Origin: Chloroflexi bacterium UBA4730
GTDB taxonomy: Bacteria; Chloroflexota; Limnocylindria; P2-11E
DNA length: 64,000 nucleotides
Direction of reading: 5' to 3'
NCBI GenBank assembly: GCA_002404155.1
Contig: DHJC01000092.1
Coordinates: forward strand, 10,636-74,635
Shown: positions 1-64,000 of the stretch, in pieces
Layout: each line of letters begins with the position of its first letter
How positions within the stretch are numbered: the first letter of the stretch is position 1
The notes under the pieces: generated by a model
The model's input: only the letters and a program-made list of their open reading frames with translations
What the model was told of the DNA's origin: nothing
The model's database searches: none
Made by a program: the position numbers and the translations under genes

Positions 1-46
1 AGCGTGACGAGCAGGACCGCGAGCGAACGCGCGAGCCACGTGCGCA

Positions 47-1330
47 TCACCGCAGGTAGGCCAAGCGGTACGACTCGAACCGCGCGTAGAACGCGTCCGC
101 CTGCTCGCCGAAGGCCTGCGCGAAGGCGGCGTGCCACTCGACGCCGCGGCCAACGGCTTCGCACCACGCGCGGAGCGGAAGCGGACCGTTCGCCGCAAGG
201 AGCCGATCGACCGCGAGGTACGCGACGCTGTACGGGTTCGCGCTGTCCTGCCATTCGGTCTCGAGCTGGGCGAGCGTGGGATGGCTGGTCGCGGTGCTGA
301 TCTGCCGCTTGGTGAAGGTGTCCATGTTGGACTGCGGGATGAGGCCATCCGCGACGAGCGAGCGGTACGCGAGCGACTCGGCCATCCCTTCCGACAGCCA
401 GCGCGGCCCGAGCATGCACGCGTTGCCGCCGAGCTCGCCCTGCCACACGTGCACGTACTCGTGCGCCGCGAGCTCCTTGCGTTCGGTGTCCGCGGTCCAC
501 GTGTCCGCGGCCGCGGCGCGCGGGCTCACCCACTCGCTGTTGCTCGTCACGATGTCGATGCCATCGAGCTGCGCGAGGCAGCAGTACTGATCGGATCCGT
601 CACCGACCCGGATCCGTGTCGTCGCGGCGCGCGAGCGATCGCCGCCGACAGCACGGGCGAGATACGCGCTCACACGATCGATGCCCTCGTGGACATCCGC
701 GATCGCCCGCGCGTCCACTCCCGCGCCGACGGCGAAGTACATGCCGCGCGGATCGGACGGTGTCGCCGCGGGCGCGCTCCCATCGGGATTGAGGACGGTT
801 ACCTGCCAGAACACGCCGTAGTCCTCCATCCACTGCGCCCCCTCGACCAGCGGACGGATCGCGATGCGGTAGGTGCCTGGTGCGGCCGGCGCTTGGACGG
901 TGAACTGGAACCATGCGATCTGGCCCGGTCCGACGTACGACGCGGGCTGGATGGCGGGCCGGTTGTATCGCGGCCAGCCGGTCGCCGGCGAGCCGAAGCT
1001 CCCGTCACCGCCCACGATGGACGGCGCGTCCTGGCCCGGATCGCTGGCCGCGGTGCCCAGATACGCGACCTCGCCGAGGCGTCCGAGGACCCAGCCCCGC
1101 GACCCGGAGTTGTAGTAGGCGACGGTCGCGGTCCGTTGATCACCGGCGCAGAGCGACATGTATCCCGACTGTCCGTACCACGCGGCGTGAACGCCCGGGA
1201 TCCCGGTCGCGGGGGTCGCCGGCGGCGGCACTCCCGGACCGACCGACGAGACGCATGTGGCTGCGTGCGCCGGGCGGCCAAGCGCGAGCAACGACACGAC
1301 GACCAACAGGGCTGCCATCCCGACCCTCAC
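47..1330 (-). CDS. secreted protein with signal peptide and C-terminal HExxH zinc-metallopeptidase-like domain
   Basis: 427-aa ORF. N-terminus MRVGMAALLVVVSLLALGRPAHA resembles a Sec signal peptide. HEYVH (HExxH) motif in the C-terminal half. GC3-rich codon usage. Overlapping + strand ORFs are Arg-rich shadows. Confidence 0.7.
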   Translation of the reverse strand: MRVGMAALLVVVSLLALGRPAHAATCVSSVGPGVPPPATPATGIPGVHAAWYGQSGYMSLCAGDQRTATVAYYNSGSRGWVLGRLGEVAYLGTAASDPGQDAPSIVGGDGSFGSPATGWPRYNRPAIQPASYVGPGQIAWFQFTVQAPAAPGTYRIAIRPLVEGAQWMEDYGVFWQVTVLNPDGSAPAATPSDPRGMYFAVGAGVDARAIADVHEGIDRVSAYLARAVGGDRSRAATTRIRVGDGSDQYCCLAQLDGIDIVTSNSEWVSPRAAAADTWTADTERKELAAHEYVHVWQGELGGNACMLGPRWLSEGMAESLAYRSLVADGLIPQSNMDTFTKRQISTATSHPTLAQLETEWQDSANPYSVAYLAVDRLLAANGPLPLRAWCEAVGRGVEWHAAFAQAFGEQADAFYARFESYRLAYLR

Positions 1331-1482
1331 TACTGCGTCAACTCCCGAGCCGACCGGTTGTGACGCCGAACGTGCGGCAGTTCTTAAGGAATTCTGTGGC
1401 TCCCTTCATGGTCCGGGCCGTCGCAACGGCGAAGGTGGACCAAAGCCTCGAAAAGAGGTCAACAGAAAGAAGGATCAGAACC

Positions 1483-1743
1483 ATGAACGGCAACCTGAAG
1501 CGTGCGGTGATGGCAGGGCTCGTGACCGCGGCCATGCTCGGAGGCGGCGTCGTCGGCGCCACGGCGTTCCGGGCCACCAGCGTGTTCGCGGCGTCGAACG
1601 CCGGGATCACGACCACCGTCCGGGCGGACGCGTCGGCGGCCCCGGGAGTCTTCGTGTCCAACGAGGACCCGGCGCACGAGGCGACCGAGTCCGCGGCGCG
1701 TGAGGCCCAGGAAGACGCTGGCCAGCGGCCAACCCAGCCCTAA
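1483..1743 (+). CDS. small secreted/membrane-anchored hypothetical protein (86 aa)
   Basis: Internal ATG of ORF 913..1743 preceded by a purine-rich stretch (agaaagaaggat). N-terminus MNGNLKRAVMAGLVTAAMLGGGVVGATA is signal-peptide-like. The upstream part of the ORF is an Arg-rich shadow of the antisense gene. Confidence 0.5.
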   Translation: MNGNLKRAVMAGLVTAAMLGGGVVGATAFRATSVFAASNAGITTTVRADASAAPGVFVSNEDPAHEATESAAREAQEDAGQRPTQP

Positions 1744-1747
1744 GGGG

Positions 1748-3919
1748 CTACTGACGCACACCGTCCAAGAGCACCTCGGCAACGTGGCGCACGACGAACC
1801 GGTCGTGCGCCACGTCGGCCGCCCCGCGCAGATGCAGGAGGCAGCCGGGATTGTCGGTCGCCAGCACCGCGGCGCCGGTCGCGCGAACGTTGTCGAGCTT
1901 CCGCTGCGCGATCTCGCGCGCGAGCTCCGGATGATCGATCGACGTCGAGCCGCCGAACCCGCAGCACACCCCGCGCTCGGCGAGGTCGCGCACGGGGATC
2001 CCGGCGCGCTGCAGCAGTCCCGGCCCCGCGTCACCGGAGCCCATGACGTTCGTGGTCTGACAGAAAGAGTGCATCGTGACGGTCGGGGCGTCGGGCCGGA
2101 GCGGCAGTGCGGGCGGATCGGCGACCCGCTCCAGAAAGCTCAGCAGGTCGAGCGTGCGGGACCCGATGCGCTCGGCCCGCACGCGCCAGTCCGGTTCATC
2201 CGCGAGCAGCTCGGCGTAGTCGTGGGCGATCGCGATGGCACAGCTCGCCCCGGCGCTCACGTAGTGATCGGCCGCGACGGCCTCGAGCGCGCGGATGGTG
2301 TGTTTCGCCATCCGCCGGGCGGTCGCCCGATCCCCTGCATCGAGCGGCGGCAGGCCGCAGCAGTGCTGGCCCGCGGGCACGACGACCCGCGCGCCGCACG
2401 CGCGCAGCAGCTCGATCGCCGCCATGGCCTGCTCCGGGGCGAACCGATCGGTGATGCACTGCAGGAAGTACGCGACGGTCCGGCCCCGCGCCTGGCTGTT
2501 CGCCCACGGCCCCGTTTCCACCGGCTCGAAGGTCCGGCCGAGCAGGGTGTCGCGAGCGGGCGTCGCGGCGAGCGCGGGGACGCTGCGCCAGCGCTGCGCC
2601 GGCGGCAACGGGACGCGGAGGAACGCGCCGCGCCGGACCGGCCGCTGGAGTACGGACGCAGCGCGCATCACGACGTCGAAGACCCGCGGCCGGGACCAGA
2701 CGGCGAACGCGAGTCGTTTCGCGAGCGGCAGGCCGTGCGCCTCGACCACCTTCGCCCGCACCCGGAGGATCTGCTGCGGCAGTGGAATGTCGACCGGGCA
2801 GATCGTCGCGCACGCGTTGCAGCTCACGCAGAGGCTCTGCGGGCCGGCGACGGCATCAAGGCCGTGGTGCGCCGCGGTGTTCACGAGGCCGATCGGCCCG
2901 GAGTAGATGTAGCCGAAGACGTGTCCGCCGACCACCTGGTATGACGGGCAGACATCGGCGCACGCCGCGCAGCGGATGCAGCGCAGGACGTCGCGGAAGG
3001 CCGGATCGGCATGCAGTGCGCTCCGGCCGTTGTCCACCAGCACGAGATGGATCTCGCGGCCGTCGTCGGCGCCCGTGATGAAGCTCGTGTAGGTCGTGAT
3101 CTCCTGCGCCGTCGCGCTGCGTGCGAGGAGCCGGAGCTGCGACGCCGCATCGGCGAACGTCGGCACGAGCTTCTCCCAGCCGGCGATGACGATGAGCGTC
3201 TTCGGCAGCGTGCTCACGAGATCGCCATTGCCTTCGTTCGTTACGAGCATCACCGTGCCGGTGTCGGCGATGAGCGCGTTCGCCCCGATCATGCCCGCAT
3301 CGGCGGTCAGGAACACGCGGCGCAGCTCCGCACGCGCCAACCGGACCATCGCGCCGATGTCGTCCGGGTCGACGTCGGTGCGGGTCTCGGCCTCGAGCAG
3401 CGTCGCCACCTGCTGACGGCTCTTGTGGATCGCCGGCATGACCATGTGGCTCGGCGTCTCGTGGGCGAGCTGGACGATCCACTCGCCGAGATCGGTCTCG
3501 ACCACGCGGATGCCGGCCGCCTCGAGATGGTGGTTGAGAAAGACCTCCTCGCCGACCATCGACTTGCCCTTCGCGAAGAGCTTGACGTCGCGCTCCCGGA
3601 GCAGTCGAAGCACGATCTCCCGCGCGTCGTCGGCCGTCCACGCGTCGTGCACCGTCCCACCGCGAGCGGCGAACGCGGCGACGAATCGCGCGCGCGCCGC
3701 ATCCGGATCGGCGAGCACGCTGTCCTTCGCCGCCACGAGGCGAGCCTTCGCGTCGGCGAACGAGCTGGTCGACGCACCAAGCCCTGGCCCCTCGGCCTGC
3801 AGCCGGTCAAAGGCCGCGTCGCGAGTCAGCCGCCACGCGCGCTGGAACGCGAGGAGATTGCGCTTGAGCCGCGGGTCTGCCAGGGCGCGGCGGTACCGTT
3901 CGGCGAAGGGTGCGATCAC
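1748..3919 (-). CDS. lutB: fused LutB-LutA lactate utilisation protein (LUD domain + 2x4Fe-4S + CCG cysteine-rich domains)
   Basis: 723 aa. CIRCAACADVCP and CVSCNACATICP ferredoxin motifs after a LUD-type region. C-terminal half carries QHCCGLP and VCCGFGG (CCG domains typical of LutA/GlcF-like Fe-S oxidoreductases). Start overlaps the lutC stop by 4 nt. Confidence 0.85.
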   Translation of the reverse strand: MIAPFAERYRRALADPRLKRNLLAFQRAWRLTRDAAFDRLQAEGPGLGASTSSFADAKARLVAAKDSVLADPDAARARFVAAFAARGGTVHDAWTADDAREIVLRLLRERDVKLFAKGKSMVGEEVFLNHHLEAAGIRVVETDLGEWIVQLAHETPSHMVMPAIHKSRQQVATLLEAETRTDVDPDDIGAMVRLARAELRRVFLTADAGMIGANALIADTGTVMLVTNEGNGDLVSTLPKTLIVIAGWEKLVPTFADAASQLRLLARSATAQEITTYTSFITGADDGREIHLVLVDNGRSALHADPAFRDVLRCIRCAACADVCPSYQVVGGHVFGYIYSGPIGLVNTAAHHGLDAVAGPQSLCVSCNACATICPVDIPLPQQILRVRAKVVEAHGLPLAKRLAFAVWSRPRVFDVVMRAASVLQRPVRRGAFLRVPLPPAQRWRSVPALAATPARDTLLGRTFEPVETGPWANSQARGRTVAYFLQCITDRFAPEQAMAAIELLRACGARVVVPAGQHCCGLPPLDAGDRATARRMAKHTIRALEAVAADHYVSAGASCAIAIAHDYAELLADEPDWRVRAERIGSRTLDLLSFLERVADPPALPLRPDAPTVTMHSFCQTTNVMGSGDAGPGLLQRAGIPVRDLAERGVCCGFGGSTSIDHPELAREIAQRKLDNVRATGAAVLATDNPGCLLHLRGAADVAHDRFVVRHVAEVLLDGVRQ

Positions 3920-4326
3920 CCGACGAACACCACGTGCAGCTCGCGCGGCCCGTGGACTCCGACGGTGAGGGCGCGCTCGATGTCCGCCGTGCGGCTCGGC
4001 CCGGTCATGAGCGTCACGTACGGCCGGCCCTCGCGGACCAGGGCTTCGATGCGGGCCAGCGCCTCATCGAGGGACGCCACCACCTGATCTTCCGGTACGA
4101 GCAGGAACAGCCGGTCCGCAAGGAGGGCCCGACCGCGCTCCTCGCGCGGCCATGAGACCGCGACGGAGCCGGTCTCCGCGACGGCGAAGAGGCCGTCGGT
4201 CACGTGGTCACCGCCGCCGGGTCCAAGGAGCCGGCGTGCCGTTTCCGGATCTGGAGCGTTGCTGACCGTGGCTCCGGCCGCCGTCGCCTTGCGGGCGAAA
4301 TGCTCGCGGAGCCCACCGCCGATCAC
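3916..4326 (-). CDS. lutC: LutC-like LUD-domain protein
   Basis: 136 aa, sited directly upstream of lutB. Sequence GLFAVAETGSVAV...LFLLVPEDQVV...MTGPSRTADIE is typical of the LutC/YkgG family. Confidence 0.8.
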   Translation of the reverse strand: MIGGGLREHFARKATAAGATVSNAPDPETARRLLGPGGGDHVTDGLFAVAETGSVAVSWPREERGRALLADRLFLLVPEDQVVASLDEALARIEALVREGRPYVTLMTGPSRTADIERALTVGVHGPRELHVVFVG

Positions 4327-4922
4327 GACCCGCGCTCGAACCGGTCCTTCGCCTCATTCCAGCGGAAGAGCAGCTTCGCGTCGGGCTTGCCGTTCTTGAC
4401 GCCCTGGATCTCGTGGACCGTGCTCACGACCCGGCGGGTCGGGTTCTCCCATTCCCCCAACGAGCGGAGGTACACGACGAGCGAGATGCCCGCGGCGTGC
4501 GCGTCGGGCACGCCGCAGCCCTGGCAGATGATCGAGAACGCCTCGTCGGGATCCGGTGCGTGCAGCGCGGTCGCGAGCGCGGTGCCCTGGGTGATGCCGT
4601 TGAAGGCGCGCCGCACCGGCTCGGCCCACACGTAGCCCGCGGACCACGCGCCGCGGCTGATCTCCGGAACGATGAGGTAGCCGCCCTTCGCCCGTTCCAC
4701 GAGCGGATCGACGTCATCGCCGTCGTAGCCGAGGGCGAGCGCCAGCTTCGATTGCTCGGCGAGCATCGCGCGCATCGTCGTGGTCTTACCTGCGAGCCGC
4801 GGGACCGCCATGACCAGGAAGCTCTTGTGGGCCTGCGCGGTCTCCCGCAACAGGTCCGCGATCTCCTGGGACATCGTGCCATTCGCCACCTGGTCGGCCA
4901 GCCGGATCTGCGTCTCCGCCAT
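4323..4922 (-). CDS. minimal T2SSE/VirB11-like P-loop ATPase core with degenerate Walker A
   Basis: ORF 4323..4952; I prefer the ATG at 4922 because 4951-4980 forms a strong hairpin. VPRLAGKTTTM (P-loop), YLIVPEISRG (Walker B/Asp-box-like), ATALHA (His-box-like), VVYLRSLG...RRVVSTVHEI (C-terminal strand pattern of secretion ATPases). Stop overlaps the lutC start by 4 nt. Confidence 0.5.
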   Translation of the reverse strand: MAETQIRLADQVANGTMSQEIADLLRETAQAHKSFLVMAVPRLAGKTTTMRAMLAEQSKLALALGYDGDDVDPLVERAKGGYLIVPEISRGAWSAGYVWAEPVRRAFNGITQGTALATALHAPDPDEAFSIICQGCGVPDAHAAGISLVVYLRSLGEWENPTRRVVSTVHEIQGVKNGKPDAKLLFRWNEAKDRFERGS

Positions 4923-4950
4923 CGGCGGAACAGTAGGTGAACCGAAATGC

Positions 4951-4980
4951 ACTGCGCCCGCCTCAGGGGGCGGGCGCAGT
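4951..4980 (-). terminator. perfect 12-bp GC hairpin downstream of the repeat-protein gene
   Basis: actgcgcccgcc / tcaggg / ggcgggcgcagt read directly. On the minus strand it is followed by GCATTTCGGTT (partly U-rich). It lies about 40 nt after the stop at 5021. Confidence 0.55.
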
Positions 4981-5020
4981 CGGTCAAGGAGGGAGTGATG
5001 GGTATTACGGGTTGAGTGAG

Positions 5021-5761
5021 CTAGCGGCGCGGGCCTCGTCCGGCCGGCTCGGTCGAGTCGACGAGCTTGGTCATGCGGTCGGTCAGGCCGGTCTCGAGCT
5101 GCGTGGCCTGGTCGGCGGTGACCTTCCCGTCGGTCTTGGCTTGCTCGATCTTCGTCTTCGCGTCAGCGACGAGCGCCTGGATGAGCGCGTCGCGCGTCTT
5201 GCCGGCGGCCGTCGCGATCTGCGCGAGGGTCTGACCGCCCTGCATCTTCGTCCGGAGGTCCGCGGTCGTTGTGCCGAGGAAGGTCGCGGCGGCGGCGAGC
5301 GGGTCACCCTGGACGCCGAAGCCGAAGCCGAAGCCGCGGCCGCCGAGGCCCGGCCCACCGTTGCCGGGGCCGCCTGGGTTCGCTGTCCCCTTTTGGTCGA
5401 CGAGGGTCGAGATCGAGGTCTGCTCCGCGGCGACAAGGGCGGCGATGAGGCCGTCACGCGTCTTGCCGTTCGCGACCGCGATGTCCGCGAGGCTCTTGCC
5501 CGCGGCGAGCTGGGTCTTGAGGTCGGCGGCGGAGAGCCCGATGTACGTCGCGGCCGCGGTCACGAGGTCCGCCCCACCGCGGCCGCTGTTGTCAGCGAGC
5601 GGGCCGGGGTTCGTGCCGAGCTGTGCGGCGAGCTGGGTAGCAGCGCCGGGCTGCGCCGCGGCGGCGGTGGCCGAGGTCCAAAGGATCGCGGCGCTCGCGA
5701 TGCCTCCGGAGAAGACCAGCGCGACGCCGGTCGCGATGAGGGCCCGTTCGATGTTCTTCAT
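5021..5761 (-). CDS. membrane-anchored/secreted protein with an internal two-fold repeat
   Basis: Start taken at MKNIERAL (M26 of ORF 5021..5836). Hydrophobic anchor IATGVALVFSGGIASAAIL. Two homologous modules (AAATYIGLSAADLKTQLAAGKSLADIAVANGKTRDGLIAALVAAE and AAATFLGTTTADLRTKMQGGQTLAQIATAAGKTRDALIQALVADA) separated by a Gly-rich linker. Confidence 0.65.
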   Translation of the reverse strand: MKNIERALIATGVALVFSGGIASAAILWTSATAAAAQPGAATQLAAQLGTNPGPLADNSGRGGADLVTAAATYIGLSAADLKTQLAAGKSLADIAVANGKTRDGLIAALVAAEQTSISTLVDQKGTANPGGPGNGGPGLGGRGFGFGFGVQGDPLAAAATFLGTTTADLRTKMQGGQTLAQIATAAGKTRDALIQALVADAKTKIEQAKTDGKVTADQATQLETGLTDRMTKLVDSTEPAGRGPRR

Positions 5762-5867
5762 GTGCCTCAGGTCCTTTCGGTCACGCCGGTCGGGGCGCTC
5801 GTGAGTCAAGGTGGCACGTGGCGAAGGGCGGGTCATGAAAGGGCCATAAGAAACGGGGCCGAACGGG

Positions 5868-5888
5868 CCGTTCTTAGCCCGTTCTTAG
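5868..5888. promoter_or_regulatory. tandem direct repeat ccgttcttag x2 (11-bp period), candidate response-regulator box
   Basis: ccgttcttag at 5868-5877 and 5879-5888, 24 nt upstream of the GTG of the OmpR-family regulator. An imperfect inverted copy (taagaaacgg) lies at 5848-5857. Confidence 0.35.
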
Positions 5889-5911
5889 GCCCTCCTCCGT
5901 AAACTCGACTC

Positions 5912-6589
5912 GTGAACGTCCTCTTGGTCGAGGACGATCCCGCGGTACGGGGCGCGGTGGAGCGGGCGCTCCGCCACGCCGGGCACCAGCCGGCCCTGGC
6001 AGCGGACGGGGTCCGGGCGCTGGAGCAGGCAACGGCCGTCCCGTACGACGCGGTGGTCCTCGACCTTGGTCTCCCCGGTCTCGACGGGCTCGAGGTCTGC
6101 CGCCGCCTTCGGGCGGCCGGCAACCAGGTGCCCGTGCTGATGCTGACCGCTCGCGCGGCGGTGTCGGAGCGCGTCTCGGGTCTCGACGCCGGCGCCGATG
6201 ACTATCTCGTGAAGCCGTTCGCGCTCGACGAGCTGCTCGCGCGACTCCGTGCGCTCGAGCGGCGCGCGCCGTCGAACGGCCAGGTCCGCGGGCAGCTGCG
6301 GTTCGGCGAACTCGTGATCGACCGTGACGCGATGACCTGCAGGCGCGGCGAGCGCGAGATCCAGCTCTCGCGCACCGAGTATCAGCTGCTCGAGCTCCTC
6401 CTGACGAACCAGGGGAAGGTCCTCAGCCGCGATGTCATCTTCGACAAGGTCTGGGGCTACGACTTCGGACCGGAGTCCAACTCGCTCGACGTGTACGTTG
6501 GCTACCTGCGGCGAAAGCTCGAGGCCGACGGCGAGCCGCGGATCATCCACACCGTGCGCGGCGTGGGCTACGTGATGCGCGAGCAATGA
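5912..6589 (+). CDS. OmpR/PhoB-family response regulator
   Basis: 225 aa. Receiver domain (LLVEDDP...DAVVLDLGLPGLDG...LMLTA) and winged-helix output (LSRTEYQLLELLL...IHTVRGVGYVM). Confidence 0.93.
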   Translation: MNVLLVEDDPAVRGAVERALRHAGHQPALAADGVRALEQATAVPYDAVVLDLGLPGLDGLEVCRRLRAAGNQVPVLMLTARAAVSERVSGLDAGADDYLVKPFALDELLARLRALERRAPSNGQVRGQLRFGELVIDRDAMTCRRGEREIQLSRTEYQLLELLLTNQGKVLSRDVIFDKVWGYDFGPESNSLDVYVGYLRRKLEADGEPRIIHTVRGVGYVMREQ

Positions 6590-7920
6590 GCTTCCGGCTT
6601 CGGGTCACGCTCCTCGCCGCGGGGGCGGTCGCGGTCGCCGTGGTCGGCGCTGCGGTGCTGATGTACTTCGTCGTTCAGACGCAGCTCCTGACCCAGTTCA
6701 ACAACACGCTGCAAGATACGGCGAACGGCGTCCAGAATCCGCGCGAGGGCGGCCCGGGTGGCCGCTTCCCGGGCGGCCCGCAAGGCAGCCTGTCCGGCAG
6801 GTCCGACGTGGCCGCCCAGATCGTGAGCACCAACACCGGAACGGTGAGCCGCTCGGACGCGCAGCCGGTCGTCGCGCTCGTGACGCCAGGCGCTATCGCG
6901 GTCGCAAGCGGCTCCGCACCGGCCTACTTCTTCGACACGACCCTTGAGGGATCGCACCTGCGCGTTTGGGTATCGCCCGGAGCGCAGCGCGGAACGGCGC
7001 TCGAGGTCTGGGGTCCGCTCGATCCCATCGAGAGCATCCTCGCCGAGACGCGCGTCCGTCTGGCCCTGGTCGCGTTCGCGGGCGTGCTGCTCGCCGCCGC
7101 GCTCGGCACCGTGGTCGCGCGGGCCGCGCTCGCGCCGGTCCAGCACCTGACCTCGGTGGTCGAGGAGGTCGCCCGGACGCGCGATCTCTCGCGGCGTGTC
7201 GCGGCGACGGGCAACGATGAGCTCAGCCGCCTCGCCGCGAGCTTCAACGAGATGCTCGGCGCGCTCGAGGTGTCGCTGCGCCAGCAGCGGCAGCTGGTCG
7301 CCGACGCGTCGCATGAGCTCCGCACGCCCCTCACGAGCCTGCGCACGAACCTCGAGCTACTGGCGCGCGGTCACCCGACGGACGAAACGGAGCGGCACGC
7401 CGTGCTCACCGACCTTGTGAATCAGATGGAGCGCCTCTCGACCCTGGTCGCCGATCTCATCGACCTCGCGCGCGACGAGGAGGCATCGCTGCCGGTCGAG
7501 GACGTACGCCTGGACGAGGTCGTGACGGACGCCCTTGCTGGCGTGCGCGGCCGGTACCCGAACGTCCTGTTCACCGTCGTGAGCCAGCCGACGACCATCA
7601 GCGGCGTGCGTTCGCGGGTCTCGCGCGCCGTGACGAACCTCCTCGACAACGCGGGCAAGTGGAGTCCGGTGGGCGGCGTCGTGGAGGTGAGCGTCGCGGA
7701 CGGCGAGGTGAGCGTGCGCGACCACGGCCCGGGCATCAGGCCCGAGGACGCGCCGCACGTCTTCGACCGCTTCTGGCGGGCCAGCAACGCGCGGCACCTG
7801 CCGGGGTCCGGTCTCGGGCTCTCGATCGTGAAGGACGTGGCCGAGAAGCACGGTGGGTCGGTGACCCTCGAGCCCGCCCCAGGCGGCGGCGCGCGGTTCC
7901 GCCTGCGGCTCGCGGCCTAA
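6586..7920 (+). CDS. sensor histidine kinase (2 TM, HAMP, HisKA, HATPase_c)
   Basis: 444 aa. H-box ASHELRTPLTSL, N-box LLDNAGKW, G-boxes DHGPGI and GSGLGLSIV. Start overlaps the regulator stop by 4 nt. Confidence 0.93.
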   Translation: MSFRLRVTLLAAGAVAVAVVGAAVLMYFVVQTQLLTQFNNTLQDTANGVQNPREGGPGGRFPGGPQGSLSGRSDVAAQIVSTNTGTVSRSDAQPVVALVTPGAIAVASGSAPAYFFDTTLEGSHLRVWVSPGAQRGTALEVWGPLDPIESILAETRVRLALVAFAGVLLAAALGTVVARAALAPVQHLTSVVEEVARTRDLSRRVAATGNDELSRLAASFNEMLGALEVSLRQQRQLVADASHELRTPLTSLRTNLELLARGHPTDETERHAVLTDLVNQMERLSTLVADLIDLARDEEASLPVEDVRLDEVVTDALAGVRGRYPNVLFTVVSQPTTISGVRSRVSRAVTNLLDNAGKWSPVGGVVEVSVADGEVSVRDHGPGIRPEDAPHVFDRFWRASNARHLPGSGLGLSIVKDVAEKHGGSVTLEPAPGGGARFRLRLAA

Positions 7921-8125
7921 GCGTTCGCAAAGGAACGATCACGGGGCCGCGGTCTCTTAGCCGGCGCTTACGCGGCGGCCCACCCGGGACGCTTTGCTGG
8001 TCCGATGAGCGCGCTCGATATGGCCATCCACTGCGTTCAGGTGCTCGTGTGCCTGCGGCTACGTCTCGCCGTCGCCTGACGAGCCGTCGTACGATCGACC
8101 GACGCCCACCCTCAATGCCCGCACG

Positions 8126-8383
8126 ATCCGCTGCACCCACCGGAGCGCGATCAAGCGCGTCGAGCCTGACGGCGACGGCTGCGCGGAATGTCTCGCGACC
8201 GGGGACGAGTGGGTCCACCTTCGGATGTGCATGAGCTGCGGCGCGGTCCGCTGCTGCGACTCCTCGCCGAACCGGCACGCGAGCCGCCATGCGAAGACGA
8301 CGGGCCATCCGATCGTGCGCTCGATGGAGCCGGGGGAGGACTGGCTGTGGTGCTACGTGGACGAGGTCTTCATCCAGCCCTAG
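8126..8383 (+). CDS. UBP-type zinc-finger protein; start codon unresolved (non-canonical start, frameshift or pseudogene)
   Basis: Frame 2, absent from the ORF track. Translates to ...IRCTHRSAIKRVEPDGDGCAECLATGDEWVHLRMCMSCGAVRCCDSSPNRHASRHAKTTGHPIVRSMEPGEDWLWCYVDEVFIQP*, the classic UBP Zn-finger pattern. The frame is open from 8009, but the first in-frame ATG/GTG/TTG is 8225, inside the domain. Confidence 0.55.
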   Translation: MRCTHRSAIKRVEPDGDGCAECLATGDEWVHLRMCMSCGAVRCCDSSPNRHASRHAKTTGHPIVRSMEPGEDWLWCYVDEVFIQP

Positions 8384-8390
8384 GTATCAC

Positions 8391-8409
8391 CGCGGCCCTG
8401 CGGGCCGCG
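8391..8409. terminator. 8-bp GC hairpin between convergent genes
   Basis: cgcggccc tgc gggccgcg read directly, 8 nt after the zinc-finger stop. No U-tract. Confidence 0.35.
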
Positions 8410-8431
8410 TCCACTGAAGGCTCTGTCGGCG

Positions 8432-8578
8432 CTAGTGCTGCCCGAGCGTGACGATGAGCGCGATGATCACGAACGTGACGGCGAAGATCGGCAGGGCGAG
8501 CGCGGCGAAGATGATGTGGTCCTGCTGCCGGTACTGCGGGTCGGGTTTGTGCGGCGGAGGCGTTCCGTGGTCGGCCAT
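8432..8578 (-). CDS. 48-aa single-TM protein
   Basis: MADHGTPPPHKPDPQYRQQDHIIFAALALPIFAVTFVIIALIVTLGQH. Polar N-terminus plus one clean TM helix. GC3-rich. This is the C-terminal part of the implausible ORF 8432..8932. Confidence 0.45.
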   Translation of the reverse strand: MADHGTPPPHKPDPQYRQQDHIIFAALALPIFAVTFVIIALIVTLGQH

Positions 8579-8609
8579 CGCTCGAAAATCTAGCGCATAG
8601 CATCGACCG

Positions 8610-8873
8610 ATGGAGATCGCGCTCCTCATCTGGTTCGTTATCGGCGCCGGCATCGCGGCCGGCGCGTTCGTCCTGGCGCGGTCGGCCATCCAGATCGCGT
8701 CCATCGCGTATGACGTCCTCGAGAAGCGCCTCGATCCACGGGTCGCCACGCGCCAGACGATCCTGCTCACGCTCGCAGGTGTTACGGCGCTCGTCGCCAC
8801 GTCGATCGTCGCGGGCATCGCCATCCTCGCGATGCTCCAAGGCCTGGTGAACGCGAGCGGCCTGAACCAATGA
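8610..8873 (+). CDS. 87-aa membrane protein (2-3 TM)
   Basis: ATG start, strongly hydrophobic segments (IALLIWFVIGAGIAAGAFVLA; ILLTLAGVTALVATSIVAGIAILAML), GC3-rich codons. Confidence 0.55.
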   Translation: MEIALLIWFVIGAGIAAGAFVLARSAIQIASIAYDVLEKRLDPRVATRQTILLTLAGVTALVATSIVAGIAILAMLQGLVNASGLNQ

Positions 8874-8877
8874 CTAC

Positions 8878-8903
8878 GAAGCGCCGGTCTGCACCGGCGC
8901 TTC
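8878..8903. terminator. perfect 11-bp hairpin between convergent small genes
   Basis: gaagcgccggt ctgc accggcgcttc read directly, 5 nt after the stop at 8873. Confidence 0.5.
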
Positions 8904-8928
8904 GCTCGCGATCGCAAGGGGGTCGCGG

Positions 8929-9081
8929 TCACATCGTCTTCGGGGTCTCAGGCTGCGGCGCGGGCCGCGGCTGAAGCGGCGAATCGATGGGCTGCCCGCC
9001 TTGTTCCCCCTGCTCCACCTGCGACGGCGGATGCTCTCCGGGCCGCGGCGGGAGGGGATCCTGACCCTGCTTCTCCTGCAT
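8929..9081 (-). CDS. 50-aa Pro/Gln/Gly-rich hydrophilic protein
   Basis: MQEKQGQDPLPPRPGEHPPSQVEQGEQGGQPIDSPLQPRPAPQPETPKTM. ATG preceded by AAGAAGGAGG with 7-nt spacing (strong Shine-Dalgarno). Too short for the ORF track as an independent ORF. Confidence 0.45.
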   Translation of the reverse strand: MQEKQGQDPLPPRPGEHPPSQVEQGEQGGQPIDSPLQPRPAPQPETPKTM

Positions 9082-9182
9082 TGCGAGGCCTCCTTCTTTG
9101 GTTTCGGTCGTCGACCGAACACCGGTCGCTGCGGCAGAGGTCGTGCCAGACCGGGCGGGCGGCCCGAACCGACCGCAACCCG

Positions 9183-9599
9183 TTACGTGGCGGAAGGCGA
9201 AGCAAGCGTTGCGACGAGTGCGCGAACGCGTTGCTCGATCCCGTCTCGCACGATGCGGAACGCCGCGAGTCGCTCGTCCTCGGTGCCGCGCGCGAGCGCG
9301 GGATCGGCGAACTTCCAGCGCAGCTGGAGCGTGGCGCCCGGCGGGATCGGGCAGTTCGCATCGCACACGGTGACGCAGACATCGAACGGCCCCACCAGCT
9401 CATCGATCGACTTGCTCCGCTGCCGAGAGATGTCGACCCCGACCTCGCGCATCGCGCGAACGGCGAGCGGGTGCAGCGCGCTCGCGACCGTGCCGGCGCT
9501 CTCGGCGATGAAGCGGTCGCCGGCCATCGCCCACAGGAACCCTTCGGCCATCTGCGAGCGCGCCGCGTTGTGACCGCAAAGGAAAACGACGCGCGTCAT
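9183..9599 (-). CDS. arsC: arsenate reductase, LMW-PTP (thioredoxin-coupled) type
   Basis: 138 aa. CGHNAARSQMAEG (CX5R P-loop) near the N-terminus plus downstream Cys pair (VCVTVCDANCP). Confidence 0.88.
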   Translation of the reverse strand: MTRVVFLCGHNAARSQMAEGFLWAMAGDRFIAESAGTVASALHPLAVRAMREVGVDISRQRSKSIDELVGPFDVCVTVCDANCPIPPGATLQLRWKFADPALARGTEDERLAAFRIVRDGIEQRVRALVATLASPSAT

Positions 9600-9619
9600 T
9601 CCTCTCTATCGTCGCACGC

Positions 9620-10921
9620 ATGCGATCGGGCCCGCTGCGTCACAAGTGGTTCGCGCTATTCACCGCGACCATCACCTCGGGCTCGATCGGCGACGAGATC
9701 ATGCGGCTGGCACTTCCCCTGCTCGTCCTCGACCTGACCCACGACATCGGTGCAGCCGCGACCCTCCGGGTCATCGAGACCGTGCCGTACGTGCTGTTCG
9801 GCGCGTTCGCCGGCGCGCTGATCGATCGCTCGGAGAAGCGGCGTCTGCTGGCCATCACGACGGTCCTGAGCTTCCTCCTGACCGCATTCATCCCGCTGTC
9901 GGTCGACATCGGCTGGTTCTCGCTTGGCCTGCTCTACGCCGTCACCTTTCTGCTCGGCACCCTCGAGGTCGTGTGGGGCATCACCGCGGACTTCAGCGTC
10001 GTGCCGGCACTCGTCGAGCCCGAGGAGCTGACGGCCGCGAACGCGACCTATCTGACCGCCGACCGGGTGGCCCGGATCGTCGGTCCGAGCCTCGGCGGCC
10101 TCTCGGTCGGCGCGCTCGCGTTCACCGGCGCGTACGGCTCGGCGAACGCGCTGTGGCTCTCAGCGGTCCTCTACCTGCCGTCGCTCGTGGTCTTCCTGCG
10201 GATGCCGCCGCTCAACGATGTCGATCCGGCGTCGGTGGCGCCGCTCACGGTCGCGAACGTGAAGAGCGAGGTCGGCGAGGGCTTCACCTTCATCTGGCGG
10301 AGCACGGTGCTCCGCGCGCTCTTCGTCCTCATGTTCATCAGCAATCTCGGAAGTCAGGGGATGAACACGCTGCTCCTCTTCGTGCTCCGCGAGCAGTACA
10401 AGCTTGACGCAATCACGATCGGCCTGGCGCTGTCGTTCACCGGACTGATCCAGATCTTCGGCTCGGCGTTCGCGCCACGTCTGGCTCGTGGCCGGCCCCT
10501 CGGGCTCACGATGCTCATCGTCGTCTCGATCGCCGCGCTCTCGAGCGGCGCGGCGTCGTTCGCGCGTACCTGGCAGACCGTGGTCCTCGCGGTCACCGGC
10601 CGGCAGCTCGCGTGGAGCGCGCACATCGTCTACGCCTTCATCCCGCGCCAGCGCGAGGTGCCCGCGGCGTTGCGTGGACGCGTGAACGGCGCGTTCCGCA
10701 CGCTCATCCTCATCAGCAACACCGCCTCGCCGGCGCTGCTGTCGACCATCGCCGCCGCGTACAGCACGTCGGTCGCGTTCGCGGCCGCGGGCGTGCTCGG
10801 GGTGCTGTCCGTCGTGGTGAGCGCACTCGGGCCGCTGCGGAAGTACGACATCCGCGACGCGCCCGAGGAGGCCGCGGCCGTCGAACCGGCGGCGGAGTCG
10901 GAGCCGACGCCGGCCGACTGA
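9620..10921 (+). CDS. MFS transporter (EntS/MFS_3-like, 12 TM)
   Basis: 433 aa. Repeated hydrophobic helices. GAFAGALIDRSEKRRLL (MFS motif A-like) between TM2 and TM3. Confidence 0.85.
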   Translation: MRSGPLRHKWFALFTATITSGSIGDEIMRLALPLLVLDLTHDIGAAATLRVIETVPYVLFGAFAGALIDRSEKRRLLAITTVLSFLLTAFIPLSVDIGWFSLGLLYAVTFLLGTLEVVWGITADFSVVPALVEPEELTAANATYLTADRVARIVGPSLGGLSVGALAFTGAYGSANALWLSAVLYLPSLVVFLRMPPLNDVDPASVAPLTVANVKSEVGEGFTFIWRSTVLRALFVLMFISNLGSQGMNTLLLFVLREQYKLDAITIGLALSFTGLIQIFGSAFAPRLARGRPLGLTMLIVVSIAALSSGAASFARTWQTVVLAVTGRQLAWSAHIVYAFIPRQREVPAALRGRVNGAFRTLILISNTASPALLSTIAAAYSTSVAFAAAGVLGVLSVVVSALGPLRKYDIRDAPEEAAAVEPAAESEPTPAD

Positions 10922-10969
10922 CCGGGCTAGGCTTGCCCCCATTCACCCATCTTCCGAGGCGGAGGTCCC

Positions 10970-11596
10970 GTGACCGGCACGCTCTGGCTCACCCTCGGCG
11001 AGGCGAGCCGCATCCTCGGCGTCGATCCCGACACGCTGCGCCGCTGGGCCGACAAGGGGAAGGTCGACGTCCTGAAGACGCCGGGCGGGCATCGCCGCTT
11101 CCTCCGCGCGTCGATCGAAGGCATGCTCCCCCGCCCCCGTCAGGCCGCCCGTCAGTCGCTCACCGCGATGGGCGAGCCGCCCGATCGCATCGCGGCATTG
11201 TTCCTGGAGCGCGTGCGCTCGGACATGGCCGCGCAGGACTGGCATTCGCGGTTCGACGAGGCATCGCTCCGCTGGTTCCGCGAGCGCGGGGTGCGGATGA
11301 GCGATCTGCTCATCGGCTACCTCGACGCGGTACGCCGTACCGGCCGCGACGAATACCTGAAGCAGGCCGCGTCGCTCGGTATGGAGTACGGCGTCCAGGC
11401 GCGCACCCGCGGACTCTCGCTCGGCGAGGCGACCCAGGCGTTCCTGTTCTTCCGGGCGCGCTTTCTTGCCGAGATCGCGAATGTCGCCCGCCGGCGGGCG
11501 CTCGAGGCACAGCAGGCCGCTGCACTGTTCGAAGAGGCCGACCGCGCCCTCGACACGGTGATCCTCGCGCTCATCGACGGGCACCGCGGGTCATGA
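10970..11596 (+). CDS. MerR/excisionase-type HTH DNA-binding protein with uncharacterised C-terminal domain
   Basis: GTG start 5 nt after GGAGG. N-terminus LTLGEASRILGVDPDTLRRWADKGKVDVLKTPGGHRRF is the HTH_17/MerR-like signature. Confidence 0.75.
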   Translation: MTGTLWLTLGEASRILGVDPDTLRRWADKGKVDVLKTPGGHRRFLRASIEGMLPRPRQAARQSLTAMGEPPDRIAALFLERVRSDMAAQDWHSRFDEASLRWFRERGVRMSDLLIGYLDAVRRTGRDEYLKQAASLGMEYGVQARTRGLSLGEATQAFLFFRARFLAEIANVARRRALEAQQAAALFEEADRALDTVILALIDGHRGS

Positions 11597-12804
11597 CCGA
11601 TTCGAAGACCCTCGGCGAGCGCGCCGTCAAAGCGATCGACGCGAAGCGGGCTGACCTCATCAAGCTCTCGCTCTCGCTCCACGGTGAGCCGGAGATCGGA
11701 TACCAGGAGCACAAGTCCGCCGCCAAGCTGACCGACTTCCTCGAGGCGAACGGCTTCGCCGTCCAGCGGAAGTACAAGGACGTGGAGACCGCGTATCGCG
11801 GCGACGCATCCGGCAAGGCCAACGGTCCGACGGTCGCGATCCTCACCGAGTACGACGCGCTCCCGGACATCGGCCACGCCTGCGGGCACAACCTGATCGC
11901 GATGATGGGCACCGGCGCCGCCATCGGCGTGCGCGCGGTCCTCGACGAGCTCCCCGGGCGACTTGCGGCCATCGGCACGCCCGCTGAGGAGGGCGGCGGC
12001 GGCAAGGTCGCGCTCGTGCGCGCCGGAGGCTTCGCCGATGTCGACGTCGCGATGATGTGCCACCCCTCGTCGCGGACGCTCGCTGGCCGGACGTCGCTGG
12101 CGTCGAACCGCGTGGACATCGAGTTCTACGGCAAGGCCGCGCACGCGGCGGCGCAGCCGGACAAGGGCATCAACGCCCTGGACGGCGTGATCCAGACCTT
12201 CAACAACGTGAACGCGATGCGCCAGCAGCTGCGGCCGGAGGCGCGCATCCACGGGATCATCACGAGCGGCGGCAGCGCCGCGAACATCATCCCCGAGTAC
12301 GCGATGGCGAAGTTCAGCGTGCGCGCGCTCGACCGCCGCTACCAGCAGGAAGTGCTGAAACGCTTCATCGCCTGCGCCGAGGGCGCCGCGGCCGCGACCG
12401 GCACGAAGCTCAAAGTCACGGTCCACGAGAACTCGGGCTACGAGAACATGGTCCCGTCGCAGCCGCTCGCCGACCGGTGGGCCGCGCACATGCGCGCCCT
12501 GGGGCAGGCGGTTCAGCCGACGCAGGACGACGAGCGGATGGGCTCGACGGACATGGGGAACGTGAGCCAGATCCTGCCGGCGATCCATCCGTACATCGGG
12601 ATCGCCGCCGACGGCACGCCGGGCCACTCGACCGCGTTCCGCGACGCCGCCGCGACGCCGGAGGCCCACGAGAACGCGCTGTTCGCGGCGAAGGCGCTCG
12701 CGCTCGTCGCCATCGACGCCTTGACCGACAGCGCGCTCCTCAAGCGCGCCCGCGCCGACTTCGAGGACCGCCGCACGCAAGGTGTGGTGAAGGGCAAGGC
12801 CTGA
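11593..12804 (+). CDS. M20-family amidohydrolase/peptidase
   Basis: ATG 11593 overlaps the upstream stop (ATGA). EPEIGYQEHKS...HACGHNL...GTPAEEGGGGK are metal-binding motifs typical of M20D amidohydrolases. The long N-terminal extension of ORF 10612..12804 is rejected. Confidence 0.88.
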   Translation: MTDSKTLGERAVKAIDAKRADLIKLSLSLHGEPEIGYQEHKSAAKLTDFLEANGFAVQRKYKDVETAYRGDASGKANGPTVAILTEYDALPDIGHACGHNLIAMMGTGAAIGVRAVLDELPGRLAAIGTPAEEGGGGKVALVRAGGFADVDVAMMCHPSSRTLAGRTSLASNRVDIEFYGKAAHAAAQPDKGINALDGVIQTFNNVNAMRQQLRPEARIHGIITSGGSAANIIPEYAMAKFSVRALDRRYQQEVLKRFIACAEGAAAATGTKLKVTVHENSGYENMVPSQPLADRWAAHMRALGQAVQPTQDDERMGSTDMGNVSQILPAIHPYIGIAADGTPGHSTAFRDAAATPEAHENALFAAKALALVAIDALTDSALLKRARADFEDRRTQGVVKGKA

Positions 12805-12834
12805 GCCCGCCCTAGAAGCCCCGCGCGACCCCGG

Positions 12835-13092
12835 TCACTGCACGTCGATCCGCTCGCGAGGCGCGCCCGGCCCATCGCGCTGGTCGGATTCGATCCAATG
12901 ATCCAGGAATGCCCGCAGCGCGAGCAGCTGCTCGCGCCATGCGGCACGCATATGGGTGCGCGTCTCATCCGGGACGACCGTCCGAATGACGCTCTCGATC
13001 TGGTCTCCAACGCGGTAGACCGGTCGCTCCAATCGGGCGAGCCGAGCCTCGAGCTCCTTGATCCGTGTCTCCAGCGCCGTCTGATCCGTCAT
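12835..13092 (-). CDS. 85-aa coiled-coil protein coupled to the ArsA-like ATPase
   Basis: MTDQTALETRIKELEARLARLE... ATG overlaps the ArsA-like stop (ATGA at 13089-13092). Confidence 0.55.
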   Translation of the reverse strand: MTDQTALETRIKELEARLARLERPVYRVGDQIESVIRTVVPDETRTHMRAAWREQLLALRAFLDHWIESDQRDGPGAPRERIDVQ

Positions 13093-14297
13093 GTCGCACC
13101 TCCAACGCCCGCTCCCGGTGGCATCCCGAACTGGATCTTCAGCGTTCGGTCCTCGAACTTCGCCCCCTGCGTCGGCGCATTGAGCAGGAGCCGAGGCAGG
13201 ATCAGATTGCGCCGAAACGCTCCGACGTGCACGGTCAGCTCGTCGGCATTGCGCGTCAACGACACGTCGTGTTTCGAGACGAACGGCAGCTCGAGCGCAA
13301 GGGTAAAGCCGCTGTCGGTCCGCTCGACCCGGTACGGCCTGCCGCGGTAGAACTCGCGCGCGGGGTCCTCGTCGCCGAACAGCGCCGACGCGACGCGATC
13401 GAGCATCTCGAGCCCGACGACTTCGCGATCGAAGTACGGCACCGTCCTGACCGGGACGGGCGCGAACGACTCCTCGACCATCGGCAGGTAGCGCCGCTGC
13501 ACCTCCTGCCACGCCGCGAAGTACGCACCCGGATCGCTCGGTAGTAGTCGGTTGACCACGGCCAGGTCGGTCGCGTAGCCGTAGAGATGGAAGTACGTGA
13601 ACGAGCGCTGGGCCTCCTTGATGACCATCTTCTCCAGATTCAGGACGATGCGCACCGATGTGCGCTCGGGGTCGATGAGGAGCCCGTGCAGATGCTCGAG
13701 CTGCCGGAAGAGCCGATCGCCGGCGGCGAAGACGGCGTCATTCGGCATCGGCATCCCGATCACCCGGCGCACGATCGGACCGGCGACCTTGGTCAGCTTC
13801 TGCTGGAGCGGAACGATCCGCTCGAGCCACCACTTCGAGGCCTCGGGCAACGACAGGAGCCGCAGTGTCTCGCCGGTCGGCGCGGCGTCGACGACGATCA
13901 GGTCGTACTTGCCGCTGTCGTGATGCTCGGCGATCCGCAGCAGCGCGGCCAGCTCGTCCATCCCCGGGAGGACGCTCATCTCTTCGGACAGCACCTCGTC
14001 GATGCCCCGCCACAGGAAGATCGTCTTGATGTACTCCTGGATCGCGCCCCAGGACTTCGCGACCTCGTGCATCGCGTCGGATTCGTGCGCCCAAAGGTTC
14101 GGCGCGATCTCGATCGGCTCCGCGCCGAGCTCGCGGTCGAACGCGTCGCCGAGGGAGTGCGCGAGGTCGGTCGAGATCACCATCGTCCGAGCTCCGCGCC
14201 GCGCGCAGCGCAGCGCCGTGGCCGCGGCCACGCTCGTCTTCCCTACTCCACCCTTCCCCGTGTACACGAGGATCCGGCACCCCGGCGGCGAGACCAT
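13089..14297 (-). CDS. ArsA/GET3-family ATPase with C-terminal HSP20-like domain
   Basis: 402 aa. YTGKGGVGKTS P-loop, STDLAHSL, VVDAAPTGETLRLL switch motif. C-terminal beta-sandwich-like FTLALELPFVSKHDVSLTRNADELTVHVG. Confidence 0.88.
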   Translation of the reverse strand: MVSPPGCRILVYTGKGGVGKTSVAAATALRCARRGARTMVISTDLAHSLGDAFDRELGAEPIEIAPNLWAHESDAMHEVAKSWGAIQEYIKTIFLWRGIDEVLSEEMSVLPGMDELAALLRIAEHHDSGKYDLIVVDAAPTGETLRLLSLPEASKWWLERIVPLQQKLTKVAGPIVRRVIGMPMPNDAVFAAGDRLFRQLEHLHGLLIDPERTSVRIVLNLEKMVIKEAQRSFTYFHLYGYATDLAVVNRLLPSDPGAYFAAWQEVQRRYLPMVEESFAPVPVRTVPYFDREVVGLEMLDRVASALFGDEDPAREFYRGRPYRVERTDSGFTLALELPFVSKHDVSLTRNADELTVHVGAFRRNLILPRLLLNAPTQGAKFEDRTLKIQFGMPPGAGVGGAT

Positions 14298-14347
14298 TCG
14301 GTCAGGGTACCCGTCGATGGATAGGCTGAGCCGACGGTGGGAACGAG

Positions 14348-15517
14348 CTGAGCCTTCCGCGCGACGTCCGGCTCCTCGTCCTTGTCCAGGTCCTCTGGGG
14401 TCTCGGCTTCGGGCTCATCGGCCCGCTCCAGCCGCTCTATCTCCAGTCCCTCGGCGCTGATCCGTCGCAAATCGGCCTCGTGTTCGGTGTCGGCAACATC
14501 GTCGGCGGGCTGCTCGTCCTTCCGGCCGGCGCGATCGCCGACCGGCGCGGACGGCGCATCGTCATCGTCGCGAGCGGCGTATCGGGGACGATCGGCGCGC
14601 TCTCGCTCGTGCTGCTCGATCACTGGGAATGGGCTTTCGCGAGCTCGATCCTGTACTGGGCCGGCACCGCCGCGTTGCCGGTGATGAGCGCGCACGTCGC
14701 GGCGGTCGCGCCGCGGGCGCTTCTCGGCCGCGCGATGGGCACCGTGTACGGGGCGTTCTTCGGCGGGTTCATCGTCGCCTCGCCGCTCGCGGGCACGCTC
14801 GCCGCGCATTTCGGGATGCGCGCCGCGATCCTCATCGGGGCGGTCTTCTTCGGCCTCTCGACCGCCGCCACGCTCGGCCTCCCGTCCGGACGCGGCGCCC
14901 ACCTCCTCGCTCCGGGACGATTCCCGCGGGCCTTCTGGGCCCTCCTCGCACTCGCGCCGATCGGCGCGTTCGTCGCCGTGCTCCCCACGCCGCTCCTCCC
15001 GGTGTACGTGCGCGATGTCGCCGGTGCGCCACTCGAGCTCGTCGGCATCTACATCGCGTGTCTCAGCCTCGGCTCAGCGCTCTTCTCGGCGGCCGGGGGA
15101 CGGCTCGCCGACCGCTTCGGCGCGGCGCCCGCGGTGATCGCGAACGCGATCGTGCTGACCATCGGCTGCGCCATGGCGGCGCTGCTTGCGTCGAACGGCG
15201 TCTTCGTCGCGATCGGGCTCGTCCTCGCCGGCGCGAACGTCGCGTCGAATCCGGTGCTCGCGGCGCTGCTGGAGCGCATCGTCCCACCTGCGCGCGTCGC
15301 CCTCGGGTACGCCTCGTTCCAGCTGGTGTACGCGGCCGGCTTCGGCGCGGGTGGCATCGCGGCAGGCTCGTTGTACGACGCGGATCCGCATCTGCCGTTG
15401 CTCGTGACCGTCGCCCTCGCGCTGCCGATCGCGGTCGTGATCGCCTTCGTCGTCGCGCGCATCACGCGCTCCGACGCACCGCCGACACCGCCCATAGAAT
15501 TCGGCCGGACCACTTAG
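14348..15517 (+). CDS. MFS transporter; probable CTG start
   Basis: ORF track starts at GTG 14480, but the frame is open from 14330. It encodes LSLPRDVRLLVLVQVLWGLGFGLIGPLQPLYLQSLGADPSQIGL, i.e. TM1 and the conserved loop of a 12-TM MFS. The only start-like codon there is CTG 14348. Confidence 0.75.
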   Translation: MSLPRDVRLLVLVQVLWGLGFGLIGPLQPLYLQSLGADPSQIGLVFGVGNIVGGLLVLPAGAIADRRGRRIVIVASGVSGTIGALSLVLLDHWEWAFASSILYWAGTAALPVMSAHVAAVAPRALLGRAMGTVYGAFFGGFIVASPLAGTLAAHFGMRAAILIGAVFFGLSTAATLGLPSGRGAHLLAPGRFPRAFWALLALAPIGAFVAVLPTPLLPVYVRDVAGAPLELVGIYIACLSLGSALFSAAGGRLADRFGAAPAVIANAIVLTIGCAMAALLASNGVFVAIGLVLAGANVASNPVLAALLERIVPPARVALGYASFQLVYAAGFGAGGIAAGSLYDADPHLPLLVTVALALPIAVVIAFVVARITRSDAPPTPPIEFGRTT

Positions 15518-15527
15518 GGGAGAGACG

Positions 15528-17168
15528 ATGGCGGCCGCGAAGCCCAAGCTGTACACGTTCCCGACCAGCGACGACGCGATGGCCCCGGAGTGGCCGGGTA
15601 CGCCGATCGGCGCGAAGAACACGATCACCCGGCAGAAGGGCCGCACCCCCGTCGGGAACAAGATGGTCGACGCGACGCCCGGCTTGTTCCGTCGCCTGCT
15701 CGCGAACTCGTTCCAGTTCATCGCCGCGTCGAACCAGCCGGTGCACTCGCACGACGTCGTCATCCACGGCCTCCGGGTCCGGGCGATCACGAACAGCGAG
15801 CACCTCATCGGGTACTGGCGCGACAACTGGTACTCGCTCGAGGAGTGGACCCGGCAGACCGGCGAGCAACCGCACGACACGCCGGACGTGCTCGTCGTCG
15901 CGCTCGGCCGCATCCCGACGGAGCAGGAGGCCGCGTACTACTCCCGCCAGAACGACACGGTGGTGTTCTTCAACACGTCGTACTACGGCCAGCTCAAGAG
16001 CTGGGTCCTCGGCGCGGTCGGCCGCAAGCTCGCCGTCGAATACGGCATCCATTCGATCCACGGCGCGGTCGTGACGAAGGACGGCAAGGGGCTGCTCTAC
16101 ATCGCGCCCACCGGCACCGGAAAGTCGACGTCCACATACGGCGTCATGGAGTTCCCGAACACCCGCTTCCACTCCGATGACTGGGTCTACGTCCGCTACG
16201 CCTACCCGACGAAGGACGGTCGGACGGTGTCGCCGGCACGGGTGATCGTCGACGGGAAGGACGTCGCGCGCGGCTGGCAGACGTACCGCTGGCTCGAGGA
16301 GCACAACGGCTCGACCGCCACGGTCATCGGCCGCGCGCTCGATGACAGCGAGGTCACGACGGTGGCCAAGGATCTCGACGTCGACCATCCGGAGGCGTAC
16401 GCGTTCACGTCGGAGAAGGTCTTCTACCTCCGCTCGAACCTGGTCGAGAACTTCCCGCAGGCGGCGTACGACATGATCCGTTCGCGGCTCGAGAACGCCC
16501 CTGACGTGACGCCTGAGTTCATGACCGAGAACACGTCGTCGATCGACGCGGTCTTCATGAAGTTGAAGGGCACGTCGCCATTCGACAAGATGTCGGACGA
16601 CGAGCTGCGCACGACGATCGGCCGGTTCTTCGCGTTCGAGAACACGCGCGCGATGCTCGACATCACGACGGTGTTCCCGAAGGAGCGCGTGTTCACGAAT
16701 CCGATGGAGCCCGCGCGCATCAACGCGGTCATGCTCCTCAAGCGGAACTTCGACGAGGACCTCGTCATCGAGCGACTCTCGCTCGCCAGATTCATGGCCC
16801 GACTGCTCGTCGGCCGGACGCCGACCGGCACGAAGGAGATCGTCTACAACTCGTACCGCGCCGTCGACGACAAGAGCGAGCGAGCCTGGATCGACACGAT
16901 CGAGGCGAAGGGCGTCGACAAGATGTGGGACGAGTACCTGAAGGCCACCGACAAGCCGGTGACGCTCGAGGAAGAGCTGGAGATGTTCCGGATGCTCCAT
17001 CGGTCGGCGAAGGCCTACGACGTGAACACGACGCTCCAGAAGGACCCGAAGATCACCGGCCGGATGGAGGCCGTGAACAAGACGATGCGCATCCTCGTGA
17101 AGGCGCTCGAGACCGACCAGGACGACTTCCACTACGACATCACGTCCTATGGGAAGCTGCTCGAATGA
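15528..17168 (+). CDS. divergent PEP-carboxykinase(ATP)-fold P-loop protein, function unknown
   Basis: 546 aa, with GGGGAGAG Shine-Dalgarno upstream. Order of motifs parallels PckA: NTSYYGQLKS (cf. GTWYGGEMKKG), IHSIHGAV (cf. SMHCSAN), APTGTGKSTST (cf. GLSGTGKTTLS), FHSDDWVYV (cf. IGDDEHGW), FENTRAML (cf. TENTRVSY), RLSLARFMARLLVGRTPTGTKE (cf. RLTADQ...FLSGFTAKLAGTE). Confidence 0.6.
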   Translation: MAAAKPKLYTFPTSDDAMAPEWPGTPIGAKNTITRQKGRTPVGNKMVDATPGLFRRLLANSFQFIAASNQPVHSHDVVIHGLRVRAITNSEHLIGYWRDNWYSLEEWTRQTGEQPHDTPDVLVVALGRIPTEQEAAYYSRQNDTVVFFNTSYYGQLKSWVLGAVGRKLAVEYGIHSIHGAVVTKDGKGLLYIAPTGTGKSTSTYGVMEFPNTRFHSDDWVYVRYAYPTKDGRTVSPARVIVDGKDVARGWQTYRWLEEHNGSTATVIGRALDDSEVTTVAKDLDVDHPEAYAFTSEKVFYLRSNLVENFPQAAYDMIRSRLENAPDVTPEFMTENTSSIDAVFMKLKGTSPFDKMSDDELRTTIGRFFAFENTRAMLDITTVFPKERVFTNPMEPARINAVMLLKRNFDEDLVIERLSLARFMARLLVGRTPTGTKEIVYNSYRAVDDKSERAWIDTIEAKGVDKMWDEYLKATDKPVTLEEELEMFRMLHRSAKAYDVNTTLQKDPKITGRMEAVNKTMRILVKALETDQDDFHYDITSYGKLLE

Positions 17169-17689
17169 GCGATCCGCGCGAGGCGCAGCGCGAGCGCGAC
17201 CTGCACGAGCTGTTCGTCGCCCGCGGCGAGCTCGCCGCGGCGTTCCAGGGCGTGCCCGACGGCGCGCTCCAGTACCGCGGCGCGTCGGACGAGTACGCGC
17301 TCTCGGGCATCGTCGTACACCTCACGGCGACCGTCGACCACTACCGTCGTGTCCTCGAGGGCATGATCGGCAGCTCGTTCAAGGCCTTCGCGCTCCAGCC
17401 GCAGGACCCGGGCGTCGAGGCCGCGCACGCCGAGCGCGCCACGAACGGCGTCTCCGCCGGCGATCGCAACGAGGCCGTCGCGGTGCTCGAGTCGGCGCAC
17501 GACGATTTCGCTACGGCGACGCTGTCGCTCGTGCCGCCGGACTACGTGCGCAAGGTCCCGGTGACGTACAAGGCCGGGGAGGCGCCGCACGACACGAGCC
17601 TCGCGGACATCGTCGGCTGGCTCACCGACCACTACCGCGAGCACGGGCCACAGATCAAGAAGCTGGCGGCCGCCGCGCCGAAGTCCTAG
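17165..17689 (+). CDS. DinB-fold (DinB_2-like) protein
   Basis: 174 aa. ATG overlaps the upstream stop (ATGA 17165-17168). Helical bundle with His-containing segments VVHLTATVDHYRRV and LTDHYREHG typical of DinB/MST-like metalloenzymes. Confidence 0.6.
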   Translation: MSDPREAQRERDLHELFVARGELAAAFQGVPDGALQYRGASDEYALSGIVVHLTATVDHYRRVLEGMIGSSFKAFALQPQDPGVEAAHAERATNGVSAGDRNEAVAVLESAHDDFATATLSLVPPDYVRKVPVTYKAGEAPHDTSLADIVGWLTDHYREHGPQIKKLAAAAPKS

Positions 17690-17713
17690 ACACCCTCCGT
17701 CAATAGGCGGCGC

Positions 17714-18919
17714 TCACGCGGCCCAACGGATGTTCGCGGCATGGACCGCTTCGTCGTATCGGAGCCCGCGTCGACGCAGATCGAAGAGCAGCTCGAGGAG
17801 CCGGTTGCCGAGGGCCCGGAGCGACTCGTTGTGGTTGTGTCCCCGCTCGCGGTGTCGGCGATAGAACTCCGCCGCCCAGGGGGATCGCCGGCGGGCCTGG
17901 TCGGCCCATTGCTGGACCGCGTCGCGGAACTCCTTCGGACAGGCATGCCGAGCTTTCACCACCGCCCGCTTGCCGCTCTGGATGAGCATCGGGGCTGTCC
18001 CGGCGTACGCGCAGAGCCCCGCGGCACTCGCGAATCGTGCAGGATTGTCACCGGTCCCCGCGAGCACCCGGGAGGCGAGGATCACCCCGAGCCCTGGCAA
18101 GCTGCGGAACAGCTCGCCTTCCGGGTGCGTCTTCAAAAGGCGGTCAAGCTCACGCTCGTACGCGCTGAGCTCTGGTCTGAGCGCCTGGAGCTGGGCGCAG
18201 CGCACCCGGACCAATCGGGCCTTGGCCCGCGCGATCTCGGGGCGAGCCCGAAGGGCCGGTGCCCGGAACGCCTCCTTCGCCGCGGCGGCCTTGGCGGCGA
18301 GATCGCGGTTGGCCCGGCGGGCTTTGAGGAACGATGCGATCTGGAACGCCGAGAGCTTCGCCGCAGCCGCGGGGGTCGGATAGCGCGCCAGGAACGCGAG
18401 GGTCGAGTCGGCACCGAGGTCGAACGCGATGAGCGCTGCCGGGAAGTATTCGTTCAACGCCGAGCGCAGCTGATTGGTGAGCCGGGTCTGTTCGCGGACG
18501 AGGGCGTGCCGATCGCGGGCGAGCGTCGCGATCTCGACCGCCCGCGGCGAGTCCGGCAGCAGCGGCCGGAGGCTCGCCCGATCGGTCCGGACCGCCTGAG
18601 CGAGGACCTCGGCATCGAGGCGATCGTTCTTTCCACCACTGGGCTTGCGCCGGTCGCGGAATCGCTCGGCCGCCTTGGGGTTGATCGGATAGACGACGTA
18701 CCCCGCCTCGACGAGCGCGCTGACCAGGAGGCCGTGGCTGGTCTCGACCGCGACGGCGACCTGCGCTGGATCGGGCTCGCCGTCCGCGATCGCCGCGCGG
18801 AGCAGGGCGATCCCCTCGGGGTCATGGCCGATGCGTTTTCGCCAGCGGACCGTCCCATCCGCATCGACGATGCAGACATCGTGGTGGTCGCTCGCCCAGT
18901 CGACGCCGCAGTTGAGCAT
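17714..18919 (-). CDS. IS110-family transposase (DEDD N-terminal domain + Transposase_20 C-terminal domain)
   Basis: 401 aa. N-terminus MLNCGVDWASDHHDVCIVD...VAVETSHG. C-terminal LPGLGVILASRVLAGTGDNPARFASAAGLCAYAGTAPMLIQSGK, typical of IS110/IS1111 transposases. Confidence 0.92.
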   Translation of the reverse strand: MLNCGVDWASDHHDVCIVDADGTVRWRKRIGHDPEGIALLRAAIADGEPDPAQVAVAVETSHGLLVSALVEAGYVVYPINPKAAERFRDRRKPSGGKNDRLDAEVLAQAVRTDRASLRPLLPDSPRAVEIATLARDRHALVREQTRLTNQLRSALNEYFPAALIAFDLGADSTLAFLARYPTPAAAAKLSAFQIASFLKARRANRDLAAKAAAAKEAFRAPALRARPEIARAKARLVRVRCAQLQALRPELSAYERELDRLLKTHPEGELFRSLPGLGVILASRVLAGTGDNPARFASAAGLCAYAGTAPMLIQSGKRAVVKARHACPKEFRDAVQQWADQARRRSPWAAEFYRRHRERGHNHNESLRALGNRLLELLFDLRRRGLRYDEAVHAANIRWAA

Positions 18920-19086
18920 CGCTGCTCACCGTCCTTCGACCCGCCTGCGACGGCCTGATGGACGAGCCCTCGTGGGGCGACACCCTCCCGGTGCGAAGCG
19001 GGTCAGATCTCTGCGGGAGCGGGACGGTCTAGGTCTAGCCCTCGAAGGGACTGGCGGTCGAGTCCTCGCCCCCGCGAACGGAACTA
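18920..19086 (-). ncRNA. candidate IS110 bridge (guide) RNA in the non-coding left end
   Basis: 167-nt non-coding stretch directly upstream of the transposase, the position where IS110-subgroup elements encode their bridge RNA. Several stems are visible by eye (CCCUUCGAGGG; CCGUC...GACGG). No covariance model was run. Confidence 0.4.
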
Positions 19087-19093
19087 TCCGCCA

Positions 19094-21748
19094 TCAGGCG
19101 GTCTTCGCGGGCTCCGCTCGGAGCGCGTACCCAAGCGCATCGTCCAGCTTCATCACCATCCCGCGCTGCACCGCCGGCTGCCGCTCGGAGGGGATGGTCT
19201 CGGGCTGGGCCCGGTCCTCCGTGGTGCCGAAGATCGCCGCGATGCCGACGCCCGTTTGCGTCGCGAGCGCCGCCCACGCGCCGACGAGCACGTCATGGCG
19301 CTCGAGATCGCCGCCGGACTTCGCGAGCTCGCCGAAGTTGCTGAGCATGAGGACAATGCCGCTCATGTCGCCCGCCGCGATGAAGAGCTCCGTCGCCTCG
19401 GTCCATGCGCGGCGCGCGGCTTCCAGGTCTCGGAGCTTGAGATCGACGACCCCGGTCATGTGCAGATCCCACGCGAGATCGAACTGGTTCGAGAGCGTGC
19501 GATGCTGCTCGAGCGCCTCGCCGATCGTCTTCCGCGCCAGCACGAGGTCCTCGTGCGGCTGGTCGGGACCGTGCGCGAGGACGTTCGTGAGCGCGAACGA
19601 TGCGCGGCCGATAGCGGCACCGTCGCCCAGCTCGCGGAACAGCGCGAGGGCCTCCTCCAGGAGCGCGCGCCCGCGGACCATGTCGGTGTTCGGGATCGTG
19701 TAGGCGAAAGAGAGGTTGTAGGCCGCGAGGGCGACCTCCTTGGGATCACCGAGCTCGCGCGCGAGGTCGAGCGCCGCCGAGTAGTACGTGAGCATCGCGG
19801 GATCGCCCATCCAGTACACGAGGCCGCCGGTCGCCTCGAGCGCCCGTAGGCGGCGCGCCGGGCTGGCTCCGGGCACGGCGAGCGCGCGCTCCGCCCAGCT
19901 CCGTCCCTCGCGCAGGTACCCGCGGATCTGCCAGAACCGCCAGAGGGCGTGGACGATGCGCGCGGCATCGTCGGCGCGGCCGCCGGCGATCGCGAACTCC
20001 AGCGCCGCGCGGAAGTTATCGTGCTCGAGCTCGACGCGATCCAGCCAACGCTTCTGCTCCTTCCCTTGCAGCTCGGGCTGCGCGCGCTCGGCGAGCTCGA
20101 CGTACGCCGCGAGGTGGCGCGCGCGCAGATCGGCCTCTTCGCCGCGCTCCGCGAGGCGCTCGAGCGCGTAGTCGCGGATCGTGACGAGCATCCGGAACCG
20201 CGGCTCGCCCGCCACTTCGAGCTGCCGCACGAGGCTCTGATCGACGAGCTCGCTCACGCCGTCGAGCACGTCGCGGCCGATGTCAGTCGATGGTCCGCAC
20301 ACCGTCTCGAGCTGCTCGAGCTGCGCGCCACCGACGAACACGGCCGAGCGGGCGAACAGTCGCTTCATCCCGTCATCGAGCAGGTCGTAGCTCCACGCGA
20401 TCGCGCCGCGTAGCGTGCGCTGCCGATCGGTACGGTCGGGCGCGGTGCTCGCGAGCAGGTCGAGGCCCTGTTTGAGCCGCGGCAGCATCGCCTGCGGCGT
20501 GAGCAGCTTGACGCGCGCCGCGGCGAGCTCGAGCGCCAGCGGCAGCCCGTCGAGGCGGACGCAGATCTCGGCGACGGACGCCGCGTTCTCGGCGGTCACC
20601 ATGAAGTCGGGCCGGACGGCGCGGGCACGCTCGATGAACAGCTTCACCGCATCTGATTGCGCGAGGACCTCGAGCGACGGGAGCCGTTCCGGATCCGGGA
20701 GCTCGAGCGGCGGGATCGGGAACTCCTGTTCGCCGGAGATCCGTAGCGGCGCACGGCTCGACGTGACGACCTTCACCTTCGGGGCGGCGTCGAGCAAGGT
20801 CGAGATCGTCGCAGCGGCAGGGAGGATCTGCTCGAAGTTGTCGAGCACGAGCAGCAGCTTCTTGTCGCGCACGTGCTCCGTGACCCGATCGATGGGCAGC
20901 TCGTTGCCGCTCACCTGTACCCCGAGCGAATGCGCGATCGTCGACGGTACGAGCTCGGGATCGCTGATCGGCGCGAGCGGCACCCAGAACGCCCCGTCCG
21001 GGAACCCGGCTGCCGCTTCGGCCGCGAGCTGCAGTGAGAGGCGCGTCTTGCCGGTGCCGCCCGGTCCCGTGAGGGTGAGGAGGCGGGTCCCGTCGAGCAG
21101 CTTCAGTCCGTCGCGGATCTCCTTCTCGCGACCGATGAACGTCGTCAGCTGGGTCGGGAGATTGTTCGGCGTGCGATCCAACGTGCGGAGCGCGGGGAAT
21201 TCGCTCGGGCAGCCGTCGATCACGAGCTGGAAGATCCGCTCGGGGTGGGCGAGATCCTTGAGGCGGTGCTCGCCGAGATCGCGGAGCGCCACCCCCGCCG
21301 GGAGATCGTCACCCGCGAGCATCCGGGTCGCGCCCGATGCGAGCACCTGGCCGCCGTGGGCGACGGCGGCGATCCGGGCGGCGCGATGCACGTCGATGCC
21401 GACGTAGTCCGCGCCGGCGCGCTCGCTCGCGGGCGTTCCTTCGCCGGTGTGCATCCCCATCCGCACGCGGACGACGGCGTCGTGCGGGAACGTGGTCGTG
21501 GCGAGGGCTCGCTGGCCGGCCGCGGCCGCCGCGAGCGCATCCTGGGCCGTGGCGAAGACGACGAAGAGCGCGTCGCCTTCGATGCGCACCTCGTGACCCT
21601 TCGCGAACGCCCGGCGGAGGGCCTCGGTGTGGGTCTCCAGGACCTCGTGATAGCGGTCGGTCCCGAGGGCGTTGAGCAGCTTCGTCGACCCCTCGATGTC
21701 GGTGAACAGGAAGGTGAGGGTGCCGCGCGGGAGCGGGCCGGTCGCCAT
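19094..21748 (-). CDS. class III adenylate/guanylate cyclase fused to STAND (NB-ARC-like) ATPase and TPR repeats
   Basis: 884 aa. LTFLFTDIEGST...GDALFVVF...GMHTGE cyclase motifs. LTLTGPGGTGKTRL Walker A and KKLLLVLDNFEQ Walker B. Helical repeat C-terminus. No C-terminal LuxR HTH seen. Confidence 0.88.
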   Translation of the reverse strand: MATGPLPRGTLTFLFTDIEGSTKLLNALGTDRYHEVLETHTEALRRAFAKGHEVRIEGDALFVVFATAQDALAAAAAGQRALATTTFPHDAVVRVRMGMHTGEGTPASERAGADYVGIDVHRAARIAAVAHGGQVLASGATRMLAGDDLPAGVALRDLGEHRLKDLAHPERIFQLVIDGCPSEFPALRTLDRTPNNLPTQLTTFIGREKEIRDGLKLLDGTRLLTLTGPGGTGKTRLSLQLAAEAAAGFPDGAFWVPLAPISDPELVPSTIAHSLGVQVSGNELPIDRVTEHVRDKKLLLVLDNFEQILPAAATISTLLDAAPKVKVVTSSRAPLRISGEQEFPIPPLELPDPERLPSLEVLAQSDAVKLFIERARAVRPDFMVTAENAASVAEICVRLDGLPLALELAAARVKLLTPQAMLPRLKQGLDLLASTAPDRTDRQRTLRGAIAWSYDLLDDGMKRLFARSAVFVGGAQLEQLETVCGPSTDIGRDVLDGVSELVDQSLVRQLEVAGEPRFRMLVTIRDYALERLAERGEEADLRARHLAAYVELAERAQPELQGKEQKRWLDRVELEHDNFRAALEFAIAGGRADDAARIVHALWRFWQIRGYLREGRSWAERALAVPGASPARRLRALEATGGLVYWMGDPAMLTYYSAALDLARELGDPKEVALAAYNLSFAYTIPNTDMVRGRALLEEALALFRELGDGAAIGRASFALTNVLAHGPDQPHEDLVLARKTIGEALEQHRTLSNQFDLAWDLHMTGVVDLKLRDLEAARRAWTEATELFIAAGDMSGIVLMLSNFGELAKSGGDLERHDVLVGAWAALATQTGVGIAAIFGTTEDRAQPETIPSERQPAVQRGMVMKLDDALGYALRAEPAKTA

Positions 21749-21812
21749 GGGCGAATTGTCCGCTCCGGCTCCCTCGGTTGCCAGTACGCGGCAGCGGGCC
21801 TAGACATGTCGC

Positions 21813-22238
21813 ATGGCCGCCGCCCCCGCCGACCTCATCGACACCCTGTCCGGCATCTCGCTGTTCGCCGACGTCGGCGCGGCGGAGCTGAACTCGATCG
21901 CCCACATAGTCGAAGAGCGCCGCTACGCGGACGGCGAGCGGATCCTGCGCCAGGGCATCAGCGGCTCGGCGTTCTACCTCATCCTCGAAGGCGAGGCGAC
22001 GATCCGGGTCAGCGGCACGGACTACGGCACGCTGGGGCGCGGTGAGTTCTTCGGCGAGATCTCGGCGCTGCTCGGCGAGCCGCCGGTGGCCGACATCGTG
22101 GCCGCGCGCACGCTGCGGTGCGCGATCATCCCCGGCCCGGCGGTCGAGCCTTTCATGCTGGCCCACCCGACGGTGATGTACCGGATGCTGAAGGCCGAGG
22201 CGCGCAAGCTCCAGAGGGCCACCAGCTGGCGGACCTGA
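21813..22238 (+). CDS. stand-alone cyclic-nucleotide-binding-like (CAP effector) domain protein
   Basis: 141 aa. LFADVGAAELNSIA...GSAFYLILEGEA...GEFFGEISALLG. The phosphate-binding cassette reads PPVADIVAA instead of the usual P-R-[ST]-A-[ST], by my manual alignment. No DNA-binding domain. Confidence 0.8.
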   Translation: MAAAPADLIDTLSGISLFADVGAAELNSIAHIVEERRYADGERILRQGISGSAFYLILEGEATIRVSGTDYGTLGRGEFFGEISALLGEPPVADIVAARTLRCAIIPGPAVEPFMLAHPTVMYRMLKAEARKLQRATSWRT

Positions 22239-23722
22239 CCCCACCTCATCCGCCTGGCGAATACCCGGTCGTCGTTGTCGGCAGCGGTCCGGGTGGTCTC
22301 CAGCTTTCCTACTCGCTGCAGGTCCGTGGCGTGCGCCACGCGGTGATCTCCGCCGACCCATCACCAGGTGGCATGTTCCGCAGGTGGCCGTTCTTCCAGC
22401 GACTCCTTTCCTGGACGAAGCCGTACGCGCCCGAGGAGCGCGGCTCGCGGTACTACGAGCGCTACGACTGGAACTCGCTCATCGGCGACGAGGACCGGCT
22501 GCGCGCGATCCAGCCCGGGCTGATGGACGGGACCTCGTACTTCCCCGCGCGCGCGGAGATGGAAGCGAGCCTCGCGACCTTTGCGCGCGAGGCCGGGCTC
22601 CAGATCCGCTACGGCTGCCGCTGGACCGGCACGCGGCGCGAGGGCGATGGCTTCGTGCTCGAGACGACTGCCGGCGAGTACCGCTGCCGCGTGCCGGTCT
22701 TCGCGTTCGGGATGGCCGAGCCCTGGAAGCCCGACATCCCCGGGCTCGACGTCGTCCCGCACTACGCCGACACACGCGCGCCCGAGACTTACGCCGGCAG
22801 GCGGATCTTCATCATCGGCAAGGAGGTCTCGGCGTTCGAGCTCGCGAACGGCTTCCTGCCGTGGGCGAAGCAGATCGTCCTCGGGTCGCCGCGCCCGGTG
22901 GCCCTCTCCGTCGTGACGAAGTCCCTGGTCGGTGTGCGCGCGCGGTACGTGCAGCCGTACGAGGACCACATCCTGGGCGGTGGGGTCGTGCTGGTGAACG
23001 CGACCATCGACGAGGTCGTCCGCACTCCCGCCGGCTTCCGGGTGCGCACCATGCGCAGCGACGGCGGCGGTCCGCTCGTGTTCGAGGTCGACGATGTCAT
23101 CGCGACCACCGGCTTCACCCCGCCGATCGGCGACCTACCGACGCTCGGCGCGCAGACCTCGGGCCGCACAAAGATCCCGGCGCTCACGCCGCTGTTCGAG
23201 AGCATCGGCCTGCCCGGCGCGTATATGGCGGGCACCGTGACCCAGGGCGCGCCCGGACTCAAGAAGCACGGGATGCCGAGCAGCTCGGGCGCGGTGCACG
23301 GGCACCGCTACAACGCGCGGATCCTCGCCCGGCATCTCGCGCAGACGTACTTCGGGATCGACCCGGTCCGGCCGCAGCTGAAGGCGGACGCGGTCCTTCC
23401 GTACCTGCTCGCCGAGGTCACGCGCGCGCCGGAGCTGTGGCACCAGAAGTCGTACCTCGCGCGCACGATCCTGGTCGATGGCTCGCGCGGGATCATCGAC
23501 GACGGGATCCTTCCGCTGCAGCTGTTCGTCGACAGCGGCGGCCCCGACGGCGTCGCCGTCACGGTGGAGGCGAACCCCGCCGGCGACATCTACCCGGCCG
23601 TCTACATCCGGAAGGACAACGCGATCATCGAGCATCTACTGCCGTCGAACCCGCTCCTCGATTTCGAGACCGCGGAGCACCGCAAGCAGCTCGCCGACGC
23701 GCTCGGGCCGCTCGGCCTCTAA
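22235..23722 (+). CDS. FAD/NAD(P)-binding oxidoreductase (flavin monooxygenase/disulfide-reductase-like fold); probable CTG start
   Basis: Frame of ORF 22118..23722. GxGxxG (VVVVGSGPGG) begins 12 codons after CTG 22235, which overlaps the upstream TGA as CTGA. A second dinucleotide fold is at IFIIGKEVSAFE. The ATG at 22118 would overlap the cNMP-like gene by 121 nt. Confidence 0.8.
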   Translation: MTPPHPPGEYPVVVVGSGPGGLQLSYSLQVRGVRHAVISADPSPGGMFRRWPFFQRLLSWTKPYAPEERGSRYYERYDWNSLIGDEDRLRAIQPGLMDGTSYFPARAEMEASLATFAREAGLQIRYGCRWTGTRREGDGFVLETTAGEYRCRVPVFAFGMAEPWKPDIPGLDVVPHYADTRAPETYAGRRIFIIGKEVSAFELANGFLPWAKQIVLGSPRPVALSVVTKSLVGVRARYVQPYEDHILGGGVVLVNATIDEVVRTPAGFRVRTMRSDGGGPLVFEVDDVIATTGFTPPIGDLPTLGAQTSGRTKIPALTPLFESIGLPGAYMAGTVTQGAPGLKKHGMPSSSGAVHGHRYNARILARHLAQTYFGIDPVRPQLKADAVLPYLLAEVTRAPELWHQKSYLARTILVDGSRGIIDDGILPLQLFVDSGGPDGVAVTVEANPAGDIYPAVYIRKDNAIIEHLLPSNPLLDFETAEHRKQLADALGPLGL

Positions 23723-25317
23723 GCCGCCGCGCGCTGCGCTTCGGCGGGCTGGGGCGCCGGTCGGTTCTTGATGCCGAGCCCGTTCACCGCCGCGCCGGCC
23801 GCGAGCAGCCCTGCGGAGATCAGCATCGCGAGATGGAACGCGTCCGTCGACGCTTCGCGCTGGGCCTGGGCGACCGCGGCAGCGGACTGCGGACACGGGA
23901 CGTTGCCCCGGCATGGGTCGACGACGTTCAACGGCGCGTACGTCTTGCGGACCTCGGGGTTATTCGGGTCGAGCTGCGGCGCCCGGTCGTGCAGCCCGGC
24001 GTAGAAGCTCGTGGTGATCGCGATGAAGATCACCGCACCGGCGAGCTGCGGGCCGACGCGCGAGATCGCGTTGTTGATCGCCGACGCCACCCCCGAGTTC
24101 TTCGCTGGGACGCTCGTCATCAGCGCGGTCGTGAGCGGCGCGACCATGATCGACAGGCCGAACCCGAACAGCAGGCTCGCCGGCAGGAAGTCGATGAACC
24201 AGCTGGCCGGCGGGAGATAGCTACCCGGGTCGCCGAAGGCGAAGAGCCAGGGGCTCGTGGTGGCCGGCACGCGCAGGTACCAGAGCGTCCCGATGCACAT
24301 CAAGGCCGGACCGATCGCCATGAATGCCTTGGGTCCGTACTTCCCGGCGAGCGCTCCGAACCGCGAGCTGAGGACCACGAGGAACAGCCCGGACGGGAGG
24401 AACGCGAGGCCCGCGGCCGCCGCCGTGAAGCCGACGGTGCCCTGCACGAACAGCGTGATGAAATACCCCAGGACGTAGAGCGCGCCGTAGATCAGGAAGG
24501 TCGAGATGTTCGTCACCGTGAAGTTGCGCGAGCCGAACAGTTCCGGCGGGATGAGCGGATCCGCGCGGCGGGTCATGAGGATCGGGAGCGCGATGGTCGC
24601 GACCGCACCGATGCCGAGCATCACGAAGCCGAGCGGATCCTTCCACTCCCGCTGCTGCCCGTAGATCGCGCCGAACGACAGGCCGCCGACCGCAAGGGCG
24701 ACGACCAACGCGCCGAGCCAGTCGAAGCGGCCGCTCGCGTCCTCATCGCGACTTTCCTGGACATGGGTCGCGGTCGCCCAGAGGGCGACGATGAGCAGCG
24801 GCACGTTGATGAGGAACGCAGCGCGCCACGAGATCGAGTCCACGAGGATGCCGCCGACGAACGGACCGAGGATCGTCGTCGCGGCGGACGCCGCGGCCCA
24901 GAGTCCGAATGCGCGACCCTGCGCCTCGCCAGTGAACGTGACGGTGAGCAGCGCGAGGGAGCCGGGCACGAGGAGCGCGCCCGCGACCCCCTGCAGCACG
25001 CGGAAGAGGACGAGCAGCTCCATATTCGGCGCGAGGCCGCACAGCAGGCTCGTGACGAGGAAGCCGGCGAGCCCGAGGGTGAACATCCGCTTGCGCCCGT
25101 AGAAGTCGTTCAGCGCGCCGGCGAGGATGAGGAGCGCCGATACGGTCAGGAGGTAGCCGTTGTAGATGTACGACTGACCCTCGAGGACGCCGAACAGGCT
25201 GCTCGGGAGCTCCCGGCCGATCTTCGGAAGCGCGACGTTCACGACCGTCGAGTCGAGGAACACGATGCCCGACCCGAGGATCGCGGCGATGAGCGTCCAG
25301 CGCTGGCGCGCCGTCAT
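23719..25317 (-). CDS. MFS drug:H+ antiporter, DHA2 (EmrB/QacA, 14 TM) family
   Basis: ORF 23719..25338 (GTG); alternative ATG at 25317 (MTARQRWTLIAAILGSGIVFLDSTVVNVALP...). GALNDFYGRKRMF motif A; 14 hydrophobic segments. Stop overlaps the convergent flavoprotein stop. Confidence 0.9.
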   Translation of the reverse strand: MTARQRWTLIAAILGSGIVFLDSTVVNVALPKIGRELPSSLFGVLEGQSYIYNGYLLTVSALLILAGALNDFYGRKRMFTLGLAGFLVTSLLCGLAPNMELLVLFRVLQGVAGALLVPGSLALLTVTFTGEAQGRAFGLWAAASAATTILGPFVGGILVDSISWRAAFLINVPLLIVALWATATHVQESRDEDASGRFDWLGALVVALAVGGLSFGAIYGQQREWKDPLGFVMLGIGAVATIALPILMTRRADPLIPPELFGSRNFTVTNISTFLIYGALYVLGYFITLFVQGTVGFTAAAAGLAFLPSGLFLVVLSSRFGALAGKYGPKAFMAIGPALMCIGTLWYLRVPATTSPWLFAFGDPGSYLPPASWFIDFLPASLLFGFGLSIMVAPLTTALMTSVPAKNSGVASAINNAISRVGPQLAGAVIFIAITTSFYAGLHDRAPQLDPNNPEVRKTYAPLNVVDPCRGNVPCPQSAAAVAQAQREASTDAFHLAMLISAGLLAAGAAVNGLGIKNRPAPQPAEAQRAAA

Positions 25318-25355
25318 CAGCGCCTGCGGCTCACGCACGAGCGCCTGCGGCTCAT
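25317..25355 (-). CDS. mini-ORF 2, MSRRRSCVSRRR (12 aa)
   Basis: Duplicate of mini-ORF 1. Its TGA (25319-25317) shares its A with ATG 25317 of the DHA2 pump. Coding status unproven. Confidence 0.3.
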   Translation of the reverse strand: MSRRRSCVSRRR

Positions 25356-25395
25356 CAAGGGCGCCTGCGGCTCACGGACGAGCGCCTGCGGCTCA
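25320..25395 (-). repeat. four tandem copies of TGAGCCGCAGGCGC (spacing 21/20/21 nt) = two copies of a 41-nt unit
   Basis: Read directly on the minus strand: copies at 25395-25382, 25374-25361, 25354-25341 and 25333-25320. Confidence 0.95.
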
Positions 25396-25396
25396 T
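25355..25396 (-). CDS. mini-ORF 1, MSRRRSSVSRRRP (13 aa)
   Basis: Its ATG shares its A with the TGA of the DUF1684 gene (TGATG). Its own TGA shares its A with the next ATG. Coding status unproven. Confidence 0.3.
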   Translation of the reverse strand: MSRRRSSVSRRRP

Positions 25397-26040
25397 CAAG
25401 ACGGTGCACACCACTGGAGCTCGTGCGCCGACGCGCCGGGATACGTCAGCTCCCCCGCCTCGATCGCGACTGCCAGCCGGTTCGATGGCGGGGCGAGCGG
25501 GCAGACCCACTGCGGGTCGTAGTGGCAGCTCGGGTGGTACGCGAAGTTGAAATCGAGCCTGAGCGTCCCCCCATCGCCGCCCAGATCGGCGCCTTTCGCG
25601 GTGTCGAGGAGATAGCGGCCACCGCCGTAGGTCGTCGTTCCCGCGGTCGCATCGCGGAACGGCAGGAACACCCCGCCACCGTACGCGTCGAGCCAGAAGA
25701 TTTCGAGCGTGCCCACGGGAAGGTCGACTGCCCCGAACCGGACGAACGGGATGACGTCGCCGGTACTCGTCCCGACGTCGTAGCGCTCGTGCGGCAACGG
25801 TCGCACGCTCGCGCTGAATGCGAACGCGGGGTCGTACTCCGTATAGGCGAGCCCGGTGAACTTCGCGCGCTCGTGCTGCGGGAGCGCGGACTGGGGGTGG
25901 GCCCCGAAGAGCAGGTCGCGGGCCGTCCGCCAGTACCCGTGCGCGGCGACCGGATCGTCGGCGAGCAGCGCGCGCACCTCCGCGTAGAGCGTGTTCACGC
26001 GCCGACGGTAGTCGAGCAGCTCGAGGTAGCGTTCGTCCAC
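25396..26040 (-). CDS. DUF1684-domain protein
   Basis: 214 aa. YGGGRYLLD, DFNFAYHPSCHYDPQWVCPLAPPSNRL and AIEAGE are the hallmark motifs of DUF1684. Confidence 0.85.
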   Translation of the reverse strand: MDERYLELLDYRRRVNTLYAEVRALLADDPVAAHGYWRTARDLLFGAHPQSALPQHERAKFTGLAYTEYDPAFAFSASVRPLPHERYDVGTSTGDVIPFVRFGAVDLPVGTLEIFWLDAYGGGVFLPFRDATAGTTTYGGGRYLLDTAKGADLGGDGGTLRLDFNFAYHPSCHYDPQWVCPLAPPSNRLAVAIEAGELTYPGASAHELQWCAPS

Positions 26041-26042
26041 GG

Positions 26043-27410
26043 TCAGCGGAGCTTCGCCGCGGCCGCCGAGAAGAGCCCGCTCAACACGCGCGCGGTGGTC
26101 GGGAACGCATGCACCGTCTGCGCGAGCGTGTCGATGGGCGTGCCGAGCTTGATCGGGAGGACCGCGGCGTGGATGGCCTCGCCCGCGCCCTGGCCGGCGA
26201 TGAACGCGCCGATCAGCACCTTGCGCGTCCGGTCCACGACGATCGTCAGGTGGCCGCTGTCGGCCTCGACGACGTAGCCCTTCGTGCTCTTCGCGAATCC
26301 GGTCGTCTCCTCGAAGGCGTCGATCCCCTGTTCCTCGGCCTGGTCGAGCCGGAGGCCGACCGCGGCAGTCTCCGGGTCGGTGTAGACGACCCGAGGCGTG
26401 GCGCTGAAATCGACCGTCACGTCGTCGCCGAGCGCGATCCGTGCGGCCATCTCGCCTTCGTAGTGGCCGAGATGCGTGGAGAGCTCGTGACCGATGGGGT
26501 CACCGACCGCGTAGACGTGCTCGGCGACGCGCAGCCGGTCGTCGACCCTGATCGTGTCGCCGCCGTCGTACGTCACGCCGATGGTGGCGAGCCCGAGCGC
26601 GCCCAGGGCTGTCGCCGAGCTGCGGCCCACCGAGAGCTGGATGATCGCGCCCGAGACGCTCGTCCCGTCGGAGAGCTCGACCTGGTGCTCGCCGTCGGGG
26701 CCGGCCTTCGGACGGATCCGCGCGGCCCGGGCCTTCTCGCGCACATCAACGCCGGATCGGCGCAGGGTCTCGGCGAGGAACGCCGAGCTCAGCGGATGGT
26801 CAGTCGGATTGACCCGGCCGACGATCGCCGTGCGCACGCCGTAGCGCGCGAGGTACTGCGCGATCTCGACACCCGACGGACCGGCGCCGAGGATGACGAT
26901 GCTCTTCGGCAGCTCGCGCAGGCTCGTCGCTTCGACATTCGTCCAGTACCCGGCGCGCTCGAGCCCCTCGAGCGGCGGGATCTTCGCGACCGAGCCCACG
27001 GCGATGATCACGTCCGTAGCCGTGAGCTCGTGCGTGGTGCGCTCGTGGGTCACGACGACTGTGCCCGGCCCCGCGAGCGTGGCGGTCCCGCGGAAGACGG
27101 TGGCTCCGGCCTTCTCGAGGGCGTGGACGTGGCTGCCGTCGTTCGGGTAGTCGGTCTTGATCCGATTGATCATGTAATCACGCCGGTCCGACGCCTTGGA
27201 CCAGGGGTAGTCCCCGCCATGGGCCTTGGCTTCCGCGGCATGGAGCAGCGTCTTCGAGGGCATGCAGGCCCAGAACGGGCACGAGCCACCGAACAGGTCC
27301 CGGTCGATGATCGCGACGGATGCGCCGCGACCGCGGGCGAGATGGGTCGCGGCCTCGCCGGAGGCGCCCGCGCCGATGACCACGAGATCGAACGCGCCGG
27401 GCGTCGCCAT
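26043..27410 (-). CDS. class I pyridine nucleotide-disulfide oxidoreductase (dihydrolipoamide dehydrogenase/mercuric reductase-like)
   Basis: Start at MATPGAFDLVVIGAGASGE (M49 of ORF 26043..27554). Redox-active GGSCPFWACMPSK (CX4C), second Rossmann ILGAGPSGVE, C-terminal dimerisation domain with HAFPT. Confidence 0.88.
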   Translation of the reverse strand: MATPGAFDLVVIGAGASGEAATHLARGRGASVAIIDRDLFGGSCPFWACMPSKTLLHAAEAKAHGGDYPWSKASDRRDYMINRIKTDYPNDGSHVHALEKAGATVFRGTATLAGPGTVVVTHERTTHELTATDVIIAVGSVAKIPPLEGLERAGYWTNVEATSLRELPKSIVILGAGPSGVEIAQYLARYGVRTAIVGRVNPTDHPLSSAFLAETLRRSGVDVREKARAARIRPKAGPDGEHQVELSDGTSVSGAIIQLSVGRSSATALGALGLATIGVTYDGGDTIRVDDRLRVAEHVYAVGDPIGHELSTHLGHYEGEMAARIALGDDVTVDFSATPRVVYTDPETAAVGLRLDQAEEQGIDAFEETTGFAKSTKGYVVEADSGHLTIVVDRTRKVLIGAFIAGQGAGEAIHAAVLPIKLGTPIDTLAQTVHAFPTTARVLSGLFSAAAAKLR

Positions 27411-27808
27411 CAGAGCGGGCGGTACCACAGGTCCGCGCCGCGCTTCGCGACGAAGACGTCGAGCCGCGCGCCGCTCCAGCTGCAGGTCACGGCGTCGCCG
27501 CGGGGCGCGTCCGGGACAAGCTCCCACTCCACCCAGCGGGTGCCGTCCCACCACCGATGCCGGAGCCGGCCGTCGGTGCCGAAGGCGAAGACGTCGATGC
27601 GGTCCGCGCCGCGGGCCGCGGCCGCGGGCTGGCCGGTGAAGCCGGCTCCGAGCGATTCCCAGTCATGCCAGCGCGATCCGTCCCAGTACCGGTCACGGAG
27701 CTCGCCGTCGTCGTGGACGGCGAAGAGCTCGCACTCTCCGCCATCACCCCACGACGCGACGGCCGCACTCGATGCGAGCGTGCCGCCGAGCGAGATCCAG
27801 CCGCCTAT
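27410..27808 (-). CDS. three-blade beta-propeller-repeat (PLL/DUF346/tectonin-like) protein; start unresolved (ATA at an ATAG overlap?)
   Basis: The last 132 codons of ORF 27410..28210 form three about 44-aa repeats with W-x-W-x-LG...(L/I)DVFA-x-G-x-DG-x-L-x-H/D-R-x-WDG. The upstream 134 codons overlap the SBP gene out of frame and are Arg-rich. There is no ATG/GTG/TTG after the SBP stop. The TGA shares its A with the next ATG (TGATG at 27412-27408). Confidence 0.5.
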   Translation of the reverse strand: MGGWISLGGTLASSAAVASWGDGGECELFAVHDDGELRDRYWDGSRWHDWESLGAGFTGQPAAAARGADRIDVFAFGTDGRLRHRWWDGTRWVEWELVPDAPRGDAVTCSWSGARLDVFVAKRGADLWYRPL

Positions 27809-28713
27809 TTGATGAGGCCCATCTTCTTCAGCCAGGCTTTCGCGATGTCCTTGGGGTCGGTCTTGTCCACGTCGTTCTGCTTGTTCATCGCCGTCAGCTC
27901 CGCGGTCGTGAGCTTCGGGGCGATGGAGTTGATGAGCGACTTGAAGTCGCTCGGGGCCTTCGAGAGCAGATCGTTCCGGACGACCGGCGCGATGTTGTCC
28001 GACAGCTGCAGGTGCTTGTCGTCCTCGAGGAGCACGAAGCCGTTGGTCGCGATCGTCGAGTCGGACGTGAACAGCAGCCCGATGTCGATCTGCCCACCCT
28101 TGAGCGCCGCAACGGTGAGTGCGCCGCCGGTGTCGAGCGGTTTGAAGTCCTTGAACGTGATCCCGTACGTGCTCTTCAGACCGAGCGCGCAGAACGGACG
28201 GTTCGGGCACTCCGCCGGACCACCGAGCACGAGCTGATTGCCCACGGCCGTGACGTCGGACAGCTTGGTCAGCTTGTACTTGTCAGCCGTCGCTTTGGTG
28301 ACGACGAAGCCGTTCTGGTCGACCGCCGGGGCGAAATCGAGGACCGTGAGGTTCTTGCTGTCGAGCTCCTTCTGGAGCGCGGTCGAGGTCGTCTTCGGAT
28401 CGGTCGACCCTGTCGCGGTCTTGTTCACGAACGCAAGGAGCGTCGCGAGGTAGTCGGCCTCCAGGTCGATCTGGCCGCTGGTCAGGGCCGGGAACACGAT
28501 CTCGCGTGCGCCGAGGTTGAACTTCCGGGTGACGGTGTACCCGTTCGCTTCCAGGACCTGCGCGTACAGCTCACCCAGGATGAGCTGCTCCGGGAAGTTG
28601 GTGGAGCCGATCGTGACGTTCGGCTTGGCCGCGCCGGTGGTGCCGCCGCAGGCGCTCGCGACGATCACCGCCACCAGGAACCCGGTCACCAGTCTCCCGA
28701 TCGATGCGCGCAT
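27805..28713 (-). CDS. glycine betaine/choline-type ABC transporter substrate-binding lipoprotein (OpuAC/OpuCC family)
   Basis: 302 aa from MRASIGRLVTGFLVAVIVASAC (lipobox). IGSTNFPEQLILGELYAQVLE and LEDDKHLQLSDNIAPVV are typical of the family. AAGGAG Shine-Dalgarno 7 nt upstream. Confidence 0.88.
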   Translation of the reverse strand: MRASIGRLVTGFLVAVIVASACGGTTGAAKPNVTIGSTNFPEQLILGELYAQVLEANGYTVTRKFNLGAREIVFPALTSGQIDLEADYLATLLAFVNKTATGSTDPKTTSTALQKELDSKNLTVLDFAPAVDQNGFVVTKATADKYKLTKLSDVTAVGNQLVLGGPAECPNRPFCALGLKSTYGITFKDFKPLDTGGALTVAALKGGQIDIGLLFTSDSTIATNGFVLLEDDKHLQLSDNIAPVVRNDLLSKAPSDFKSLINSIAPKLTTAELTAMNKQNDVDKTDPKDIAKAWLKKMGLIK

Positions 28714-28790
28714 GAGGGACTCCTTCCGGGCCGCAGCGCTCAGTCTCTCGGCCCACGCGGACAGTATCCCCGTCTTTGACGGGGATACGG

Positions 28791-29483
28791 CTAGAACGTG
28801 GCGGCCGCCGTGCGTAATCCCGGCGACGTCGCCCGGCGCTCGAATGTGCCGAACGCCACCTCCACGAGGATAGCCAGGAGCGCGACAAGGAGCGCACCGG
28901 CGAACAAGCGGTCGTACTCCTGCAGGCCGAGGCCATCGACGATGTATCGGCCGAGGCCGCCCCCGGCGACGAGGGCACCGAGCGTCGCCGTGGCCACGAC
29001 ATTGACCGCCGACGTCCGCATGCCCGCGAGTACGAGCGGCAGCGCCAGGGGGATCTCTATCCGCCGCAGAATCTCGAATTCGCCCATCCCCATCCCCCGC
29101 GCGGACTCGATGACGTCGCGGTCCACCGCGCGGGCCCCGACATATGCATTCGTGAGCATGGGCGGGATCGCGAGCGGCACGAGGGCGATGAGCGTGGGCC
29201 AGAACCCGAGGCCCAGGCCGAGGGCGAAGGCCAGCGGCAGGGCGAACGCGAGGAGCGCGAGGGACGGGAGCGCGCGGCCGATGTTCGCGACGTTCACCGC
29301 GACGAACGCGAGCCTGCCGGTGTGACCGAGGTACAGGCCGATCGGCAGCGCGATGGCCGCCGCCAGGAGCATCGCGAGAGCGGAGAGCTCGACGTGCTCG
29401 AAGATGCGCGTCTGGATCGCGTCGCTCCCCTGGTAATGCGCTGGATCGACGAACCATCGCAGCGTGTCGACGAAGAGGCTCAT
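28791..29483 (-). CDS. ABC transporter permease (OpuCB/OpuCD-like)
   Basis: 230 aa from MSLFVDTLRW. BPD_transp_1-type pattern (ESARGMGMGEFEILRRIEIPLALP). ATGA overlap with the upstream permease. Confidence 0.88.
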   Translation of the reverse strand: MSLFVDTLRWFVDPAHYQGSDAIQTRIFEHVELSALAMLLAAAIALPIGLYLGHTGRLAFVAVNVANIGRALPSLALLAFALPLAFALGLGLGFWPTLIALVPLAIPPMLTNAYVGARAVDRDVIESARGMGMGEFEILRRIEIPLALPLVLAGMRTSAVNVVATATLGALVAGGGLGRYIVDGLGLQEYDRLFAGALLVALLAILVEVAFGTFERRATSPGLRTAAATF

Positions 29484-30133
29484 GCCGGCCTGGTCCACGG
29501 CGTGAGCCGGTGTTGAAGCAGCACGAGCAGTCCATCGGCGCCGATCGCGAGCATGACGGAGCAGACCGCGCCGACGATGAGCTCCGTGGAGAAGAACCGC
29601 TGGATGCCGATCAGGATGAAGTAGCCGAACCCGCCCTGGCCGATGAGCGCCGTCACGGTCACGAGCCCGATAGTGCTGATGGTGGCGACCCGCACGCCGG
29701 CGATGATCACCGCGAGCGCGAGCGGCATCTCGACGCGCCACAGCCGCTGGCGCGGCGTGTAGCCCATCCCGGTCGCCGCCTCGAGCACGTCCGCGGGCAC
29801 GCCGCGGATCCCGCCGACGATGTTGCGGATGAGGATGAGGAGCGTGTAGCTCACGAGGCCGATCTCCGCGGTGAGGACGGAGAGGCCGGTGTATGGGATG
29901 AGGAGCACGAAAAGCGCGAGGCTCGGGATCGTGTACAGCGTCCCGGTCACGAACGTGATCGGACTCTCGAGGCGCGGGCGCCGGACGATCAGCAGCGCGA
30001 GCCCGAACGCGATGACGAAGCCGACGCCGACCGCGATGGCCGCCAGCTCGACGTGCTCGAGCAGGCGCTGGGCGATCTCGTCGAGATGCCCGGCGACCCA
30101 ATCCCAGCGGACGAGCGGCTCACCCTCGGTCAT
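29480..30133 (-). CDS. ABC transporter permease (OpuCB/OpuCD-like)
   Basis: 217 aa. EAATGMGYTPRQRLWRVEMPLALP EAA-loop. Overlaps the ATPase stop by 4 nt. Confidence 0.88.
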   Translation of the reverse strand: MTEGEPLVRWDWVAGHLDEIAQRLLEHVELAAIAVGVGFVIAFGLALLIVRRPRLESPITFVTGTLYTIPSLALFVLLIPYTGLSVLTAEIGLVSYTLLILIRNIVGGIRGVPADVLEAATGMGYTPRQRLWRVEMPLALAVIIAGVRVATISTIGLVTVTALIGQGGFGYFILIGIQRFFSTELIVGAVCSVMLAIGADGLLVLLQHRLTPWTRPA

Positions 30134-31104
30134 GAGTCGCTCCGGATCATCTTGCCGATCGTCGCGAGCGTGAGGACCCCGAGGTAGCGGTCCCCGCCCA
30201 CGACGACGCCGATCTGCGACTCGCTCGCGAGCAGGCGCACGAGCGCGTCGCGCAGGGTCGTCGATGGCGCCAGCACCGGCGCGTTCCGATCGACGCTGGC
30301 TCGGTCCACGGTCGCATCGAGGTCGGCCCCGCCGACGGTGAGCAGGCCGAGCCGCTTCAGGCCGCGGTCCGATCCGACGAACTGCGCGACGAAGTCGTCG
30401 GCCGGGTGCGCAAGAAGCTCCCCAGGCGGCGCGTACTGCACGAGCTTGCCGCCGCGCATGACGGCGACGCGGTCCCCGAGCCGGATGGCCTCGTCGATGT
30501 CGTGCGTCACGAACAGGACCGTGGTCCCCTGGTCGCGCTGGATCCGCAGCAGCTCGCTCTGCAGGCGCTCGCGGACGATCGGATCCACCGCACCGAACGG
30601 CTCGTCCATGAGCATGACCGGCGGCTCGGCTGCGAGCGCGCGAGCCACGCCGGCGCGCTGACGCTCGCCGCCCGAGAGCTGCGCCGGATAGCGCCGCGCG
30701 TAGCGGCCCGGATCGAGGCCGACGAGGCTGAACAGCTCCGTGACCCGGGCATCGATGCGCTGCTTCGTCCAGCCGAGGAGCCGGGGCACGGTCGCGACGT
30801 TCTCATCGATGGTCTGGTGCGGGAAGAGGCCCACCTGCTGGATGACGTACCCGATCCGCCGGCGGAGCTGGGTCGGCTCTTCCTTCAGGACGTCGTGACC
30901 ATCGATGAGGATCGCCCCGGACGTCGGCTCGATGAGCCGGTTCACCATCTTCAGGGACGTCGTCTTCCCGGAGCCGCTCGGGCCGACGAGGATGCAGATC
31001 TTCCCGGCCGGGACGGTGAGCGACAGGCCGTCGACGGCGATCTGATCCACGTAGCGCTTCGTGACATCGCGGAACTCGACGGTGGCTCCGCGCTCTGCCG
31101 GCAT
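30130..31104 (-). CDS. osmoprotectant ABC transporter ATP-binding protein with C-terminal CBS pair
   Basis: 324 aa. GPSGSGKTT, LSGGERQRAGVARAL, VMLMDEPFGAVD, then a CBS-like tail. Confidence 0.9.
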   Translation of the reverse strand: MPAERGATVEFRDVTKRYVDQIAVDGLSLTVPAGKICILVGPSGSGKTTSLKMVNRLIEPTSGAILIDGHDVLKEEPTQLRRRIGYVIQQVGLFPHQTIDENVATVPRLLGWTKQRIDARVTELFSLVGLDPGRYARRYPAQLSGGERQRAGVARALAAEPPVMLMDEPFGAVDPIVRERLQSELLRIQRDQGTTVLFVTHDIDEAIRLGDRVAVMRGGKLVQYAPPGELLAHPADDFVAQFVGSDRGLKRLGLLTVGGADLDATVDRASVDRNAPVLAPSTTLRDALVRLLASESQIGVVVGGDRYLGVLTLATIGKMIRSDS

Positions 31105-31114
31105 CTTCCCGACT

Positions 31115-31789
31115 CTAGTAGGTGCGCCCTCGCTGCCGTGCGATGTCGAAGCTCGCGGTCTTGGCGACCGCCATGACCGCCATGACGCCGGCCTGCACCG
31201 GATCGCTGACGACGAGGTCGGCGGCCTTCGGCACCGACCCGGCCATGTTCAGGCTGATGACGAGGATGCCGCGTGCGCGGACCTCCTCGACGGCAGTGGT
31301 GATCTCGCCGCCCATGAGCGCGCCCGCGAGCACGAGCGCGACGGCGCGCGGCAGCCGGGCCACGGCGCGGACCGCGGCGGCAAGGTTCTGCTCGCCGACG
31401 ATCGGGATGGTGTCGATGCTGATCTTCTCGCCTCGGATGTTGTGGCGGTCGGCCTCGGAGATCGCGCCGAGCGCGACTTGTCCGACCTGCGCGCCACCGC
31501 CGACGACGATGATCCGCTTCCCGTAGACCTCGGCCATCGATGGGACCAGCTCGACCCTATCGATCACGTCCAGCCCGCGCAGCTCGGCGACGAGCGCCTC
31601 GGCCGCGGCGTCGGCCGGTAGGTCGACCTCGACGTGCACCCGCGCGCGATCGCCACGCTCGGGGATCTCGATGCCCGTGATATTCCCGCGATGCGCCAGG
31701 ATCACGCGCGTGATCGCGTGCAGGGTGCCCGGGCGGTCAGGCCCCTCGCACACGAGCGCGACGGCGCGGACCGGCTCAGCCAAGGCCAC
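31115..31789 (-). CDS. ACT-domain protein with uncharacterised Rossmann-like C-terminal domain (COG1707-like)
   Basis: GTG 31789 (V14 of ORF 31115..31828). ALVCEGPDRPGTLHAITRVILAHRGNI is ACT-like. C-terminal GKRIIVVGGGAQVGQVA... Start is uncertain by about 10 codons. Confidence 0.6.
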   Translation of the reverse strand: MALAEPVRAVALVCEGPDRPGTLHAITRVILAHRGNITGIEIPERGDRARVHVEVDLPADAAAEALVAELRGLDVIDRVELVPSMAEVYGKRIIVVGGGAQVGQVALGAISEADRHNIRGEKISIDTIPIVGEQNLAAAVRAVARLPRAVALVLAGALMGGEITTAVEEVRARGILVISLNMAGSVPKAADLVVSDPVQAGVMAVMAVAKTASFDIARQRGRTY

Positions 31790-32261
31790 GCTCGCGCACC
31801 GCGGTGATCCGGCCGGTGTTGAAGCCAAGCCAGTGCATCCGCCCGAGATGGCGGGCGTGCTCCACCTTCATGCAGCGGTCCATCACGACGTCGAGCCCGG
31901 CGTCTTCTGCGATCTTCGCGCCATCGGGGCTGATGACCCCGAACTGGAGCCACAGGGCCTTCGCGCCGCTCGCGACGGCGTCACGCGCGATATCCGGCAC
32001 CGCGTCGGGCCGCCGGAACACATCGACCACGTCCACCAGGAATGGGATCGCCGTCAGGCTGGGGTACGCGCGCTCCCCGAGGATCTCGGTCTCGCGCGGG
32101 TTCACCGGGACGATCGTGTAGCCGTGCCGCTTCAGGTAGAAGCCGATGAAGTTGGATGGCCGCAGCGGGTCCTTCGACAGACCGACGATCGCGACGGTCC
32201 GTGCCGATCGCAGGGTCGCGAGGATCACCCGTGGATCCTGGTAGCGCACCGGGCTGGTCAC
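31776..32261 (-). CDS. CoA-binding domain protein (YccU/YneT-like)
   Basis: GTG 32261 overlaps the metY stop (GTGA). ARTVAIVGLSKDPLRPSNFIGFYLKRHGYTIVPVNP...VDVFRRP...GAKALWLQ is the CoA_binding_2 pattern. Confidence 0.82.
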   Translation of the reverse strand: MTSPVRYQDPRVILATLRSARTVAIVGLSKDPLRPSNFIGFYLKRHGYTIVPVNPRETEILGERAYPSLTAIPFLVDVVDVFRRPDAVPDIARDAVASGAKALWLQFGVISPDGAKIAEDAGLDVVMDRCMKVEHARHLGRMHWLGFNTGRITAVRERGLG

Positions 32262-33574
32262 GGTGTCGCCGCCGCGAGGCCCCGCGCGAGATCGGCGGTC
32301 AGGTCGTCGAGCGTCTCGAGCCCGACGGACAGCCGGATGGTGCCCGGGCCGACGCCGGCGGCCGCGAGCTCCGCGTCGTTCAGCTGGCGGTGCGTCGTGC
32401 TCGCGGGGTGGATGACCAGGCTCTTCGCGTCGCCGACGTTCGCGAGATGGCTCCACAGCTCGAGCCCGCTAATGAATCGCTGGCCGGCATCCCGCCCGCC
32501 CTTCAGATCGAACACGAAGATCGATCCCGCACCGTGCGGGAGGTAACGCTTGACGAGGTCTCGATACGGGCTCGAGTCCAGGCCGGGGTAGCGGACCGCG
32601 GCCACGGCGGCGTGCCCTTCGAGAAATCGCGCGACACCGACCGCGTTCTCGACGTGCCGAGCCATCCGGAGCGGCAGCGTTTCGAGCCCGAGGAGGAACA
32701 GAAAGGAGTTGAACGGCGACAGCGCGCCACCGAGATCGCGGAGCGACTCGGCGCGCAGCTTCATGAGGTAGCCGTACATCCCGAAGGTCTCGTGGAACGC
32801 GAGCCCGTGATACGCGGGCGACGGATCGGCCACCACCGGGAACCGTCCGTTGGACCAGTTGAACGTCCCGGCCTCGACGACGACGCCGCCGATGCTCGTA
32901 CCGTGGCCGCCGATGAACTTCGTCGCCGAGTGCACGACGATGTCGGCGCCGTGCTCGATCGGCCGGCAGAGATAGGGCGTCGCGAAGGTGGAGTCGACCA
33001 TCAGCGGCGCGCCGTGACCGTGGGCGATCTCGGCAACCCCCTCGATGTCGAGCACGTTGCCGCCGGGATTGCCGATGGTCTCGCCGTAGAGGACCTTCGT
33101 GTTCGGCCGGAGCGCGGCGCGCCAGCTCGACAGATCGTCGGGATCCACGAAGGTCACGTCGAGGGAGAGCTTGCGGGCGAGATGCTTCAGCTGCGTGACG
33201 GTGCCCCCGTACAGCGCGCTCGAGGCGACGACGTGATCGCCGGGGGTGAGCATGGTGAACAGCGCGGCGGCCTGCGCCGCGAGACCGCTCGCGAACGCGA
33301 CGCCACCGGCAGCACCCTCGAGGCTCGCGACGCGCTCTTCGAACACCGCCGTGGTGGGATTCATGATCCGCGTGTAGGTGTTGCCGTACTCCTGCAGGTT
33401 GAAGTACGCCGCGGCCGACTCCGGATCCTCGAACACGTACGACGTCGTCTGGAAGATCGGCGTCGCGCGCGCGCCCGTGTACGGGTCGGGCCGCTGCCCC
33501 GCATGGATCGCGCGGGTGTCGAACCCGAACTCGCGGGTCCCCTGCTCGCCACTGCCTCGTTGGTCCTGGCTCAT
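32258..33574 (-). CDS. metY: O-acetylhomoserine aminocarboxypropyltransferase (sulfhydrylase)
   Basis: 438 aa from [12 protein letters not shown]-lysine motif [11 protein letters not shown]. Cys/Met-metabolism PLP family throughout. ATGA overlap with metX. Confidence 0.92.
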
Positions 33575-34788
33575 GCGAGCTTCTCCCCGACCCGGTCCCC
33601 GCTGAGCGCGTCGAGGAACGCGGTGATCTCGCGCGTCATTTCCGCCTCTTCCAGTAGGAACGAGTCGTGGCCGTAGTCGGCCTGGATGATGGCATGCCGG
33701 ACGTCCCCCCCATTCGCGCGGAGGGCCGCTGCGATCTCCTCCGAGTCGCGCGGCGGGTACAGCCAGTCGGAGGAGAATGACAACAGCAGCGTGGCCGCGC
33801 GGACCCTCGCAAGGGCGCGCTCGAGCGACCCGCGGCCGTACGTTCGCGCGAGGTCGAAGTACGTGAGCGCGCGCGAGATGTACAGGTAGGCGTTGGCATC
33901 GAAGCGCGCAGCGAAGGCCTCGGCCTGGTACCGCAGGTAGGACTCGACCTCGAAGTCCGGAGCCGCAAGCTCGTACCGCGGCTCGTCGCCGCCACGCTGG
34001 AACCGCCGCCCGAACTTCTCGCGGAGCGCCTGGGCGGACAGGTAGGTGATGTGGCCGACCATCCGCGCGACCTTGATCCCGGCGGTGGGCGACCGACCGG
34101 TGCCGTAATACGCGCCGCCCTGCCAGTCGGGATCGCTGGTGATGGCGTTGCGCGCGATCGCGTTCCACGCGACGCCCTGGGTCCCGAGGCGCGCGGTGCT
34201 CGCGATCGGCACGATCGCGCGGACGGCGTCGGGATACGCGATGGCCCACTCCAGGGCCTGCTGCCCCCCGAGGGACCCGCCACTGACGGCGAGCAGCGTT
34301 TCGATCCCGAGCTGGTGCAGGAACGCGCGTTGGGCCCGGACCATGTCGCCGACCGTGAGCACCGGGAACGCCGCCCCGTACGGCTTCCCCGTCGCCGGGT
34401 CGATCGAGCCCGGCCCGGTCGAGCCGCGGCAGGAGCCGATGAGGTTGGTGCACACGACGAAATAGCGATCGGTGTCGAATGCTTTGCCCGGCCCGATCAT
34501 TCCGTCCCACCAGCCGAGGCCGCTCCTCCCGCGCTCGGCCGCACCGACGCCGTCCACGGTCGTCGGGGCGGTCGGGTCGTCGCTCCAGCCGGCCGCATGG
34601 GCGTCGCCCGAGAGCGCGTGGCAGACGAGGATCACGTTGTCCTTCGCCGGCACCTGGGTGCCATACGTCTCGTACGCGATCCGCACCGGCGCAAGCGTCG
34701 TCCCCGAGTCGAGCCGGAGCGGCTCCGCCAGGTCGAGGGATTGGGTGCGAACGGTGCCGACCGAGCCGTGCACCGGAGCTGTCTCCAC
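33571..34788 (-). CDS. metX: homoserine O-acetyltransferase
   Basis: 405 aa. HALSGDAH, nucleophile elbow VSGGSLGGQQALEW, C-terminal GHDSFLLE. Confidence 0.92.
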   Translation of the reverse strand: METAPVHGSVGTVRTQSLDLAEPLRLDSGTTLAPVRIAYETYGTQVPAKDNVILVCHALSGDAHAAGWSDDPTAPTTVDGVGAAERGRSGLGWWDGMIGPGKAFDTDRYFVVCTNLIGSCRGSTGPGSIDPATGKPYGAAFPVLTVGDMVRAQRAFLHQLGIETLLAVSGGSLGGQQALEWAIAYPDAVRAIVPIASTARLGTQGVAWNAIARNAITSDPDWQGGAYYGTGRSPTAGIKVARMVGHITYLSAQALREKFGRRFQRGGDEPRYELAAPDFEVESYLRYQAEAFAARFDANAYLYISRALTYFDLARTYGRGSLERALARVRAATLLLSFSSDWLYPPRDSEEIAAALRANGGDVRHAIIQADYGHDSFLLEEAEMTREITAFLDALSGDRVGEKLA

Positions 34789-34797
34789 GCGAAGACG

Positions 34798-35448
34798 CTA
34801 CGCCGGGCCGCGGCGCAACGCGCGGGATCCAACGATGACGCCAAGGATGGCGAGCGCCGCGGCGGCGCTGATCGCCCAGTGGTCGGCGATATGCGGGTCG
34901 AGCGCGGGATCGCCGAGGATCATGTCGGCGCTGGTCCAGATGAGCGCGAGCGCACCGAGCCAGATGCACCGGGGCGCACGGTCGAGGACGGCCGCGATGA
35001 CGCCGCTGCCCAACAGGACGACCGGGATCGACAACCCGAGCCCGAACACGAGCAGCGGCAGGTCGCCGTGGGCCGCGCCGCCTACGCCGAGCACGTTCTC
35101 GACGCTCATCGCGGCGTCCGCAACGAGGATGGTCATGACCGCCTCGCGCAGCGTGCCCGCCGGCTGCACGCTCGTGCCGTCGTGCGCCGCGTTCGGGCGG
35201 ACGAGCCGGTACGCGATGACCGCGAGCACGATCCCGCCGGCAAGCTGCAGGTACGGGATCGCGAGCAAGAACGTCACGATCGCGGCGGCGACGATCCGTA
35301 GCACGACGGCCAGCCCGCCGCCCAGGAGGATGGCACGGCGGCGCTGCGCATCCGGCAGCCGGCGCGCGGCCATGCCGATGAGGAGGGCGTTGTCGCCGGA
35401 GAGCGCCAGATCGATGAGGACGATGGCGATGATCGCGGAGAGATCCAT
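34798..35448 (-). CDS. TerC-family integral membrane protein
   Basis: 216 aa. LIDLALSGDNALLIG and ADAAMSVENVLGV duplicated TerC motifs; 7 hydrophobic helices. Confidence 0.85.
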   Translation of the reverse strand: MDLSAIIAIVLIDLALSGDNALLIGMAARRLPDAQRRRAILLGGGLAVVLRIVAAAIVTFLLAIPYLQLAGGIVLAVIAYRLVRPNAAHDGTSVQPAGTLREAVMTILVADAAMSVENVLGVGGAAHGDLPLLVFGLGLSIPVVLLGSGVIAAVLDRAPRCIWLGALALIWTSADMILGDPALDPHIADHWAISAAAALAILGVIVGSRALRRGPA

Positions 35449-36323
35449 CAGCCCATCAACCGTAGCAAGGCGGTCGCCGCGGCCGAGAGCTCGGCGCCCT
35501 GCCGGGTGAGCGCGTGGATCGCTCGCTTCGGCGGCGGATGTCCCTCCACACGCAGCTGCACGAGATCGCCGTGCCCGAGCTCGGCCCGGATCGCCATCTC
35601 CGGCAGCAGCGCCGCGCCGAGCCCGGACAGCACCACGCGCTTGCAGGCTTCGGTGTTGTCGAGCTCCATGAGGATCCGCGGCGCCGTATCGCCCCCGGCG
35701 AAGAACGCGAGCGTGATCGAGTGGAGATAGGCCGCGGGGTCGCGCACGACGAGGCCGGACTGCGCGAGCTCGTCCATCTTCACCGCGCTCCGCCGCGCCA
35801 AGCGATGCGATGGCGCGACCACGACCGGCACGGCTTCGGTGAACAGCACGCGCGACGCGAGATCCGGCAGCAGGACGAGCTGGCTGACAAGCGCGAGCTC
35901 CACCTCCTCGGCGCGGAGGAGGTCCGCGACGAACCGGGAGTGGCCGCTCCGCACGAGCGTCTCGACCTGGGGATGGCGCGAGGCGAAGCGCGCGAGAGCC
36001 CGCGGTGCGAGGTACAACGCGAGGTCCGAGGCGAGCCCGATGGCCAGGAGGCTGCCCCGAGCCTCGATGCCGGCCTTCGCCTCGGTCGCGCCGCGGCGTA
36101 ACGAGTCCATCGCGGCGATGGCGCGGGGCAGGAAGCGCCGCCCCGCCGGCGTGAGCGCCACGCCGCGCCGTCCCCGCACCAGCAGCTGGGCCCCGAGCTC
36201 GCGCTCGAGGCCGTGCAGGCGGGCGGTGCAGGTCGGCTGGGTCAGGCCGAGGGCGTCGGCGGCGCGACTGATCGATCCACGGCGGTTCGCCTCGACGAAG
36301 GCCTCGACCTGGCCCAGCTCCAT
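35448..36323 (-). CDS. LysR-family transcriptional regulator
   Basis: 291 aa. N-terminal HTH FVEANRRGSISRAADALGLTQPTCTARLHGLE. Divergent from the aconitase gene. Confidence 0.9.
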   Translation of the reverse strand: MELGQVEAFVEANRRGSISRAADALGLTQPTCTARLHGLERELGAQLLVRGRRGVALTPAGRRFLPRAIAAMDSLRRGATEAKAGIEARGSLLAIGLASDLALYLAPRALARFASRHPQVETLVRSGHSRFVADLLRAEEVELALVSQLVLLPDLASRVLFTEAVPVVVAPSHRLARRSAVKMDELAQSGLVVRDPAAYLHSITLAFFAGGDTAPRILMELDNTEACKRVVLSGLGAALLPEMAIRAELGHGDLVQLRVEGHPPPKRAIHALTRQGAELSAAATALLRLMG

Positions 36324-36332
36324 CGCTCAGAT

Positions 36333-36355
36333 ATAGAGAATTCCTATGGTGATAG
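36333..36355. promoter_or_regulatory. candidate LysR operator: ATAG-N7-CTAT overlapping CTAT-N4-ATAG
   Basis: atagagaattcctat (36333-36347; T-N11-A architecture) and ctatggtgatag (36344-36355). AT-rich island in the 79-bp divergent intergenic region. Confidence 0.45.
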
Positions 36356-36402
36356 CAAGTCCATCGGACTAGCCTATGTGGCAGTTACGGGCCTACGATG
36401 CC

Positions 36403-38508
36403 ATGAGCGAGCAGGGTTCAACGGGGAGGCGTCTTGTGGCCGGGCTGAACCTGACCCAGAAGATCATCCAGAGCCATCTGACCGCCGGTGAGCTGAAGGT
36501 CGGCACCGAGGTTTCACTTCGCATCGACCAGGGCCTCCTCCAGGACACCACCGGGACGATGGGCTTCCTCCAGCTCGAGGAGCTCGGGGTCGATCGCATC
36601 AAGATCCCGTTCGCGATCGTCTACGTCGATCACAACATCCTGGCGATCGACTTCAGGAACCCCGACGACCACATGTTCCTGCGCTCCTTCGCGCAGAAGC
36701 ACGGGATCCACTTCTCCCGGCCGGGCACGGGCATCTGTCACTACCTGCACATGGAGCGCTTCGCGAAGCCGGGCCAGATCCTCCTCGGTGCCGACAGCCA
36801 CACCGTCATGGCCGGCTCGGTCTCGATGATCGCGATCGGGGCCGGCGGCCTCGACGTCGCGGTCGCGCTGGCCGGACACGGCTTCACCATGGCGATGCCG
36901 AAGGTCGTCGAGGTCCGCCTGGAGAACAAGCTCGGGCCATGGATCCAGGCGAAGGACATCATCCTCGAGCTCCTCCGGCGCCGCGACGTGAAGGGCGGCG
37001 TCGGCCGGATCTTCGAGTTCACCGGCCCCGGCGTCGAGACGCTGTCGGTCCCCGAGCGCGGGACGATCTGCAACATGATCGCCGAGCTCGGCGCGACCAC
37101 GGGCATCTTCCCGAGCGACCGCCGGACGAAGGAATGGCTCATCGAGCAGCAGCGCCCGGGTGACTTCGTCGAGCTCGCGGCCGATCCGGGCGCGACGTAC
37201 GAAGAGCGCGAGGTCATCGACCTCGCGACGCTCGAGCCGCTCATCGCCAAGCCGTCGAGTCCCGGCAATGTCGTGCCGGTCCGGGAGGTCGCGGGCACGA
37301 AGGTGCAGCAGGTCTGCGTCGGCTCGAGCGTGAACTCGGGCTACTCGGACCTCGCGATCGTCGCCGCCGTCATGAAGGGCAAGACCGTGCACCCCGAGGT
37401 CTTCATGACCGTGACCCCAGGCTCGAAGCAGATCCTCGACGCGCTCGCCGACGGCGGCGCGTACCAGGCGATGCTCGCGTCCGGCGCGCGCATGCTGGAA
37501 CCGGCGTGCGGCCCGTGCGTCGGCATGGGCCAGGCGCCGCCCACCGGCAGCGTCTCGGTCCGCACCTTCAACCGCAACTTCCCCGGCCGCAGCGGCACGG
37601 ACAACGACCAAGTGTACCTGTGCAGCCCGACGACCGCGGCGGCGACCGCGCTGCGCGGCGTCATCACCGACCCGCGCGATCTGGGCGAGGAGCCGACGTT
37701 CACGATCCCGGCGATGGACCCCGGCATCGACGATTCGAACATCCTCGTCCCGCCGCCGACCGACGAGGCCGCGAAGATCCACGTCATCAAGGGGCCCAAC
37801 ATCCAGCCGCCGCCGCGCCAGACGGCGTTGCAGAACATGCTGCACGGCGAGGTCATCATCAAGCTCGGTGACAACGTTTCCACCGGGGACCTCTCGCCGG
37901 ACGGCGCGGTGGTCATGGCGCTCCGGTCGAACGTGAACGCGATCGCCGAGTTCACGTTCAAGCGCTTCGACCCGAAGTTCCCGCAGCGCGCGCGCGAGAA
38001 GGGCGGCGGGTTCATCGTCGCCGGCCAGAACTACGGCCAGGGCTCGAGCCGCGAGCACGCGGCCCTCGCGCCGAAGGCCCTTGGCATCCACGCGGTGATC
38101 GCGCAGTCCTTCGCCCGGATCCACCGGCGGAACCTCATCTCGCAGGGGATCCCGCCGCTCGTGTTCAAGAACGAGAGTGATCTCGCGAAGATCGAGCAGG
38201 GCGACGTCCTGACGATCGATGGCTTGCGCGACGCGCTCGGGTCCAACACGGAGAACGAGATCGTCACCGCGCGCACGAACAACGGCGTCGAGATCCCGCT
38301 CAGCGCGAGCTACCTCCCGAGCGAGGCGCGCACGCTCCTCGCCGGTGGGCTGCTCGCGGAGCTCCGCCGCGGCGGCGAGGGCCTGTCGGCCGGCGTCGTC
38401 GTGAGCGGCGCCGCGGACCAGGGCTCGCCGCAGGAGAGCCAGAACCGATCGATCGCCGGCGACGACGCGGTGAAGACGGCGAAGGAAGCGGCGAAAACAC
38501 CACGATGA
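36403..38508 (+). CDS. aconitase-family hydratase (large + swivel domain in one chain; aconitate or homoaconitate hydratase)
   Basis: ORF 36376..38508, with ATG 36403 preferred. GADSHT, CGPCVGMG, NRNFPGRSG, and the C-terminal swivel domain GQNYGQGSSREHAA. Confidence 0.88.
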   Translation: MSEQGSTGRRLVAGLNLTQKIIQSHLTAGELKVGTEVSLRIDQGLLQDTTGTMGFLQLEELGVDRIKIPFAIVYVDHNILAIDFRNPDDHMFLRSFAQKHGIHFSRPGTGICHYLHMERFAKPGQILLGADSHTVMAGSVSMIAIGAGGLDVAVALAGHGFTMAMPKVVEVRLENKLGPWIQAKDIILELLRRRDVKGGVGRIFEFTGPGVETLSVPERGTICNMIAELGATTGIFPSDRRTKEWLIEQQRPGDFVELAADPGATYEEREVIDLATLEPLIAKPSSPGNVVPVREVAGTKVQQVCVGSSVNSGYSDLAIVAAVMKGKTVHPEVFMTVTPGSKQILDALADGGAYQAMLASGARMLEPACGPCVGMGQAPPTGSVSVRTFNRNFPGRSGTDNDQVYLCSPTTAAATALRGVITDPRDLGEEPTFTIPAMDPGIDDSNILVPPPTDEAAKIHVIKGPNIQPPPRQTALQNMLHGEVIIKLGDNVSTGDLSPDGAVVMALRSNVNAIAEFTFKRFDPKFPQRAREKGGGFIVAGQNYGQGSSREHAALAPKALGIHAVIAQSFARIHRRNLISQGIPPLVFKNESDLAKIEQGDVLTIDGLRDALGSNTENEIVTARTNNGVEIPLSASYLPSEARTLLAGGLLAELRRGGEGLSAGVVVSGAADQGSPQESQNRSIAGDDAVKTAKEAAKTPR

Positions 38509-39599
38509 GCCACCGGATCACCCTGATCCCCGGCGACGGCACGGGCCCGGAGATCGTCGCGGCGACCTGTCGGGCCATCGAGGCGACCGGCGTCGAGATC
38601 GAGTGGGACCGCCGGGAGATCGGCCTGCCCGCGATCGCGAGGTACGGCACACCGTTCCCGCCGGAGGCGATCGAGTCCATTCGAACGAACAAGGTGGGCC
38701 TGAAGGGCCCGCTCACGACCGAGCTCGGGAAGGGGTTCCGCTCGGTGAACGTCGCGCTCCGCAGGGAGTTCGACCTCTACGCGAATCTGCGTCCGGCGAA
38801 GACGTATCCGGGCGTGCGCGCGCCGATGGGCAACGTCGACCTCGTCGTGGTCCGCGAGAACATCGAGGACCTGTACGCCGGCATCGAATTCGATCTCGGG
38901 ACCCCCGAGCTCGCGACGGTGCGCGCCGTCATCGAACAAGCCGGCAACACGAAGATCCGCGAGGACGCCGCCATCTCGATCAAGACCATCTCCGAGATGG
39001 GCAGCCGCCGGATCGTGAAGTTCGCGTTCGAGTACGCGAGGGCGAACGGCCGGAAGAAGGTCACCGCGGTCCACAAGGCGAACGTCATGAAGTTCACCGA
39101 CGGCCTGTTCCTCCGGGTGGCCGGCGAGGTCGCGCGGGACTATCCGGACATCGAATTCGAGGACCGGATCGTCGACAACATGTGCATGCAGCTCGTGCAG
39201 AAGCCCGAGCTGTACGACGTGCTCGTGCTGCCGAACCTGTACGGGGACATCGTGAGCGACCTCGTCGCCGGGCTCGTCGGCGGGCTCGGCGTTGCGCCGG
39301 GCGCGAACATCGGCGCGAACGGCGTGGCCGTGTTCGAGGCCATCCACGGCTCCGCCCCGAAGTACGCGGGGCAGAACAAGGTGAACCCGATGGCCCTGAT
39401 GCTCGCGGGCACGCTCATGCTCCGGCACATCGGCGAGCGCGCGGCCGGGGACCGGCTCGAGCGCGCGATCGCCGCGGTCGTGGCCGTCGGCAAGGACGTC
39501 ACCTACGACCTCAAGCCGAATCGGGACGACCCGACGGCCGTCGGCACGAGGGAGTTCGCCGACGCCGTGATCACGCAGCTGGCGGCGGTCCATGCCTGA
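38505..39599 (+). CDS. NAD-dependent isocitrate/homoisocitrate dehydrogenase family protein
   Basis: 364 aa. LIPGDGTGPEI, ANLRPAK, VVVRENIEDLYAG, LPNLYGDIVSD, HGSAPKYAG. ATGA overlap with the aconitase. Confidence 0.88.
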   Translation: MSHRITLIPGDGTGPEIVAATCRAIEATGVEIEWDRREIGLPAIARYGTPFPPEAIESIRTNKVGLKGPLTTELGKGFRSVNVALRREFDLYANLRPAKTYPGVRAPMGNVDLVVVRENIEDLYAGIEFDLGTPELATVRAVIEQAGNTKIREDAAISIKTISEMGSRRIVKFAFEYARANGRKKVTAVHKANVMKFTDGLFLRVAGEVARDYPDIEFEDRIVDNMCMQLVQKPELYDVLVLPNLYGDIVSDLVAGLVGGLGVAPGANIGANGVAVFEAIHGSAPKYAGQNKVNPMALMLAGTLMLRHIGERAAGDRLERAIAAVVAVGKDVTYDLKPNRDDPTAVGTREFADAVITQLAAVHA

Positions 39600-40020
39600 G
39601 CAGGACGCCAACAACCCGGAGCGGTTCCGCTACAGCACGGGGACGAAGTACGAGTTCCAGTTCGGCTACTCGCGCGCGATCCGTCACGGCAACGTGATCC
39701 GCGTTGCCGGGACGGCGGGACGTGACGACGACGGCAACCCGCTGCCGGGTGGCATCACCGATCAGACGAAGCGGGCGCTGGAGATCGTCAAGGCCGCGAT
39801 CGAGGACCTCGGCGGCCGCCTCGAGGACACGATCATGACCCGCGTGTACGTCGCCGACGTCGCCGCCATCGAGAGCGTCGCGGTGATCCACGGCGACTTC
39901 TTCCGCGACATCCGCCCGGCCACGACCATCGTCCAGGTGAACTTCATCGACTCGCGGATCCTGGTCGAGATCGAGGCCGAGGTCGTGTACGGCGGCGCGG
40001 ATGCGAAGCAGCCCACATGA
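39592..40020 (+). CDS. RidA/YjgF-family protein
   Basis: 142 aa. VIRVAGTAG...TKRALEIVKAAIEDLGG...MTRVYV...VEIEAE pattern. Confidence 0.8.
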   Translation: MPEQDANNPERFRYSTGTKYEFQFGYSRAIRHGNVIRVAGTAGRDDDGNPLPGGITDQTKRALEIVKAAIEDLGGRLEDTIMTRVYVADVAAIESVAVIHGDFFRDIRPATTIVQVNFIDSRILVEIEAEVVYGGADAKQPT

Positions 40021-41000
40021 GCCTGGTCCGCGTCGTCGTCACCGGCGCCACGGGCCAGGTGGCGTACGCCCTGCTCCCCCGCATCGCGGCCGGTGAGATG
40101 TTCGGCCCCGATACCGAGATCGACCTCCGGCTCTCGGACATTCCGCCGATGATCGAGAAGGCCACGGGCGTCGTCATGGAGCTCGAGGACGGCGCATACC
40201 CGCTCCTTGCGCGGGTGTCCGCGAGCAGCGATCGCGCCGAGAGCCACACGGGCGCCGACTGGGTCCTCCTGGTCGGGAGCGTGCCGCGCGGTCCGGGCAT
40301 GGAGCGTGGCGACCTCATCCGGAAGAACGGCCCGATCTTCGTCGACGAGGGCAAGGCGATCGCCGAGCACGCCTCGAAGAACGTGCATGTCGTGGTGATC
40401 GGCAACCCCTGCAACACCAACTGCCTCATCGCGCAGCATGCCGCCGGCGATACGGTCCCCGCCGACCGCTGGTCCGCGCTCACCCGCCTCGACCAGAACC
40501 GCGCGACGTCGCTGCTCGCGACGAAGGCGCACCTGCGCAGTAGAGACGTGAAGCACCTCGCGATCTGGGGCAACCACAGCGCGACGCTGTACCCCGACTT
40601 CACGAACGCGACGGTCGGCGGCACGCCCGCGGACCAGGTCGTCGCGCGGACCTGGCTCGAGACGGAGTTCATCCCGGCGGTGCAGAAGCGTGGCGCGGCG
40701 GTCATCGTCGCACGCGGCGCGTCCAGCGCGTTCTCCGCGGCGCAGGCGATCGTCGACCACGTGAAGAGCCTCGTCACGAAGACGCCTGGCGACGACTGGT
40801 TCAGCGCGGCGGTCGTGTCCGACGGGAGCTACGGCGTCGCCCGCGGGATCGTCTCGTCCTTCCCGCTGCGCTCGAGGGGCGATGGCGGGTACGAGATCGT
40901 CCAGGGCGTGACGGTGGACGCCTTCGCGAAGTCGAAGATCGACGCCACGATCGCCGAGCTCGAGAAGGAGCGCGAGATCGTGAAGGACCTGCTGGGCTAG
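40017..41000 (+). CDS. mdh: malate dehydrogenase (LDH-like, type 2)
   Basis: 327 aa. VVVTGATGQVAY, VGSVPRGPGMERGDL, VVIGNPCNTN, IWGNHS. Confidence 0.92.
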   Translation: MSLVRVVVTGATGQVAYALLPRIAAGEMFGPDTEIDLRLSDIPPMIEKATGVVMELEDGAYPLLARVSASSDRAESHTGADWVLLVGSVPRGPGMERGDLIRKNGPIFVDEGKAIAEHASKNVHVVVIGNPCNTNCLIAQHAAGDTVPADRWSALTRLDQNRATSLLATKAHLRSRDVKHLAIWGNHSATLYPDFTNATVGGTPADQVVARTWLETEFIPAVQKRGAAVIVARGASSAFSAAQAIVDHVKSLVTKTPGDDWFSAAVVSDGSYGVARGIVSSFPLRSRGDGGYEIVQGVTVDAFAKSKIDATIAELEKEREIVKDLLG

Positions 41001-41002
41001 GC

Positions 41003-41110
41003 CTAGTAGCGGATCGCGGGCACGTCGGTGCCGCCCGGCGACCCACCGGCCCCGCCACAGGCGCCGGCGAGGAGCAGGGCCGCCAGGAGGCTCGCGAGCA
41101 GCTTCTTCAT
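41003..41110 (-). CDS. possible 35-aa lipoprotein precursor nested in the 3' end of the methyltransferase ORF
   Basis: MKKLLASLLAALLLAGACGGAGGSPGGTDVPAIRY. n-h-c signal architecture with Cys18. AAAGGGGA 6 nt upstream of the ATG. Same frame as the methyltransferase. Confidence 0.3.
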   Translation of the reverse strand: MKKLLASLLAALLLAGACGGAGGSPGGTDVPAIRY

Positions 41111-41716
41111 GTCGATCCCCTTTGAGACTGTACGGATCGGGCGCGCCGGCCGATCTATGTCCCTGGCGTTCCCCGCCTCGACCCGTCCCTCCGGCATGGT
41201 CGACACGCAGGAATAGATCGCGTTCAGGAACCGGCTCGGCACGCGCCCGAGGAGCCGCGTCGCGCTGAACCCCGCGCCCGGTGCGACCGCGAGCCACGTC
41301 GTGTAGCCGATCGGGTGCGGCACCCACAAGTTCCCGCGGTCGGCGTCGTACTCGACGAGCACGAACCTGCCACCGGGCCGCAGGTACGAGCGGACCAGCG
41401 CCACCACCGGCGCCTTGTCCTGCACGAAGTGCAGCGAGTTGGCCATGAGCACGCCGTCCATGCCGCTGAATCCGAGCGGCCGGGTGAAATCCGCGGTCCG
41501 CTGGTCGAACCGGACGCCGGCGAACCGCGCGCGCATCGCCTTCGCCTGCGTTGCGAGCGCGCCGCGATCCGAATCGATGGAGTGGATCGTGCCGTCCACG
41601 CCCAACAGCTCCGCGAGGGCGAGGGTGAACGCTCCCGTGCCGGATCCGAGCTCGAGCCAGGTCTCGCCCGCGCCGACCGCGTCGCGGATCAGCCCGACGT
41701 GGTCGGCATGCTCCAC
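41003..41716 (-). CDS. class I SAM-dependent methyltransferase; the ORF runs on in frame into a signal-peptide/lipobox segment
   Basis: 237-aa ORF. LELGSGTGAFTLALAELL (motif I), GVLMANSLHFV, LRPGGRFVLVEY. The last 35 codons encode MKKLLASLLAALLLAGAC..., with their own AGGGGA Shine-Dalgarno. Confidence 0.75.
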   Translation of the reverse strand: MEHADHVGLIRDAVGAGETWLELGSGTGAFTLALAELLGVDGTIHSIDSDRGALATQAKAMRARFAGVRFDQRTADFTRPLGFSGMDGVLMANSLHFVQDKAPVVALVRSYLRPGGRFVLVEYDADRGNLWVPHPIGYTTWLAVAPGAGFSATRLLGRVPSRFLNAIYSCVSTMPEGRVEAGNARDIDRPARPIRTVSKGIDMKKLLASLLAALLLAGACGGAGGSPGGTDVPAIRY

Positions 41717-41742
41717 TTAGGTGAGCACGCGCTTCGGGCTGG

Positions 41743-44700
41743 TCAGGGCGCTATATCGGTTCGCGCGCGCTTGCGGGCGTAGGCGCGGGTGTCGGCGTTC
41801 TCGACGAGCGCCTTCGCGCTCTTCCCGTCGAGCGGGTACGTCGCGATGCCCCAGGACCGCGCCGGCATGCGGATCTTCCCGCCGTCGGACAGCTCGACCT
41901 CGCTGTGGTCGAGCTCATCCATCAACCGCTGCACGACGCGCTCGGCCTCGTCACGCGGTGTGTCGGGCATGACGATCGCGAACTCGTCACCCCCGTAGCG
42001 GGCCGGGATGTCCTCCATCCGCACGCGCCGGCCGATGACCCCACCGAGCGTGCGCAACACTGCGTCGCCGGCAAGGTGCCCGTACGTGTCATTGATCCGC
42101 TTCAGGCCGTCGATGTCGAAGTACGCCACCGCGAGCGGTGTCGTGCGGCGCTCGGCACGCGCGACCTCCTCCTCGAGGCGGCCGTAGAAGTAGCCGTAGT
42201 TGTGAATGCCGGTGAGCGCGTCCGTGTTGGCCGCCCGCTTCAGTCGCTCGTGCAGCTCGGCAACGTCGATGGCCGCGGCGATCTGCGCGGCGACCGCCTG
42301 CAGGAGCGTGAGGTCCCGCCGGCCGAAGACGCCGACCGACGGATGTGACACGACGAGCGCGCCGATCGCGCGGCCCGATGAGAGCAGCGGCACGACCATC
42401 TCCGAGCGCACGCTCGGATCGCCGAGGTAGCGCGGGTCGGTGCGCACGTCGTCGACGATCTGGGCCTCACCACGCTCCACGACCCAGCCGGAGAGCCCAC
42501 GGCCCTTCTCGACCCGCGCGGGGCCGGCCAGGTCCGTCCGCGACCCGGCGGCGGAGCGCACAACGAGGTCGCCGGTCGTCTCTTCGCGGAGCAAGATCGT
42601 GAACGCCGCGCCGGCCATATGCCGTTCGAGGATCGCGAGGATGCGCGCGAGGAGCTGCTGCATGTCGAGCAAGGTGTGGAACTCCGGCGTGATCTCGGCG
42701 AGGATCGACAGCTCTCGCGACGCGCCGACCTCCTCCTCCGCCGCGGCCACGGCGCCGCGGGCCTCGATCATCGTGACGAACTCGTCGACGATCTTCGGGT
42801 CGTACCACACGCCCGCGAGGGTGCGCAGCTCCGCGATGGCGGCCTCCGCCGGGAGCGCGCGCCGGTACGGACGATCCGCGAGCATGGCCTCGTAGCCGAT
42901 CGCGACGGACAGGATCCGCGCGGCAAGCGGGATCGCATCGGCCGTCAGCCCCATCGGGTAGCCGGTGCCGTCCCAGCGCTCGTTCGCGTGGCGCACGATG
43001 GGCACCACCGAGCGCAGGAATTCGATCGACTCGAGGATGCGCGCGCCGAGGAGCGGGTGCTCCTGGACGATCTTGCGTTCCTCGGTCGTGAGCGGGCCGC
43101 TCTTCGCGAGGATCGTCGCCGGCACGCCGATCTTGCCGAGCGAATGGAACAGCGACGCGTAGCGGAGGTCGCGAAGCACGTCGTCGCCCAGCCCGAGGCG
43201 CTCGCCGAGCGCGACCGCGTCCGCCGCGATGCGGCGCTGATGATCCTCGTGATAGCCGTCGCGGGCCTGGATCATCGCGGTGAGCTTCGAGACCGTCGAC
43301 AGATATGCGTCATCGAGCTTGAGATACAGGCGCATCGAGCGGATGGCCGTGGCACCCATCCCGGAGAGGACCCCGATGAGCTCGCGCTCGTCGTCGGTGA
43401 ACCGGTGGGGCTCGGTCCACGTGACCAGCAGGAGCCCCACGGATTCGGACGCGGCGCGGAGCGGCTGCACGAGCAGAGCGCGGTGGCCCCACTCCCGTAG
43501 CCGCGCGCGCGTCGGATCGGGCGCCTGCTCGGCGTCGGTGATCTCGACCGGCTTGCCGGACTCGAGCGCGGTCATGTAGTCGCTCGGCGTGGCCTTCGAG
43601 AGCGCGAGATGCTCCGTCGGCCGCCGGCCGGTGGTGTTGCCGGCGAACTCGAGGCTCTCGCCGCCCGTATCCAGGTACACCGCCGCCGCGGAGGCCCGAT
43701 CGAGGACACGAACGCGTTCGCGAATAGCTGGATGACGTCCTCCATCCGCCGCTGGCTGTTGATCTCGACGCCGGTGCGATGGAGATCGACGAGCCGCTTG
43801 GAGAGGCCGCTCGCGCGCGCGTACAGGTCCGCACGCTCGATCGCGATGGCCGCTTCGTTCGCGATCGCGACGAGGAGCTCGAGATCGCCCTCGTCGTACG
43901 CGTTCGGCTTCACGCTCTGGACCGACAGCGCCCCAACGACGACGCCCTGGATGCGCATCGGCGCGACCAGGACCGACCGTTCGTTGATCGTCCCCCAGGC
44001 GCTGCGGACGAGCCCGAGCTTCGCCAGGTCGCGCGCAATGTCGCGTACGAGCAGCGGCTGGGCGCGCTCGACGACGAGTCCAGCGAGCGTGCCGTCCACC
44101 GGACCATCCTCGCCGGGCAGCTCGCGATCGGCGTCGACCAGGAAGCGGTACGACATGACCGAGCGCGCGCGGTCGACGATGGCGACGAAGAAGGCGTCGG
44201 TCTCCAGCACCGTTCGGACCTGCGCGTACACCGCGCGGAACACTTCGGTCGTGTCGAGCGACATGCCGACGGCGTGGCCGACCTCGACGAGCGTGGCCAT
44301 GAGCCGCGCCCGCCGCTCCGCGACGAAACGGGCCCGGATGTCCAGGTATCCGAACACGAGTGCGGGAATCCCCGGCACGAGGAACCACGGCTGGATGACG
44401 ATGATCTCGATCGTGATGACGGCCGCGAGGCTCCAGAGGAGCTGCGCGCGCCCGGTACGGACGAGCCAGCGCCACCCACGCTCCAGCGATGCGCCGCGCA
44501 GGGCCGCGAGCAGGAGATACAGCTGGCCGAGATCGACGGCCACGAGCCCGAACACCGCGAGCACCGCTGCGGGGATCGAGGCCGGCGCATCGACCTGCGG
44601 GGCGAGGCTGCGCCACGCGATCGCATAGAGCAGTGATGCGACGCCGCTCGAGATCGCGATCGCCCCGGCGTTGCGGATGATCTGCTCGCGCCGCTTGTGG

Positions 44701-44996
44701 TTGATCATGTCGCTCGTCATGCGCGCGAGCGCCGCGACGATCGACACGGCGCCGAGCGGGAGGAAGATGACCCCGGCGACGATGGCCACGTCGGACGGGC
44801 TGAGGTCGGCGTCGGGATGGATGCGGATGGGCCGGGTCGCGAGCAGCACGGTCGCGGCGTAGAGCGCGCCGACGAGCCACAGCTGTACCGGCATCATGAC
44901 GAGCCCGACCGCGCCCAGCGCGAGGAACGGGATCGAGACCAGGGCCGTCGCGAGGATCAGACCTGTCGTTGCGGCGCGGTTCCGCACCCCACCCAT
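41743..44996 (-). pseudogene. about 1084-aa c-di-GMP signalling protein (multi-TM sensor, GAF, GAF, HD-GYP-like, GAF, GGDEF) interrupted by a 1-nt frame change near 43707-43712
   Basis: ORF 43572..44996 (TM region + GAF) is protein-like up to ...IQLFANAFV. ORF 41743..44880 is protein-like only from ...RVLDRASAAAVYLD onward. The two frames meet at 43707-43712. Downstream domains: HD-GYP (HANERWDGTGYP, but LFHSLGKIG instead of HD) and GGDEF (RYGGDEFAIV with RMED I-site). This may be an assembly indel rather than a true pseudogene. Confidence 0.7.
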
Positions 44997-45052
44997 CGTC
45001 GGTCGTGACGCTAGCAGGGGGTCTTGGCGGAACGTTGTCTAGGCGGGATCAG

Positions 45053-45223
45053 CTACCGCGAACGAAGGTACCGCTCAAAAAGCAGGATCGCGACGAGGAT
45101 CGCGGCGATGATCAGGACTTCTCGGATCCCACCGCGCTCGACACCAGGGCGGACCACGAGCAGCACGAGGACGAGCGCGAGGAGCGTGCCGGCCGCGACG
45201 ACGAACGCGCGGCGCCGGTCCAC
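45053..45223 (-). CDS. 56-aa two-TM protein immediately downstream of sdhB
   Basis: GTG 45223 lies 2 nt after the sdhB TAG. VDRRRAFVVAAGTLLALVLVLLVVRPGVERGGIREVLIIAAILVAILLFERYLRSR. Below the ORF-track threshold as an independent ORF. Confidence 0.4.
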   Translation of the reverse strand: MDRRRAFVVAAGTLLALVLVLLVVRPGVERGGIREVLIIAAILVAILLFERYLRSR

Positions 45224-45225
45224 CG

Positions 45226-46032
45226 CTAGGCCTTGGCGGACGGCGGCTCCGGCTCGCCCGGGCCCGGCTGCTGCGCCCCCTTGGAGAGAACACGCCGCTT
45301 CACCCAGGCCAAGGGGTCGTAGAACTCGGTCACGATCCGCTCCTTGAGCGGGATGATCGCGTTGTCCGTGATGTGGATGTCCTCGGGACAGACCTCGGTG
45401 CAGCACTTGGTGATGTTGCAGAACCCAAGTCCGGCCTTCTGGCGGATGAGCTCGAGGCGGTCATTCGTGTCGAGCGGATGCATCTCGAGCGCGGCGAGCC
45501 GAACGAAGAACCGTGGGCCGGCGAACGCCTTCTTATTCTCCTCGTGATCGCGGATGACATGACAGGTGTCCTGGCAGAGGAAGCATTCGATGCACTTGTG
45601 GAATTCCTGGACGCGATCGATGTCCTCCTGGTACATCCGGCGCGTGCCGTCGGCCTCCTTCGGCTTCGGCTTGAACGCGGGGATCTCCTTCGCCTTCTCG
45701 TAGTTGAATGAGACGTCCGTGACCAGGTCCTTGATGATCGGGAAGGTCTTCATCGGCGAGACCGTGATCTCCTCGCCGGGCGCGAAGGTGTTCATCCGGG
45801 TCATGCACAGGAGCCGCGCGTGGCCATTGATCTCCGCGCTGCACGAGCCACATTTGCCGGCCTTGCAGTTCCAGCGGACCGCGAGATCCGGCGCGCGGAG
45901 CGCCTGGATCCGGTGGATGACGTCGAGCACGACCATGCCCTCGACCATCGGCACGGTGTACGTCTCGAAGCGGCCGCCGGTCTTGGTCCCGCGCCAGATG
46001 GACATCGTGGCGTCGCGCGTCTCGTCGGTCAT
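45226..46032 (-). CDS. sdhB: succinate dehydrogenase/fumarate reductase iron-sulfur subunit
   Basis: 268 aa from MTDETRD. CKAGKCGSCSAEINGHARLLC (2Fe-2S), CIECFLCQDTC and CNITKCCTEVCP (4Fe-4S/3Fe-4S). ATGA overlap with sdhA. Confidence 0.92.
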   Translation of the reverse strand: MTDETRDATMSIWRGTKTGGRFETYTVPMVEGMVVLDVIHRIQALRAPDLAVRWNCKAGKCGSCSAEINGHARLLCMTRMNTFAPGEEITVSPMKTFPIIKDLVTDVSFNYEKAKEIPAFKPKPKEADGTRRMYQEDIDRVQEFHKCIECFLCQDTCHVIRDHEENKKAFAGPRFFVRLAALEMHPLDTNDRLELIRQKAGLGFCNITKCCTEVCPEDIHITDNAIIPLKERIVTEFYDPLAWVKRRVLSKGAQQPGPGEPEPPSAKA

Positions 46033-47840
46033 GCCGGCTGCTTCTCCTCGGCTAGGACGAGCTGGCGCAGCTCCTCCGGGATCTGCGGGAGTGGCTCGGT
46101 CGCGAGCTCGAGCTGGCCGCCGCGCTTGCGGGTGACGACGTTCTTCTTCCCCCACTCGGGATCCGCCTTCTGGTAGTCGTCGCGGGTGTGGCCTCCGCGG
46201 CTCTCCTGCCGCATGAGCGCCGAGCGTGCACAGGCCTTCGACACCGTGATCATCGACCGGAGGTCGAGGGCAAGGTGCCAGCCGGGGTTGAACTGCCGGT
46301 TGCCTTCGACGGTCACGCGGTCGACCCGCTCGCCGAGCACGTCGAGCGTCGCGATGGCCTGCTGGAGCTCCGCCTCGGTGCGGATGATGCCGACGAGGCG
46401 CTGCATCGTCTCCTGTAGCTCGGCATGGAGCGCGTACGGGTTCTCGGTCCCCTCGCCGTCGAACGGCGCGAGCATCGAGCGCGCGGCCGCCTCCACCTGC
46501 GCGTCATCCACCGCGCGGGCGTTCGTCCGGCTCGCATAGGCCGCCGCGCCGGCACCGGCCCGGCGGCCGAACACGAGCAGATCCGAGAGGGAGTTCCCGC
46601 CGAGCCGGTTCGCGCCGTGCATACCCGCCGCGACCTCGCCCGCAGCGAAGAGCCCGGGCACCGTCGCCGCGGCCGTCTCGGGCTCGACCCGCACGCCACC
46701 CATGAAGTAGTGGCACGTCGGGCCGATCTCCATGGCGGTCGTCGTGATGTCGACGTCGGCCAGCTGCTTGAACTGTTGATACATCGACGGCAGCCGCTTC
46801 TTGATGAACTCCGGCGAGCGGCGCGACGCGATGTCGAGGTACACACCGCCGTGCGGAGTGCCGCGACCGGCCTTCACCTCGGTGTTGATCGCGCGCGCGA
46901 CCTCGTCGCGCGGCAGGAGGTCCGGTGTGCGGCGGTTGTTCTTCTTGTCCTCGTACCACGCGTCGGCCTCGCGCTCGTTCTCGGCGGTATCGGCCCGAAA
47001 GAACTCGGGGATGTAATCGAACATGAACCGCTTGCCCTCGTTGTTCGTCAGCATGCCGCCGTCTCCACGGACGCCCTCGGTCACGAGCAGGCCACGGACG
47101 CTCGGGGGCCACACCATCCCCGTCGGGTGGAACTGGACCATCTCCATGTCGATGAGGTCCGTGCCCGCGTCGAGGGCCATCGCGATCCCGTCGCCGGTGT
47201 ACTCCCACGAGTTGGACGTGATCTTCCACGCCTTCCCACCGCCGCCGGTCGCGAGGACCACGGCACGCGCGCCGAAGAGGACGAACTTCCCGCTTTCCCG
47301 CCAGTAGCCGAACGCGCCCGCGATCTTGCCGCCGTCGGTGAGGAGGCGCTGGAGCGTGCACTCCATGTATACGTCGATGCCCTTGTGCACCGCGTGCTGC
47401 TGGAGGATGCGGATCATCTCGAGCCCGGTGCGGTCGCCGACGTGCGCGAGCCGCGCGTAGCGGTGGCCGCCGAAGTCTCGCTGGAGGATGAGTCCGTCAC
47501 TCGTCCGATCGAACAGGGCACCCCACTCCTCGAGCTCGAGCACGCGGTCCGGCGCCTCCTGGGCGTGCAGCTGCGCCATCCGCCAGTTGTTGAGGAGCTT
47601 GCCGCCGCGCATCGTGTCTCGAAAGTGGACGCGCCAGTTGTCCTCCTTCCACACATTGCCGAGCGCGGCGGCGATGCCGCCTTCGGCCATGACCGTGTGA
47701 GCCTTCCCGAGGAGCGACTTGCAGATGAGCGCCGTGTGCGCGCCCGCGGCCGACGCCTCGATCGCCGCGCGCAGCCCCGCACCGCCGGCCCCGACCACGA
47801 TCACGTCGTAGTCGTGCCGCTCGATCCCCTCTTTGCTCAT
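46029..47840 (-). CDS. sdhA: succinate dehydrogenase/fumarate reductase flavoprotein subunit
   Basis: 603 aa. VIVVGAGGAGLRAA, KAHTVMAEGG (FAD-His region), QFHPTG, RGGHTR. Confidence 0.95.
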   Translation of the reverse strand: MSKEGIERHDYDVIVVGAGGAGLRAAIEASAAGAHTALICKSLLGKAHTVMAEGGIAAALGNVWKEDNWRVHFRDTMRGGKLLNNWRMAQLHAQEAPDRVLELEEWGALFDRTSDGLILQRDFGGHRYARLAHVGDRTGLEMIRILQQHAVHKGIDVYMECTLQRLLTDGGKIAGAFGYWRESGKFVLFGARAVVLATGGGGKAWKITSNSWEYTGDGIAMALDAGTDLIDMEMVQFHPTGMVWPPSVRGLLVTEGVRGDGGMLTNNEGKRFMFDYIPEFFRADTAENEREADAWYEDKKNNRRTPDLLPRDEVARAINTEVKAGRGTPHGGVYLDIASRRSPEFIKKRLPSMYQQFKQLADVDITTTAMEIGPTCHYFMGGVRVEPETAAATVPGLFAAGEVAAGMHGANRLGGNSLSDLLVFGRRAGAGAAAYASRTNARAVDDAQVEAAARSMLAPFDGEGTENPYALHAELQETMQRLVGIIRTEAELQQAIATLDVLGERVDRVTVEGNRQFNPGWHLALDLRSMITVSKACARSALMRQESRGGHTRDDYQKADPEWGKKNVVTRKRGGQLELATEPLPQIPEELRQLVLAEEKQPA

Positions 47841-47873
47841 TTCCGGCTCATTTCCGGCTCATCTCCGGCTCAC
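47841..47873 (-). repeat. 11-bp tandem repeat x3 (minus strand TGAGCCGGA[AG]A) at the sdhC-sdhA junction
   Basis: Plus strand ttccggctcat (47841-51), ttccggctcat (47852-62), ctccggctcac (47863-73). A partial fourth copy gctcat ends at the sdhA start (47840). Confidence 0.95.
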
Positions 47874-48640
47874 GAGATCCAGCGGGGATCGACGATGACG
47901 CCCATCGCGACGAGGCGGATGTAGAGGTCGGTGAGGCCGACGACGACGAGGCTCGCCCAGGCCCACCGGTTGTGGCGCACGTTCAGCCGGTTGGAATAGG
48001 TCCAGAGCCGGAACCGGAGCGATGCCTTGTGGAACGAGTCGAGGTAGCCGCCGACGAGGTAGCGCGCCGAGTGGCAGCCCAACGTGTAGCCGGTGAGCAG
48101 CAGGACGTTCGCGACCATGATCACCGTGCCGAGGCCGATGCCGAAGTGCCCGTGGAAGTTGAATGCCTCGATCGCGTCCCACCAAAGGACGACCAGGACC
48201 AGCACCGCGATGTACAGCGTGTAGCGGTGGAGGTTCTGGATGATGAACGGGAAGCGCGTCTCGCCGCTGTACGTCTTCGGCGCGTCGGGGACGAGGCACG
48301 CCGGCGGTGACCTGAAGAAGCCGCGGTAGTACGAGCGGCGGTAGTAATAGCAGGTGAAGCGGAACGCGAGCGGCGAGCCGACGATGAGGATCGCCGGCGA
48401 AAGGTTCCACCACGAGCCGAGCAGCGGGAGCGTGGGGTGCACGCAGTTCTGCGCGAGGCACGGCGAGTAGAACGGCGAGAGGTACGGATCCGCGTAGTAG
48501 TTGCCGTTCGCCAGACTCGCCCACGTCGCGTAGACGACGAAGCCGCCAAGGACGACGACGTAGATGAGTGGCTCGACCCACCAGAGGTCCTTCCGCTCCA
48601 CGCGGTCCCCGATCCGGCGCACGCCGGAGGCCGTCGCCAT
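47870..48640 (-). CDS. sdhC: succinate dehydrogenase membrane anchor, single large subunit (actinobacterial Sdh1-type)
   Basis: ORF 47870..48694 (GTG); ATG 48640 preferred. Five or six hydrophobic helices with conserved His/Tyr-rich loops (FRFTCYYYRRSYYRGF, LGCHSARYLVGG). Position upstream of sdhA-sdhB. Confidence 0.8.
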   Translation of the reverse strand: MATASGVRRIGDRVERKDLWWVEPLIYVVVLGGFVVYATWASLANGNYYADPYLSPFYSPCLAQNCVHPTLPLLGSWWNLSPAILIVGSPLAFRFTCYYYRRSYYRGFFRSPPACLVPDAPKTYSGETRFPFIIQNLHRYTLYIAVLVLVVLWWDAIEAFNFHGHFGIGLGTVIMVANVLLLTGYTLGCHSARYLVGGYLDSFHKASLRFRLWTYSNRLNVRHNRWAWASLVVVGLTDLYIRLVAMGVIVDPRWIS

Positions 48641-48699
48641 CGGTCGAACGCTAGGCCGCGAAGTGCCCTGCTGACAAGGACATGGATGGGACACGAACC

Positions 48700-48714
48700 A
48701 TAGCCGTAGGCTAT
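48700..48714. promoter_or_regulatory. candidate LysR operator ATAG-N7-CTAT
   Basis: atagccgtaggctat read directly, between sdhC and the divergent LysR gene (ATG 48717). Same half-sites and spacing as 36333-36347. Confidence 0.45.
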
Positions 48715-48716
48715 GA

Positions 48717-49598
48717 ATGGTCGTGGAGCTTCAGCAGCTGCGCTACTTCGTCGCCGTCGCCGAGACCGGCAAGTTCACGACGGCTGCGCGCGACCTTCAC
48801 GTGGCCCAGCCGTCGGTGAGCAAACAGGTGCGGAAGCTCGAGACCGAGCTCGGCGCGGTGCTGCTCGAGCGGCGCAAGGCCGGCATCCTCCTCACTGACG
48901 CCGGCGCGATCCTCCTGCCCTGGGCGAAGCGCGTGCTCGCCGACCTGGACGGCGCCCGGTCGGAGGTCGCCGGCCTCGCGACGCTCGAGCGCGGCCGGCT
49001 GTCGGTCGGCGCGACCCCGAGCCTCAGCACGGTCCTGCTTCCGCGCGTGCTCGCCGCGTTCCACGCGGAGCATCCGGGCGTGACGCTGAACGTGGTCGAG
49101 GCCGGCTCGCGCGATCTCGTCGATCACCTCGCGGCAGGTGATCTGGACCTCGCCCTCGTCATCCTCCCGGTGCCGCGCGAGGAGCTGTTCGAGACGACGC
49201 CGCTCATCCGCGAGGAGCTCGTCCTTGCCGTCGCGAAGAAGCATCCGCTCGCGCGGCGCAAGACGGTGAAGGTGAGCGAGCTGCGCGGCGTCCCGCTCGT
49301 GATGTTCCGCGACGGCTACGACCTGCGGAGCGCGACGATCACCGCCTGCGAGCAGGCCGGGTTCCACCCGACATTCGCGATCGAGGGCGCCGAGATGGAC
49401 GGGGTGCTGCGGATGGCCGCCGCGGGGGTCGGCGTCGCGGTCGTGCCGAGCATGGTCGTCGAGCGCGGCGGGCGGCTCGTCGCGGTCCGCATCGCACAGC
49501 CGACGCTGTCGCGTTCCGTCGGCGTCGCGTTCCGCCGCGATCGCCACCACTCGCGGGCGGCTGACGCGTTCGTGGCGCGGCTGCGCGCGTTCATCTAG
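48717..49598 (+). CDS. LysR-family transcriptional regulator
   Basis: 293 aa. LRYFVAVAETGKFTTAARDLHVAQPSVSKQVRKLE HTH. Divergent from sdhCAB. Confidence 0.92.
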   Translation: MVVELQQLRYFVAVAETGKFTTAARDLHVAQPSVSKQVRKLETELGAVLLERRKAGILLTDAGAILLPWAKRVLADLDGARSEVAGLATLERGRLSVGATPSLSTVLLPRVLAAFHAEHPGVTLNVVEAGSRDLVDHLAAGDLDLALVILPVPREELFETTPLIREELVLAVAKKHPLARRKTVKVSELRGVPLVMFRDGYDLRSATITACEQAGFHPTFAIEGAEMDGVLRMAAAGVGVAVVPSMVVERGGRLVAVRIAQPTLSRSVGVAFRRDRHHSRAADAFVARLRAFI

Positions 49599-49608
49599 GG
49601 TCCGGGCC

Positions 49609-50001
49609 GTGCCGTCGCTGAACGCGATCGGGATCGCCTCGAAGGATCTCGCCGCGTCGATCCGCTTCTACCGCCTGCTCGGCGTCGCGTTCCCCGAGCC
49701 GGGCGGCGACCACGTCGAGGCCGTACTTCCGAACGGGCTCCGGTTGATGCTCGACGACCTGACGCGCATCAAGGCGCTCGACCCGGAATGGACCGCGCCG
49801 ACAGGCCACCGCATGGGCCTCGCGTTCGCGTGCGCGAGCCCGGCGGAGGTCGATGCGGTGCACGCGAAGGTGACCGCGGCGGGCCATGCGTCGAAGGCGC
49901 TCCCTCACGACGCGTTCTGGGGTCAGCGGTACGCGCAGGTCGTCGTTCCCGACGGCAACATCGTGGATCTGTTCGCGGCCCGTCCGGGCCAGGCGGCCTA
50001 G
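49609..50001 (+). CDS. VOC-family (glyoxalase/bleomycin-resistance fold) protein
   Basis: 130 aa. LNAIGIASKDLAASIRFYRLLG...HRMGLAF...FWGQRYAQVVVPDGNIVDLF. Confidence 0.82.
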   Translation: MPSLNAIGIASKDLAASIRFYRLLGVAFPEPGGDHVEAVLPNGLRLMLDDLTRIKALDPEWTAPTGHRMGLAFACASPAEVDAVHAKVTAAGHASKALPHDAFWGQRYAQVVVPDGNIVDLFAARPGQAA

Positions 50002-50672
50002 CCCAGCCGCCGCACCGCGAGTGGCCGCTCGCCGGAGCGATCCACCATGAACGCGCGGCCACCCTCGCGTCCGCTCACGACTTCGACCAGCTGCTCGTTC
50101 TCGTAGCTCGCGGCGACGCCGTCGTCGAGCGCGATCCCTTCAGGCAGGCCCGCCGCGATCTCGCGCGGGTAGACCATCGGACGCCGCTCCTCGCTGTCGT
50201 AGTGCGGGGTCGCGCTGCCCTTCAGGAATCCGAGCCCGTCGCGCAGTGCGCCGAGCTCCGGCGTGAACGAGTCGGTCGTGCCCCCTTCGAACCAGCAGAT
50301 GCACCCGGCGGACCAGCCGGTGAGGACGGTGCCGGCCTCGTACGCGGCGCGGAGCGCGCGGTCGACGCCGTGGACACGCCAGATCGCGAGCATGTTCGCG
50401 GTGTTGCCGCCGCCGACGATCACGACGTCCTGGTCGCGCACAAGCCTATCGATGTCGCCGATCGCGCGATCGAACAGCAACAGATGACTGAGCTCGCACT
50501 CGCGTCCGGCGAGCTGCTGGTAGAAGGTCAACAGGTACCCGGCGGAGTCGCCTGAGGCCGTCGGGAGGAACAGCACCTTGGGCCGCTTCGGCTTCGCGAA
50601 CGAGAGCACGTAATCGACGAGCGCGGGATGGAAAAGCTCGCGGCCGCCGCACGGGATGATCCGCCGGGTCAC
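49998..50672 (-). CDS. peptidase S51 (dipeptidase E-like)
   Basis: 224 aa. VIVGGGNTANML and nucleophile motif GWSAGCICWFEGG. Confidence 0.82.
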   Translation of the reverse strand: MTRRIIPCGGRELFHPALVDYVLSFAKPKRPKVLFLPTASGDSAGYLLTFYQQLAGRECELSHLLLFDRAIGDIDRLVRDQDVVIVGGGNTANMLAIWRVHGVDRALRAAYEAGTVLTGWSAGCICWFEGGTTDSFTPELGALRDGLGFLKGSATPHYDSEERRPMVYPREIAAGLPEGIALDDGVAASYENEQLVEVVSGREGGRAFMVDRSGERPLAVRRLG

Positions 50673-50681
50673 GCGCGCATG

Positions 50682-51071
50682 CTAGGCGGGCTCGGTGCGC
50701 CGCAGCGCGAGCCCAAAGACCGCGGGGATGACGAGGAACCCGATCGCGAAGACCGCGATCCAGAGGAACAGTGCGGTCGGATTGCAGGTGAGCTGCTGCG
50801 CGCAGCCCTCGATCGAGCGCTGCCGCTCGATCAGGAGGAGCGGCAGGCTCGCGGGCGCCGCCACGGCCGACGCGGTGACGAACGCGGTCGCGACGGTCGG
50901 GATCGAGCGCGGGATCCCGCCGGCGCGCGGGTCGATGCGCCGCGCGGACCACGCGGCCCAGGCCATCGAAGTCGCCGATGCGGCCGCGGCGAACTGGATG
51001 GACCAGCCGCGCGGACCCCAGACTTCCCAGACCGTGAGCGCGGCCCAGTACGCGAGCTTGATGGTCGTCAT
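50682..51071 (-). CDS. hypothetical 4-TM membrane protein
   Basis: Start at M27 of ORF 50682..51149 (MTTIKLAYWAALTVWEVW...). Trp/Ala-rich hydrophobic helices. No recognisable family. Confidence 0.4.
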   Translation of the reverse strand: MTTIKLAYWAALTVWEVWGPRGWSIQFAAAASATSMAWAAWSARRIDPRAGGIPRSIPTVATAFVTASAVAAPASLPLLLIERQRSIEGCAQQLTCNPTALFLWIAVFAIGFLVIPAVFGLALRRTEPA

Positions 51072-51127
51072 GCGGCCGACGAGAAGATTGAGCGTGCGGA
51101 AGTGCGGGCGCGGTCGCGAGGGCGCGT

Positions 51128-51238
51128 CTAGCGGTAGTTCGTCCACCACTTCTGAAGGAAGTAGAGCGTCGCGATCAGGATGATCGTCGTCACCGCGACC
51201 ATGTAGAACTCGTTGGCCTCGCCGATCTCTGTGATCAT
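51128..51238 (-). CDS. 36-aa single-TM protein at the end of the Rieske/cyt b operon
   Basis: MITEIGEANEFYMVAVTTIILIATLYFLQKWWTNYR. The ATG is preceded by TAGGAGAGAAGCG (the stop of the cytochrome c gene followed by a GGAGAG Shine-Dalgarno, 7-nt spacing). Not in the ORF track (too short). Confidence 0.5.
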   Translation of the reverse strand: MITEIGEANEFYMVAVTTIILIATLYFLQKWWTNYR

Positions 51239-51248
51239 CGCTTCTCTC

Positions 51249-52340
51249 CTACTTCAGGCTCTTCAGATAGGCGACGATGTCGGTGATGTTCTCCGGCGTC
51301 AGCTGACCGCCCTCGGCCTGCGCGAAGATCGGCATGATGATCCCGGGCTTCACCTTCGGCGCGTGCGACTCCCAGTCGATGAGCCACTGATCGCTCGAGC
51401 CGGCCGCGGCCTTCGCGGCCTTGTTCTCGGTGTTGAGCGGACCCGCGGAGCCGTAGGTGCCCAGGTTCGGCGCCTGCGGGACCGGCGAGGTCGTGCCCGT
51501 CGTGAAGCTGTGGCAGGTCGTGCAGTAGGTGAGCGTCAGCTGGTGGCCGCGCTCGACCGGATCGGTGCTCGTGACCACCGGCTTGGGCGGGTTGGGCACC
51601 TCGGAGAGCGCGAGCTCGCGACGGATCGTGACGATGTCGCCCCAGTCCGCGTCGGTCCCATGCTCGATGAACGCCATGAGCTGGCTGATCTGCTCGTCGT
51701 TCAGCGAACCGCCGTCGGCGGTGCCCCAGGCCGGCATCGAGATGCCGGGCGGCGGCTTCGGGCGGCCGCGGTGGATGGTGAGGTCGAGGAGCGACTCGGT
51801 GACGGCGAGCTTGGCCGGATCGGCCTTGATGGTGTCGTACTTGAAGTCGGGCTTGTTGAGCGGCAGGCCGACCCCGACGTCGCCCTTGCCGTCCTTGCCG
51901 TGGCAGTCGAAGCAGAAGTTCGCGTAGAGGTTCCGGCCCCGCGTGACGGCCGCGTCCTGCTGGTGCTGCGCGGCGACCTTGTCCCGCCACGTCTCGCTGC
52001 TCGCGTCGGCGCGCACGACGAGGAGCGTGAAGAGGTACGCGCCGACGAGCGCGAAGACGGCGAACAGCATGAAGCCGCCGAGCACGATCTTCTTGTCGAG
52101 GTTGCCGGCGATCTCGAGCGGGTCGGGCGAGCTTGGGATCGGCGCGACGTAGTACGGCGTCGGCTGCTCGATCGTCTCGCCGGCACCGTAGTGCTGGCGG
52201 ATGAGCTCGACGCCCTCGACCGGCTTCTGATCGGGCTCGACCACGTTCTGGTGGCGGATGACGAACGCGAAGAACCCGATCAGCCCGACGAAGAGGACGA
52301 TGCTGAGGCCGGCGAGGACGACGTTGATGTCGATCGTCAC
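51249..52340 (-). CDS. membrane-anchored diheme cytochrome c
   Basis: GTG 52340 overlaps the Rieske stop (GTGA). Two N-terminal TM helices. Two CxxCH motifs (CFDCH, CTTCH) with downstream Met ligand candidates (ISMPAW, IIMPIF). Confidence 0.88.
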   Translation of the reverse strand: MTIDINVVLAGLSIVLFVGLIGFFAFVIRHQNVVEPDQKPVEGVELIRQHYGAGETIEQPTPYYVAPIPSSPDPLEIAGNLDKKIVLGGFMLFAVFALVGAYLFTLLVVRADASSETWRDKVAAQHQQDAAVTRGRNLYANFCFDCHGKDGKGDVGVGLPLNKPDFKYDTIKADPAKLAVTESLLDLTIHRGRPKPPPGISMPAWGTADGGSLNDEQISQLMAFIEHGTDADWGDIVTIRRELALSEVPNPPKPVVTSTDPVERGHQLTLTYCTTCHSFTTGTTSPVPQAPNLGTYGSAGPLNTENKAAKAAAGSSDQWLIDWESHAPKVKPGIIMPIFAQAEGGQLTPENITDIVAYLKSLK

Positions 52341-52885
52341 GCCTTGATCTCCAGCACCGACGGGTCCCACTCGTTCTTCTGGCGGTCGATGACGTTGAGC
52401 GGGTTCGTGTCGACGATGAGCGTGCCGTTCTGCTCGGCGATGTGGAACAGCTGCAGCGGCTTCGGCGCCGGGCCGCCCTCCACGACCGCGGTCTTCTTGT
52501 TGTAGAGCGACCCGTGGCACGGGCAGTGGAACCGGTTCTCCGCCGCCACGTACGGCACGGTGCAACCGAGGTGGGTGCACTTGCGGTACGCCGCGATGAT
52601 CCCGCCCTCCGGGTGGAGGAGGAAGAACCGGCCCAGGGTGTTGAGGATCGGCACGTCCTGCGTCGACTGGAACTGGGCCATGAGCGAGGCGGTGGAGCCC
52701 ACCGGCACCTTCGCGCCGAGCCCGACGATCTTGTTCGGCTTCATGAACGGATAGATGAGCGCGCTCATCTCGCCGAGCGCGAGCAGGGTGCCGCCGAGGA
52801 AGCCGAGCCGCAGCAGCTGCCGGCGCTTGATGCGGCCGAGGATCCCGCTGCTGCTCGTCGTGACGTCGTCGTGCGGTCGGATCAC
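52337..52885 (-). CDS. Rieske [2Fe-2S] protein
   Basis: GTG 52885 overlaps the upstream stop (GTGA). Twin-Arg-like RIKRRQLLRLGFLGG, then CTHLGCTV...CPCHGSLY. Confidence 0.9.
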   Translation of the reverse strand: MIRPHDDVTTSSSGILGRIKRRQLLRLGFLGGTLLALGEMSALIYPFMKPNKIVGLGAKVPVGSTASLMAQFQSTQDVPILNTLGRFFLLHPEGGIIAAYRKCTHLGCTVPYVAAENRFHCPCHGSLYNKKTAVVEGGPAPKPLQLFHIAEQNGTLIVDTNPLNVIDRQKNEWDPSVLEIKA

Positions 52886-53664
52886 GGGGCGAAGCACTGG
52901 TGCGTCGAGGGCAAGGCCCACGGCGCGTACATATCCATACCTGGACCGCGCATGGAGGTGCCGACGATGGTCAGCACGAGGTACACGCACACGAAGCCCG
53001 TCCAGACGGCGATCATCCATTCGCGGGTGTTGCCGTGGAAGATGATCTTCACCAGGAGCACGAGCGCGGCGGACAGCACGATCATCGTCGTGATCGGGAT
53101 GATGTAGTCAGGGAAGAGCTGCTTCCCGCCGGGGAAGTTGTCGCTCGCGAACTGGATGTAGCCGTGGTCCTTGAGCAGCTTGTCCAGGAGGATGAGCGAG
53201 AACGTGAGCGCCGTCGCGTACGCGGCGGCGAAGTACGCGATCCGCTTCCCGTTCGGCGAGGTGAAGTAGATCCCGACGCCCTCACGCGACCGGTCGATGT
53301 ACGGGATCGCCATCATGAACACGATCCAGACGGTCGGCACGATGACACCGGCCAGGCCTTTGTCCATGTGCAGCAGCAGCTCCTGCAGGTTGAGCAGGTA
53401 CCACGGCGCTTTCGACGGGTTCGGCGTGCAGTCCGGCGTGCTGTGGTCCTGGAGCGGCGCGTTGAACGCGGCGGAGATGATGAACAGGCCGATGAACCAG
53501 AGCATCGCCGCGATGAACTCGATGACCAGCAGGTGCGGCCAGACCATCGCGGTGTCCTCGACGCGCTTGTCCACCCGCACGACCGAGTCCTGGCGGACGA
53601 ACGCGAGGAGCCGGAGGCGCTTCTCCTGGCCGGAGAAGGGCTGTGGGCCGCGCGGTGTCGTCAT
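52882..53664 (-). CDS. cytochrome b C-terminal domain protein (b6f subunit IV-like, extended)
   Basis: 260 aa. PNPSKAPWYLLNLQELL (PEWY-like Qo motif) and additional TM helices. Confidence 0.85.
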   Translation of the reverse strand: MTTPRGPQPFSGQEKRLRLLAFVRQDSVVRVDKRVEDTAMVWPHLLVIEFIAAMLWFIGLFIISAAFNAPLQDHSTPDCTPNPSKAPWYLLNLQELLLHMDKGLAGVIVPTVWIVFMMAIPYIDRSREGVGIYFTSPNGKRIAYFAAAYATALTFSLILLDKLLKDHGYIQFASDNFPGGKQLFPDYIIPITTMIVLSAALVLLVKIIFHGNTREWMIAVWTGFVCVYLVLTIVGTSMRGPGMDMYAPWALPSTHQCFAP

Positions 53665-53667
53665 CTA

Positions 53668-54399
53668 CTACAGCGGTCCGGAGATGCCGCCGTCTTTGCG
53701 GATCCGCCAGAAGTGGATGGCAATGAGGAACCCGGTCGCCAGCGGCAACGCGACGACGTGGAGCACGTAGAACCGCAGCAGCGCGTTCGCGCCGAGCTGG
53801 AAGCCACCGAAGAGCACGAAGGCGAATTCGTTGCCGACGAACGGGGCGGCCTGCGCGATGTTGTACCCGACGGTCACCGCCCAGAACGCGAGCTGGTCCC
53901 ACGGGAGCAGATAGCCGGTGTAGCTCAGAACGAGCGTGAGCACGAAGAGGAGCGTGCCGACCACCCAGTTGAACTCCCGCGGCGGCTTGTACGAGCCGGT
54001 GTAGAAGACCCGGACCATGTGCAGGAACACGGTGATGACCATGCCGTGCCCGGCCCAGCGGTGCATGTTGCGGAGGATCTGGCCGAACACGACGACGGTC
54101 TCCAGGTCCTTGATGTCCGCGTAGGCGAGATCGGTGGTCGGGCGGTAGTAGAACATCAGCAGCGTCCCGGTGAGGGTCAGCACGAGGAACAGGAAGAACG
54201 AGAGCCCACCCATGCACCACGTGTACGGGATCGCGAGCGCGTGGCGGCGCACCTTGACCGGGTGCAGGTGCAGGAACACGTTCGTGAAGACCGCGAGCGA
54301 CTGGTTCTTGCGCGAGTCGGGGTAGCCGTGGCGGAAGAGCGACTTCCAGAGGGGGCCGCTCTTGACCCGGCGCCACATTTCGGCCGGCAGCTCGAGCAT
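53668..54399 (-). CDS. cytochrome b6-like protein (N-terminal four-helix heme-binding domain of cytochrome b)
   Basis: 243 aa. [23 protein letters not shown] and [22 protein letters not shown] supply the four heme-ligand His. The ATG directly abuts the TAG of the upstream flavoprotein (TAGATG). Confidence 0.92.
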
Positions 54400-56421
54400 C
54401 TAGTGGGTGTGCGCTGCTTCAGATGATTCCACAGCAGTGCCCTTTCCGTTGGTGTGGGGATGCCCGTTGCCGTTGCCGTTGAGCTGCTTGTAGCCGGACG
54501 CGACGACGGGATCGTACATGGGAAGCGGCCGGATCGATTTGCGGCCTCCGACGGTGAGGTCGAGGTGGATCTCGTCGTCGATGGATTCTTTGGGCAGGAC
54601 CCGCCCGACCGAGGGCGTCACGGCGCCGTAGCGGTTCATCGTGATCGCGTCGGTGGGGCAGCGGATGACGCAGAGCGCACAGCGGATGCAGGCGGTCTCA
54701 TCGAGGAAGAACGCGACGCCCTGCTCCCACTTCTTGGCCTCGGCCACGCCGGGGATGGAGCCGTCGTCGACGATGTCGGCCATGTCGACGAGGTGGATGA
54801 CGTCCATCGGGCAGACGTCGACGCAGCCACCGCAGATGATGCAGAGCTCGCCGATGATCTCGATGTTGAAGTTGCACTTCAGGCAGCGATCGGACTCCGC
54901 GACGGCCTGCGCGGTCTCGTAGCCGCGGTTCACCTCGAGGAACAGACCGCGCCGCTCACCCTTCGTGAGCTTCGGCATCTCCTGCCGGGGGATCCGGTCG
55001 TAGTCGACGGACATGTTGTGGTAGATCCGCGCGAGCGGGCCTTCGCCGGCGATCTGGCCCATGTTGTCCGGCGTGCTCGAGCGGCGGAGCGTCACGATCT
55101 CGTGGTACTCCGGGACGTCGACGGACGCGGCGATCGGATCGAGGTACCGCGCGATTTGCTGCGCGGCGGAACGTCCCTCGGCGACAGCCTCGATGATCGT
55201 CGTCGGGCCGGTGCGGTAGTCGCCAGCGATGAAGATGGACTCGACCTCGGTCTGGAACGTCTCCGGATCGACCTTCACGTCGCGCCAGCGCTTCACCCGG
55301 AACTGCTCGAAGTCGGCCATGAACGTGCGATCGGGCGCCTGACCGAGCGCCAGAAGCACGGTCTCGCACGGGATCTCGAACTCGGAGCCCTCGATGGGCT
55401 CGGGCGCGCGCCGGCCGCTCGCGTCCGGATTGCCGAGGCGGTTCCGGACGAACTTCACGCCGCGAACGTGGCCGCTCGCGTCGGCGAGGACCTCGACCGG
55501 CGACGCGAGGTACACGAACTCCATTCCCTCGCGTGCCGTCTCGCCGAGCTCCTCTTCGTCCACGACCATCTCGTCGCGGCTCCGTCGATAGACGACGTAG
55601 ACGTCCTCGGCGCCCAGGCGCCATGAGGTCGACGAGCAGTCCATCGCGGTGTAGCCACCGCCGAGGACCACGACCCGCTTCCCCACTTCCACGGGGCGGC
55701 CGCGGTACGCGCGCTCGAGGAACACGATCCCGGCCATGACGCCCTGGCTGTCCTCACCGGGGATCCCGATGTAGGTCGGCTCGAAGCAGCCGGCGGTCAC
55801 GAGGACCGCGTCGAAGCGCTCGTGCAGCTCGCGCATCGTGATGTCGCGGCCGACGTAGGTGGACATCTTCAGCTCGACGTTCTCGTTCACGATGCCGGCG
55901 ACGTCGCGGTCGATGACCTCGCGCGGCAGGCGGAACGGCGGCACGCCAGCGAGCGTCGTGCCGCCAGCCTGGTCCAGCGCGTCGTACACGGTGACGCCGA
56001 AGCCGAGCTTCGCGAGATCGCTCGCCGCGGAGAGGCCGGAGCAGCCGGCGCCGACGACCGCGACCTTCTTCGCGGGTGGCCCATAGATGGGCGGGGCGGG
56101 CTGGCGGTACGCCTTCCCGTCCACCGTGACGTTCTCGTGGGTCCAGTCGGACAGGAACTTCTTGACGTAGCGGATCGAGAGCGGCTTGTCGACCTCTTTA
56201 CGGCGACAGGCCGTCTCGCACGGGGCCGCGCAGACGCTGCCGCAGATGCTCGCCATGGGGTTCGGGTCGAGGGCGAGCTCCCAGGCTTTCTCGAATTCCC
56301 CGGCTGCCGCGAGGTTCAGATAGCCCCGGCAGTTCGTCTTCACCGGGCAGGCTTCCTGGCAGGGGATGTTGTCCTGATACCAGGCGGGCCCGACCTCGAC
56401 CACCTGGTACAGCTCTCTCAC
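54400..56421 (-). CDS. GltD/NfnB/SudA-like NAD(P)H-dependent FAD Fe-S oxidoreductase fused to a C-terminal 2x[4Fe-4S] ferredoxin domain
   Basis: 673 aa. N-terminal Cys clusters (CQEACPVKTNC, ICGSVCAAPCETAC), VAVVGAGCSGLSAA (FAD), VVVLGGGYTAMDC (NADPH). C-terminal CIICGGCVDVCP and CIRCALCVIRCP. His/Gly/Asn-rich tail. Confidence 0.85.
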   Translation of the reverse strand: MRELYQVVEVGPAWYQDNIPCQEACPVKTNCRGYLNLAAAGEFEKAWELALDPNPMASICGSVCAAPCETACRRKEVDKPLSIRYVKKFLSDWTHENVTVDGKAYRQPAPPIYGPPAKKVAVVGAGCSGLSAASDLAKLGFGVTVYDALDQAGGTTLAGVPPFRLPREVIDRDVAGIVNENVELKMSTYVGRDITMRELHERFDAVLVTAGCFEPTYIGIPGEDSQGVMAGIVFLERAYRGRPVEVGKRVVVLGGGYTAMDCSSTSWRLGAEDVYVVYRRSRDEMVVDEEELGETAREGMEFVYLASPVEVLADASGHVRGVKFVRNRLGNPDASGRRAPEPIEGSEFEIPCETVLLALGQAPDRTFMADFEQFRVKRWRDVKVDPETFQTEVESIFIAGDYRTGPTTIIEAVAEGRSAAQQIARYLDPIAASVDVPEYHEIVTLRRSSTPDNMGQIAGEGPLARIYHNMSVDYDRIPRQEMPKLTKGERRGLFLEVNRGYETAQAVAESDRCLKCNFNIEIIGELCIICGGCVDVCPMDVIHLVDMADIVDDGSIPGVAEAKKWEQGVAFFLDETACIRCALCVIRCPTDAITMNRYGAVTPSVGRVLPKESIDDEIHLDLTVGGRKSIRPLPMYDPVVASGYKQLNGNGNGHPHTNGKGTAVESSEAAHTH

Positions 56422-56430
56422 GCCATAGTC

Positions 56431-56931
56431 ATGCTACGGATGCGTAGTGGAGTGTCAAAAGACGGGTCGATCATCGAGCGCAAGACGCGCTTCGATGGCT
56501 CGGTGCAGGAATTCGCGTGCCGAGCCCTCCTGGTCGAGCCGGGGAAGCGGGCGGTCATCCGCTACGACCTCGATCGCGACTGGCACGTCGGCGGGATGGT
56601 CCTCCCGAAGGGCGGCTACACCGCCGGACACTTCTGGATCGACCGGCCGTACAACGTCTACCACTGGCTCGAGAACGGGAAGACCCTCGCGTACTACTTC
56701 AACGTCGGACTGGTCGATGACATCACCGACGCGCAGGTAGCCTGGCGCGATCTCATCATCGACGTGCTGGTGAAGCCGGACGGGGCCATCGACATCCTCG
56801 ACGAGGATGAGGTCCCTGCGGATCTCGCGCCCGAGCACCGCGGCACGATCGCGCGGGCGCTCGAGCAGATCGTGACGAACCCGAAGCGGCTGGTGAGCGA
56901 GATCGAGCGCGAGACCCGCGACCTCCTTTAG
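56431..56931 (+). CDS. DUF402-domain protein (FomD/nucleoside-diphosphatase-like fold)
   Basis: In-frame part of ORF 55822..56931; the upstream part is the antisense shadow of the flavoprotein. WHVGGMVLPKGGYTAGHFWIDRPYNVYHW...YYFNVGLV...WRDLIIDVLV is DUF402-like. Start (56431, 56440 or 56452) uncertain. Confidence 0.65.
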   Translation: MLRMRSGVSKDGSIIERKTRFDGSVQEFACRALLVEPGKRAVIRYDLDRDWHVGGMVLPKGGYTAGHFWIDRPYNVYHWLENGKTLAYYFNVGLVDDITDAQVAWRDLIIDVLVKPDGAIDILDEDEVPADLAPEHRGTIARALEQIVTNPKRLVSEIERETRDLL

Positions 56932-56940
56932 CGTTCGGCC

Positions 56941-57549
56941 ATGTCCTCCTTCCTTACCGGTCTCATCGCCGGCTTCGCCATCGCGATGCCGCCGGGCGCG
57001 GTGACGTCGCTCATCGTGCGCATCGGGCTGCAGCGCGGGTTCCCGTCCGCGCTCGCCGCGGGCTGGGGCACCGCGACGGTCGACGGCGTCTACTGCGTCG
57101 TCGCGGTGCTCGCCGGCGCGGCGCTCGTCCCGCTCCTCGGCGCGATCGACCCGCTGCTCCGCGTCGCCACCGGCGTCGTCCTCATCGGCCTCGGGGTACG
57201 CGGGATGCTGAGCGCGCGAGGCGAGCCGACGAGTGCGGGCGCGCCGGACGCGCGCGATCTGGTCGCGACCTATGTGCGGTTCATCGCCATCACGATGGTG
57301 AACCCCGCGACCCTCGCCTACTTCCTCGCGATCGCGCTCGGCTTCGCCGGCGCGGTGCTGAACGACGCCCGCGCCTTCATCGTCGGCGTCTTCGCCGCGT
57401 CGCTGACGTGGCACGCGATCCTCGCGGTCCTCAGCGGCTCGCTGCACGGACGGCTGAGCCCCAACACGCGCACCGTGCTCACGATCGTGGCGAACGGCGT
57501 GGTGATCGCGCTCGGGATCCGGATCCTCGCCCAGGTGGTCGCGGGCTAG
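56941..57549 (+). CDS. LysE/RhtB-family amino-acid exporter
   Basis: 202 aa. N-terminal FLTGLIAGFAIAMPPGAVTSLIV. Six hydrophobic helices. Confidence 0.82.
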   Translation: MSSFLTGLIAGFAIAMPPGAVTSLIVRIGLQRGFPSALAAGWGTATVDGVYCVVAVLAGAALVPLLGAIDPLLRVATGVVLIGLGVRGMLSARGEPTSAGAPDARDLVATYVRFIAITMVNPATLAYFLAIALGFAGAVLNDARAFIVGVFAASLTWHAILAVLSGSLHGRLSPNTRTVLTIVANGVVIALGIRILAQVVAG

Positions 57550-57566
57550 GCGCGTATCGTCCGGCG

Positions 57567-57752
57567 ATGCGCGACCTGGCCCTCGCCGGTGTGGTGCTTG
57601 CGGTGTCGTGTAGCGCCGCAACGTCGTCGTCGGCGGCCTCCCCGTCCGCGGCGGTCGCCCGGACGATAGCGCTCACGTTCTCGGGCGGTCTCACTGGCGT
57701 GATGACCGAGGTCAACGTTCCCAGCCGGCCGAGCGAGGGCAGCCCGGTCTGA
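57567..57752 (+). CDS. 61-aa lipoprotein-like fragment, probably truncated at the edge of the accessory region
   Basis: MRDLALAGVVLAVSCSAATSS... (lipobox LAVSC). The ORF ends just before the AT-rich palindrome at 57759. Confidence 0.35.
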   Translation: MRDLALAGVVLAVSCSAATSSSAASPSAAVARTIALTFSGGLTGVMTEVNVPSRPSEGSPV

Positions 57753-57758
57753 GCGAGC

Positions 57759-57829
57759 CATTCAATATGTCATTTGAATGCCCGGAACCCCGGGCGGGTC
57801 GGTTATCCGGCCTCCGGGGTCGGTTATCC
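57759..57829. repeat. cluster of an AT-rich 7-bp inverted repeat, a GC hairpin and two 13-bp direct repeats
   Basis: cattcaa-N8-ttgaatg (57759-57780); gcccgg aacc ccgggc (57780-57795); gggtcggttatcc at 57796-57808 and 57817-57829 (21-bp period). Confidence 0.9.
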
Positions 57830-58396
57830 CCCCAGTTTGGGCGCTTTCGGCGCTCTCGCTCTCGCGGGTCAGATTGATCGGCCAGCCATAGAGCTCGCTG
57901 TTGTCGCTGCTCGCCGGCGTCACTCCGCGGAACGCAGCGGATCCACGAACCGCAGCATGGGCGGACGTGGACGAGCTCCCACGCGGGGGTCGGGCCGATG
58001 CCCTTGAGCGCAAGGTCGCCGAGCGGTCGCAGCTCCGCGTGTCGTTCGGGGCCCGCGCCAGGGTGGCCACGGTGCGGCCTTCCTCGGCGCCCGAGCGGCC
58101 GGCGGCGACCGCGCGGTCCTGCTGGACCATCGCCAAGGCCAGGTGCTCGGCCAGTGCACCCCCGAGGGGCTCGGCCCGGTAGCGCTCGAAGCGCTCGCGC
58201 TCGTTCTCGAGCACCGGCACGGGGTAGCGCGAGAACCGGCCGCTGCTGAAGTGGGGGCTGCGGGGCAAACGTCATAACCAACATTGTCCGAATGGGCATG
58301 TACGGTCGGCCATACCGAAAAGGGCTCGTTTTCCCGGCCGAGGCTACGGCCTTTTAAGCGCTAGGCGCGCGAGACGCCGGTACCGAGACTCGACTG

Positions 58397-58741
58397 GTGG
58401 ATACCTGGCATGCGGGCGAGCTCGAGCGCGCCGGTTATCGCGTCCGGGTGGAAATCATCGCCGGTGATGAGCCGGCGTGTGTGGCGTTCATCGAGGAGTG
58501 GCCGAGCTTCGCGCTGATTGGCTCGTCGGTCCTCGAAGTTCTGTCGCGGCTCGACATGGCGATGACGGGCTGGTCGAGCATGCAGCTCGCGGCCGGTCGG
58601 ACCGTCCCGCCACCGCGGCGCCCAAAGGTGCTCCCGCCACGCCGGTCGACCTTCAGCACCGGACCGAACGAGGGATGGGATCCGGAGCCCCACGCCGCAC
58701 GGGACACCGAGACACAAGAAGGCCGCGACCCGCGACGCTAA
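58397..58741 (+). CDS. HicB-like antitoxin N-terminal domain protein, possibly a remnant
   Basis: YRVRVEIIAGDEPACVAFIEEWPSFALIGSSVLEVLSRLDMAMTGWSSMQLAAGRTVPPP fits the HicB N-terminal fold pattern. The C-terminal 40 aa are low complexity. No HicA partner recognised. Confidence 0.35.
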   Translation: MDTWHAGELERAGYRVRVEIIAGDEPACVAFIEEWPSFALIGSSVLEVLSRLDMAMTGWSSMQLAAGRTVPPPRRPKVLPPRRSTFSTGPNEGWDPEPHAARDTETQEGRDPRR

Positions 58742-58787
58742 GGGAACAGACGCCCTGCTCCGACCCATCGGACGACGTTCGCCCTAG

Positions 58788-58961
58788 TCGCCGACCAGAT
58801 GTGATCCCGAGCGTCTCATGAGCCTCACCGACCGCCTCGGCGGCAAGCGGCCGGCCCTCTCGGTCGCCCGCAAGCTCATCCGCCGCTGCTATCACACACT
58901 GCGCGAGTTGGGCGAGGACGCCTGGTCGACCACTGGCACCACCCTCCAGCAGGCGGCCTGA
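58788..58961 (+). pseudogene. C-terminal fragment of a second, different IS110-family transposase
   Basis: ...DPERLMSLTDRLGGKRPALSVARKLIRRCYHTLRELGEDAW... matches the conserved extreme C-terminus (GK-x-ALVAVARKL-x-x-x-Y-x-L) of IS110 transposases. An in-frame TAG lies at 58785 and no upstream catalytic domain is present. Confidence 0.6.
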
Positions 58962-59565
58962 TCATGGGGACTGCTGCGCGCTCGCGCCCCGATCAACTGA
59001 TGTTCGCGGCCGGCTCCGCCGATTCCCTTGTCGCCGCCGCTTACGGCGGACGTCCCGGAAAGAATGAGCGGCCGCAACACACCACGGGGTTCGCCCCAAT
59101 CGATCATCACGTGGCCGGGCCATCACGATCTGGCTCGTGCACCCAGATAAGGCTGGGCGCCGCCGTGCAGCCGTCCCGAGCGATGGGCCTCTCGCTCACG
59201 GAGGAACCGACCATGACGTGACCGCCTGAGCTGGGTCGACCGCGCCATGGCCTTCGTCGCGCGCCTCGCTGCGGGCGCTCTACCTTGACGCGCCTCCGGT
59301 TCGACGCGTGTGCGCATTGCCGACCCAGCCATCATCCACAACAAGCGGACCCTCACTTGACAGGGGTCCGATCACAGATAAGGGAAGGATCGGCTGTGCC
59401 AGACGCCATCGTCCCGGAACAGGCGAGCGTGCCGTGGACTTCTCCGTGACGATGAAGGCATCGACGGCGAAGAAGATCGCACCGGCCAAAAACGCCTGCG
59501 TGCTCACGTCGCACGGACTCTGATTGACGGGACGTACTATCCCGGCCGATGCGGCGGCGCACGGC

Positions 59566-60366
59566 ATGATCCACCTGGTCCGGCCCGGCGAGGGAATGCT
59601 CGGCACGTTCCGATTGCTCGCGACCGGCGAACACACGTCGGGCGCGTACTTCGCCCTCGAGCTCGAGGGTCTTCCAGGTGGACCGGGCGGCGCGCACAGT
59701 CACGACTTCGAAGACGAGGCCGAGTACGTTTCGATCGGATCACGCGAGATCCGCGTGGACGATGAGCTCGTCCACGCGCCGACCGGATCGTTCGTTCTGG
59801 TCCCGCGCGGCTCGTTGCACGACATGTGGACCGTCGGGAGCGCATCCGCGCGTTACCTGCATCTGTTCTCGCCGGCAGGTATCGAGCAGTGGTTCTTGGA
59901 GCGTGCTCGCCTCCGTGATCGCGGCGCGTCGGCCCAACAGATCGACGCGGCGCGCCTCAGCCACGGCGTGCGCGGGGAGCGCACCTCACCTCCGGACGCC
60001 AGGCCGCAGGTCGCGATCTCCCGCGAAGGGCAGGCGCTCGTCATCGACGGGAGCATGACCGGCGGCGCCTACGCCATCGTCGAGATCGTGAGCACGCCGG
60101 GCGACCCGCCGACTCCACCGCACGTCCATGTCGATGCCGAGGAGGCGATCTACGTCGCGTCGGGCGAGATCTCGATCACGGCGGCTGACGAGACGTACGC
60201 CGCACCTGCCGGAACGTTCGCGTTGGTACCGCGCGGCACCGTGCACTCACATTCGCACTGCGGCAAGGGACCGGCGCGCGTGCTCCTCATCGGATCACCG
60301 CTTGCCGGAATCGGCACGCAGCCGGAGCGCGCGTGCCTTCGCGTCGCCGACCGCGCGCCTTGTTGA
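59566..60366 (+). CDS. bicupin protein
   Basis: ORF 59524..60366 (TTG), with ATG 59566 preferred. Two cupin modules (GAHSHDFEDEAEYVSIGS...PRGSLHD and PPHVHVDAEEAIYVASGE...PRGTVHSH). Confidence 0.75.
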   Translation: MIHLVRPGEGMLGTFRLLATGEHTSGAYFALELEGLPGGPGGAHSHDFEDEAEYVSIGSREIRVDDELVHAPTGSFVLVPRGSLHDMWTVGSASARYLHLFSPAGIEQWFLERARLRDRGASAQQIDAARLSHGVRGERTSPPDARPQVAISREGQALVIDGSMTGGAYAIVEIVSTPGDPPTPPHVHVDAEEAIYVASGEISITAADETYAAPAGTFALVPRGTVHSHSHCGKGPARVLLIGSPLAGIGTQPERACLRVADRAPC

Positions 60367-60788
60367 GCGGCGACATCCGGCTGCCGGACCTCGGCCTGAC
60401 CGTGCGCGCGGCCGCCGCGGAAACCGGTGGACGTCTGTCCCTCATCGAGAGCGCAGGCCAGACGCCCGGCACCGGCCCGCGCCGGCACGTGCACACACGC
60501 GAGGACGAGGCGTTCTACGTCATCGAGGGGAGCTACTCCTGGGAGCGCGGCGACGGGCGGCTGACCGCGACGCCCGGCTCCTTTATTTGGCTTCCGCGCG
60601 GTGTGCCGCATCGCTTCATCGTCGGTCCATCCGGTGGACGCATGCTCCATCTCTTTGTCCCCGGCGGCATCGATCGCTACTTCGTCGAGTGGCAAGCGGC
60701 GATCGGCTCGGGCGAGACTGACGACGACGCCATCACCGAGCTGGCGGGGCGCTACGGGCTCGCGTACGAGACCGACGCGGCAGGCTGA
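60363..60788 (+). CDS. cupin-domain protein
   Basis: TTG 60363 overlaps the upstream TGA (TTGA). RRHVHTREDEAFYVIEGSY...LPRGVPHRF. Confidence 0.75.
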   Translation: MSGDIRLPDLGLTVRAAAAETGGRLSLIESAGQTPGTGPRRHVHTREDEAFYVIEGSYSWERGDGRLTATPGSFIWLPRGVPHRFIVGPSGGRMLHLFVPGGIDRYFVEWQAAIGSGETDDDAITELAGRYGLAYETDAAG

Positions 60789-60822
60789 GCGGTGGTGGCT
60801 CGATTCCGGCATATAGCCATCT

Positions 60823-61239
60823 ATGTCCCGGATCTGCGAGAGGCGGAAGAGCACTCCGTCAGACGTCCACGCGCAGGTCCACGGCGGGAGCGCGATCGGG
60901 CGCTTCAACGCGTGGCTCGCCGTCCGCATCACGAAGACCGTCGGCACGATGTGGGTCGCATATCTCTTCGCCGGAATCGCGCTCATCTCGCTGTCGGCAG
61001 CGCTCGGCTCAGGGGACGTCATCGTCATCGTCGCATGGATCGCGCAAACGTTCCTCCAGCTCGTGCTCCTGCCGATCATCATCGTCGGCCAGAACGTGAT
61101 CCAAGCGGCGAACGACGCGCGCGCAGAGGCGGATCACGAGACGCTCACCGCGGTCCATCGACTCACCGTCGAGGTGCACGCGATCAACGAGGCGCAGACA
61201 GCCATCTTGGGGGAGCTGCAGCGCGCGCGCGCGCAGTGA
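60823..61239 (+). CDS. two-TM membrane protein with C-terminal coiled coil (DUF1003/low-affinity-iron-permease-like)
   Basis: 138 aa. VGTMWVAYLFAGIALISL and VAWIAQTFLQLVLLPIIIVGQNVIQAANDARAEADHET resemble the DUF1003 core. Assignment tentative. Confidence 0.45.
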   Translation: MSRICERRKSTPSDVHAQVHGGSAIGRFNAWLAVRITKTVGTMWVAYLFAGIALISLSAALGSGDVIVIVAWIAQTFLQLVLLPIIIVGQNVIQAANDARAEADHETLTAVHRLTVEVHAINEAQTAILGELQRARAQ

Positions 61240-61342
61240 CGGGCGCACCCGCGGCGCTGTGGGCGCCGAGTTTCTTGTACGCATTCGCCGGCCCGGTCCC
61301 GTGGCGCGGCCGAGTGCCGGCGCGCGCTGATAGTGCGTTTCT

Positions 61343-61621
61343 CTACCCCGTCCGCGACGCTTTGATGCGCTCGAGGATTGGCCCGAAGTCGATGCGCGTG
61401 CCGCACCAGGGATGCGCGTCACGGTGGGCGAGCACCGCGGCCGCGGCGCTGTGGGCGCCGAGCTTCTTGTACGCGTTCGCCGCGAGGTTGGCCACGGTGT
61501 TGATCGAGATGCCGAACTCGGCGGCGATGTCCTTGTGCGTCAGGTCGCGGCCGATGCGCTCGAGCGTTGCGCATTCGCGGGCGGTCAGCGGCCGCGCTTG
61601 TGATGCCGGCGATCGCCTCAC
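61343..61621 (-). CDS. small LuxR/GerE-type HTH protein
   Basis: GTG 61621 overlaps the upstream TGA (GTGA). LTARECATLERIGRDLTHKDIAAEFGISINTVANLAANAYKKLG is a canonical GerE HTH. Confidence 0.75.
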   Translation of the reverse strand: MRRSPASQARPLTARECATLERIGRDLTHKDIAAEFGISINTVANLAANAYKKLGAHSAAAAVLAHRDAHPWCGTRIDFGPILERIKASRTG

Positions 61622-62124
61622 GTTCGCTCCGGTTCGAGCGGCAGGCGAACGTCGGGAAGGCCGCGCGGGTGCCGGAGCTCGTGGCACTGACGGCAGAGCC
61701 ACGCGACGGCGAGCGGGAGAGCGTAGTCGTGGTGGTGCCCGTCGATCTGTCCGCCCGCGCCGCACTGCTCGCAGGCGTCGGGCTTCGCGATCTTGCCGCG
61801 CAGGACCGCCTGGTGGAGGACGCGCCGCGCTCGAGTACGGCGGTCATCGGTGCGGCGACTCGTCCAGTAGGCCCATCGGCATCTGTCGCTGCAGTACTTC
61901 CCTGGCCGACCGCTATAGCCCGGCGGGCGCAGGGCGCCGCCGCAGACGACGCACGCGGTGATGGCGTCGCGGTCTCGCGTGGGCGTCGTGACGCGGACGC
62001 CGCCCACGGTGACGTACCGCCGGTATCCAGCCGCCAGCTCGGTCACGGCGCGGTTCCGCACGCCGGCGCCGCCACAAGAGGTCGCGTTGGGCCGAAATGG
62101 CGAAACCCTGGATTTCGCGGGCAT
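61618..62124 (-). CDS. zinc-ribbon + HNH-like protein of phage/mobile-element type
   Basis: 168 aa from ATG 62124. CVVCGGAL...GKYCSDRCRWAYW (zinc ribbon) and KPDACEQCGAGGQIDGHHHDYALPLAVAWLCRQCHELRH (HNH-like CxxC...HH...CxxCH). Confidence 0.6.
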   Translation of the reverse strand: MPAKSRVSPFRPNATSCGGAGVRNRAVTELAAGYRRYVTVGGVRVTTPTRDRDAITACVVCGGALRPPGYSGRPGKYCSDRCRWAYWTSRRTDDRRTRARRVLHQAVLRGKIAKPDACEQCGAGGQIDGHHHDYALPLAVAWLCRQCHELRHPRGLPDVRLPLEPERT

Positions 62125-62180
62125 GTGTGTGAGCCGAGATCGTGCTCTTTCCCCCATATCCCGAAATACGTTGAGACCCG

Positions 62181-62191
62181 CCCCCCCCCCC
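62181..62191. repeat. C11 homopolymer tract
   Basis: Eleven consecutive C read directly, 57-67 nt upstream of the ATG at 62124 (G11 on the coding strand). Confidence 0.95.
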
Positions 62192-62306
62192 GCCCGGCAT
62201 CGCGCTCCGCTTGTGCACTGCGGAGCTCGCGTCGCAGATGCGCACTCAGCCGCGTGATCGGACCGTTGAGGGCCGCGCCCATGAGTAGAGTGCTTGTCGT
62301 GCACGG

Positions 62307-62534
62307 ATGACAGGCTGGCTCATTGGGAGCGTCGCTGCCGGGGCGTTGATTGGTTACGGGCTTGTCCCGTTCTTCAGCGGTGGGTTCGTGCTCGTCATTG
62401 CCGGCCTCGTTCTCGCGGCCGTCTGCGGCATCGGCGCGCATCGGCGTGAGGTCGCCTGGAGTCTGCTGCTCGGCTTAGTTGCGGGGCTGGCTGGAACCGT
62501 GGTGTTCTTCCGCCCACCGGGCCTAATCCCTTGA
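62307..62534 (+). CDS. 75-aa three-TM membrane protein
   Basis: MTGWLIGSVAAGALIGYGLVPFFSGGFVLVIAGLVLAAVCGIGAH...; hydrophobic, GC3-rich. Confidence 0.5.
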   Translation: MTGWLIGSVAAGALIGYGLVPFFSGGFVLVIAGLVLAAVCGIGAHRREVAWSLLLGLVAGLAGTVVFFRPPGLIP

Positions 62535-62654
62535 TGCTACTGAGGGTCGTGCACGGCCTGGGCGGCCTTGTTCTCGCGTACGGATCCATCCACTCTCAAT
62601 CCGCCCGCGCTGCGCCTGATTCGTTCTCTCCAACCCTTCCTATCCGTCGTCGCC

Positions 62655-62678
62655 GAGCACTCCCCACCGGGAGTGCTC
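62655..62678. terminator. perfect 10-bp hairpin
   Basis: gagcactccc cacc gggagtgctc read directly. No U-tract. Lies in a region with no convincing coding frame. Confidence 0.35.
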
Positions 62679-63098
62679 ATGCCTGTCGTGGACCAACGGC
62701 GGGGTGCGTACCGTATGGCGGCATCACGACGCTCACGAGCGCTGAGAACGGCGTGTGGTCGGTGATCCGTCGTTTGCTCGCGCAGCAGGCCGGTCCGCGT
62801 CGGCTCCGGCCGGGAACGCCAACACACGATCGAGGCGAACGACGCGATGAATCGATCCCCGGCATCGTCCTCGCGTCGAGGAAGTTCCCGGGCGATCACG
62901 CCGAGGGCACTCTCGACGATCGCCGCTGAGCCCGAGCTCCACGCTGAGCGGGTGAGGCGACGAGGAGCAGGGACCCGTGGATCGCAGCGAGGCGCAGGTT
63001 GTCTGCGCCCCCTGCGGTGGGAGGCGCGCGCGGCCTAGCACCGAGATAGTGGTAGAGGCCATCAGCTGCTGGGCGTTAACCGCGGGTGAAGGCGGGCC

Positions 63099-64000
63099 TC
63101 ATCGCCGAGCGCCATGTTGCTGTATGCGGTCACGGCTCCGCACCTTCGACGTGCCTGCGTCGTGGTCGCCGGCGGGCGCCGCCTGTTCGTCGGTCAACCC
63201 CACCTCGCGGCGCCCGGCCTCCCAGACCACGACCCGGTTGCGTCCGGCCTGCTTCGCCTCGTACAGCGCGGTGTCCGAGCGGTGCAAAAGCACGACGGGA
63301 TCTGGGTCCGCATCCGACAGCGCCACCCCGATCGAGACACTCGGTATGACCACGGCCGCACCCGCGGGCCGGAACGCGGCCGCGTGGACGAGTGCGCGCA
63401 TCCGCTCGGCGACCGCCAGCGCGCTCGGCCCATCGATCTCGCCCAGCAGCGAGATGAACTCATCGCCGCCCGAACGCGCGATGAAATCGGTGATGCGCCG
63501 CTGGCCCACCAGGGCCTTTGCCGTGATCACCAGCAGCTCGTCTCCTGCGGCGTGTCCGTGGCGATCGTTGACCATCTTGAGGTCATCGCAGTCGATGGAC
63601 AGCACCGCGAAGGCGCGGCCGGTGCGGCGCGCGCGGGCGGTCTCTTCGACTAGCCGTGTGCTCAGTGCGCGGGCGTTGGGCAGTCCCGTCAGCGCATCGG
63701 TCCGCGCCAGCTCCGTCGCGTGTCGGCGTTCGCGCGCGAAGCCGTCAACGACAAGTGCGAGGGTCAGATACACCGCGAGCCGGCTGAACGAGTTCCACAC
63801 GGCGACGAAGAGCGTGTCTGCGTGCGCTGGTCCGTACTCGGCGTTCGCGGACCATGCGAGGCTGGCGGCGAGGGCACTCAGCAGCCCGACCCAACGACCG
63901 CCCCAATACGCGCCACTGAGGATCGGGATCAGATAAAAGACCGAGAACTGCAACCGCGCGTCGACTGCGGCGTTCGCCAGCGCGATCAGCGCCACGAGCG
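63099..64000 (-). CDS. membrane-bound GGDEF diguanylate cyclase, N-terminus probably beyond the window
   Basis: ORF 63099..63995. TM helices, then DALTGLPNAR...FAVLSIDCDDLKMVNDRHGHAAGD...ARSGGDEFISL...SIGVA...ALYEAKQAGRNR. Confidence 0.88.
   Translation of the reverse strand, partial: LVALIALANAAVDARLQFSVFYLIPILSGAYWGGRWVGLLSALAASLAWSANAEYGPAHADTLFVAVWNSFSRLAVYLTLALVVDGFARERRHATELARTDALTGLPNARALSTRLVEETARARRTGRAFAVLSIDCDDLKMVNDRHGHAAGDELLVITAKALVGQRRITDFIARSGGDEFISLLGEIDGPSALAVAERMRALVHAAAFRPAGAAVVIPSVSIGVALSDADPDPVVLLHRSDTALYEAKQAGRNRVVVWEAGRREVGLTDEQAAPAGDHDAGTSKVRSRDRIQQHGARR

Follow-up and report, generated by a model that had tools for sequence, protein, structure and literature searches.

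Based on sequence analysis of one locus and its relatives, we favor the reading that a stop-start chain between a DUF1684 gene and an efflux pump gene is a locus-specific minisatellite, probably grown by tandem duplication at a translationally coupled junction, whose mini-ORFs would relay ribosomes to the pump. The locus lies in a 64,000-nt stretch of DNA, referred to here as the window, from a soil Chloroflexota genome of Ca. Limnocylindria, an uncultured organism. The evidence comes from the architecture of the junction, its reproducibility across assemblies, the lengths and reading phases of orthologous junctions, and simulated duplications.

The junction is read on the minus strand. The DUF1684 gene (25396-26040, 214 aa; Pfam PF07920, E = 2e-39), whose exact protein recurs in 36 assembly-index blocks, ends with TGA at 25398-25396, the entry point of the proposed relay. 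This stop is overlapped by an ATG (25396-25394) and by an in-frame TTG (25399-25397) in a TTGA, or -4, overlap. The TTGA is created by the final DUF1684 codon, TCT, which makes up 1.8% of the Ser codons in the window; this rare codon may serve to keep the TTG over the DUF1684 stop, and we count it in favor of the relay. Mini-ORF 1, (L)MSRRRSSVSRRRP* (25355-25399), was identified by direct reading and by a relay algorithm, and its bases are (TTG)ATG AGC CGC AGG CGC TCG TCC GTG AGC CGC AGG CGC CCT TGA. It opens over the DUF1684 stop, with a -4 overlap for the TTG and a -1 overlap for the ATG, and its own TGA (25357-25355) is overlapped by ATG 25355 and TTG 25358. Mini-ORF 2, (L)MSRRRSCVSRRR* (25317-25358; (TTG)ATG...CGC TGA), identified in the same two ways, ends with a TGA at 25319-25317 that overlaps the pump ATG at 25317. 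Three successive TGATG overlaps (25398, 25357 and 25319), two of which are also TTGA, therefore run through mini-ORFs of 12-13 codons, and our reading of the minus strand confirms the chain as it had been claimed in an earlier note on this DNA.

The same note had attributed the chain to a 41-nt tandem duplication containing four 14-nt cores, and Tandem Repeats Finder and exact matching bear this out. Two 41-nt copies that differ by 1 base occupy 25320-25400 (period 41, 2.0 copies, 97% identity, score 155), making this the strongest tandem repeat of the window, and each copy can be split into sub-units of 21 and 20 nt. The core, TGAGCCGCAGGCGC, occurs in four exact copies (25320-33, 25341-54, 25361-74 and 25382-95) with a spacing of 21/20/21 nt; the nearest matches in the rest of the window have at least 2 mismatches and do not exceed chance. 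Inverted repeats at the junction are weak (74-82%). A further TGATG that had been pointed out at 27412-27408 is present, and is an ordinary -1 overlap between a DUF346 propeller-repeat gene and a pyridine-nucleotide disulphide oxidoreductase (both by Pfam) in the same gene train. Such overlaps are routine in this genome, as about 12 of the roughly 52 putative genes run into a stop-start overlap.

The pump gene (23719-25317, 532 aa; Pfam MFS_1, E = 1e-43) opens with MTARQRWTLIAAILGSGIVFLDSTVVNVALP... at ATG 25317. It had been described as a 14-TM drug:H+ antiporter. Its best NCBIfam match is indeed the DHA2 family TIGR00711, with a score of 222.1 bits that lies below the cutoff of 230.2, and a crude hydropathy scan gave 13-16 hydrophobic segments; we refer to the protein here as a DHA2-like MFS transporter. 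ATG 25317 is orthologous to the start used in relatives, because it places Trp at residue 7, as in 70 unexpanded junctions. Automatic gene callers pick an in-frame GTG (25336-25338, giving a 539-aa pump; also the start in the ORF list) that falls within mini-ORF 2 in a different frame, has no ortholog support, and adds 7 residues of repeat sequence. In practical terms, gene callers misplace the pump start into the repeat and overlook the mini-ORFs. At L161-L166 the called genes begin 58 nt past the DUF1684 end, in line with this choice.

These details bear on a contrasting reading, which we regard as unlikely, that the repeat is a neutral slippage scar without a translational role and that ribosomes bind directly at the pump's own start (ATG 25317 or GTG 25338) while the mini-ORFs go unused. 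The start chosen by the gene callers is consistent with that reading, as is a weak AGG lying 5 nt upstream of each candidate start (ATG 25317, GTG 25338 and TTG 25358). However, neither a strong Shine-Dalgarno motif nor a promoter-like site was found at the junction, which argues against independent initiation, and a neutral scar leaves the rare TCT codon at the DUF1684 stop unexplained.

Short exact repeats can be mis-assembled, and the earlier note had raised the concern that the repeat might be an expansion made by the assembler. We exclude this explanation as wholly improbable. Six independent assemblies (ENA, the NCBI MAGs GCA_003454595.1 and GCA_002405245.1, and Logan), derived from differing samples and pipelines, agree in every base of the 141-nt junction, and all six, which are near-identical and represent the window strain, have the same copy number. 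The 82-nt array is also shorter than one read and shorter than the k-mers given in contig names (k119, k141). Furthermore, junctions with 1, 2 and 4 units were found independently in related genomes.

We compared about 115 orthologous DUF1684-MFS junctions from Ca. Limnocylindria, and measured insert length by the distance that separates the DUF1684 stop from the conserved pump Trp7 codon. In 70 loci, which have no mini-ORF and no repeat, it amounts to 17 nt, and 48 of the 50 distinct unexpanded junctions carry an NTGA 4-nt overlap. The unexpanded state is the common one, and it is basal on a neighbour-joining tree. A subclade carries inserts of +8, +9, +11, +14, +17, +20, +23, +29, +41, +80 and +82 nt over the 17 nt. 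Copy number, which the earlier note had proposed to compare across orthologs, varies with them from 0 to 4, with 0, 1, 2 or 4 units per junction. The tree requires at least 10 changes in junction length, including changes between sister lineages (the window at +82 vs L001 at +0, and L093 at +80 vs L090 at +20). L093 provides an independent replicate, as it has four 20-nt units, each encoding VRRRSRS*, joined by GTGA overlaps.

All mini-ORF steps in these junctions are 2 mod 3 in length, save one in-frame +9, and no 1 mod 3 insert was found among junctions of the repeat type. An unbroken -4/-1 stop-start chain is present in 24 of the 25 distinct expanded junctions, which vary in peptide, in copy number and in the starts available (ATG in some, only TTG or GTG in others). 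What is conserved is therefore the reading phase, and conservation of phase in turn fits a termination-reinitiation relay. A neutral scar does not explain why inserts fall at 2 mod 3 (or 0) and never at 1 mod 3 over this many changes on the tree. Seven insert length classes that are all 2 mod 3 would have a probability of about 5e-4, a rough value that takes the classes as independent. Several classes look like one ancestral ~20-nt unit with 3n indels, so they are possibly not independent; such indels would still amount to a phase constraint, but they are the reason that the probability is rough.

Some relatives depart from the pattern. L002 has lost its bridging start (CCTGA), and its GTG is preceded, 4 nt upstream, by a G-rich run; in L014 and L095 the stop is TAG or TAA and is accompanied by a hairpin. 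Coupling is not obligatory, because these junctions do without the overlap, and the persistence of L002 is a point for the neutral scar. In addition, the DUF1684 frame extends 58 nt beyond the pump Trp7 codon in 18 loci, which counts against the relay.

Tandem duplication of unexpanded junctions was simulated. Duplications of 2 mod 3 length produced a relay in 99% of cases, those of 0 mod 3 an in-frame N-terminal extension in 96%, and those of 1 mod 3 a broken chain in 98%. A 3n+2 duplication, such as one of 41 nt, of a TGATG junction thus yields the chain automatically, a consequence that the earlier note had not recognised, and the chain by itself is no proof of function. The chain is also not a statistical rarity, a possibility that we rejected: in this GC-rich sequence, chains of at least 2 overlap-joined mini-ORFs in any frame are common and number 17 in the window vs about 33 in dinucleotide shuffles, and 8.4% of shuffles of the spacer interior still bridge both genes. 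Both the automatic origin of the chain and the frequency of chance chains speak for a neutral scar. The exact repeat, and its location bridging a pair of real genes, are thus what stands out, and not the chain alone.

A second stop-start relay array was identified in the window at the junction of an sdhC-like gene and sdhA (47837-47873, minus strand; Tandem Repeats Finder period 11, 3.5 copies, 96%). It counts as another independent replicate in favor of the relay. The gene of the SdhC-like membrane protein ends in a TGA (47872-70) that shares bases with a GTG, and three 4-codon mini-ORFs (SRR*, MSRK* and MSRK*), joined by ATGA, lead to ATG 47840 of the SdhA-like flavoprotein (Pfam FAD_binding_2 and Succ_DH_flav_C). 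The unit is 11 nt, again 2 mod 3, with three extra copies, and by eye it appears obviously derived from its own junction (ATGAGCcggaa vs ATGAGCaaaga). This array is identical in four assemblies and absent from five orthologous loci (L167-L171). Arrays at 12073-12101 and 49508-49544 show no stop-start relay, and further tandem repeats of the window lie at 38577, 48040 and 57121. Two near-junction arrays in relatives (L079 296-375, period 37, with a hairpin; L024 6231-6302, period 10) have a consensus unit without a start-stop overlap.

The earlier note had also offered a leader-peptide sensor, in which Arg-rich mini-ORFs would stall on a drug or on arginyl-tRNA supply, as in erm and tet(L). The location directly upstream of a DHA2-like efflux pump, and the recurrence of the Arg-rich peptides MSRRRS and VRRRSRS in several relatives, are in keeping with such a sensor. 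In contrast, the sequence, length, start codon type and copy number of the mini-ORFs are unconserved, with variants that include, besides these two peptides, LKEPQALLKEPQAP (L003), MIHRGRA (L006), VNA* (L089) and MNA, and the unexpanded junctions have no mini-ORF at all. The Arg codons merely mirror a GC-rich repeat, and the sdh array, of equal architecture, precedes a housekeeping enzyme. The predicted fold of 25290-25430 (MFE -68.6 vs a shuffle mean of -69.3, z = 0.16) gave no sign of an alternative RNA structure, and an Rfam search at E <= 1 over 23000-28500 returned no match; on these two results we also rejected an RNA element in general. The claim of a sensor is unsupported, and we consider it very unlikely.

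Similarly unsupported, and slightly less probable still, is the proposal that four direct repeats about two helical turns apart form a DNA operator bound by the pump's transcription factor. The four exact 14-nt sites and their 21/20/21-nt spacing suggested it, but regular spacing is what tandem duplication gives. Most relatives have no copy at all and the others between 1 and 4, and the repeat sits between genes otherwise fused by a 4-nt overlap within a tightly packed gene train. No promoter or terminator was found inside the repeat, and a Pfam scan of the nine neighbouring ORFs revealed no regulator. The core was searched for in the 64-kb window and in 0.85 Mb of related loci, a small fraction of a genome: 17 of the 32 near-matches in the related loci are at the pump junction and the rest are scattered singletons. 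This confinement argues against an operator and also led us to reject a dispersed repeat family of the REP, MITE or MIRU type.

Returning to the relay through a junction minisatellite, we propose the following course of events. In the ancestor, the DUF1684 stop and the pump start would have had four bases in common (NTGA). A subclade of Ca. Limnocylindria would then have gained a unit of about 20 nt with its own stop-start overlap, and in the lineage of the window a pair of 21- and 20-nt units would have been duplicated again, probably recently because the copies differ by 1 base in 41. We rejected an origin of the unit as a copy of the first ~6 codons of the pump, for which the best local alignment fell on the junction in 0-1 of the 70 unexpanded loci. 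By eye, there is a likeness between the unit and certain unexpanded junctions, such as GTGAGCCGC in L028 and L030.

With each 3n+2 step, a ribosome reinitiating over one stop would meet a stop that overlaps the next start, and two throw-away mini-ORFs could in this way hand ribosomes that leave DUF1684 on to ATG 25317 of the pump. The mini-ORF peptides themselves would be functionless; their translation would keep the pump coupled to DUF1684 over a spacer otherwise too long for reinitiation. Reinitiation drops 40-80% at a distance of +14 nt and is nearly abolished at +38 nt (PMC10666635), and therefore an untranslated 79-nt spacer would uncouple the genes. We infer that the mini-ORFs are likely translated, that translation of the pump may depend on them, and that extra units would lower pump output. 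The termination-reinitiation relay suggested by the earlier note is thus favored, indirectly, by the phase kept over inserts of 0-82 nt and by the outcome of the 3n+2 simulations.

In this uncultured phylum the junction serves as a natural experiment on translational coupling, with at least ten length changes that follow one phase rule, the pattern expected if reinitiation needs stop-start overlap. Two such arrays, at the pump and at succinate dehydrogenase, occur in one 64-kb window, with repeated turnover in relatives at the pump and absence from five orthologous loci at the sdh junction. A more speculative idea, which we hold to be rather doubtful, is that phase-locked junction minisatellites are a general and undescribed tuner of coupled-protein ratio in high-GC bacteria such as Ca. 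Limnocylindria. If so, each added 3n+2 unit would be one more termination-reinitiation step, and slippage that adds or removes units would shift downstream output stepwise with frame and operon intact. Arrays whose copy number tunes expression would be simple evolvable rheostats and could serve as parts for synthetic operons.

The leaders of erm, cat and tet(L) genes need a conserved stalling peptide together with alternative RNA pairings. The DUF1684-pump junction is similar in having a short ORF directly upstream of a resistance-type gene, but neither a conserved peptide nor alternative pairings were found there. A nearer comparison is with gene pairs coupled by termination-reinitiation at ATGA or TGATG overlaps (Huber et al. 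2019, PMC6728339; Huber et al. 2023, PMC10666635), where reporter work in E. coli and Haloferax indicated that reinitiation requires overlapping stop and start (PMC10666635). The same -4/-1 overlaps, and the same implied need for a very short stop-start distance, are seen here. However, the known coupled pairs join two real genes directly, whereas here two non-conserved mini-ORFs (four in L093) are placed in series. Short uORFs that deliver ribosomes to a coupled gene have also been described (Shell et al. 2015, as cited in PMC12548453). In the account given there, as would be the case here, translation alone matters and the uORF ends on a stop that overlaps the real gene's start; those uORFs open transcripts that are often leaderless, whereas the mini-ORFs sit between two cistrons, are repeated and are duplication-born.

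The closest known analogue, which the earlier note had not mentioned, is the mycobacterial MIRU. MIRUs are elements of 40-100 bp dispersed over some 41 loci in a genome, or about 40-50 copies (Supply et al. 1997, as relayed by PMC12548453, PMC3184786 and PMC2734929), and in these secondary accounts they are thought to be mobile, and have target-site repeats and imperfect inverted repeats, both terminal and internal. Our literature search found no described equivalent outside mycobacteria. The junction unit differs in being 20-21 nt (41 nt as a pair), in occupying one junction only within the sequence searched, in having no detectable inverted ends or structure, and in its host, Chloroflexota here vs Actinomycetota for MIRU; a resemblance to MIRUs in sequence was not seen. 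In both cases a tandem repeat lies between genes of one operon, small ORFs overlap the flanking stop and start (-4) such that coupling is preserved, copy number differs among related genomes, and homologous junctions in relatives are just a few bases long. The comparison suggests that a MIRU-like solution, a repeat with its own bridging ORF at a coupled junction, can arise locally and outside mycobacteria.

Direct reading of the minus strand reproduced exactly the stop-start chain described in an earlier note on this DNA. The DUF1684 gene (Pfam PF07920) stops at TGA 25398-25396, and a first mini-ORF, encoding MSRRRSSVSRRRP, runs from ATG 25396 to TGA 25357-25355. The A of that stop is common to ATG 25355 of a second mini-ORF, encoding MSRRRSCVSRRR; this one stops at TGA 25319-25317, and the last base of that codon is also the first base of ATG 25317 of the MFS efflux-pump gene. 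Because the first two junctions read cTTGATG, an in-frame TTG lies one codon upstream, and they also have the geometry of a 4-nt overlap (-4, NTGA), which is the commoner type than the 1-nt overlap (-1, TGATG). The 41-nt duplication claimed in the same note was borne out by Tandem Repeats Finder (period 41 nt, 2.0 copies, 97% identity; the top-scoring tandem repeat of the 64 kb), and the 14-nt core TGAGCCGCAGGCGC occurs at the junction in four exact copies at a spacing of 21/20/21. An assembly artefact was ruled out as the origin of the repeat. The exact DUF1684 protein is recorded in 36 blocks of a public assembly index, and the 141-nt junction was the same as in the window in all six assemblies returned (two ENA assemblies, two NCBI MAGs and two Logan assemblies, from differing samples and pipelines).

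On its own, the chain is unremarkable. With arbitrary frames allowed, chains of at least two short ORFs joined by overlapping stops and starts number 17 in the window (69% GC) versus approximately 33 per dinucleotide shuffle, and a bridging chain persists in 8.4% of trials in which only the spacer interior is shuffled. Furthermore, in simulated tandem duplications of junctions containing NTGA the outcome followed duplication length: lengths of 2 mod 3 gave a stop-start relay in 99%, lengths of 0 mod 3 an in-frame N-terminal extension in 96%, and lengths of 1 mod 3 a broken connection in 98%. A 41-nt duplication belongs to the 2 mod 3 class, so the second mini-ORF follows from it automatically. 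A chain that is both frequent by chance and automatic from duplication leaves its importance undecided from the window alone.

Stops that overlap a start are commonplace in this genome: such a pair comes after roughly 12 of some 52 putative genes. The gene train comprises an ABC permease, an OpuAC binding protein, a DUF346 propeller, a disulphide oxidoreductase, DUF1684 and MFS, and its junctions include one TGATG and one 2-nt gap. Unrelated to the junction, an 884-aa protein at 19094-21748 (minus strand) combines an adenylate/guanylate cyclase domain, a STAND/NB-ARC-type NTPase and TPR repeats. The pump protein matches Pfam MFS_1; its best NCBIfam match, DHA2 TIGR00711, scores 222 bits, slightly below the curated cutoff of 230, and a crude hydropathy scan gave 13-16 hydrophobic segments.

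The comparison of orthologous junctions suggested in the earlier note revealed variable copy number, from none to four units. We examined 160 DUF1684 loci from species-representative genomes and metagenomes, almost all from soil and bearing the label Ca. Limnocylindria or Chloroflexota; about 115 carry the same MFS gene immediately 3' of DUF1684. Junction length was taken from the DUF1684 stop to the codon of a conserved Trp at pump residue 7 (Trp7). In 70 loci this distance is 17 nt, a plain NTGA overlap without expansion, and 48 of 50 distinct unexpanded sequences have this overlap with a GTG, ATG or TTG pump start. Four loci have in-frame shortenings to 11 or 14 nt, and in 21 the distance is negative, the DUF1684 frame continuing into the pump gene. 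A long-overlap state was seen in 18 loci (e.g. L027, L099 and L104), where DUF1684 lacks a junction stop and ends at a conserved TGA 58 nt past Trp7. In L014 (~3840-3900) and L095 the junction is replaced by a TAG/TAA stop, a GC-rich hairpin (GTGCCCGCACC...GGTGCGGGC), TTT and then TTGAGCGCTTGAGCC, which may be a terminator-type uncoupled form of the pair.

The remaining loci are expanded by +8, +9, +11, +14, +17, +20, +23, +29, +41, +80 or +82 nt over the 17-nt distance. Many of these junctions contain the core GAGCCGCAGGCGC, in one copy (L004, L017, L087, L090) or two (L003, L005, L008). The two-unit locus L008 and the repeat-free L001 both come from MAG SMAG_U6255, one bin with two locus versions that could be paralogues or mixed strains. 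A four-unit array independent of the window lies at 2146-2231 of metagenome contig Ga0070698_100004935 (locus L093), with a strict 20-nt period. Its unit is GTG AGA AGG CGC AGC CGC TCG TGA, joined to the next by GTGA overlaps, and the fourth unit has AGC CGC AGG at codons 3-5. Units 1-3 carry GGCGCAGCCGC, while the last unit and the window carry GCCGCAGGCGC, a reciprocal C/G swap that preserves a GCC-GCA-GGC / GGC-GCA-GCC mini-palindrome. Tandem arrays near gene boundaries at L024 (6231-6302; 10-nt unit GCCCAGATCA, 7.3 copies) and L079 (296-375; 37-nt unit, 2.2 copies, with a CTCCCC-GCAA-GGGGAG hairpin) form no stop-start relay, judged by their consensus units.

All mini-ORF steps are 2 mod 3, with the sole exception of an in-frame +9 duplication (L016, L020), and no 1 mod 3 insert was found among junctions of the DUF1684-MFS repeat type. 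Of 25 distinct expanded junctions, 24 let an algorithm restricted to -4 and -1 overlaps pass without a break from the DUF1684 stop into the pump frame; L002 does not, having lost the start (CCTGA). The starts on hand in L003-L005 are TTG rather than ATG. In a neighbour-joining tree of flanking coding sequence the unexpanded state is basal and change is frequent within one subclade: the window (+82) groups with L001 (+0), L093 (+80) with L090 (+20), L003/L005 (+41) with L004 (+20), and L012 (+0) with L010 (+14) and L011 (+11). If the seven length classes are independent insertions, the probability that all are 2 mod 3 is roughly 5e-4. Alternatively, a single ancestral unit of ~20 nt may have changed later through nothing other than indels of 3n and steps of whole units. 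Both histories imply a constraint on reading phase, as would be expected of a translated linker. The final DUF1684 codon points the same way: in the window, as in many relatives with an expanded junction, it is TCT, which is why the TTG over the DUF1684 stop is retained; TCT makes up only 1.8% of Ser codons, and third-position T is 6% in the window.

Taken together, the phase rule and the intact chains in relatives indirectly support the termination-reinitiation relay proposed in the earlier note, which on this evolutionary evidence is the best-supported reading. In reporter work, reinitiation drops by 40-80% at +14 nt and all but ceases at +38 nt (PMC10666635), and a premature halt of the upstream ribosome leaves the downstream gene of an overlapping pair untranslated (PMC6728339). 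Left untranslated, a 79-nt spacer would thus break the coupling of the pump. Coupling would survive across a spacer of mini-ORFs in which every stop falls on the following start, and by the comparative pattern only spacers of chained mini-ORFs persist. The mini-ORFs would then be translated, and each added step would lower pump output. The pump would depend on them instead of on direct ribosome initiation at ATG 25317 or GTG 25338. A weak AGG lies 5 nt upstream of each candidate start, so some such independent initiation is possible. In six public assemblies the automatically called MFS gene starts at GTG 25338 (25336-25338; 539 aa), inside the repeat; ortholog alignment supports ATG 25317 (532 aa).

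The leader-peptide sensor and the operator, also raised in the earlier note, found no support. For the former, the mini-ORF peptides are not conserved (MSRRRS, VRRRSRS, LKEPQALLKEPQAP, LTEPRAR, MIHRGRA, MRRLR, LKNG and MNA, each followed by a stop), the minimum free energy of the junction equals that of shuffles (z = 0.16), and no known RNA family matched there at E <= 1. For the latter, no promoter-like or terminator-like site was found at the junction, and a Pfam scan showed no regulator gene among nine neighbouring ORFs. Nor is the core a dispersed repeat: the 64-kb window holds no further copy, and 17 of 32 near-matches in 0.85 Mb of related loci fall at the DUF1684-MFS junction.

A second relay array, at an sdh junction, indicates that the architecture recurs in the genome and is not pump-specific. 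Three extra 11-nt units (CGGAAATGAGC) lie on the minus strand at 47835-47872 by Tandem Repeats Finder, with the relay read at 47837-47873; like 41, 11 is 2 mod 3. The upstream membrane protein, labelled SdhC-like from its position and a source's name for a homologue and without a Pfam match, ends ...VDPRWIS at TGA 47872-47870, overlapped by GTG 47873. The units GTG AGC CGG AGA TGA and then twice ATG AGC CGG AAA TGA, linked by GTGA/ATGA, encode SRR, MSRK and MSRK before their stops, and the final ATGA contains ATG 47840 of a succinate dehydrogenase/fumarate reductase flavoprotein (SdhA-like). Four independent assemblies carry the array in identical form. It is missing from five orthologous junctions; in three of these the genes meet in a plain NTGA overlap, and the conserved ERHDYD codons lie at the same distance of 17 nt. 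The boldest reading compatible with the data is that repeats phase-locked at gene junctions tune protein ratios in steps; we judge it unlikely.

Among known elements, the mycobacterial interspersed repetitive unit (MIRU) comes closest; no description of an equivalent element outside mycobacteria was found in the literature searched. MIRUs vary in copy number, their ORF ends overlap the flanking genes, and in species without a MIRU the corresponding junctions are a few bases long (PMC3184786, PMC2734929). The DUF1684-MFS element works like a MIRU but stands outside the MIRU family: its unit is 20-21 nt versus 40-100 bp, it is restricted to a single junction, it lacks both inverted ends and structure, and its host belongs to a different phylum.

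Follow-up and report, generated by a model that had tools for sequence, protein, structure and literature searches.

A Rieske/cytochrome b operon of soil Chloroflexota with a coupled NfnB-like flavoprotein gene suggests an electron link between quinol and NADP(H)

Among the Rieske/cytochrome b complexes of anammox bacteria, Kuste4569-4574 and Kustd1480-1485 of Kuenenia include an NAD(P) oxidoreductase as a subunit (Kartal 2013; de Almeida 2016; Hauser 2025, PMC12954380), and generation of NADPH from quinol has been proposed as their role. AF3 models of the Kuenenia complexes contain a subunit IV (SUIV) with five transmembrane (TM) helices, the cysteine for heme cn, a histidine for an extra heme and a four-cluster path to FAD; in Kuste4571, His43 is the residue number proposed for the ligand of the extra heme b. 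Kuenenia strongly expresses complexes that combine cytochrome b with the large oxidoreductase subunit, as Dibrova 2017 (PMC5600118) relays from de Almeida 2016. In their main texts, Kao & Hunte 2014 (PMC4122944) define an APWY clade of Rieske/cytochrome b complexes that includes Chloroflexi, and Dibrova 2013 and 2017 (PMC5600118) a subfamily G, noting that large Fe-S proteins which bind NAD(P) co-occur with cytochrome b, with proximity in their tree 'in many other cases'. These main texts describe no Limnocylindria operons, no version with a diheme cytochrome c and no ferredoxin-only version from Actinomycetota.

A preliminary description of the window, the whole 64-kb stretch of DNA analysed here, regarded such an arrangement as discussed for anammox bacteria only. 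The statements by Dibrova and the inclusion of Chloroflexi in the APWY clade do not support this view, and the claim of novelty for the architecture is weakened, since the anammox version has been described and other lineages have been noted. The operon in the window is a new member of this known flavoprotein-Rieske/cytochrome b architecture; its host is a soil Chloroflexota, a Candidatus Limnocylindria recovered in a JGI metagenome.

Operon structure and genomic setting

Six co-directional open reading frames (ORFs) occupy positions 51128-56421 on the minus strand (Table 1), and their boundaries coincide with those that JGI called on the identical contig, for products of 673, 243, 260, 182, 363 and 36 amino acids (aa). 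The flavoprotein gene abuts the cytochrome b6 gene with zero gap (CAC-TAG-ATG), 3 nt (TAG-TAG-ATG) lie at the junction of cytochrome b6 and SUIV, and GTGA overlaps join SUIV to Rieske and Rieske to cytochrome c. The 36-aa ORF is preceded by a 10-nt gap with GGAGAG. ORF reading, junction sequences and gene calls thus agree with the six coupled genes of the preliminary description, and translational coupling is confirmed. Third-position GC of the ORFs is 0.86-0.96, which matches expectation for real genes in a genome of 69% GC.

A scan of positions 50500-57500 for sigma-70-like promoters, in which ~0.6 chance matches are expected for both strands together, yielded a sole minus-strand match, located directly upstream of the first gene. 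This candidate ends 9 nt 5' of the GTG start, within the 5' end of a divergent DUF402 gene. Within the operon, neither a sigma-70-like nor a terminator-like site was found on the minus strand.

The whole operon is kept at locus L092, which encodes a flavoprotein 82% identical to that of the window. The 36-aa ORF is present there at the same position (VITEISEANEFYMVLVTVFILLAIMYFLQKWWTNYR), having been overlooked by the gene caller. Neither Pfam nor NCBIfam contains a family that matches this peptide, which is a candidate small subunit. Downstream of the operon by 57 nt lies a gene for a 129-aa membrane protein that may be co-transcribed, and whose membership in the complex is uncertain; in L092 the operon likewise precedes a homologue, and we found no Pfam match and no counterpart in the other clades compared. 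Genes for the TCA cycle and SDH are located 3-15 kb from the operon, and with TCA-cycle genes nearby the host looks like an aerobic heterotroph. We counted the aerobic setting in favour of the interpretation given below, and the other NADPH sources of an aerobic heterotroph against its quinol-to-NADP+ direction.

Table 1. Features of the operon and its flanks, in window coordinates
Feature	Position	Strand	Basis
Sigma-70-like promoter candidate, TTGACA-16-TAGCAT	56431..56458	-	consensus match only
Soluble Fe-S flavoprotein, 673 aa: NfnB/GltD fold, ferredoxin domain, C-terminal extension	54400..56421	-	Pfam, NCBIfam
Fer4_20 domain, aa 18-97; 7 Cys (21, 25, 31, 60, 64, 68, 72)	56131..56370	-	Pfam
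FAD-/NADP(H)-binding Rossmann domains, aa 118-416	55174..56070	-	GAGCSG; GGGYTAMD...VYRRSRDEM
R512-C513-x-x-C516, then 2x[4Fe-4S] ferredoxin domain (CIICGGCVDVCP ... CIRCALCVIRCP)	54646..54888	-	motifs, alignments
C-terminal extension	54403..54630	-	comparison of 16 orthologue tails
Cytochrome b6, 243 aa, four-helix type	53668..54399	-	Pfam Cytochrome_B
Subunit IV-like protein, 260 aa	52882..53664	-	weak Cytochrom_B_C, E = 7e-4; ExtQ, 5e-9
Rieske [2Fe-2S] protein, 182 aa, GTG start	52337..52885	-	Pfam Rieske
Diheme cytochrome c, 363 aa, GTG start	51249..52340	-	two Pfam Cytochrom_C domains
Single-TM peptide, 36 aa	51128..51238	-	ORF, GGAGAG in front
Membrane protein, 129 aa	50682..51071	-	JGI contig call

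The flavoprotein and its membrane partners

The first gene had been described as encoding an NfnB/GltD-fold FAD/NAD(P)H protein with an added 2x[4Fe-4S] ferredoxin domain, and Pfam, NCBIfam and PDB matches bear this out. Pfam places Fer4_20 at its N-terminus, Pyr_redox_2 at aa 118-416 and Fer4_7 at aa 527-592. Sequence and fold comparisons return the same PDB entries, which are NfnA (9n5u), NfnABC (9bov), StnC (8oh5), NfnB (4ylf/5jca) and GltD (2vdc). The seven Fer4_20 cysteines, invariant or almost so in alignments A1 and A4, correspond to the pair of [4Fe-4S] sites in proteins of the NfnB/GltD type. A GGGxTAMD...VYRR(S/T)xxEM stretch aligns with NfnB (4ylf), NfnI-L (5jca) and NfnA/StnC, where we take it to be the NADP(H)-binding site; only 5jca among the matched entries states 'NADP(H) bound' in its title. 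Specificity for NADP(H) is therefore suggested by sequence.

RCxxC and both CxxCxxCxxxCP motifs are invariant in the flavoprotein alignments, and the ferredoxin domain carries a ~40-aa insert. The alignment with the Brocadia operon subunit (35% identity over aa 14-597, E = 2e-116) extends across RCLKC and the two ferredoxin motifs, a full-length homology that substantiates the proposed likeness to the anammox arrangement. Beyond the ferredoxin domain, the extension comprises a conserved part (aa 598-~648, NRYG..LPKESIDDEIHLDL..RPLPMYDP), with D616 almost invariant over three clades, and a variable Asn/Gly/His-rich end whose last residue is His in all 16 orthologues; the unusual tail reported earlier is thus real. 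AF2 pLDDT is <35 for the extension and <50 for the ferredoxin domain and tail together, a low confidence that we counted against the interpretation below.

We consider it very improbable that the protein is an ordinary GltD, or the NfnB subunit of NfnAB, lying by chance beside a bc operon. Both proteins are strong matches by sequence and fold. However, no GltB-sized or NfnA-like gene exists in the window or in the 22-kb annotated locus (the absence of gltB was noted earlier), every NCBIfam GltD/gltA model scores far under its cut-off (the top NCBIfam model, PRK12771, gives 445.6 bits against 516), the ferredoxin domain is an extra invariant feature, and the partner genes are conserved over lineages. 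On these four grounds the identity is effectively refuted.

The gene joined to the flavoprotein by the TAGATG junction encodes a b6-type cytochrome (E = 4e-47 against spinach b6, 6rqf), confirming the coupling to a Rieske/cytochrome b operon. Its heme ligands are His113, His127, His214 and His229, and Cys62, in a CxGG motif, is the heme-cn cysteine. The invariant residue His44 is part of NVFLHLHP and pairs with His43 when the Brocadia orthologue is aligned. The SUIV-like protein, for which the PDB yields no sequence match, has five TM helices predicted by hydropathy and the Qo motif NPSKAPWY, in which APWY replaces PEWY. The Rieske protein opens with a twin-arginine-like KRRQLL and a TM anchor, bears the boxes CTHLGC and CPCHGSLY, and finds among its top PDB matches PetC chains of cyanobacteria (1.5e-16) as well as two Kuenenia Rieske proteins, 9rk3 (1.6e-15) and 9rk4 (8.9e-14). 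Two N-terminal TM helices precede two class-I domains (CFDCH and CTTCH) in the cytochrome c, which is weakly similar to CcoP and actinobacterial QcrC.

Distribution of the linkage and direction of electron flow

As anticipated, the adjacency is kept well beyond anammox bacteria: six of eight diverse flavoprotein relatives are linked to Rieske/cytochrome b genes, as are flavoprotein genes at 20 of 80 species-level loci with a related cytochrome b6. Adjoining flavoproteins occur at P0280, L005, L008, L009 and L011, family members being 35-50% identical, and carriers differ in gene order and in c-type cytochromes. At L009 the cytochrome b is fused, with NPSKAPWY in the C-terminal half of the long protein; at L011 the flavoprotein module sits beside ccoNO, in a cbb3 oxidase cluster. 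Both loci keep the flavoprotein and lack the heme-cn cysteine. In 14 further Actinomycetota loci the ferredoxin module alone is found, free-standing and directly upstream of cytochrome b6, which points to the ferredoxin domain as the b6-facing part; together with RCxxC it would form this module in the window protein.

The closest cytochrome b6 relatives (64% identity; Thermomicrobiales, Dehalococcoidia and Ktedonobacteria) have the same core and no flavoprotein gene within 8 kb, and thus the flavoprotein is dispensable for core function. The Ser/Tyr pair of a high-potential Rieske protein, APWY, CxGG/heme cn and His44, at times cited as evidence for bifurcation or for reverse flow towards NAD(P)+, are common to carriers and flavoprotein-less sister complexes, so that none discriminates between the two. 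Two flavoproteins have no adjoining cytochrome b gene: that of L007 (Nitrospinota), whose neighbour is a nitroreductase, and that of L010, which is fused to a rubredoxin-like domain. We counted these two, the closest b6 cores and the non-discriminating features against the interpretation below.

The same observations are compatible with a flavoprotein that is merely co-transcribed and acts as a soluble NADPH:acceptor oxidoreductase, for example a ferredoxin/rubredoxin-reductase or Nfn, with expression coordinated with respiration. The protein has no predicted TM helix, the L007 and L010 relatives stand beside unrelated genes, and many relatives have the b6c core by itself. Nonetheless, this seems unlikely, as the linkage survives gene-order rearrangements across cytochrome b6 lineages, the Actinomycetota ferredoxin-only variant holds the same place, the window junction has zero gap, and Kuenenia complexes of this composition exist and are expressed, as noted in Dibrova 2017.

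We favour, with modest confidence, a single b6-type Rieske/cytochrome b complex with an NfnB-like flavoprotein on the N side and an electron route from quinol to NADP+. The core, a quinol:cytochrome c oxidoreductase, would comprise b6 (hemes bL, bH and cn), SUIV, Rieske, the membrane-anchored diheme cytochrome c and the 36-aa peptide, and the cytoplasmic flavoprotein would be physically associated with it as its NADP(H) module. At Qo, quinol would be oxidised; one electron would pass through Rieske to the diheme cytochrome c and towards a terminal oxidase, and the low-potential electron through bL and bH to cn. From there it would presumably traverse the two ferredoxin-type [4Fe-4S] clusters, then the two NfnB-type [4Fe-4S] clusters and FAD to reach NADP+, yielding NADPH from quinol without drawing on proton-motive force.

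This reading best explains the tight coupling (zero-gap or overlapping junctions and a single upstream promoter-like site), the homology to the Brocadia subunit, the recurrence of the linkage through varied gene orders and c-type cytochromes, the Actinomycetota loci with the ferredoxin module alone, the invariant Fe-S cysteines, the match of the NADP(H) site to NfnB, NfnI-L and NfnA/StnC, the agreement of SUIV, the heme-cn cysteine and His44 with the Kuenenia AF3 models, and the reported high expression of the homologous Kuenenia complexes. The most likely function is to connect the b/cn hemes electronically with NADP(H). The Fe-S wire is probably reversible, and the physiological direction of flow is the least certain element; NAD(P)+ reduction by bifurcation or by reverse electron flow, which the preliminary description hypothesized, may be the function.

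The same complex might also run backwards, a possibility that we rate clearly below the favoured route and above mere co-transcription. NADPH would then reduce FAD, the four clusters, cn/bH and finally menaquinone at Qi, or the electrons would prime the Q cycle. The flavoprotein-ferredoxin fusion would thereby be a built-in NADPH:quinone reductase. Such flow would parallel a route proposed for cyclic electron flow, in which FNR/ferredoxin feeds heme cn of b6f, and the CxGG motif is present. It is thermodynamically downhill, an apparent aerobic heterotroph with adjacent TCA genes would yield rather than need NAD(P)H, and the clustering of the L011 module with a cbb3 oxidase makes it part of a forward respiratory chain. 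Against this, ~250 mV would be dissipated with no proton pumping, L009 and L011 keep the flavoprotein despite the missing heme-cn cysteine, and NfnB-type modules typically perform reversible or bifurcating low-potential chemistry. FNR co-purifies with b6f (Zhang 2001, as cited in PMC5600118), which favours reversed flow, and Hauser et al. (PMC12954380) name this direction as an option, disfavouring it solely on efficiency.

Comparison with known systems

NfnB, NfnA (Bfu-type NfnABC), StnC and GltD provide the best sequence and fold matches to the flavoprotein, with a conserved pyridine-nucleotide site. Their partners (NfnA-type FNR, HydB/C-like subunits, GltB) are not encoded near the operon; the window protein differs in its C-terminal 2x[4Fe-4S] domain and is partnered by membrane cytochromes. 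Geobacter ExtP and ExtQ (NF040969 / NF040970) are also matched, cytochrome b6 reaching 294.2 bits against an equivalog cut-off of 290 and SUIV only weakly, which reflects a shared broad cytochrome b clade. Unlike Geobacter, the window has no ext outer-membrane conduit genes, and the label 'selenite/tellurite reduction operon' is therefore misleading for this operon.

Judged by its sequence, the b6/SUIV/Rieske core belongs to the APWY clade/subfamily G, with which it shares split b6 and SUIV, CxGG and NPSKAPWY, and whose mixed taxa include Chloroflexi, Planctomycetes, Actinobacteria and Nitrospinae. Cyanobacterial and chloroplast b6f likewise has the heme-cn cysteine, a PetC-like Rieske protein, a short single-TM peptide and, as a functional parallel, an NADP(H) flavoenzyme on the N side, the loosely bound FNR. 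In contrast, the predicted window complex has no cytochrome f, APWY instead of PEWY and five rather than three TM helices in SUIV, and its flavoprotein is NfnB-type with its own Fe-S wire, whereas the b6f partner is a plant-type FNR.

The anammox complexes share with the window an operon-encoded FAD protein that resembles NfnB/GltD and has four Fe-S sites, a b6-type cytochrome b with CxGG and the conserved histidine (H43 in Brocadia, H44 here), a five-TM SUIV (as modelled in Kuenenia and predicted here), the Rieske Ser/Tyr pair and APWY at Qo. The Brocadia operon, of the Kuste4569-74 type, runs Rieske-flavo-b6-SUIV-multiheme-HAO, so that its flavoprotein gene lies between Rieske and cytochrome b6, whereas that of the window comes first. 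On the P side, the two-TM diheme class-I cytochrome c contrasts with the hexa-/octaheme cytochrome and HAO-like protein of anammox bacteria, and the ~75-aa C-terminal extension and the 36-aa peptide are additions of the window operon. The hosts differ as well: a soil member of the Chloroflexota, high in GC and with TCA/SDH genes near the operon, as opposed to an anaerobic planctomycete.

Organization of the operon and its surroundings

The preliminary description placed six co-directional genes at 51128-56421 on the minus strand of the window. All six open reading frames (ORFs) are confirmed, and the JGI gene calls on the identical contig in JGI metagenomes (sample 3300012011, Ga0120152_1000019, 82.8 kb) give the same boundaries. 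The ORFs encode a flavoprotein of the NfnB/GltD type with an extra C-terminal 2x[4Fe-4S] ferredoxin domain, cytochrome b6, a subunit IV-like protein (SUIV), a Rieske protein, a diheme cytochrome c and a small transmembrane (TM) peptide. Third-position GC is 0.86-0.96 in all six ORFs in a genome of 69% GC, and thus they are genuine genes. The flavoprotein and b6 ORFs meet without a gap at TAG-ATG, GTGA overlaps occur at SUIV/Rieske and Rieske/cytochrome c, and the 36-aa ORF is preceded by a 10-nt spacer containing GGAGAG. These junctions agree with the earlier account except for b6/SUIV, the two genes of a split cytochrome b, which were thought to abut and are separated by 3 nt (TAG-TAG-ATG).

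Coordinates of features in the window and in related loci (aa, length of the encoded protein)
Sequence	Feature	Position	Strand	Remarks
Window	Flavoprotein ORF	54400-56421	(-)	673 aa
Window	Cytochrome b6 ORF	53668-54399	(-)	243 aa
Window	SUIV ORF	52882-53664	(-)	260 aa
Window	Rieske ORF	52337-52885	(-)	182 aa, GTG start
Window	Diheme cytochrome c ORF	51249-52340	(-)	363 aa, GTG start
Window	TM peptide ORF	51128-51238	(-)	36 aa
Window	Flavoprotein tail	54403-54630	(-)	aa 598-673
Window	His44 codon of cytochrome b6	54268-54270	(-)	
Window	Sigma-70-like match	56458-56431	(-)	TTGACA-16-TAGCAT
Window	DUF402 gene	end 56931	(+)	
Window	Predicted membrane protein	50682-51071	(-)	129 aa
Window	SdhA/SdhB genes and preceding ORF	45226-48694	(-)	
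Window	TCA-cycle gene cluster	36376-41000	(+)	
Window	IS110-family transposase gene	17714-18919	(-)	
Window	LutB-like gene and two small ORFs	1748-4952	(-)	
L005	Second-type operon	7001-11930		
L005, L006	Matching flanking genes	1-6800		
L007	Reverse transcriptase region	9891-13789		
L011	Operon and oxidase genes	7001-15136		

The sole sigma-70-like match on the operon strand ends 9 nt ahead of the first GTG and sits within the first codons of the divergent DUF402 gene. Because its -10 element ends so close to the start codon, a transcript from this candidate promoter would be almost leaderless. No terminator-like sites were found on the operon strand inside the operon.

The DUF402 gene and a LysE gene lie 5' of the operon on the opposite strand, and a 129-aa membrane protein gene and a peptidase S51 gene lie downstream. 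The 129-aa ORF is located 57 nt past the 36-aa ORF and its product has no family match; a homologue holds the equivalent place in L092, a close relative of the window operon, so the protein could be a further lineage-specific subunit. Succinate dehydrogenase and TCA-cycle genes (aconitase, isocitrate dehydrogenase, malate dehydrogenase) are found 3-15 kb from the operon, and no oxidase genes are present in the 64-kb window. Ahead of SdhA and SdhB lies a gene for a 256-274-aa protein that Pfam does not recognize and that may be an unusual membrane anchor; the TCA-cycle cluster also includes a RidA-like protein gene. Elsewhere the window carries an IS110-family transposase gene and a LutB-like gene (LUD, Fer4 and CCG domains) followed by two small co-directional ORFs.

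Properties of the encoded subunits

As had been suggested, the flavoprotein combines a GltD-like fold with Fer4 domains: Pfam assigns Fer4_20 (aa 18-97), Pyr_redox_2 (aa 118-416) and Fer4_7 (aa 527-592), and fold matches are to the NfnB/GltD core. The top NCBIfam model is PRK12771 (GltD-like with a C-terminal Fer4), matched at 445.6 bits over profile positions 43-563 of 566, below its curated cut-off of 516 bits for an 'NAD(P)-binding protein'. Judged by these scores, the protein is a divergent subfamily with the PRK12771 architecture. By both sequence and fold, the closest solved structures are NfnA of Bfu-type NfnABC (9n5u, 9bov), StnC (8oh5) and NfnB/NfnI-L (4ylf, 5jca), with GltD and DPD ranking after them. 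The AlphaFold2 monomer (mean pLDDT 60.7) is good for the FAD/NADP domains only and of low confidence in the Fe-S domains, and therefore the fold search confirms the NfnB/GltD core only.

The Rossmann stretch GGGYTAMD...VYRRSRDEM aligns with its equivalent in NfnA, StnC, NfnB and NfnI-L, where proteins of the NfnA/StnC/NfnB type bind NADP(H). This alignment makes specificity for NADP(H) likely. Candidate Fe-S ligands include seven N-terminal cysteines, the invariant element R512-C513-x-x-C516 and a pair of CxxCxxCxxxCP motifs, and no TM helix is predicted. After the ferredoxin domain comes a tail in two parts. The first, of about 50 aa (NRYG..LPKESIDDEIHLDL..RPLPMYDP), is conserved among orthologues, and its KES..D element is common to the clades at 48% and 36% identity. 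The second, rich in Asn, Gly and His, varies in length and ends in His in 16 of 16 orthologues inspected.

Two other assignments for this protein were rejected because the partner genes they call for are absent. As the preliminary description had noted, there is no gltB nearby: no GltB-like or GltB-sized ORF occurs in the 64-kb window, and all GltD models score far under their cut-offs (TIGR01317, 201 versus 447; TIGR01318, 283 versus 483). A true GltD is effectively excluded. An NfnAB enzyme would have an adjacent NfnA (FNR-like, [2Fe-2S]), and the neighbors here are DUF402/LysE and cytochrome b6. JGI names relatives of the flavoprotein 'glutamate synthase beta subunit-like' or 'formate dehydrogenase beta/major subunit'. 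A similar difficulty of naming affects cytochrome b6, which clears by a narrow margin (294.2 versus 290) the equivalog threshold of the NCBIfam model 'selenite/tellurite reduction operon b-type cytochrome ExtP', with no ext genes alongside it. The pipeline names 'glutamate synthase beta subunit', 'formate dehydrogenase beta subunit' and 'ExtP' are misleading for these genes.

Cytochrome b6 is of the four-helix type and matches spinach b6 (6rqf) with E = 4e-47. Its heme-ligand residues His113, His127, His214 and His229 are invariant, as is His44 of the sequence NVFLHLHP near the N-terminus, and Cys62 in helix A forms part of a CxGG heme-cn motif (CMGG). Hydropathy peaks predict five TM helices in SUIV, which carries the Qo motif NPSKAPWY; its family matches are weak, and a PDB sequence search gave no match. 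A KRRQLL signal/anchor is present in the Rieske protein, together with CTHLGC and CPCHGSLY boxes. Its best PDB matches are cyanobacterial PetC chains (1.5e-16 to 5.7e-16), with the Kuenenia Rieske structures 9rk3 and 9rk4 about equal to them (1.6e-15 and 8.9e-14). Two TM helices and two class-I domains (CFDCH and CTTCH) make up the cytochrome c, whose similarity to QcrC/CcoP is weak. The 36-aa peptide has one TM helix and is conserved in L092, where its gene was missed by the caller.

Conservation of the flavoprotein-cytochrome b linkage

The more than 100 nearest flavoprotein homologues (80-100% identity) are mostly labeled Candidatus Limnocylindria, a class of Chloroflexota, and derive overwhelmingly from soil-type metagenomes; the occasional hits at 83-84% identity that carry other taxon labels probably reflect binning errors. 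L092 (82% flavoprotein identity) has an identical operon, including the divergent DUF402 gene. A direct homologue search gave only Limnocylindria above 80%, and breadth was assessed with a 50%-clustered library and a profile search. In this library, the flavoprotein architecture is shared by a large family whose members are ~570-700 aa long.

Among eight diverse members, six including that of the window adjoin Rieske/cytochrome b genes, in varied orders: flavoprotein-Rieske-b6-SUIV-multiheme c (P0280, 36% identity), flavoprotein-b6-SUIV-Rieske-cytochrome c/cupredoxin (L005, 48%), the window order plus an EB_dh-domain gene (L008, 38%), flavoprotein-Rieske-fused long cytochrome b-multiheme c (L009, 36%) and flavoprotein-x-FixS-Rieske-b6-SUIV-cytochrome c-cytochrome c-ccoN-ccoO (L011, 35%). 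The fused protein of L009 has the NPSKAPWY motif in its C-terminal half, which matches Pfam Cytochrom_B_C. In L011 the b6 lacks the heme-cn cysteine, and the two c-type cytochromes are directly followed by COX1/CcoN and FixO/CcoO. The module is thus embedded there in an aerobic respiratory gene cluster, since it runs straight into cbb3 oxidase genes. No Rieske/cytochrome b neighbor was found for the other two members, L007 (Nitrospinota) and L010 (a rubredoxin fusion).

Several of these loci have further features. L005 and 18 loci among L024-L078 represent a second, paralogous operon type in Limnocylindria, with a flavoprotein of ~611-690 aa that is 44-48% identical to that of the window and an SUIV without the NP..APWY motif; the final operon gene of L005 codes for a cytochrome c-cupredoxin fusion. 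L005 and L006 match in flanking gene order and are labeled 'Candidatus Dormibacteraeota' and 'Candidatus Sulfomarinibacteraceae' (Acidobacteriota), respectively; the proteins of L005 share 85-89% identity with their counterparts in Limnocylindrales loci. The taxon labels of both metagenome-assembled genomes are unreliable. Beside the stand-alone flavoprotein of L007, an RVT_1 reverse transcriptase, a bAvd-like gene and an mtd/FGE-sulfatase-type target occur near phage tail/baseplate genes in what looks like a diversity-generating retroelement.

A reverse scan with a cytochrome b6 alignment against one genome per GTDB species yielded 80 loci from many phyla, with b6 proteins 54-64% identical to that of the window, which were sorted into three classes by tblastn and ORF analysis. 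A full-length flavoprotein gene lies directly 5' of b6 in 18 Limnocylindria or Chloroflexota-labeled loci; in Brocadia (L042) and a planctomycete (L080, Planctomycetota) it separates the Rieske and b6 genes. In the second class, comprising 14 Actinomycetota loci that are mostly from Acidimicrobiia and Ilumatobacteraceae (L032, L041, L053, L057, L058, L064, L066, L072, L075, L079, L081, L084, L086 and L090), a 2x[4Fe-4S] ferredoxin gene alone lies directly 5' of b6. This ferredoxin, with a true length of ~135-150 aa, is homologous to window flavoprotein residues ~520-600. It keeps the ~40-aa insert between the motifs, most copies end in a C-terminal 'GYGMR[LFW]', and there is no FAD/NADP domain, such that by its sequence it looks like the docking module by itself. 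The remaining loci have no flavoprotein within 8 kb and include Thermomicrobiales, Dehalococcoidia, Ktedonobacteria (among them the isolate Dictyobacter alpinus), Nitrospinaceae, Acidobacteriota, Phycisphaerae, Poribacteria and Bacteroidota.

In a rough neighbor-joining tree of 53 b6 sequences, the 18 Limnocylindria-type carriers form one clade, whose sister consists of four ferredoxin-only Actinomycetota sequences (those passing the trimming filter). The window b6 is alone on a deep branch, and Brocadia lies elsewhere. This placement, together with the varied gene orders, suggests that the link is a repeated or ancient association followed by loss, and chance adjacency appears unlikely. The predicted conservation of the adjacency in related genomes is borne out by six of eight diverse family members, by L092 and by 20 of the 80 b6 loci. 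Many related complexes do occur without the flavoprotein, and it might merely be co-transcribed with the membrane subunits; given the recurrence of the pairing, we consider this improbable.

Proposed function and relation to known complexes

The core of the complex is a quinol:cytochrome c oxidoreductase. Its membrane-anchored diheme cytochrome c would pass electrons straight to an oxidase in the manner of actinobacterial bcc-aa3 supercomplexes, a comparison suggested by the weak QcrC/CcoP similarity. [quoted passage not shown] Its ferredoxin domain would face b6/SUIV, because this is the module kept alone in Actinomycetota, and a chain of four clusters would join the bH/cn region to FAD/NADP(H). 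Under the model of Kartal and Hauser, quinol would drive NADP+ reduction at the cost of the Q-cycle return electron, and we favor this direction. The same chain could run in reverse, with NADPH feeding the Qi/cn site, a strong competing reading that we rate as less probable. More tentatively, quinol-driven NADP+ reduction may operate in aerobic soil bacteria (Limnocylindria, an Acidobacteriota-labeled clade and several unassigned lineages), where Qo bifurcation by the b6c complex might put the low-potential electron on NADP+ and the high-potential electron on O2 via the diheme cytochrome c. This possible scheme would constitute a respiratory quinol-to-NADPH route that is independent of the proton motive force, with a modular N-side 2x[4Fe-4S] docking domain as its basis; this domain also occurs by itself in Acidimicrobiia. 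Overall, the arrangement put forward in the preliminary description is real and conserved, and the interpretation given there is supported in part, bifurcation or reverse electron flow to NAD(P)+ being a hypothesis.

A flavoprotein wired to the b/cn hemes would enable a complex-III-type enzyme to exchange electrons directly with NADP(H), and this would alter how soil and freshwater bacteria of very high abundance balance reducing power and the Q cycle. Testing this idea has been difficult, since the hosts studied so far are all anammox bacteria, which grow slowly. The occurrence of the same module with a simple diheme cytochrome c, in aerobes, and, in L011, beside a cbb3 oxidase offers simpler operons for heterologous expression and structures, and the ferredoxin-only Actinomycetota variant is a natural dissection of the docking module. 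The significance would be greater if quinol-to-NADPH function were shown in aerobes.

The architecture itself is of an already known kind, since it has been described for anammox bacteria and was noted more widely by Dibrova et al. The claim that it had been discussed only for anammox organisms is not supported as worded: that paper reports proximity of a large NAD(P)-type subunit to cytochrome b 'in many other cases' of the tree (PMC5600118). A literature search of incomplete coverage yielded no paper on this architecture in Limnocylindria, with a diheme cytochrome c or beside a cbb3 oxidase, and none on the ferredoxin-only variant.

The membrane core shows the characters of the APWY clade, also known as subfamily G and defined by Kao & Hunte (PMC4122944): a split cytochrome b, a Qo APWY, CxGG, and an adjacent Rieske protein with CxHxGC and CxCHG. 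APWY is present in 59 of 61 related loci, these being the ones where the search pattern caught a Qo motif. Two earlier studies state that a short cytochrome b correlates with CxGG (Dibrova et al., PMC5600118) and that none of the APWY-clade members was characterized at that time (Kao & Hunte, PMC4122944). The Ser/Tyr pair of the Rieske protein, APWY, CxGG and His44 were rejected as evidence for bifurcation; they are equally found in flavoprotein-less loci and are thus clade traits, not signatures of an NADP(H) function.

The closest studied counterparts are the anammox complexes. Brocadia L042 encodes a Rieske protein (172 aa), flavoprotein (589 aa), b6 (256 aa), SUIV (240 aa), multiheme c (362 aa) and HAO-like octaheme protein (588 aa), a gene set equal to the Kuste4569-4574 layout of Kuenenia. 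For the Kuenenia complexes, Hauser et al. (2025, PMC12954380) report that SUIV has five TM helices, that FAD is reached through four clusters and that the Rieske potentials are ~+300 mV; in AlphaFold3 models, His43 of every Kuste4571 monomer serves as ligand to an extra heme b. The window operon likewise encodes a FAD/NAD(P) protein of the GltD/NfnB type with about four Fe-S sites (by comparison with the Brocadia homologue of Kuste4570/Kustd1483): the window and Brocadia flavoproteins align over aa 14-597 with 35% identity (E = 2e-116), with RCLKC and both ferredoxin motifs aligned. It also shares a 5-TM SUIV by prediction, a feature present too in relatives without the flavoprotein, where SUIV matches reach aa 249-257. 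Brocadia His43, the first His of NIWLHLHP, corresponds to window His44, and the His of (N/T)xxxHxHP is present in every N-terminus inspected (~30 of loci L012-L091 and a five-sequence alignment), including flavoprotein-less loci. Judging from this distribution, the extra inter-monomer heme b, if real, is a clade trait independent of the NADP(H) subunit. In contrast to the multiheme cytochrome and HAO-like protein of Brocadia, the window operon has a diheme class-I cytochrome c only. Compared with cyanobacterial-type b6f, the window has this diheme cytochrome in place of cytochrome f (PetA), APWY instead of PEWY, five TM helices in SUIV instead of three and, where that complex has PetG, PetL, PetM and PetN, a 36-aa peptide with no family match in Pfam or NCBIfam.
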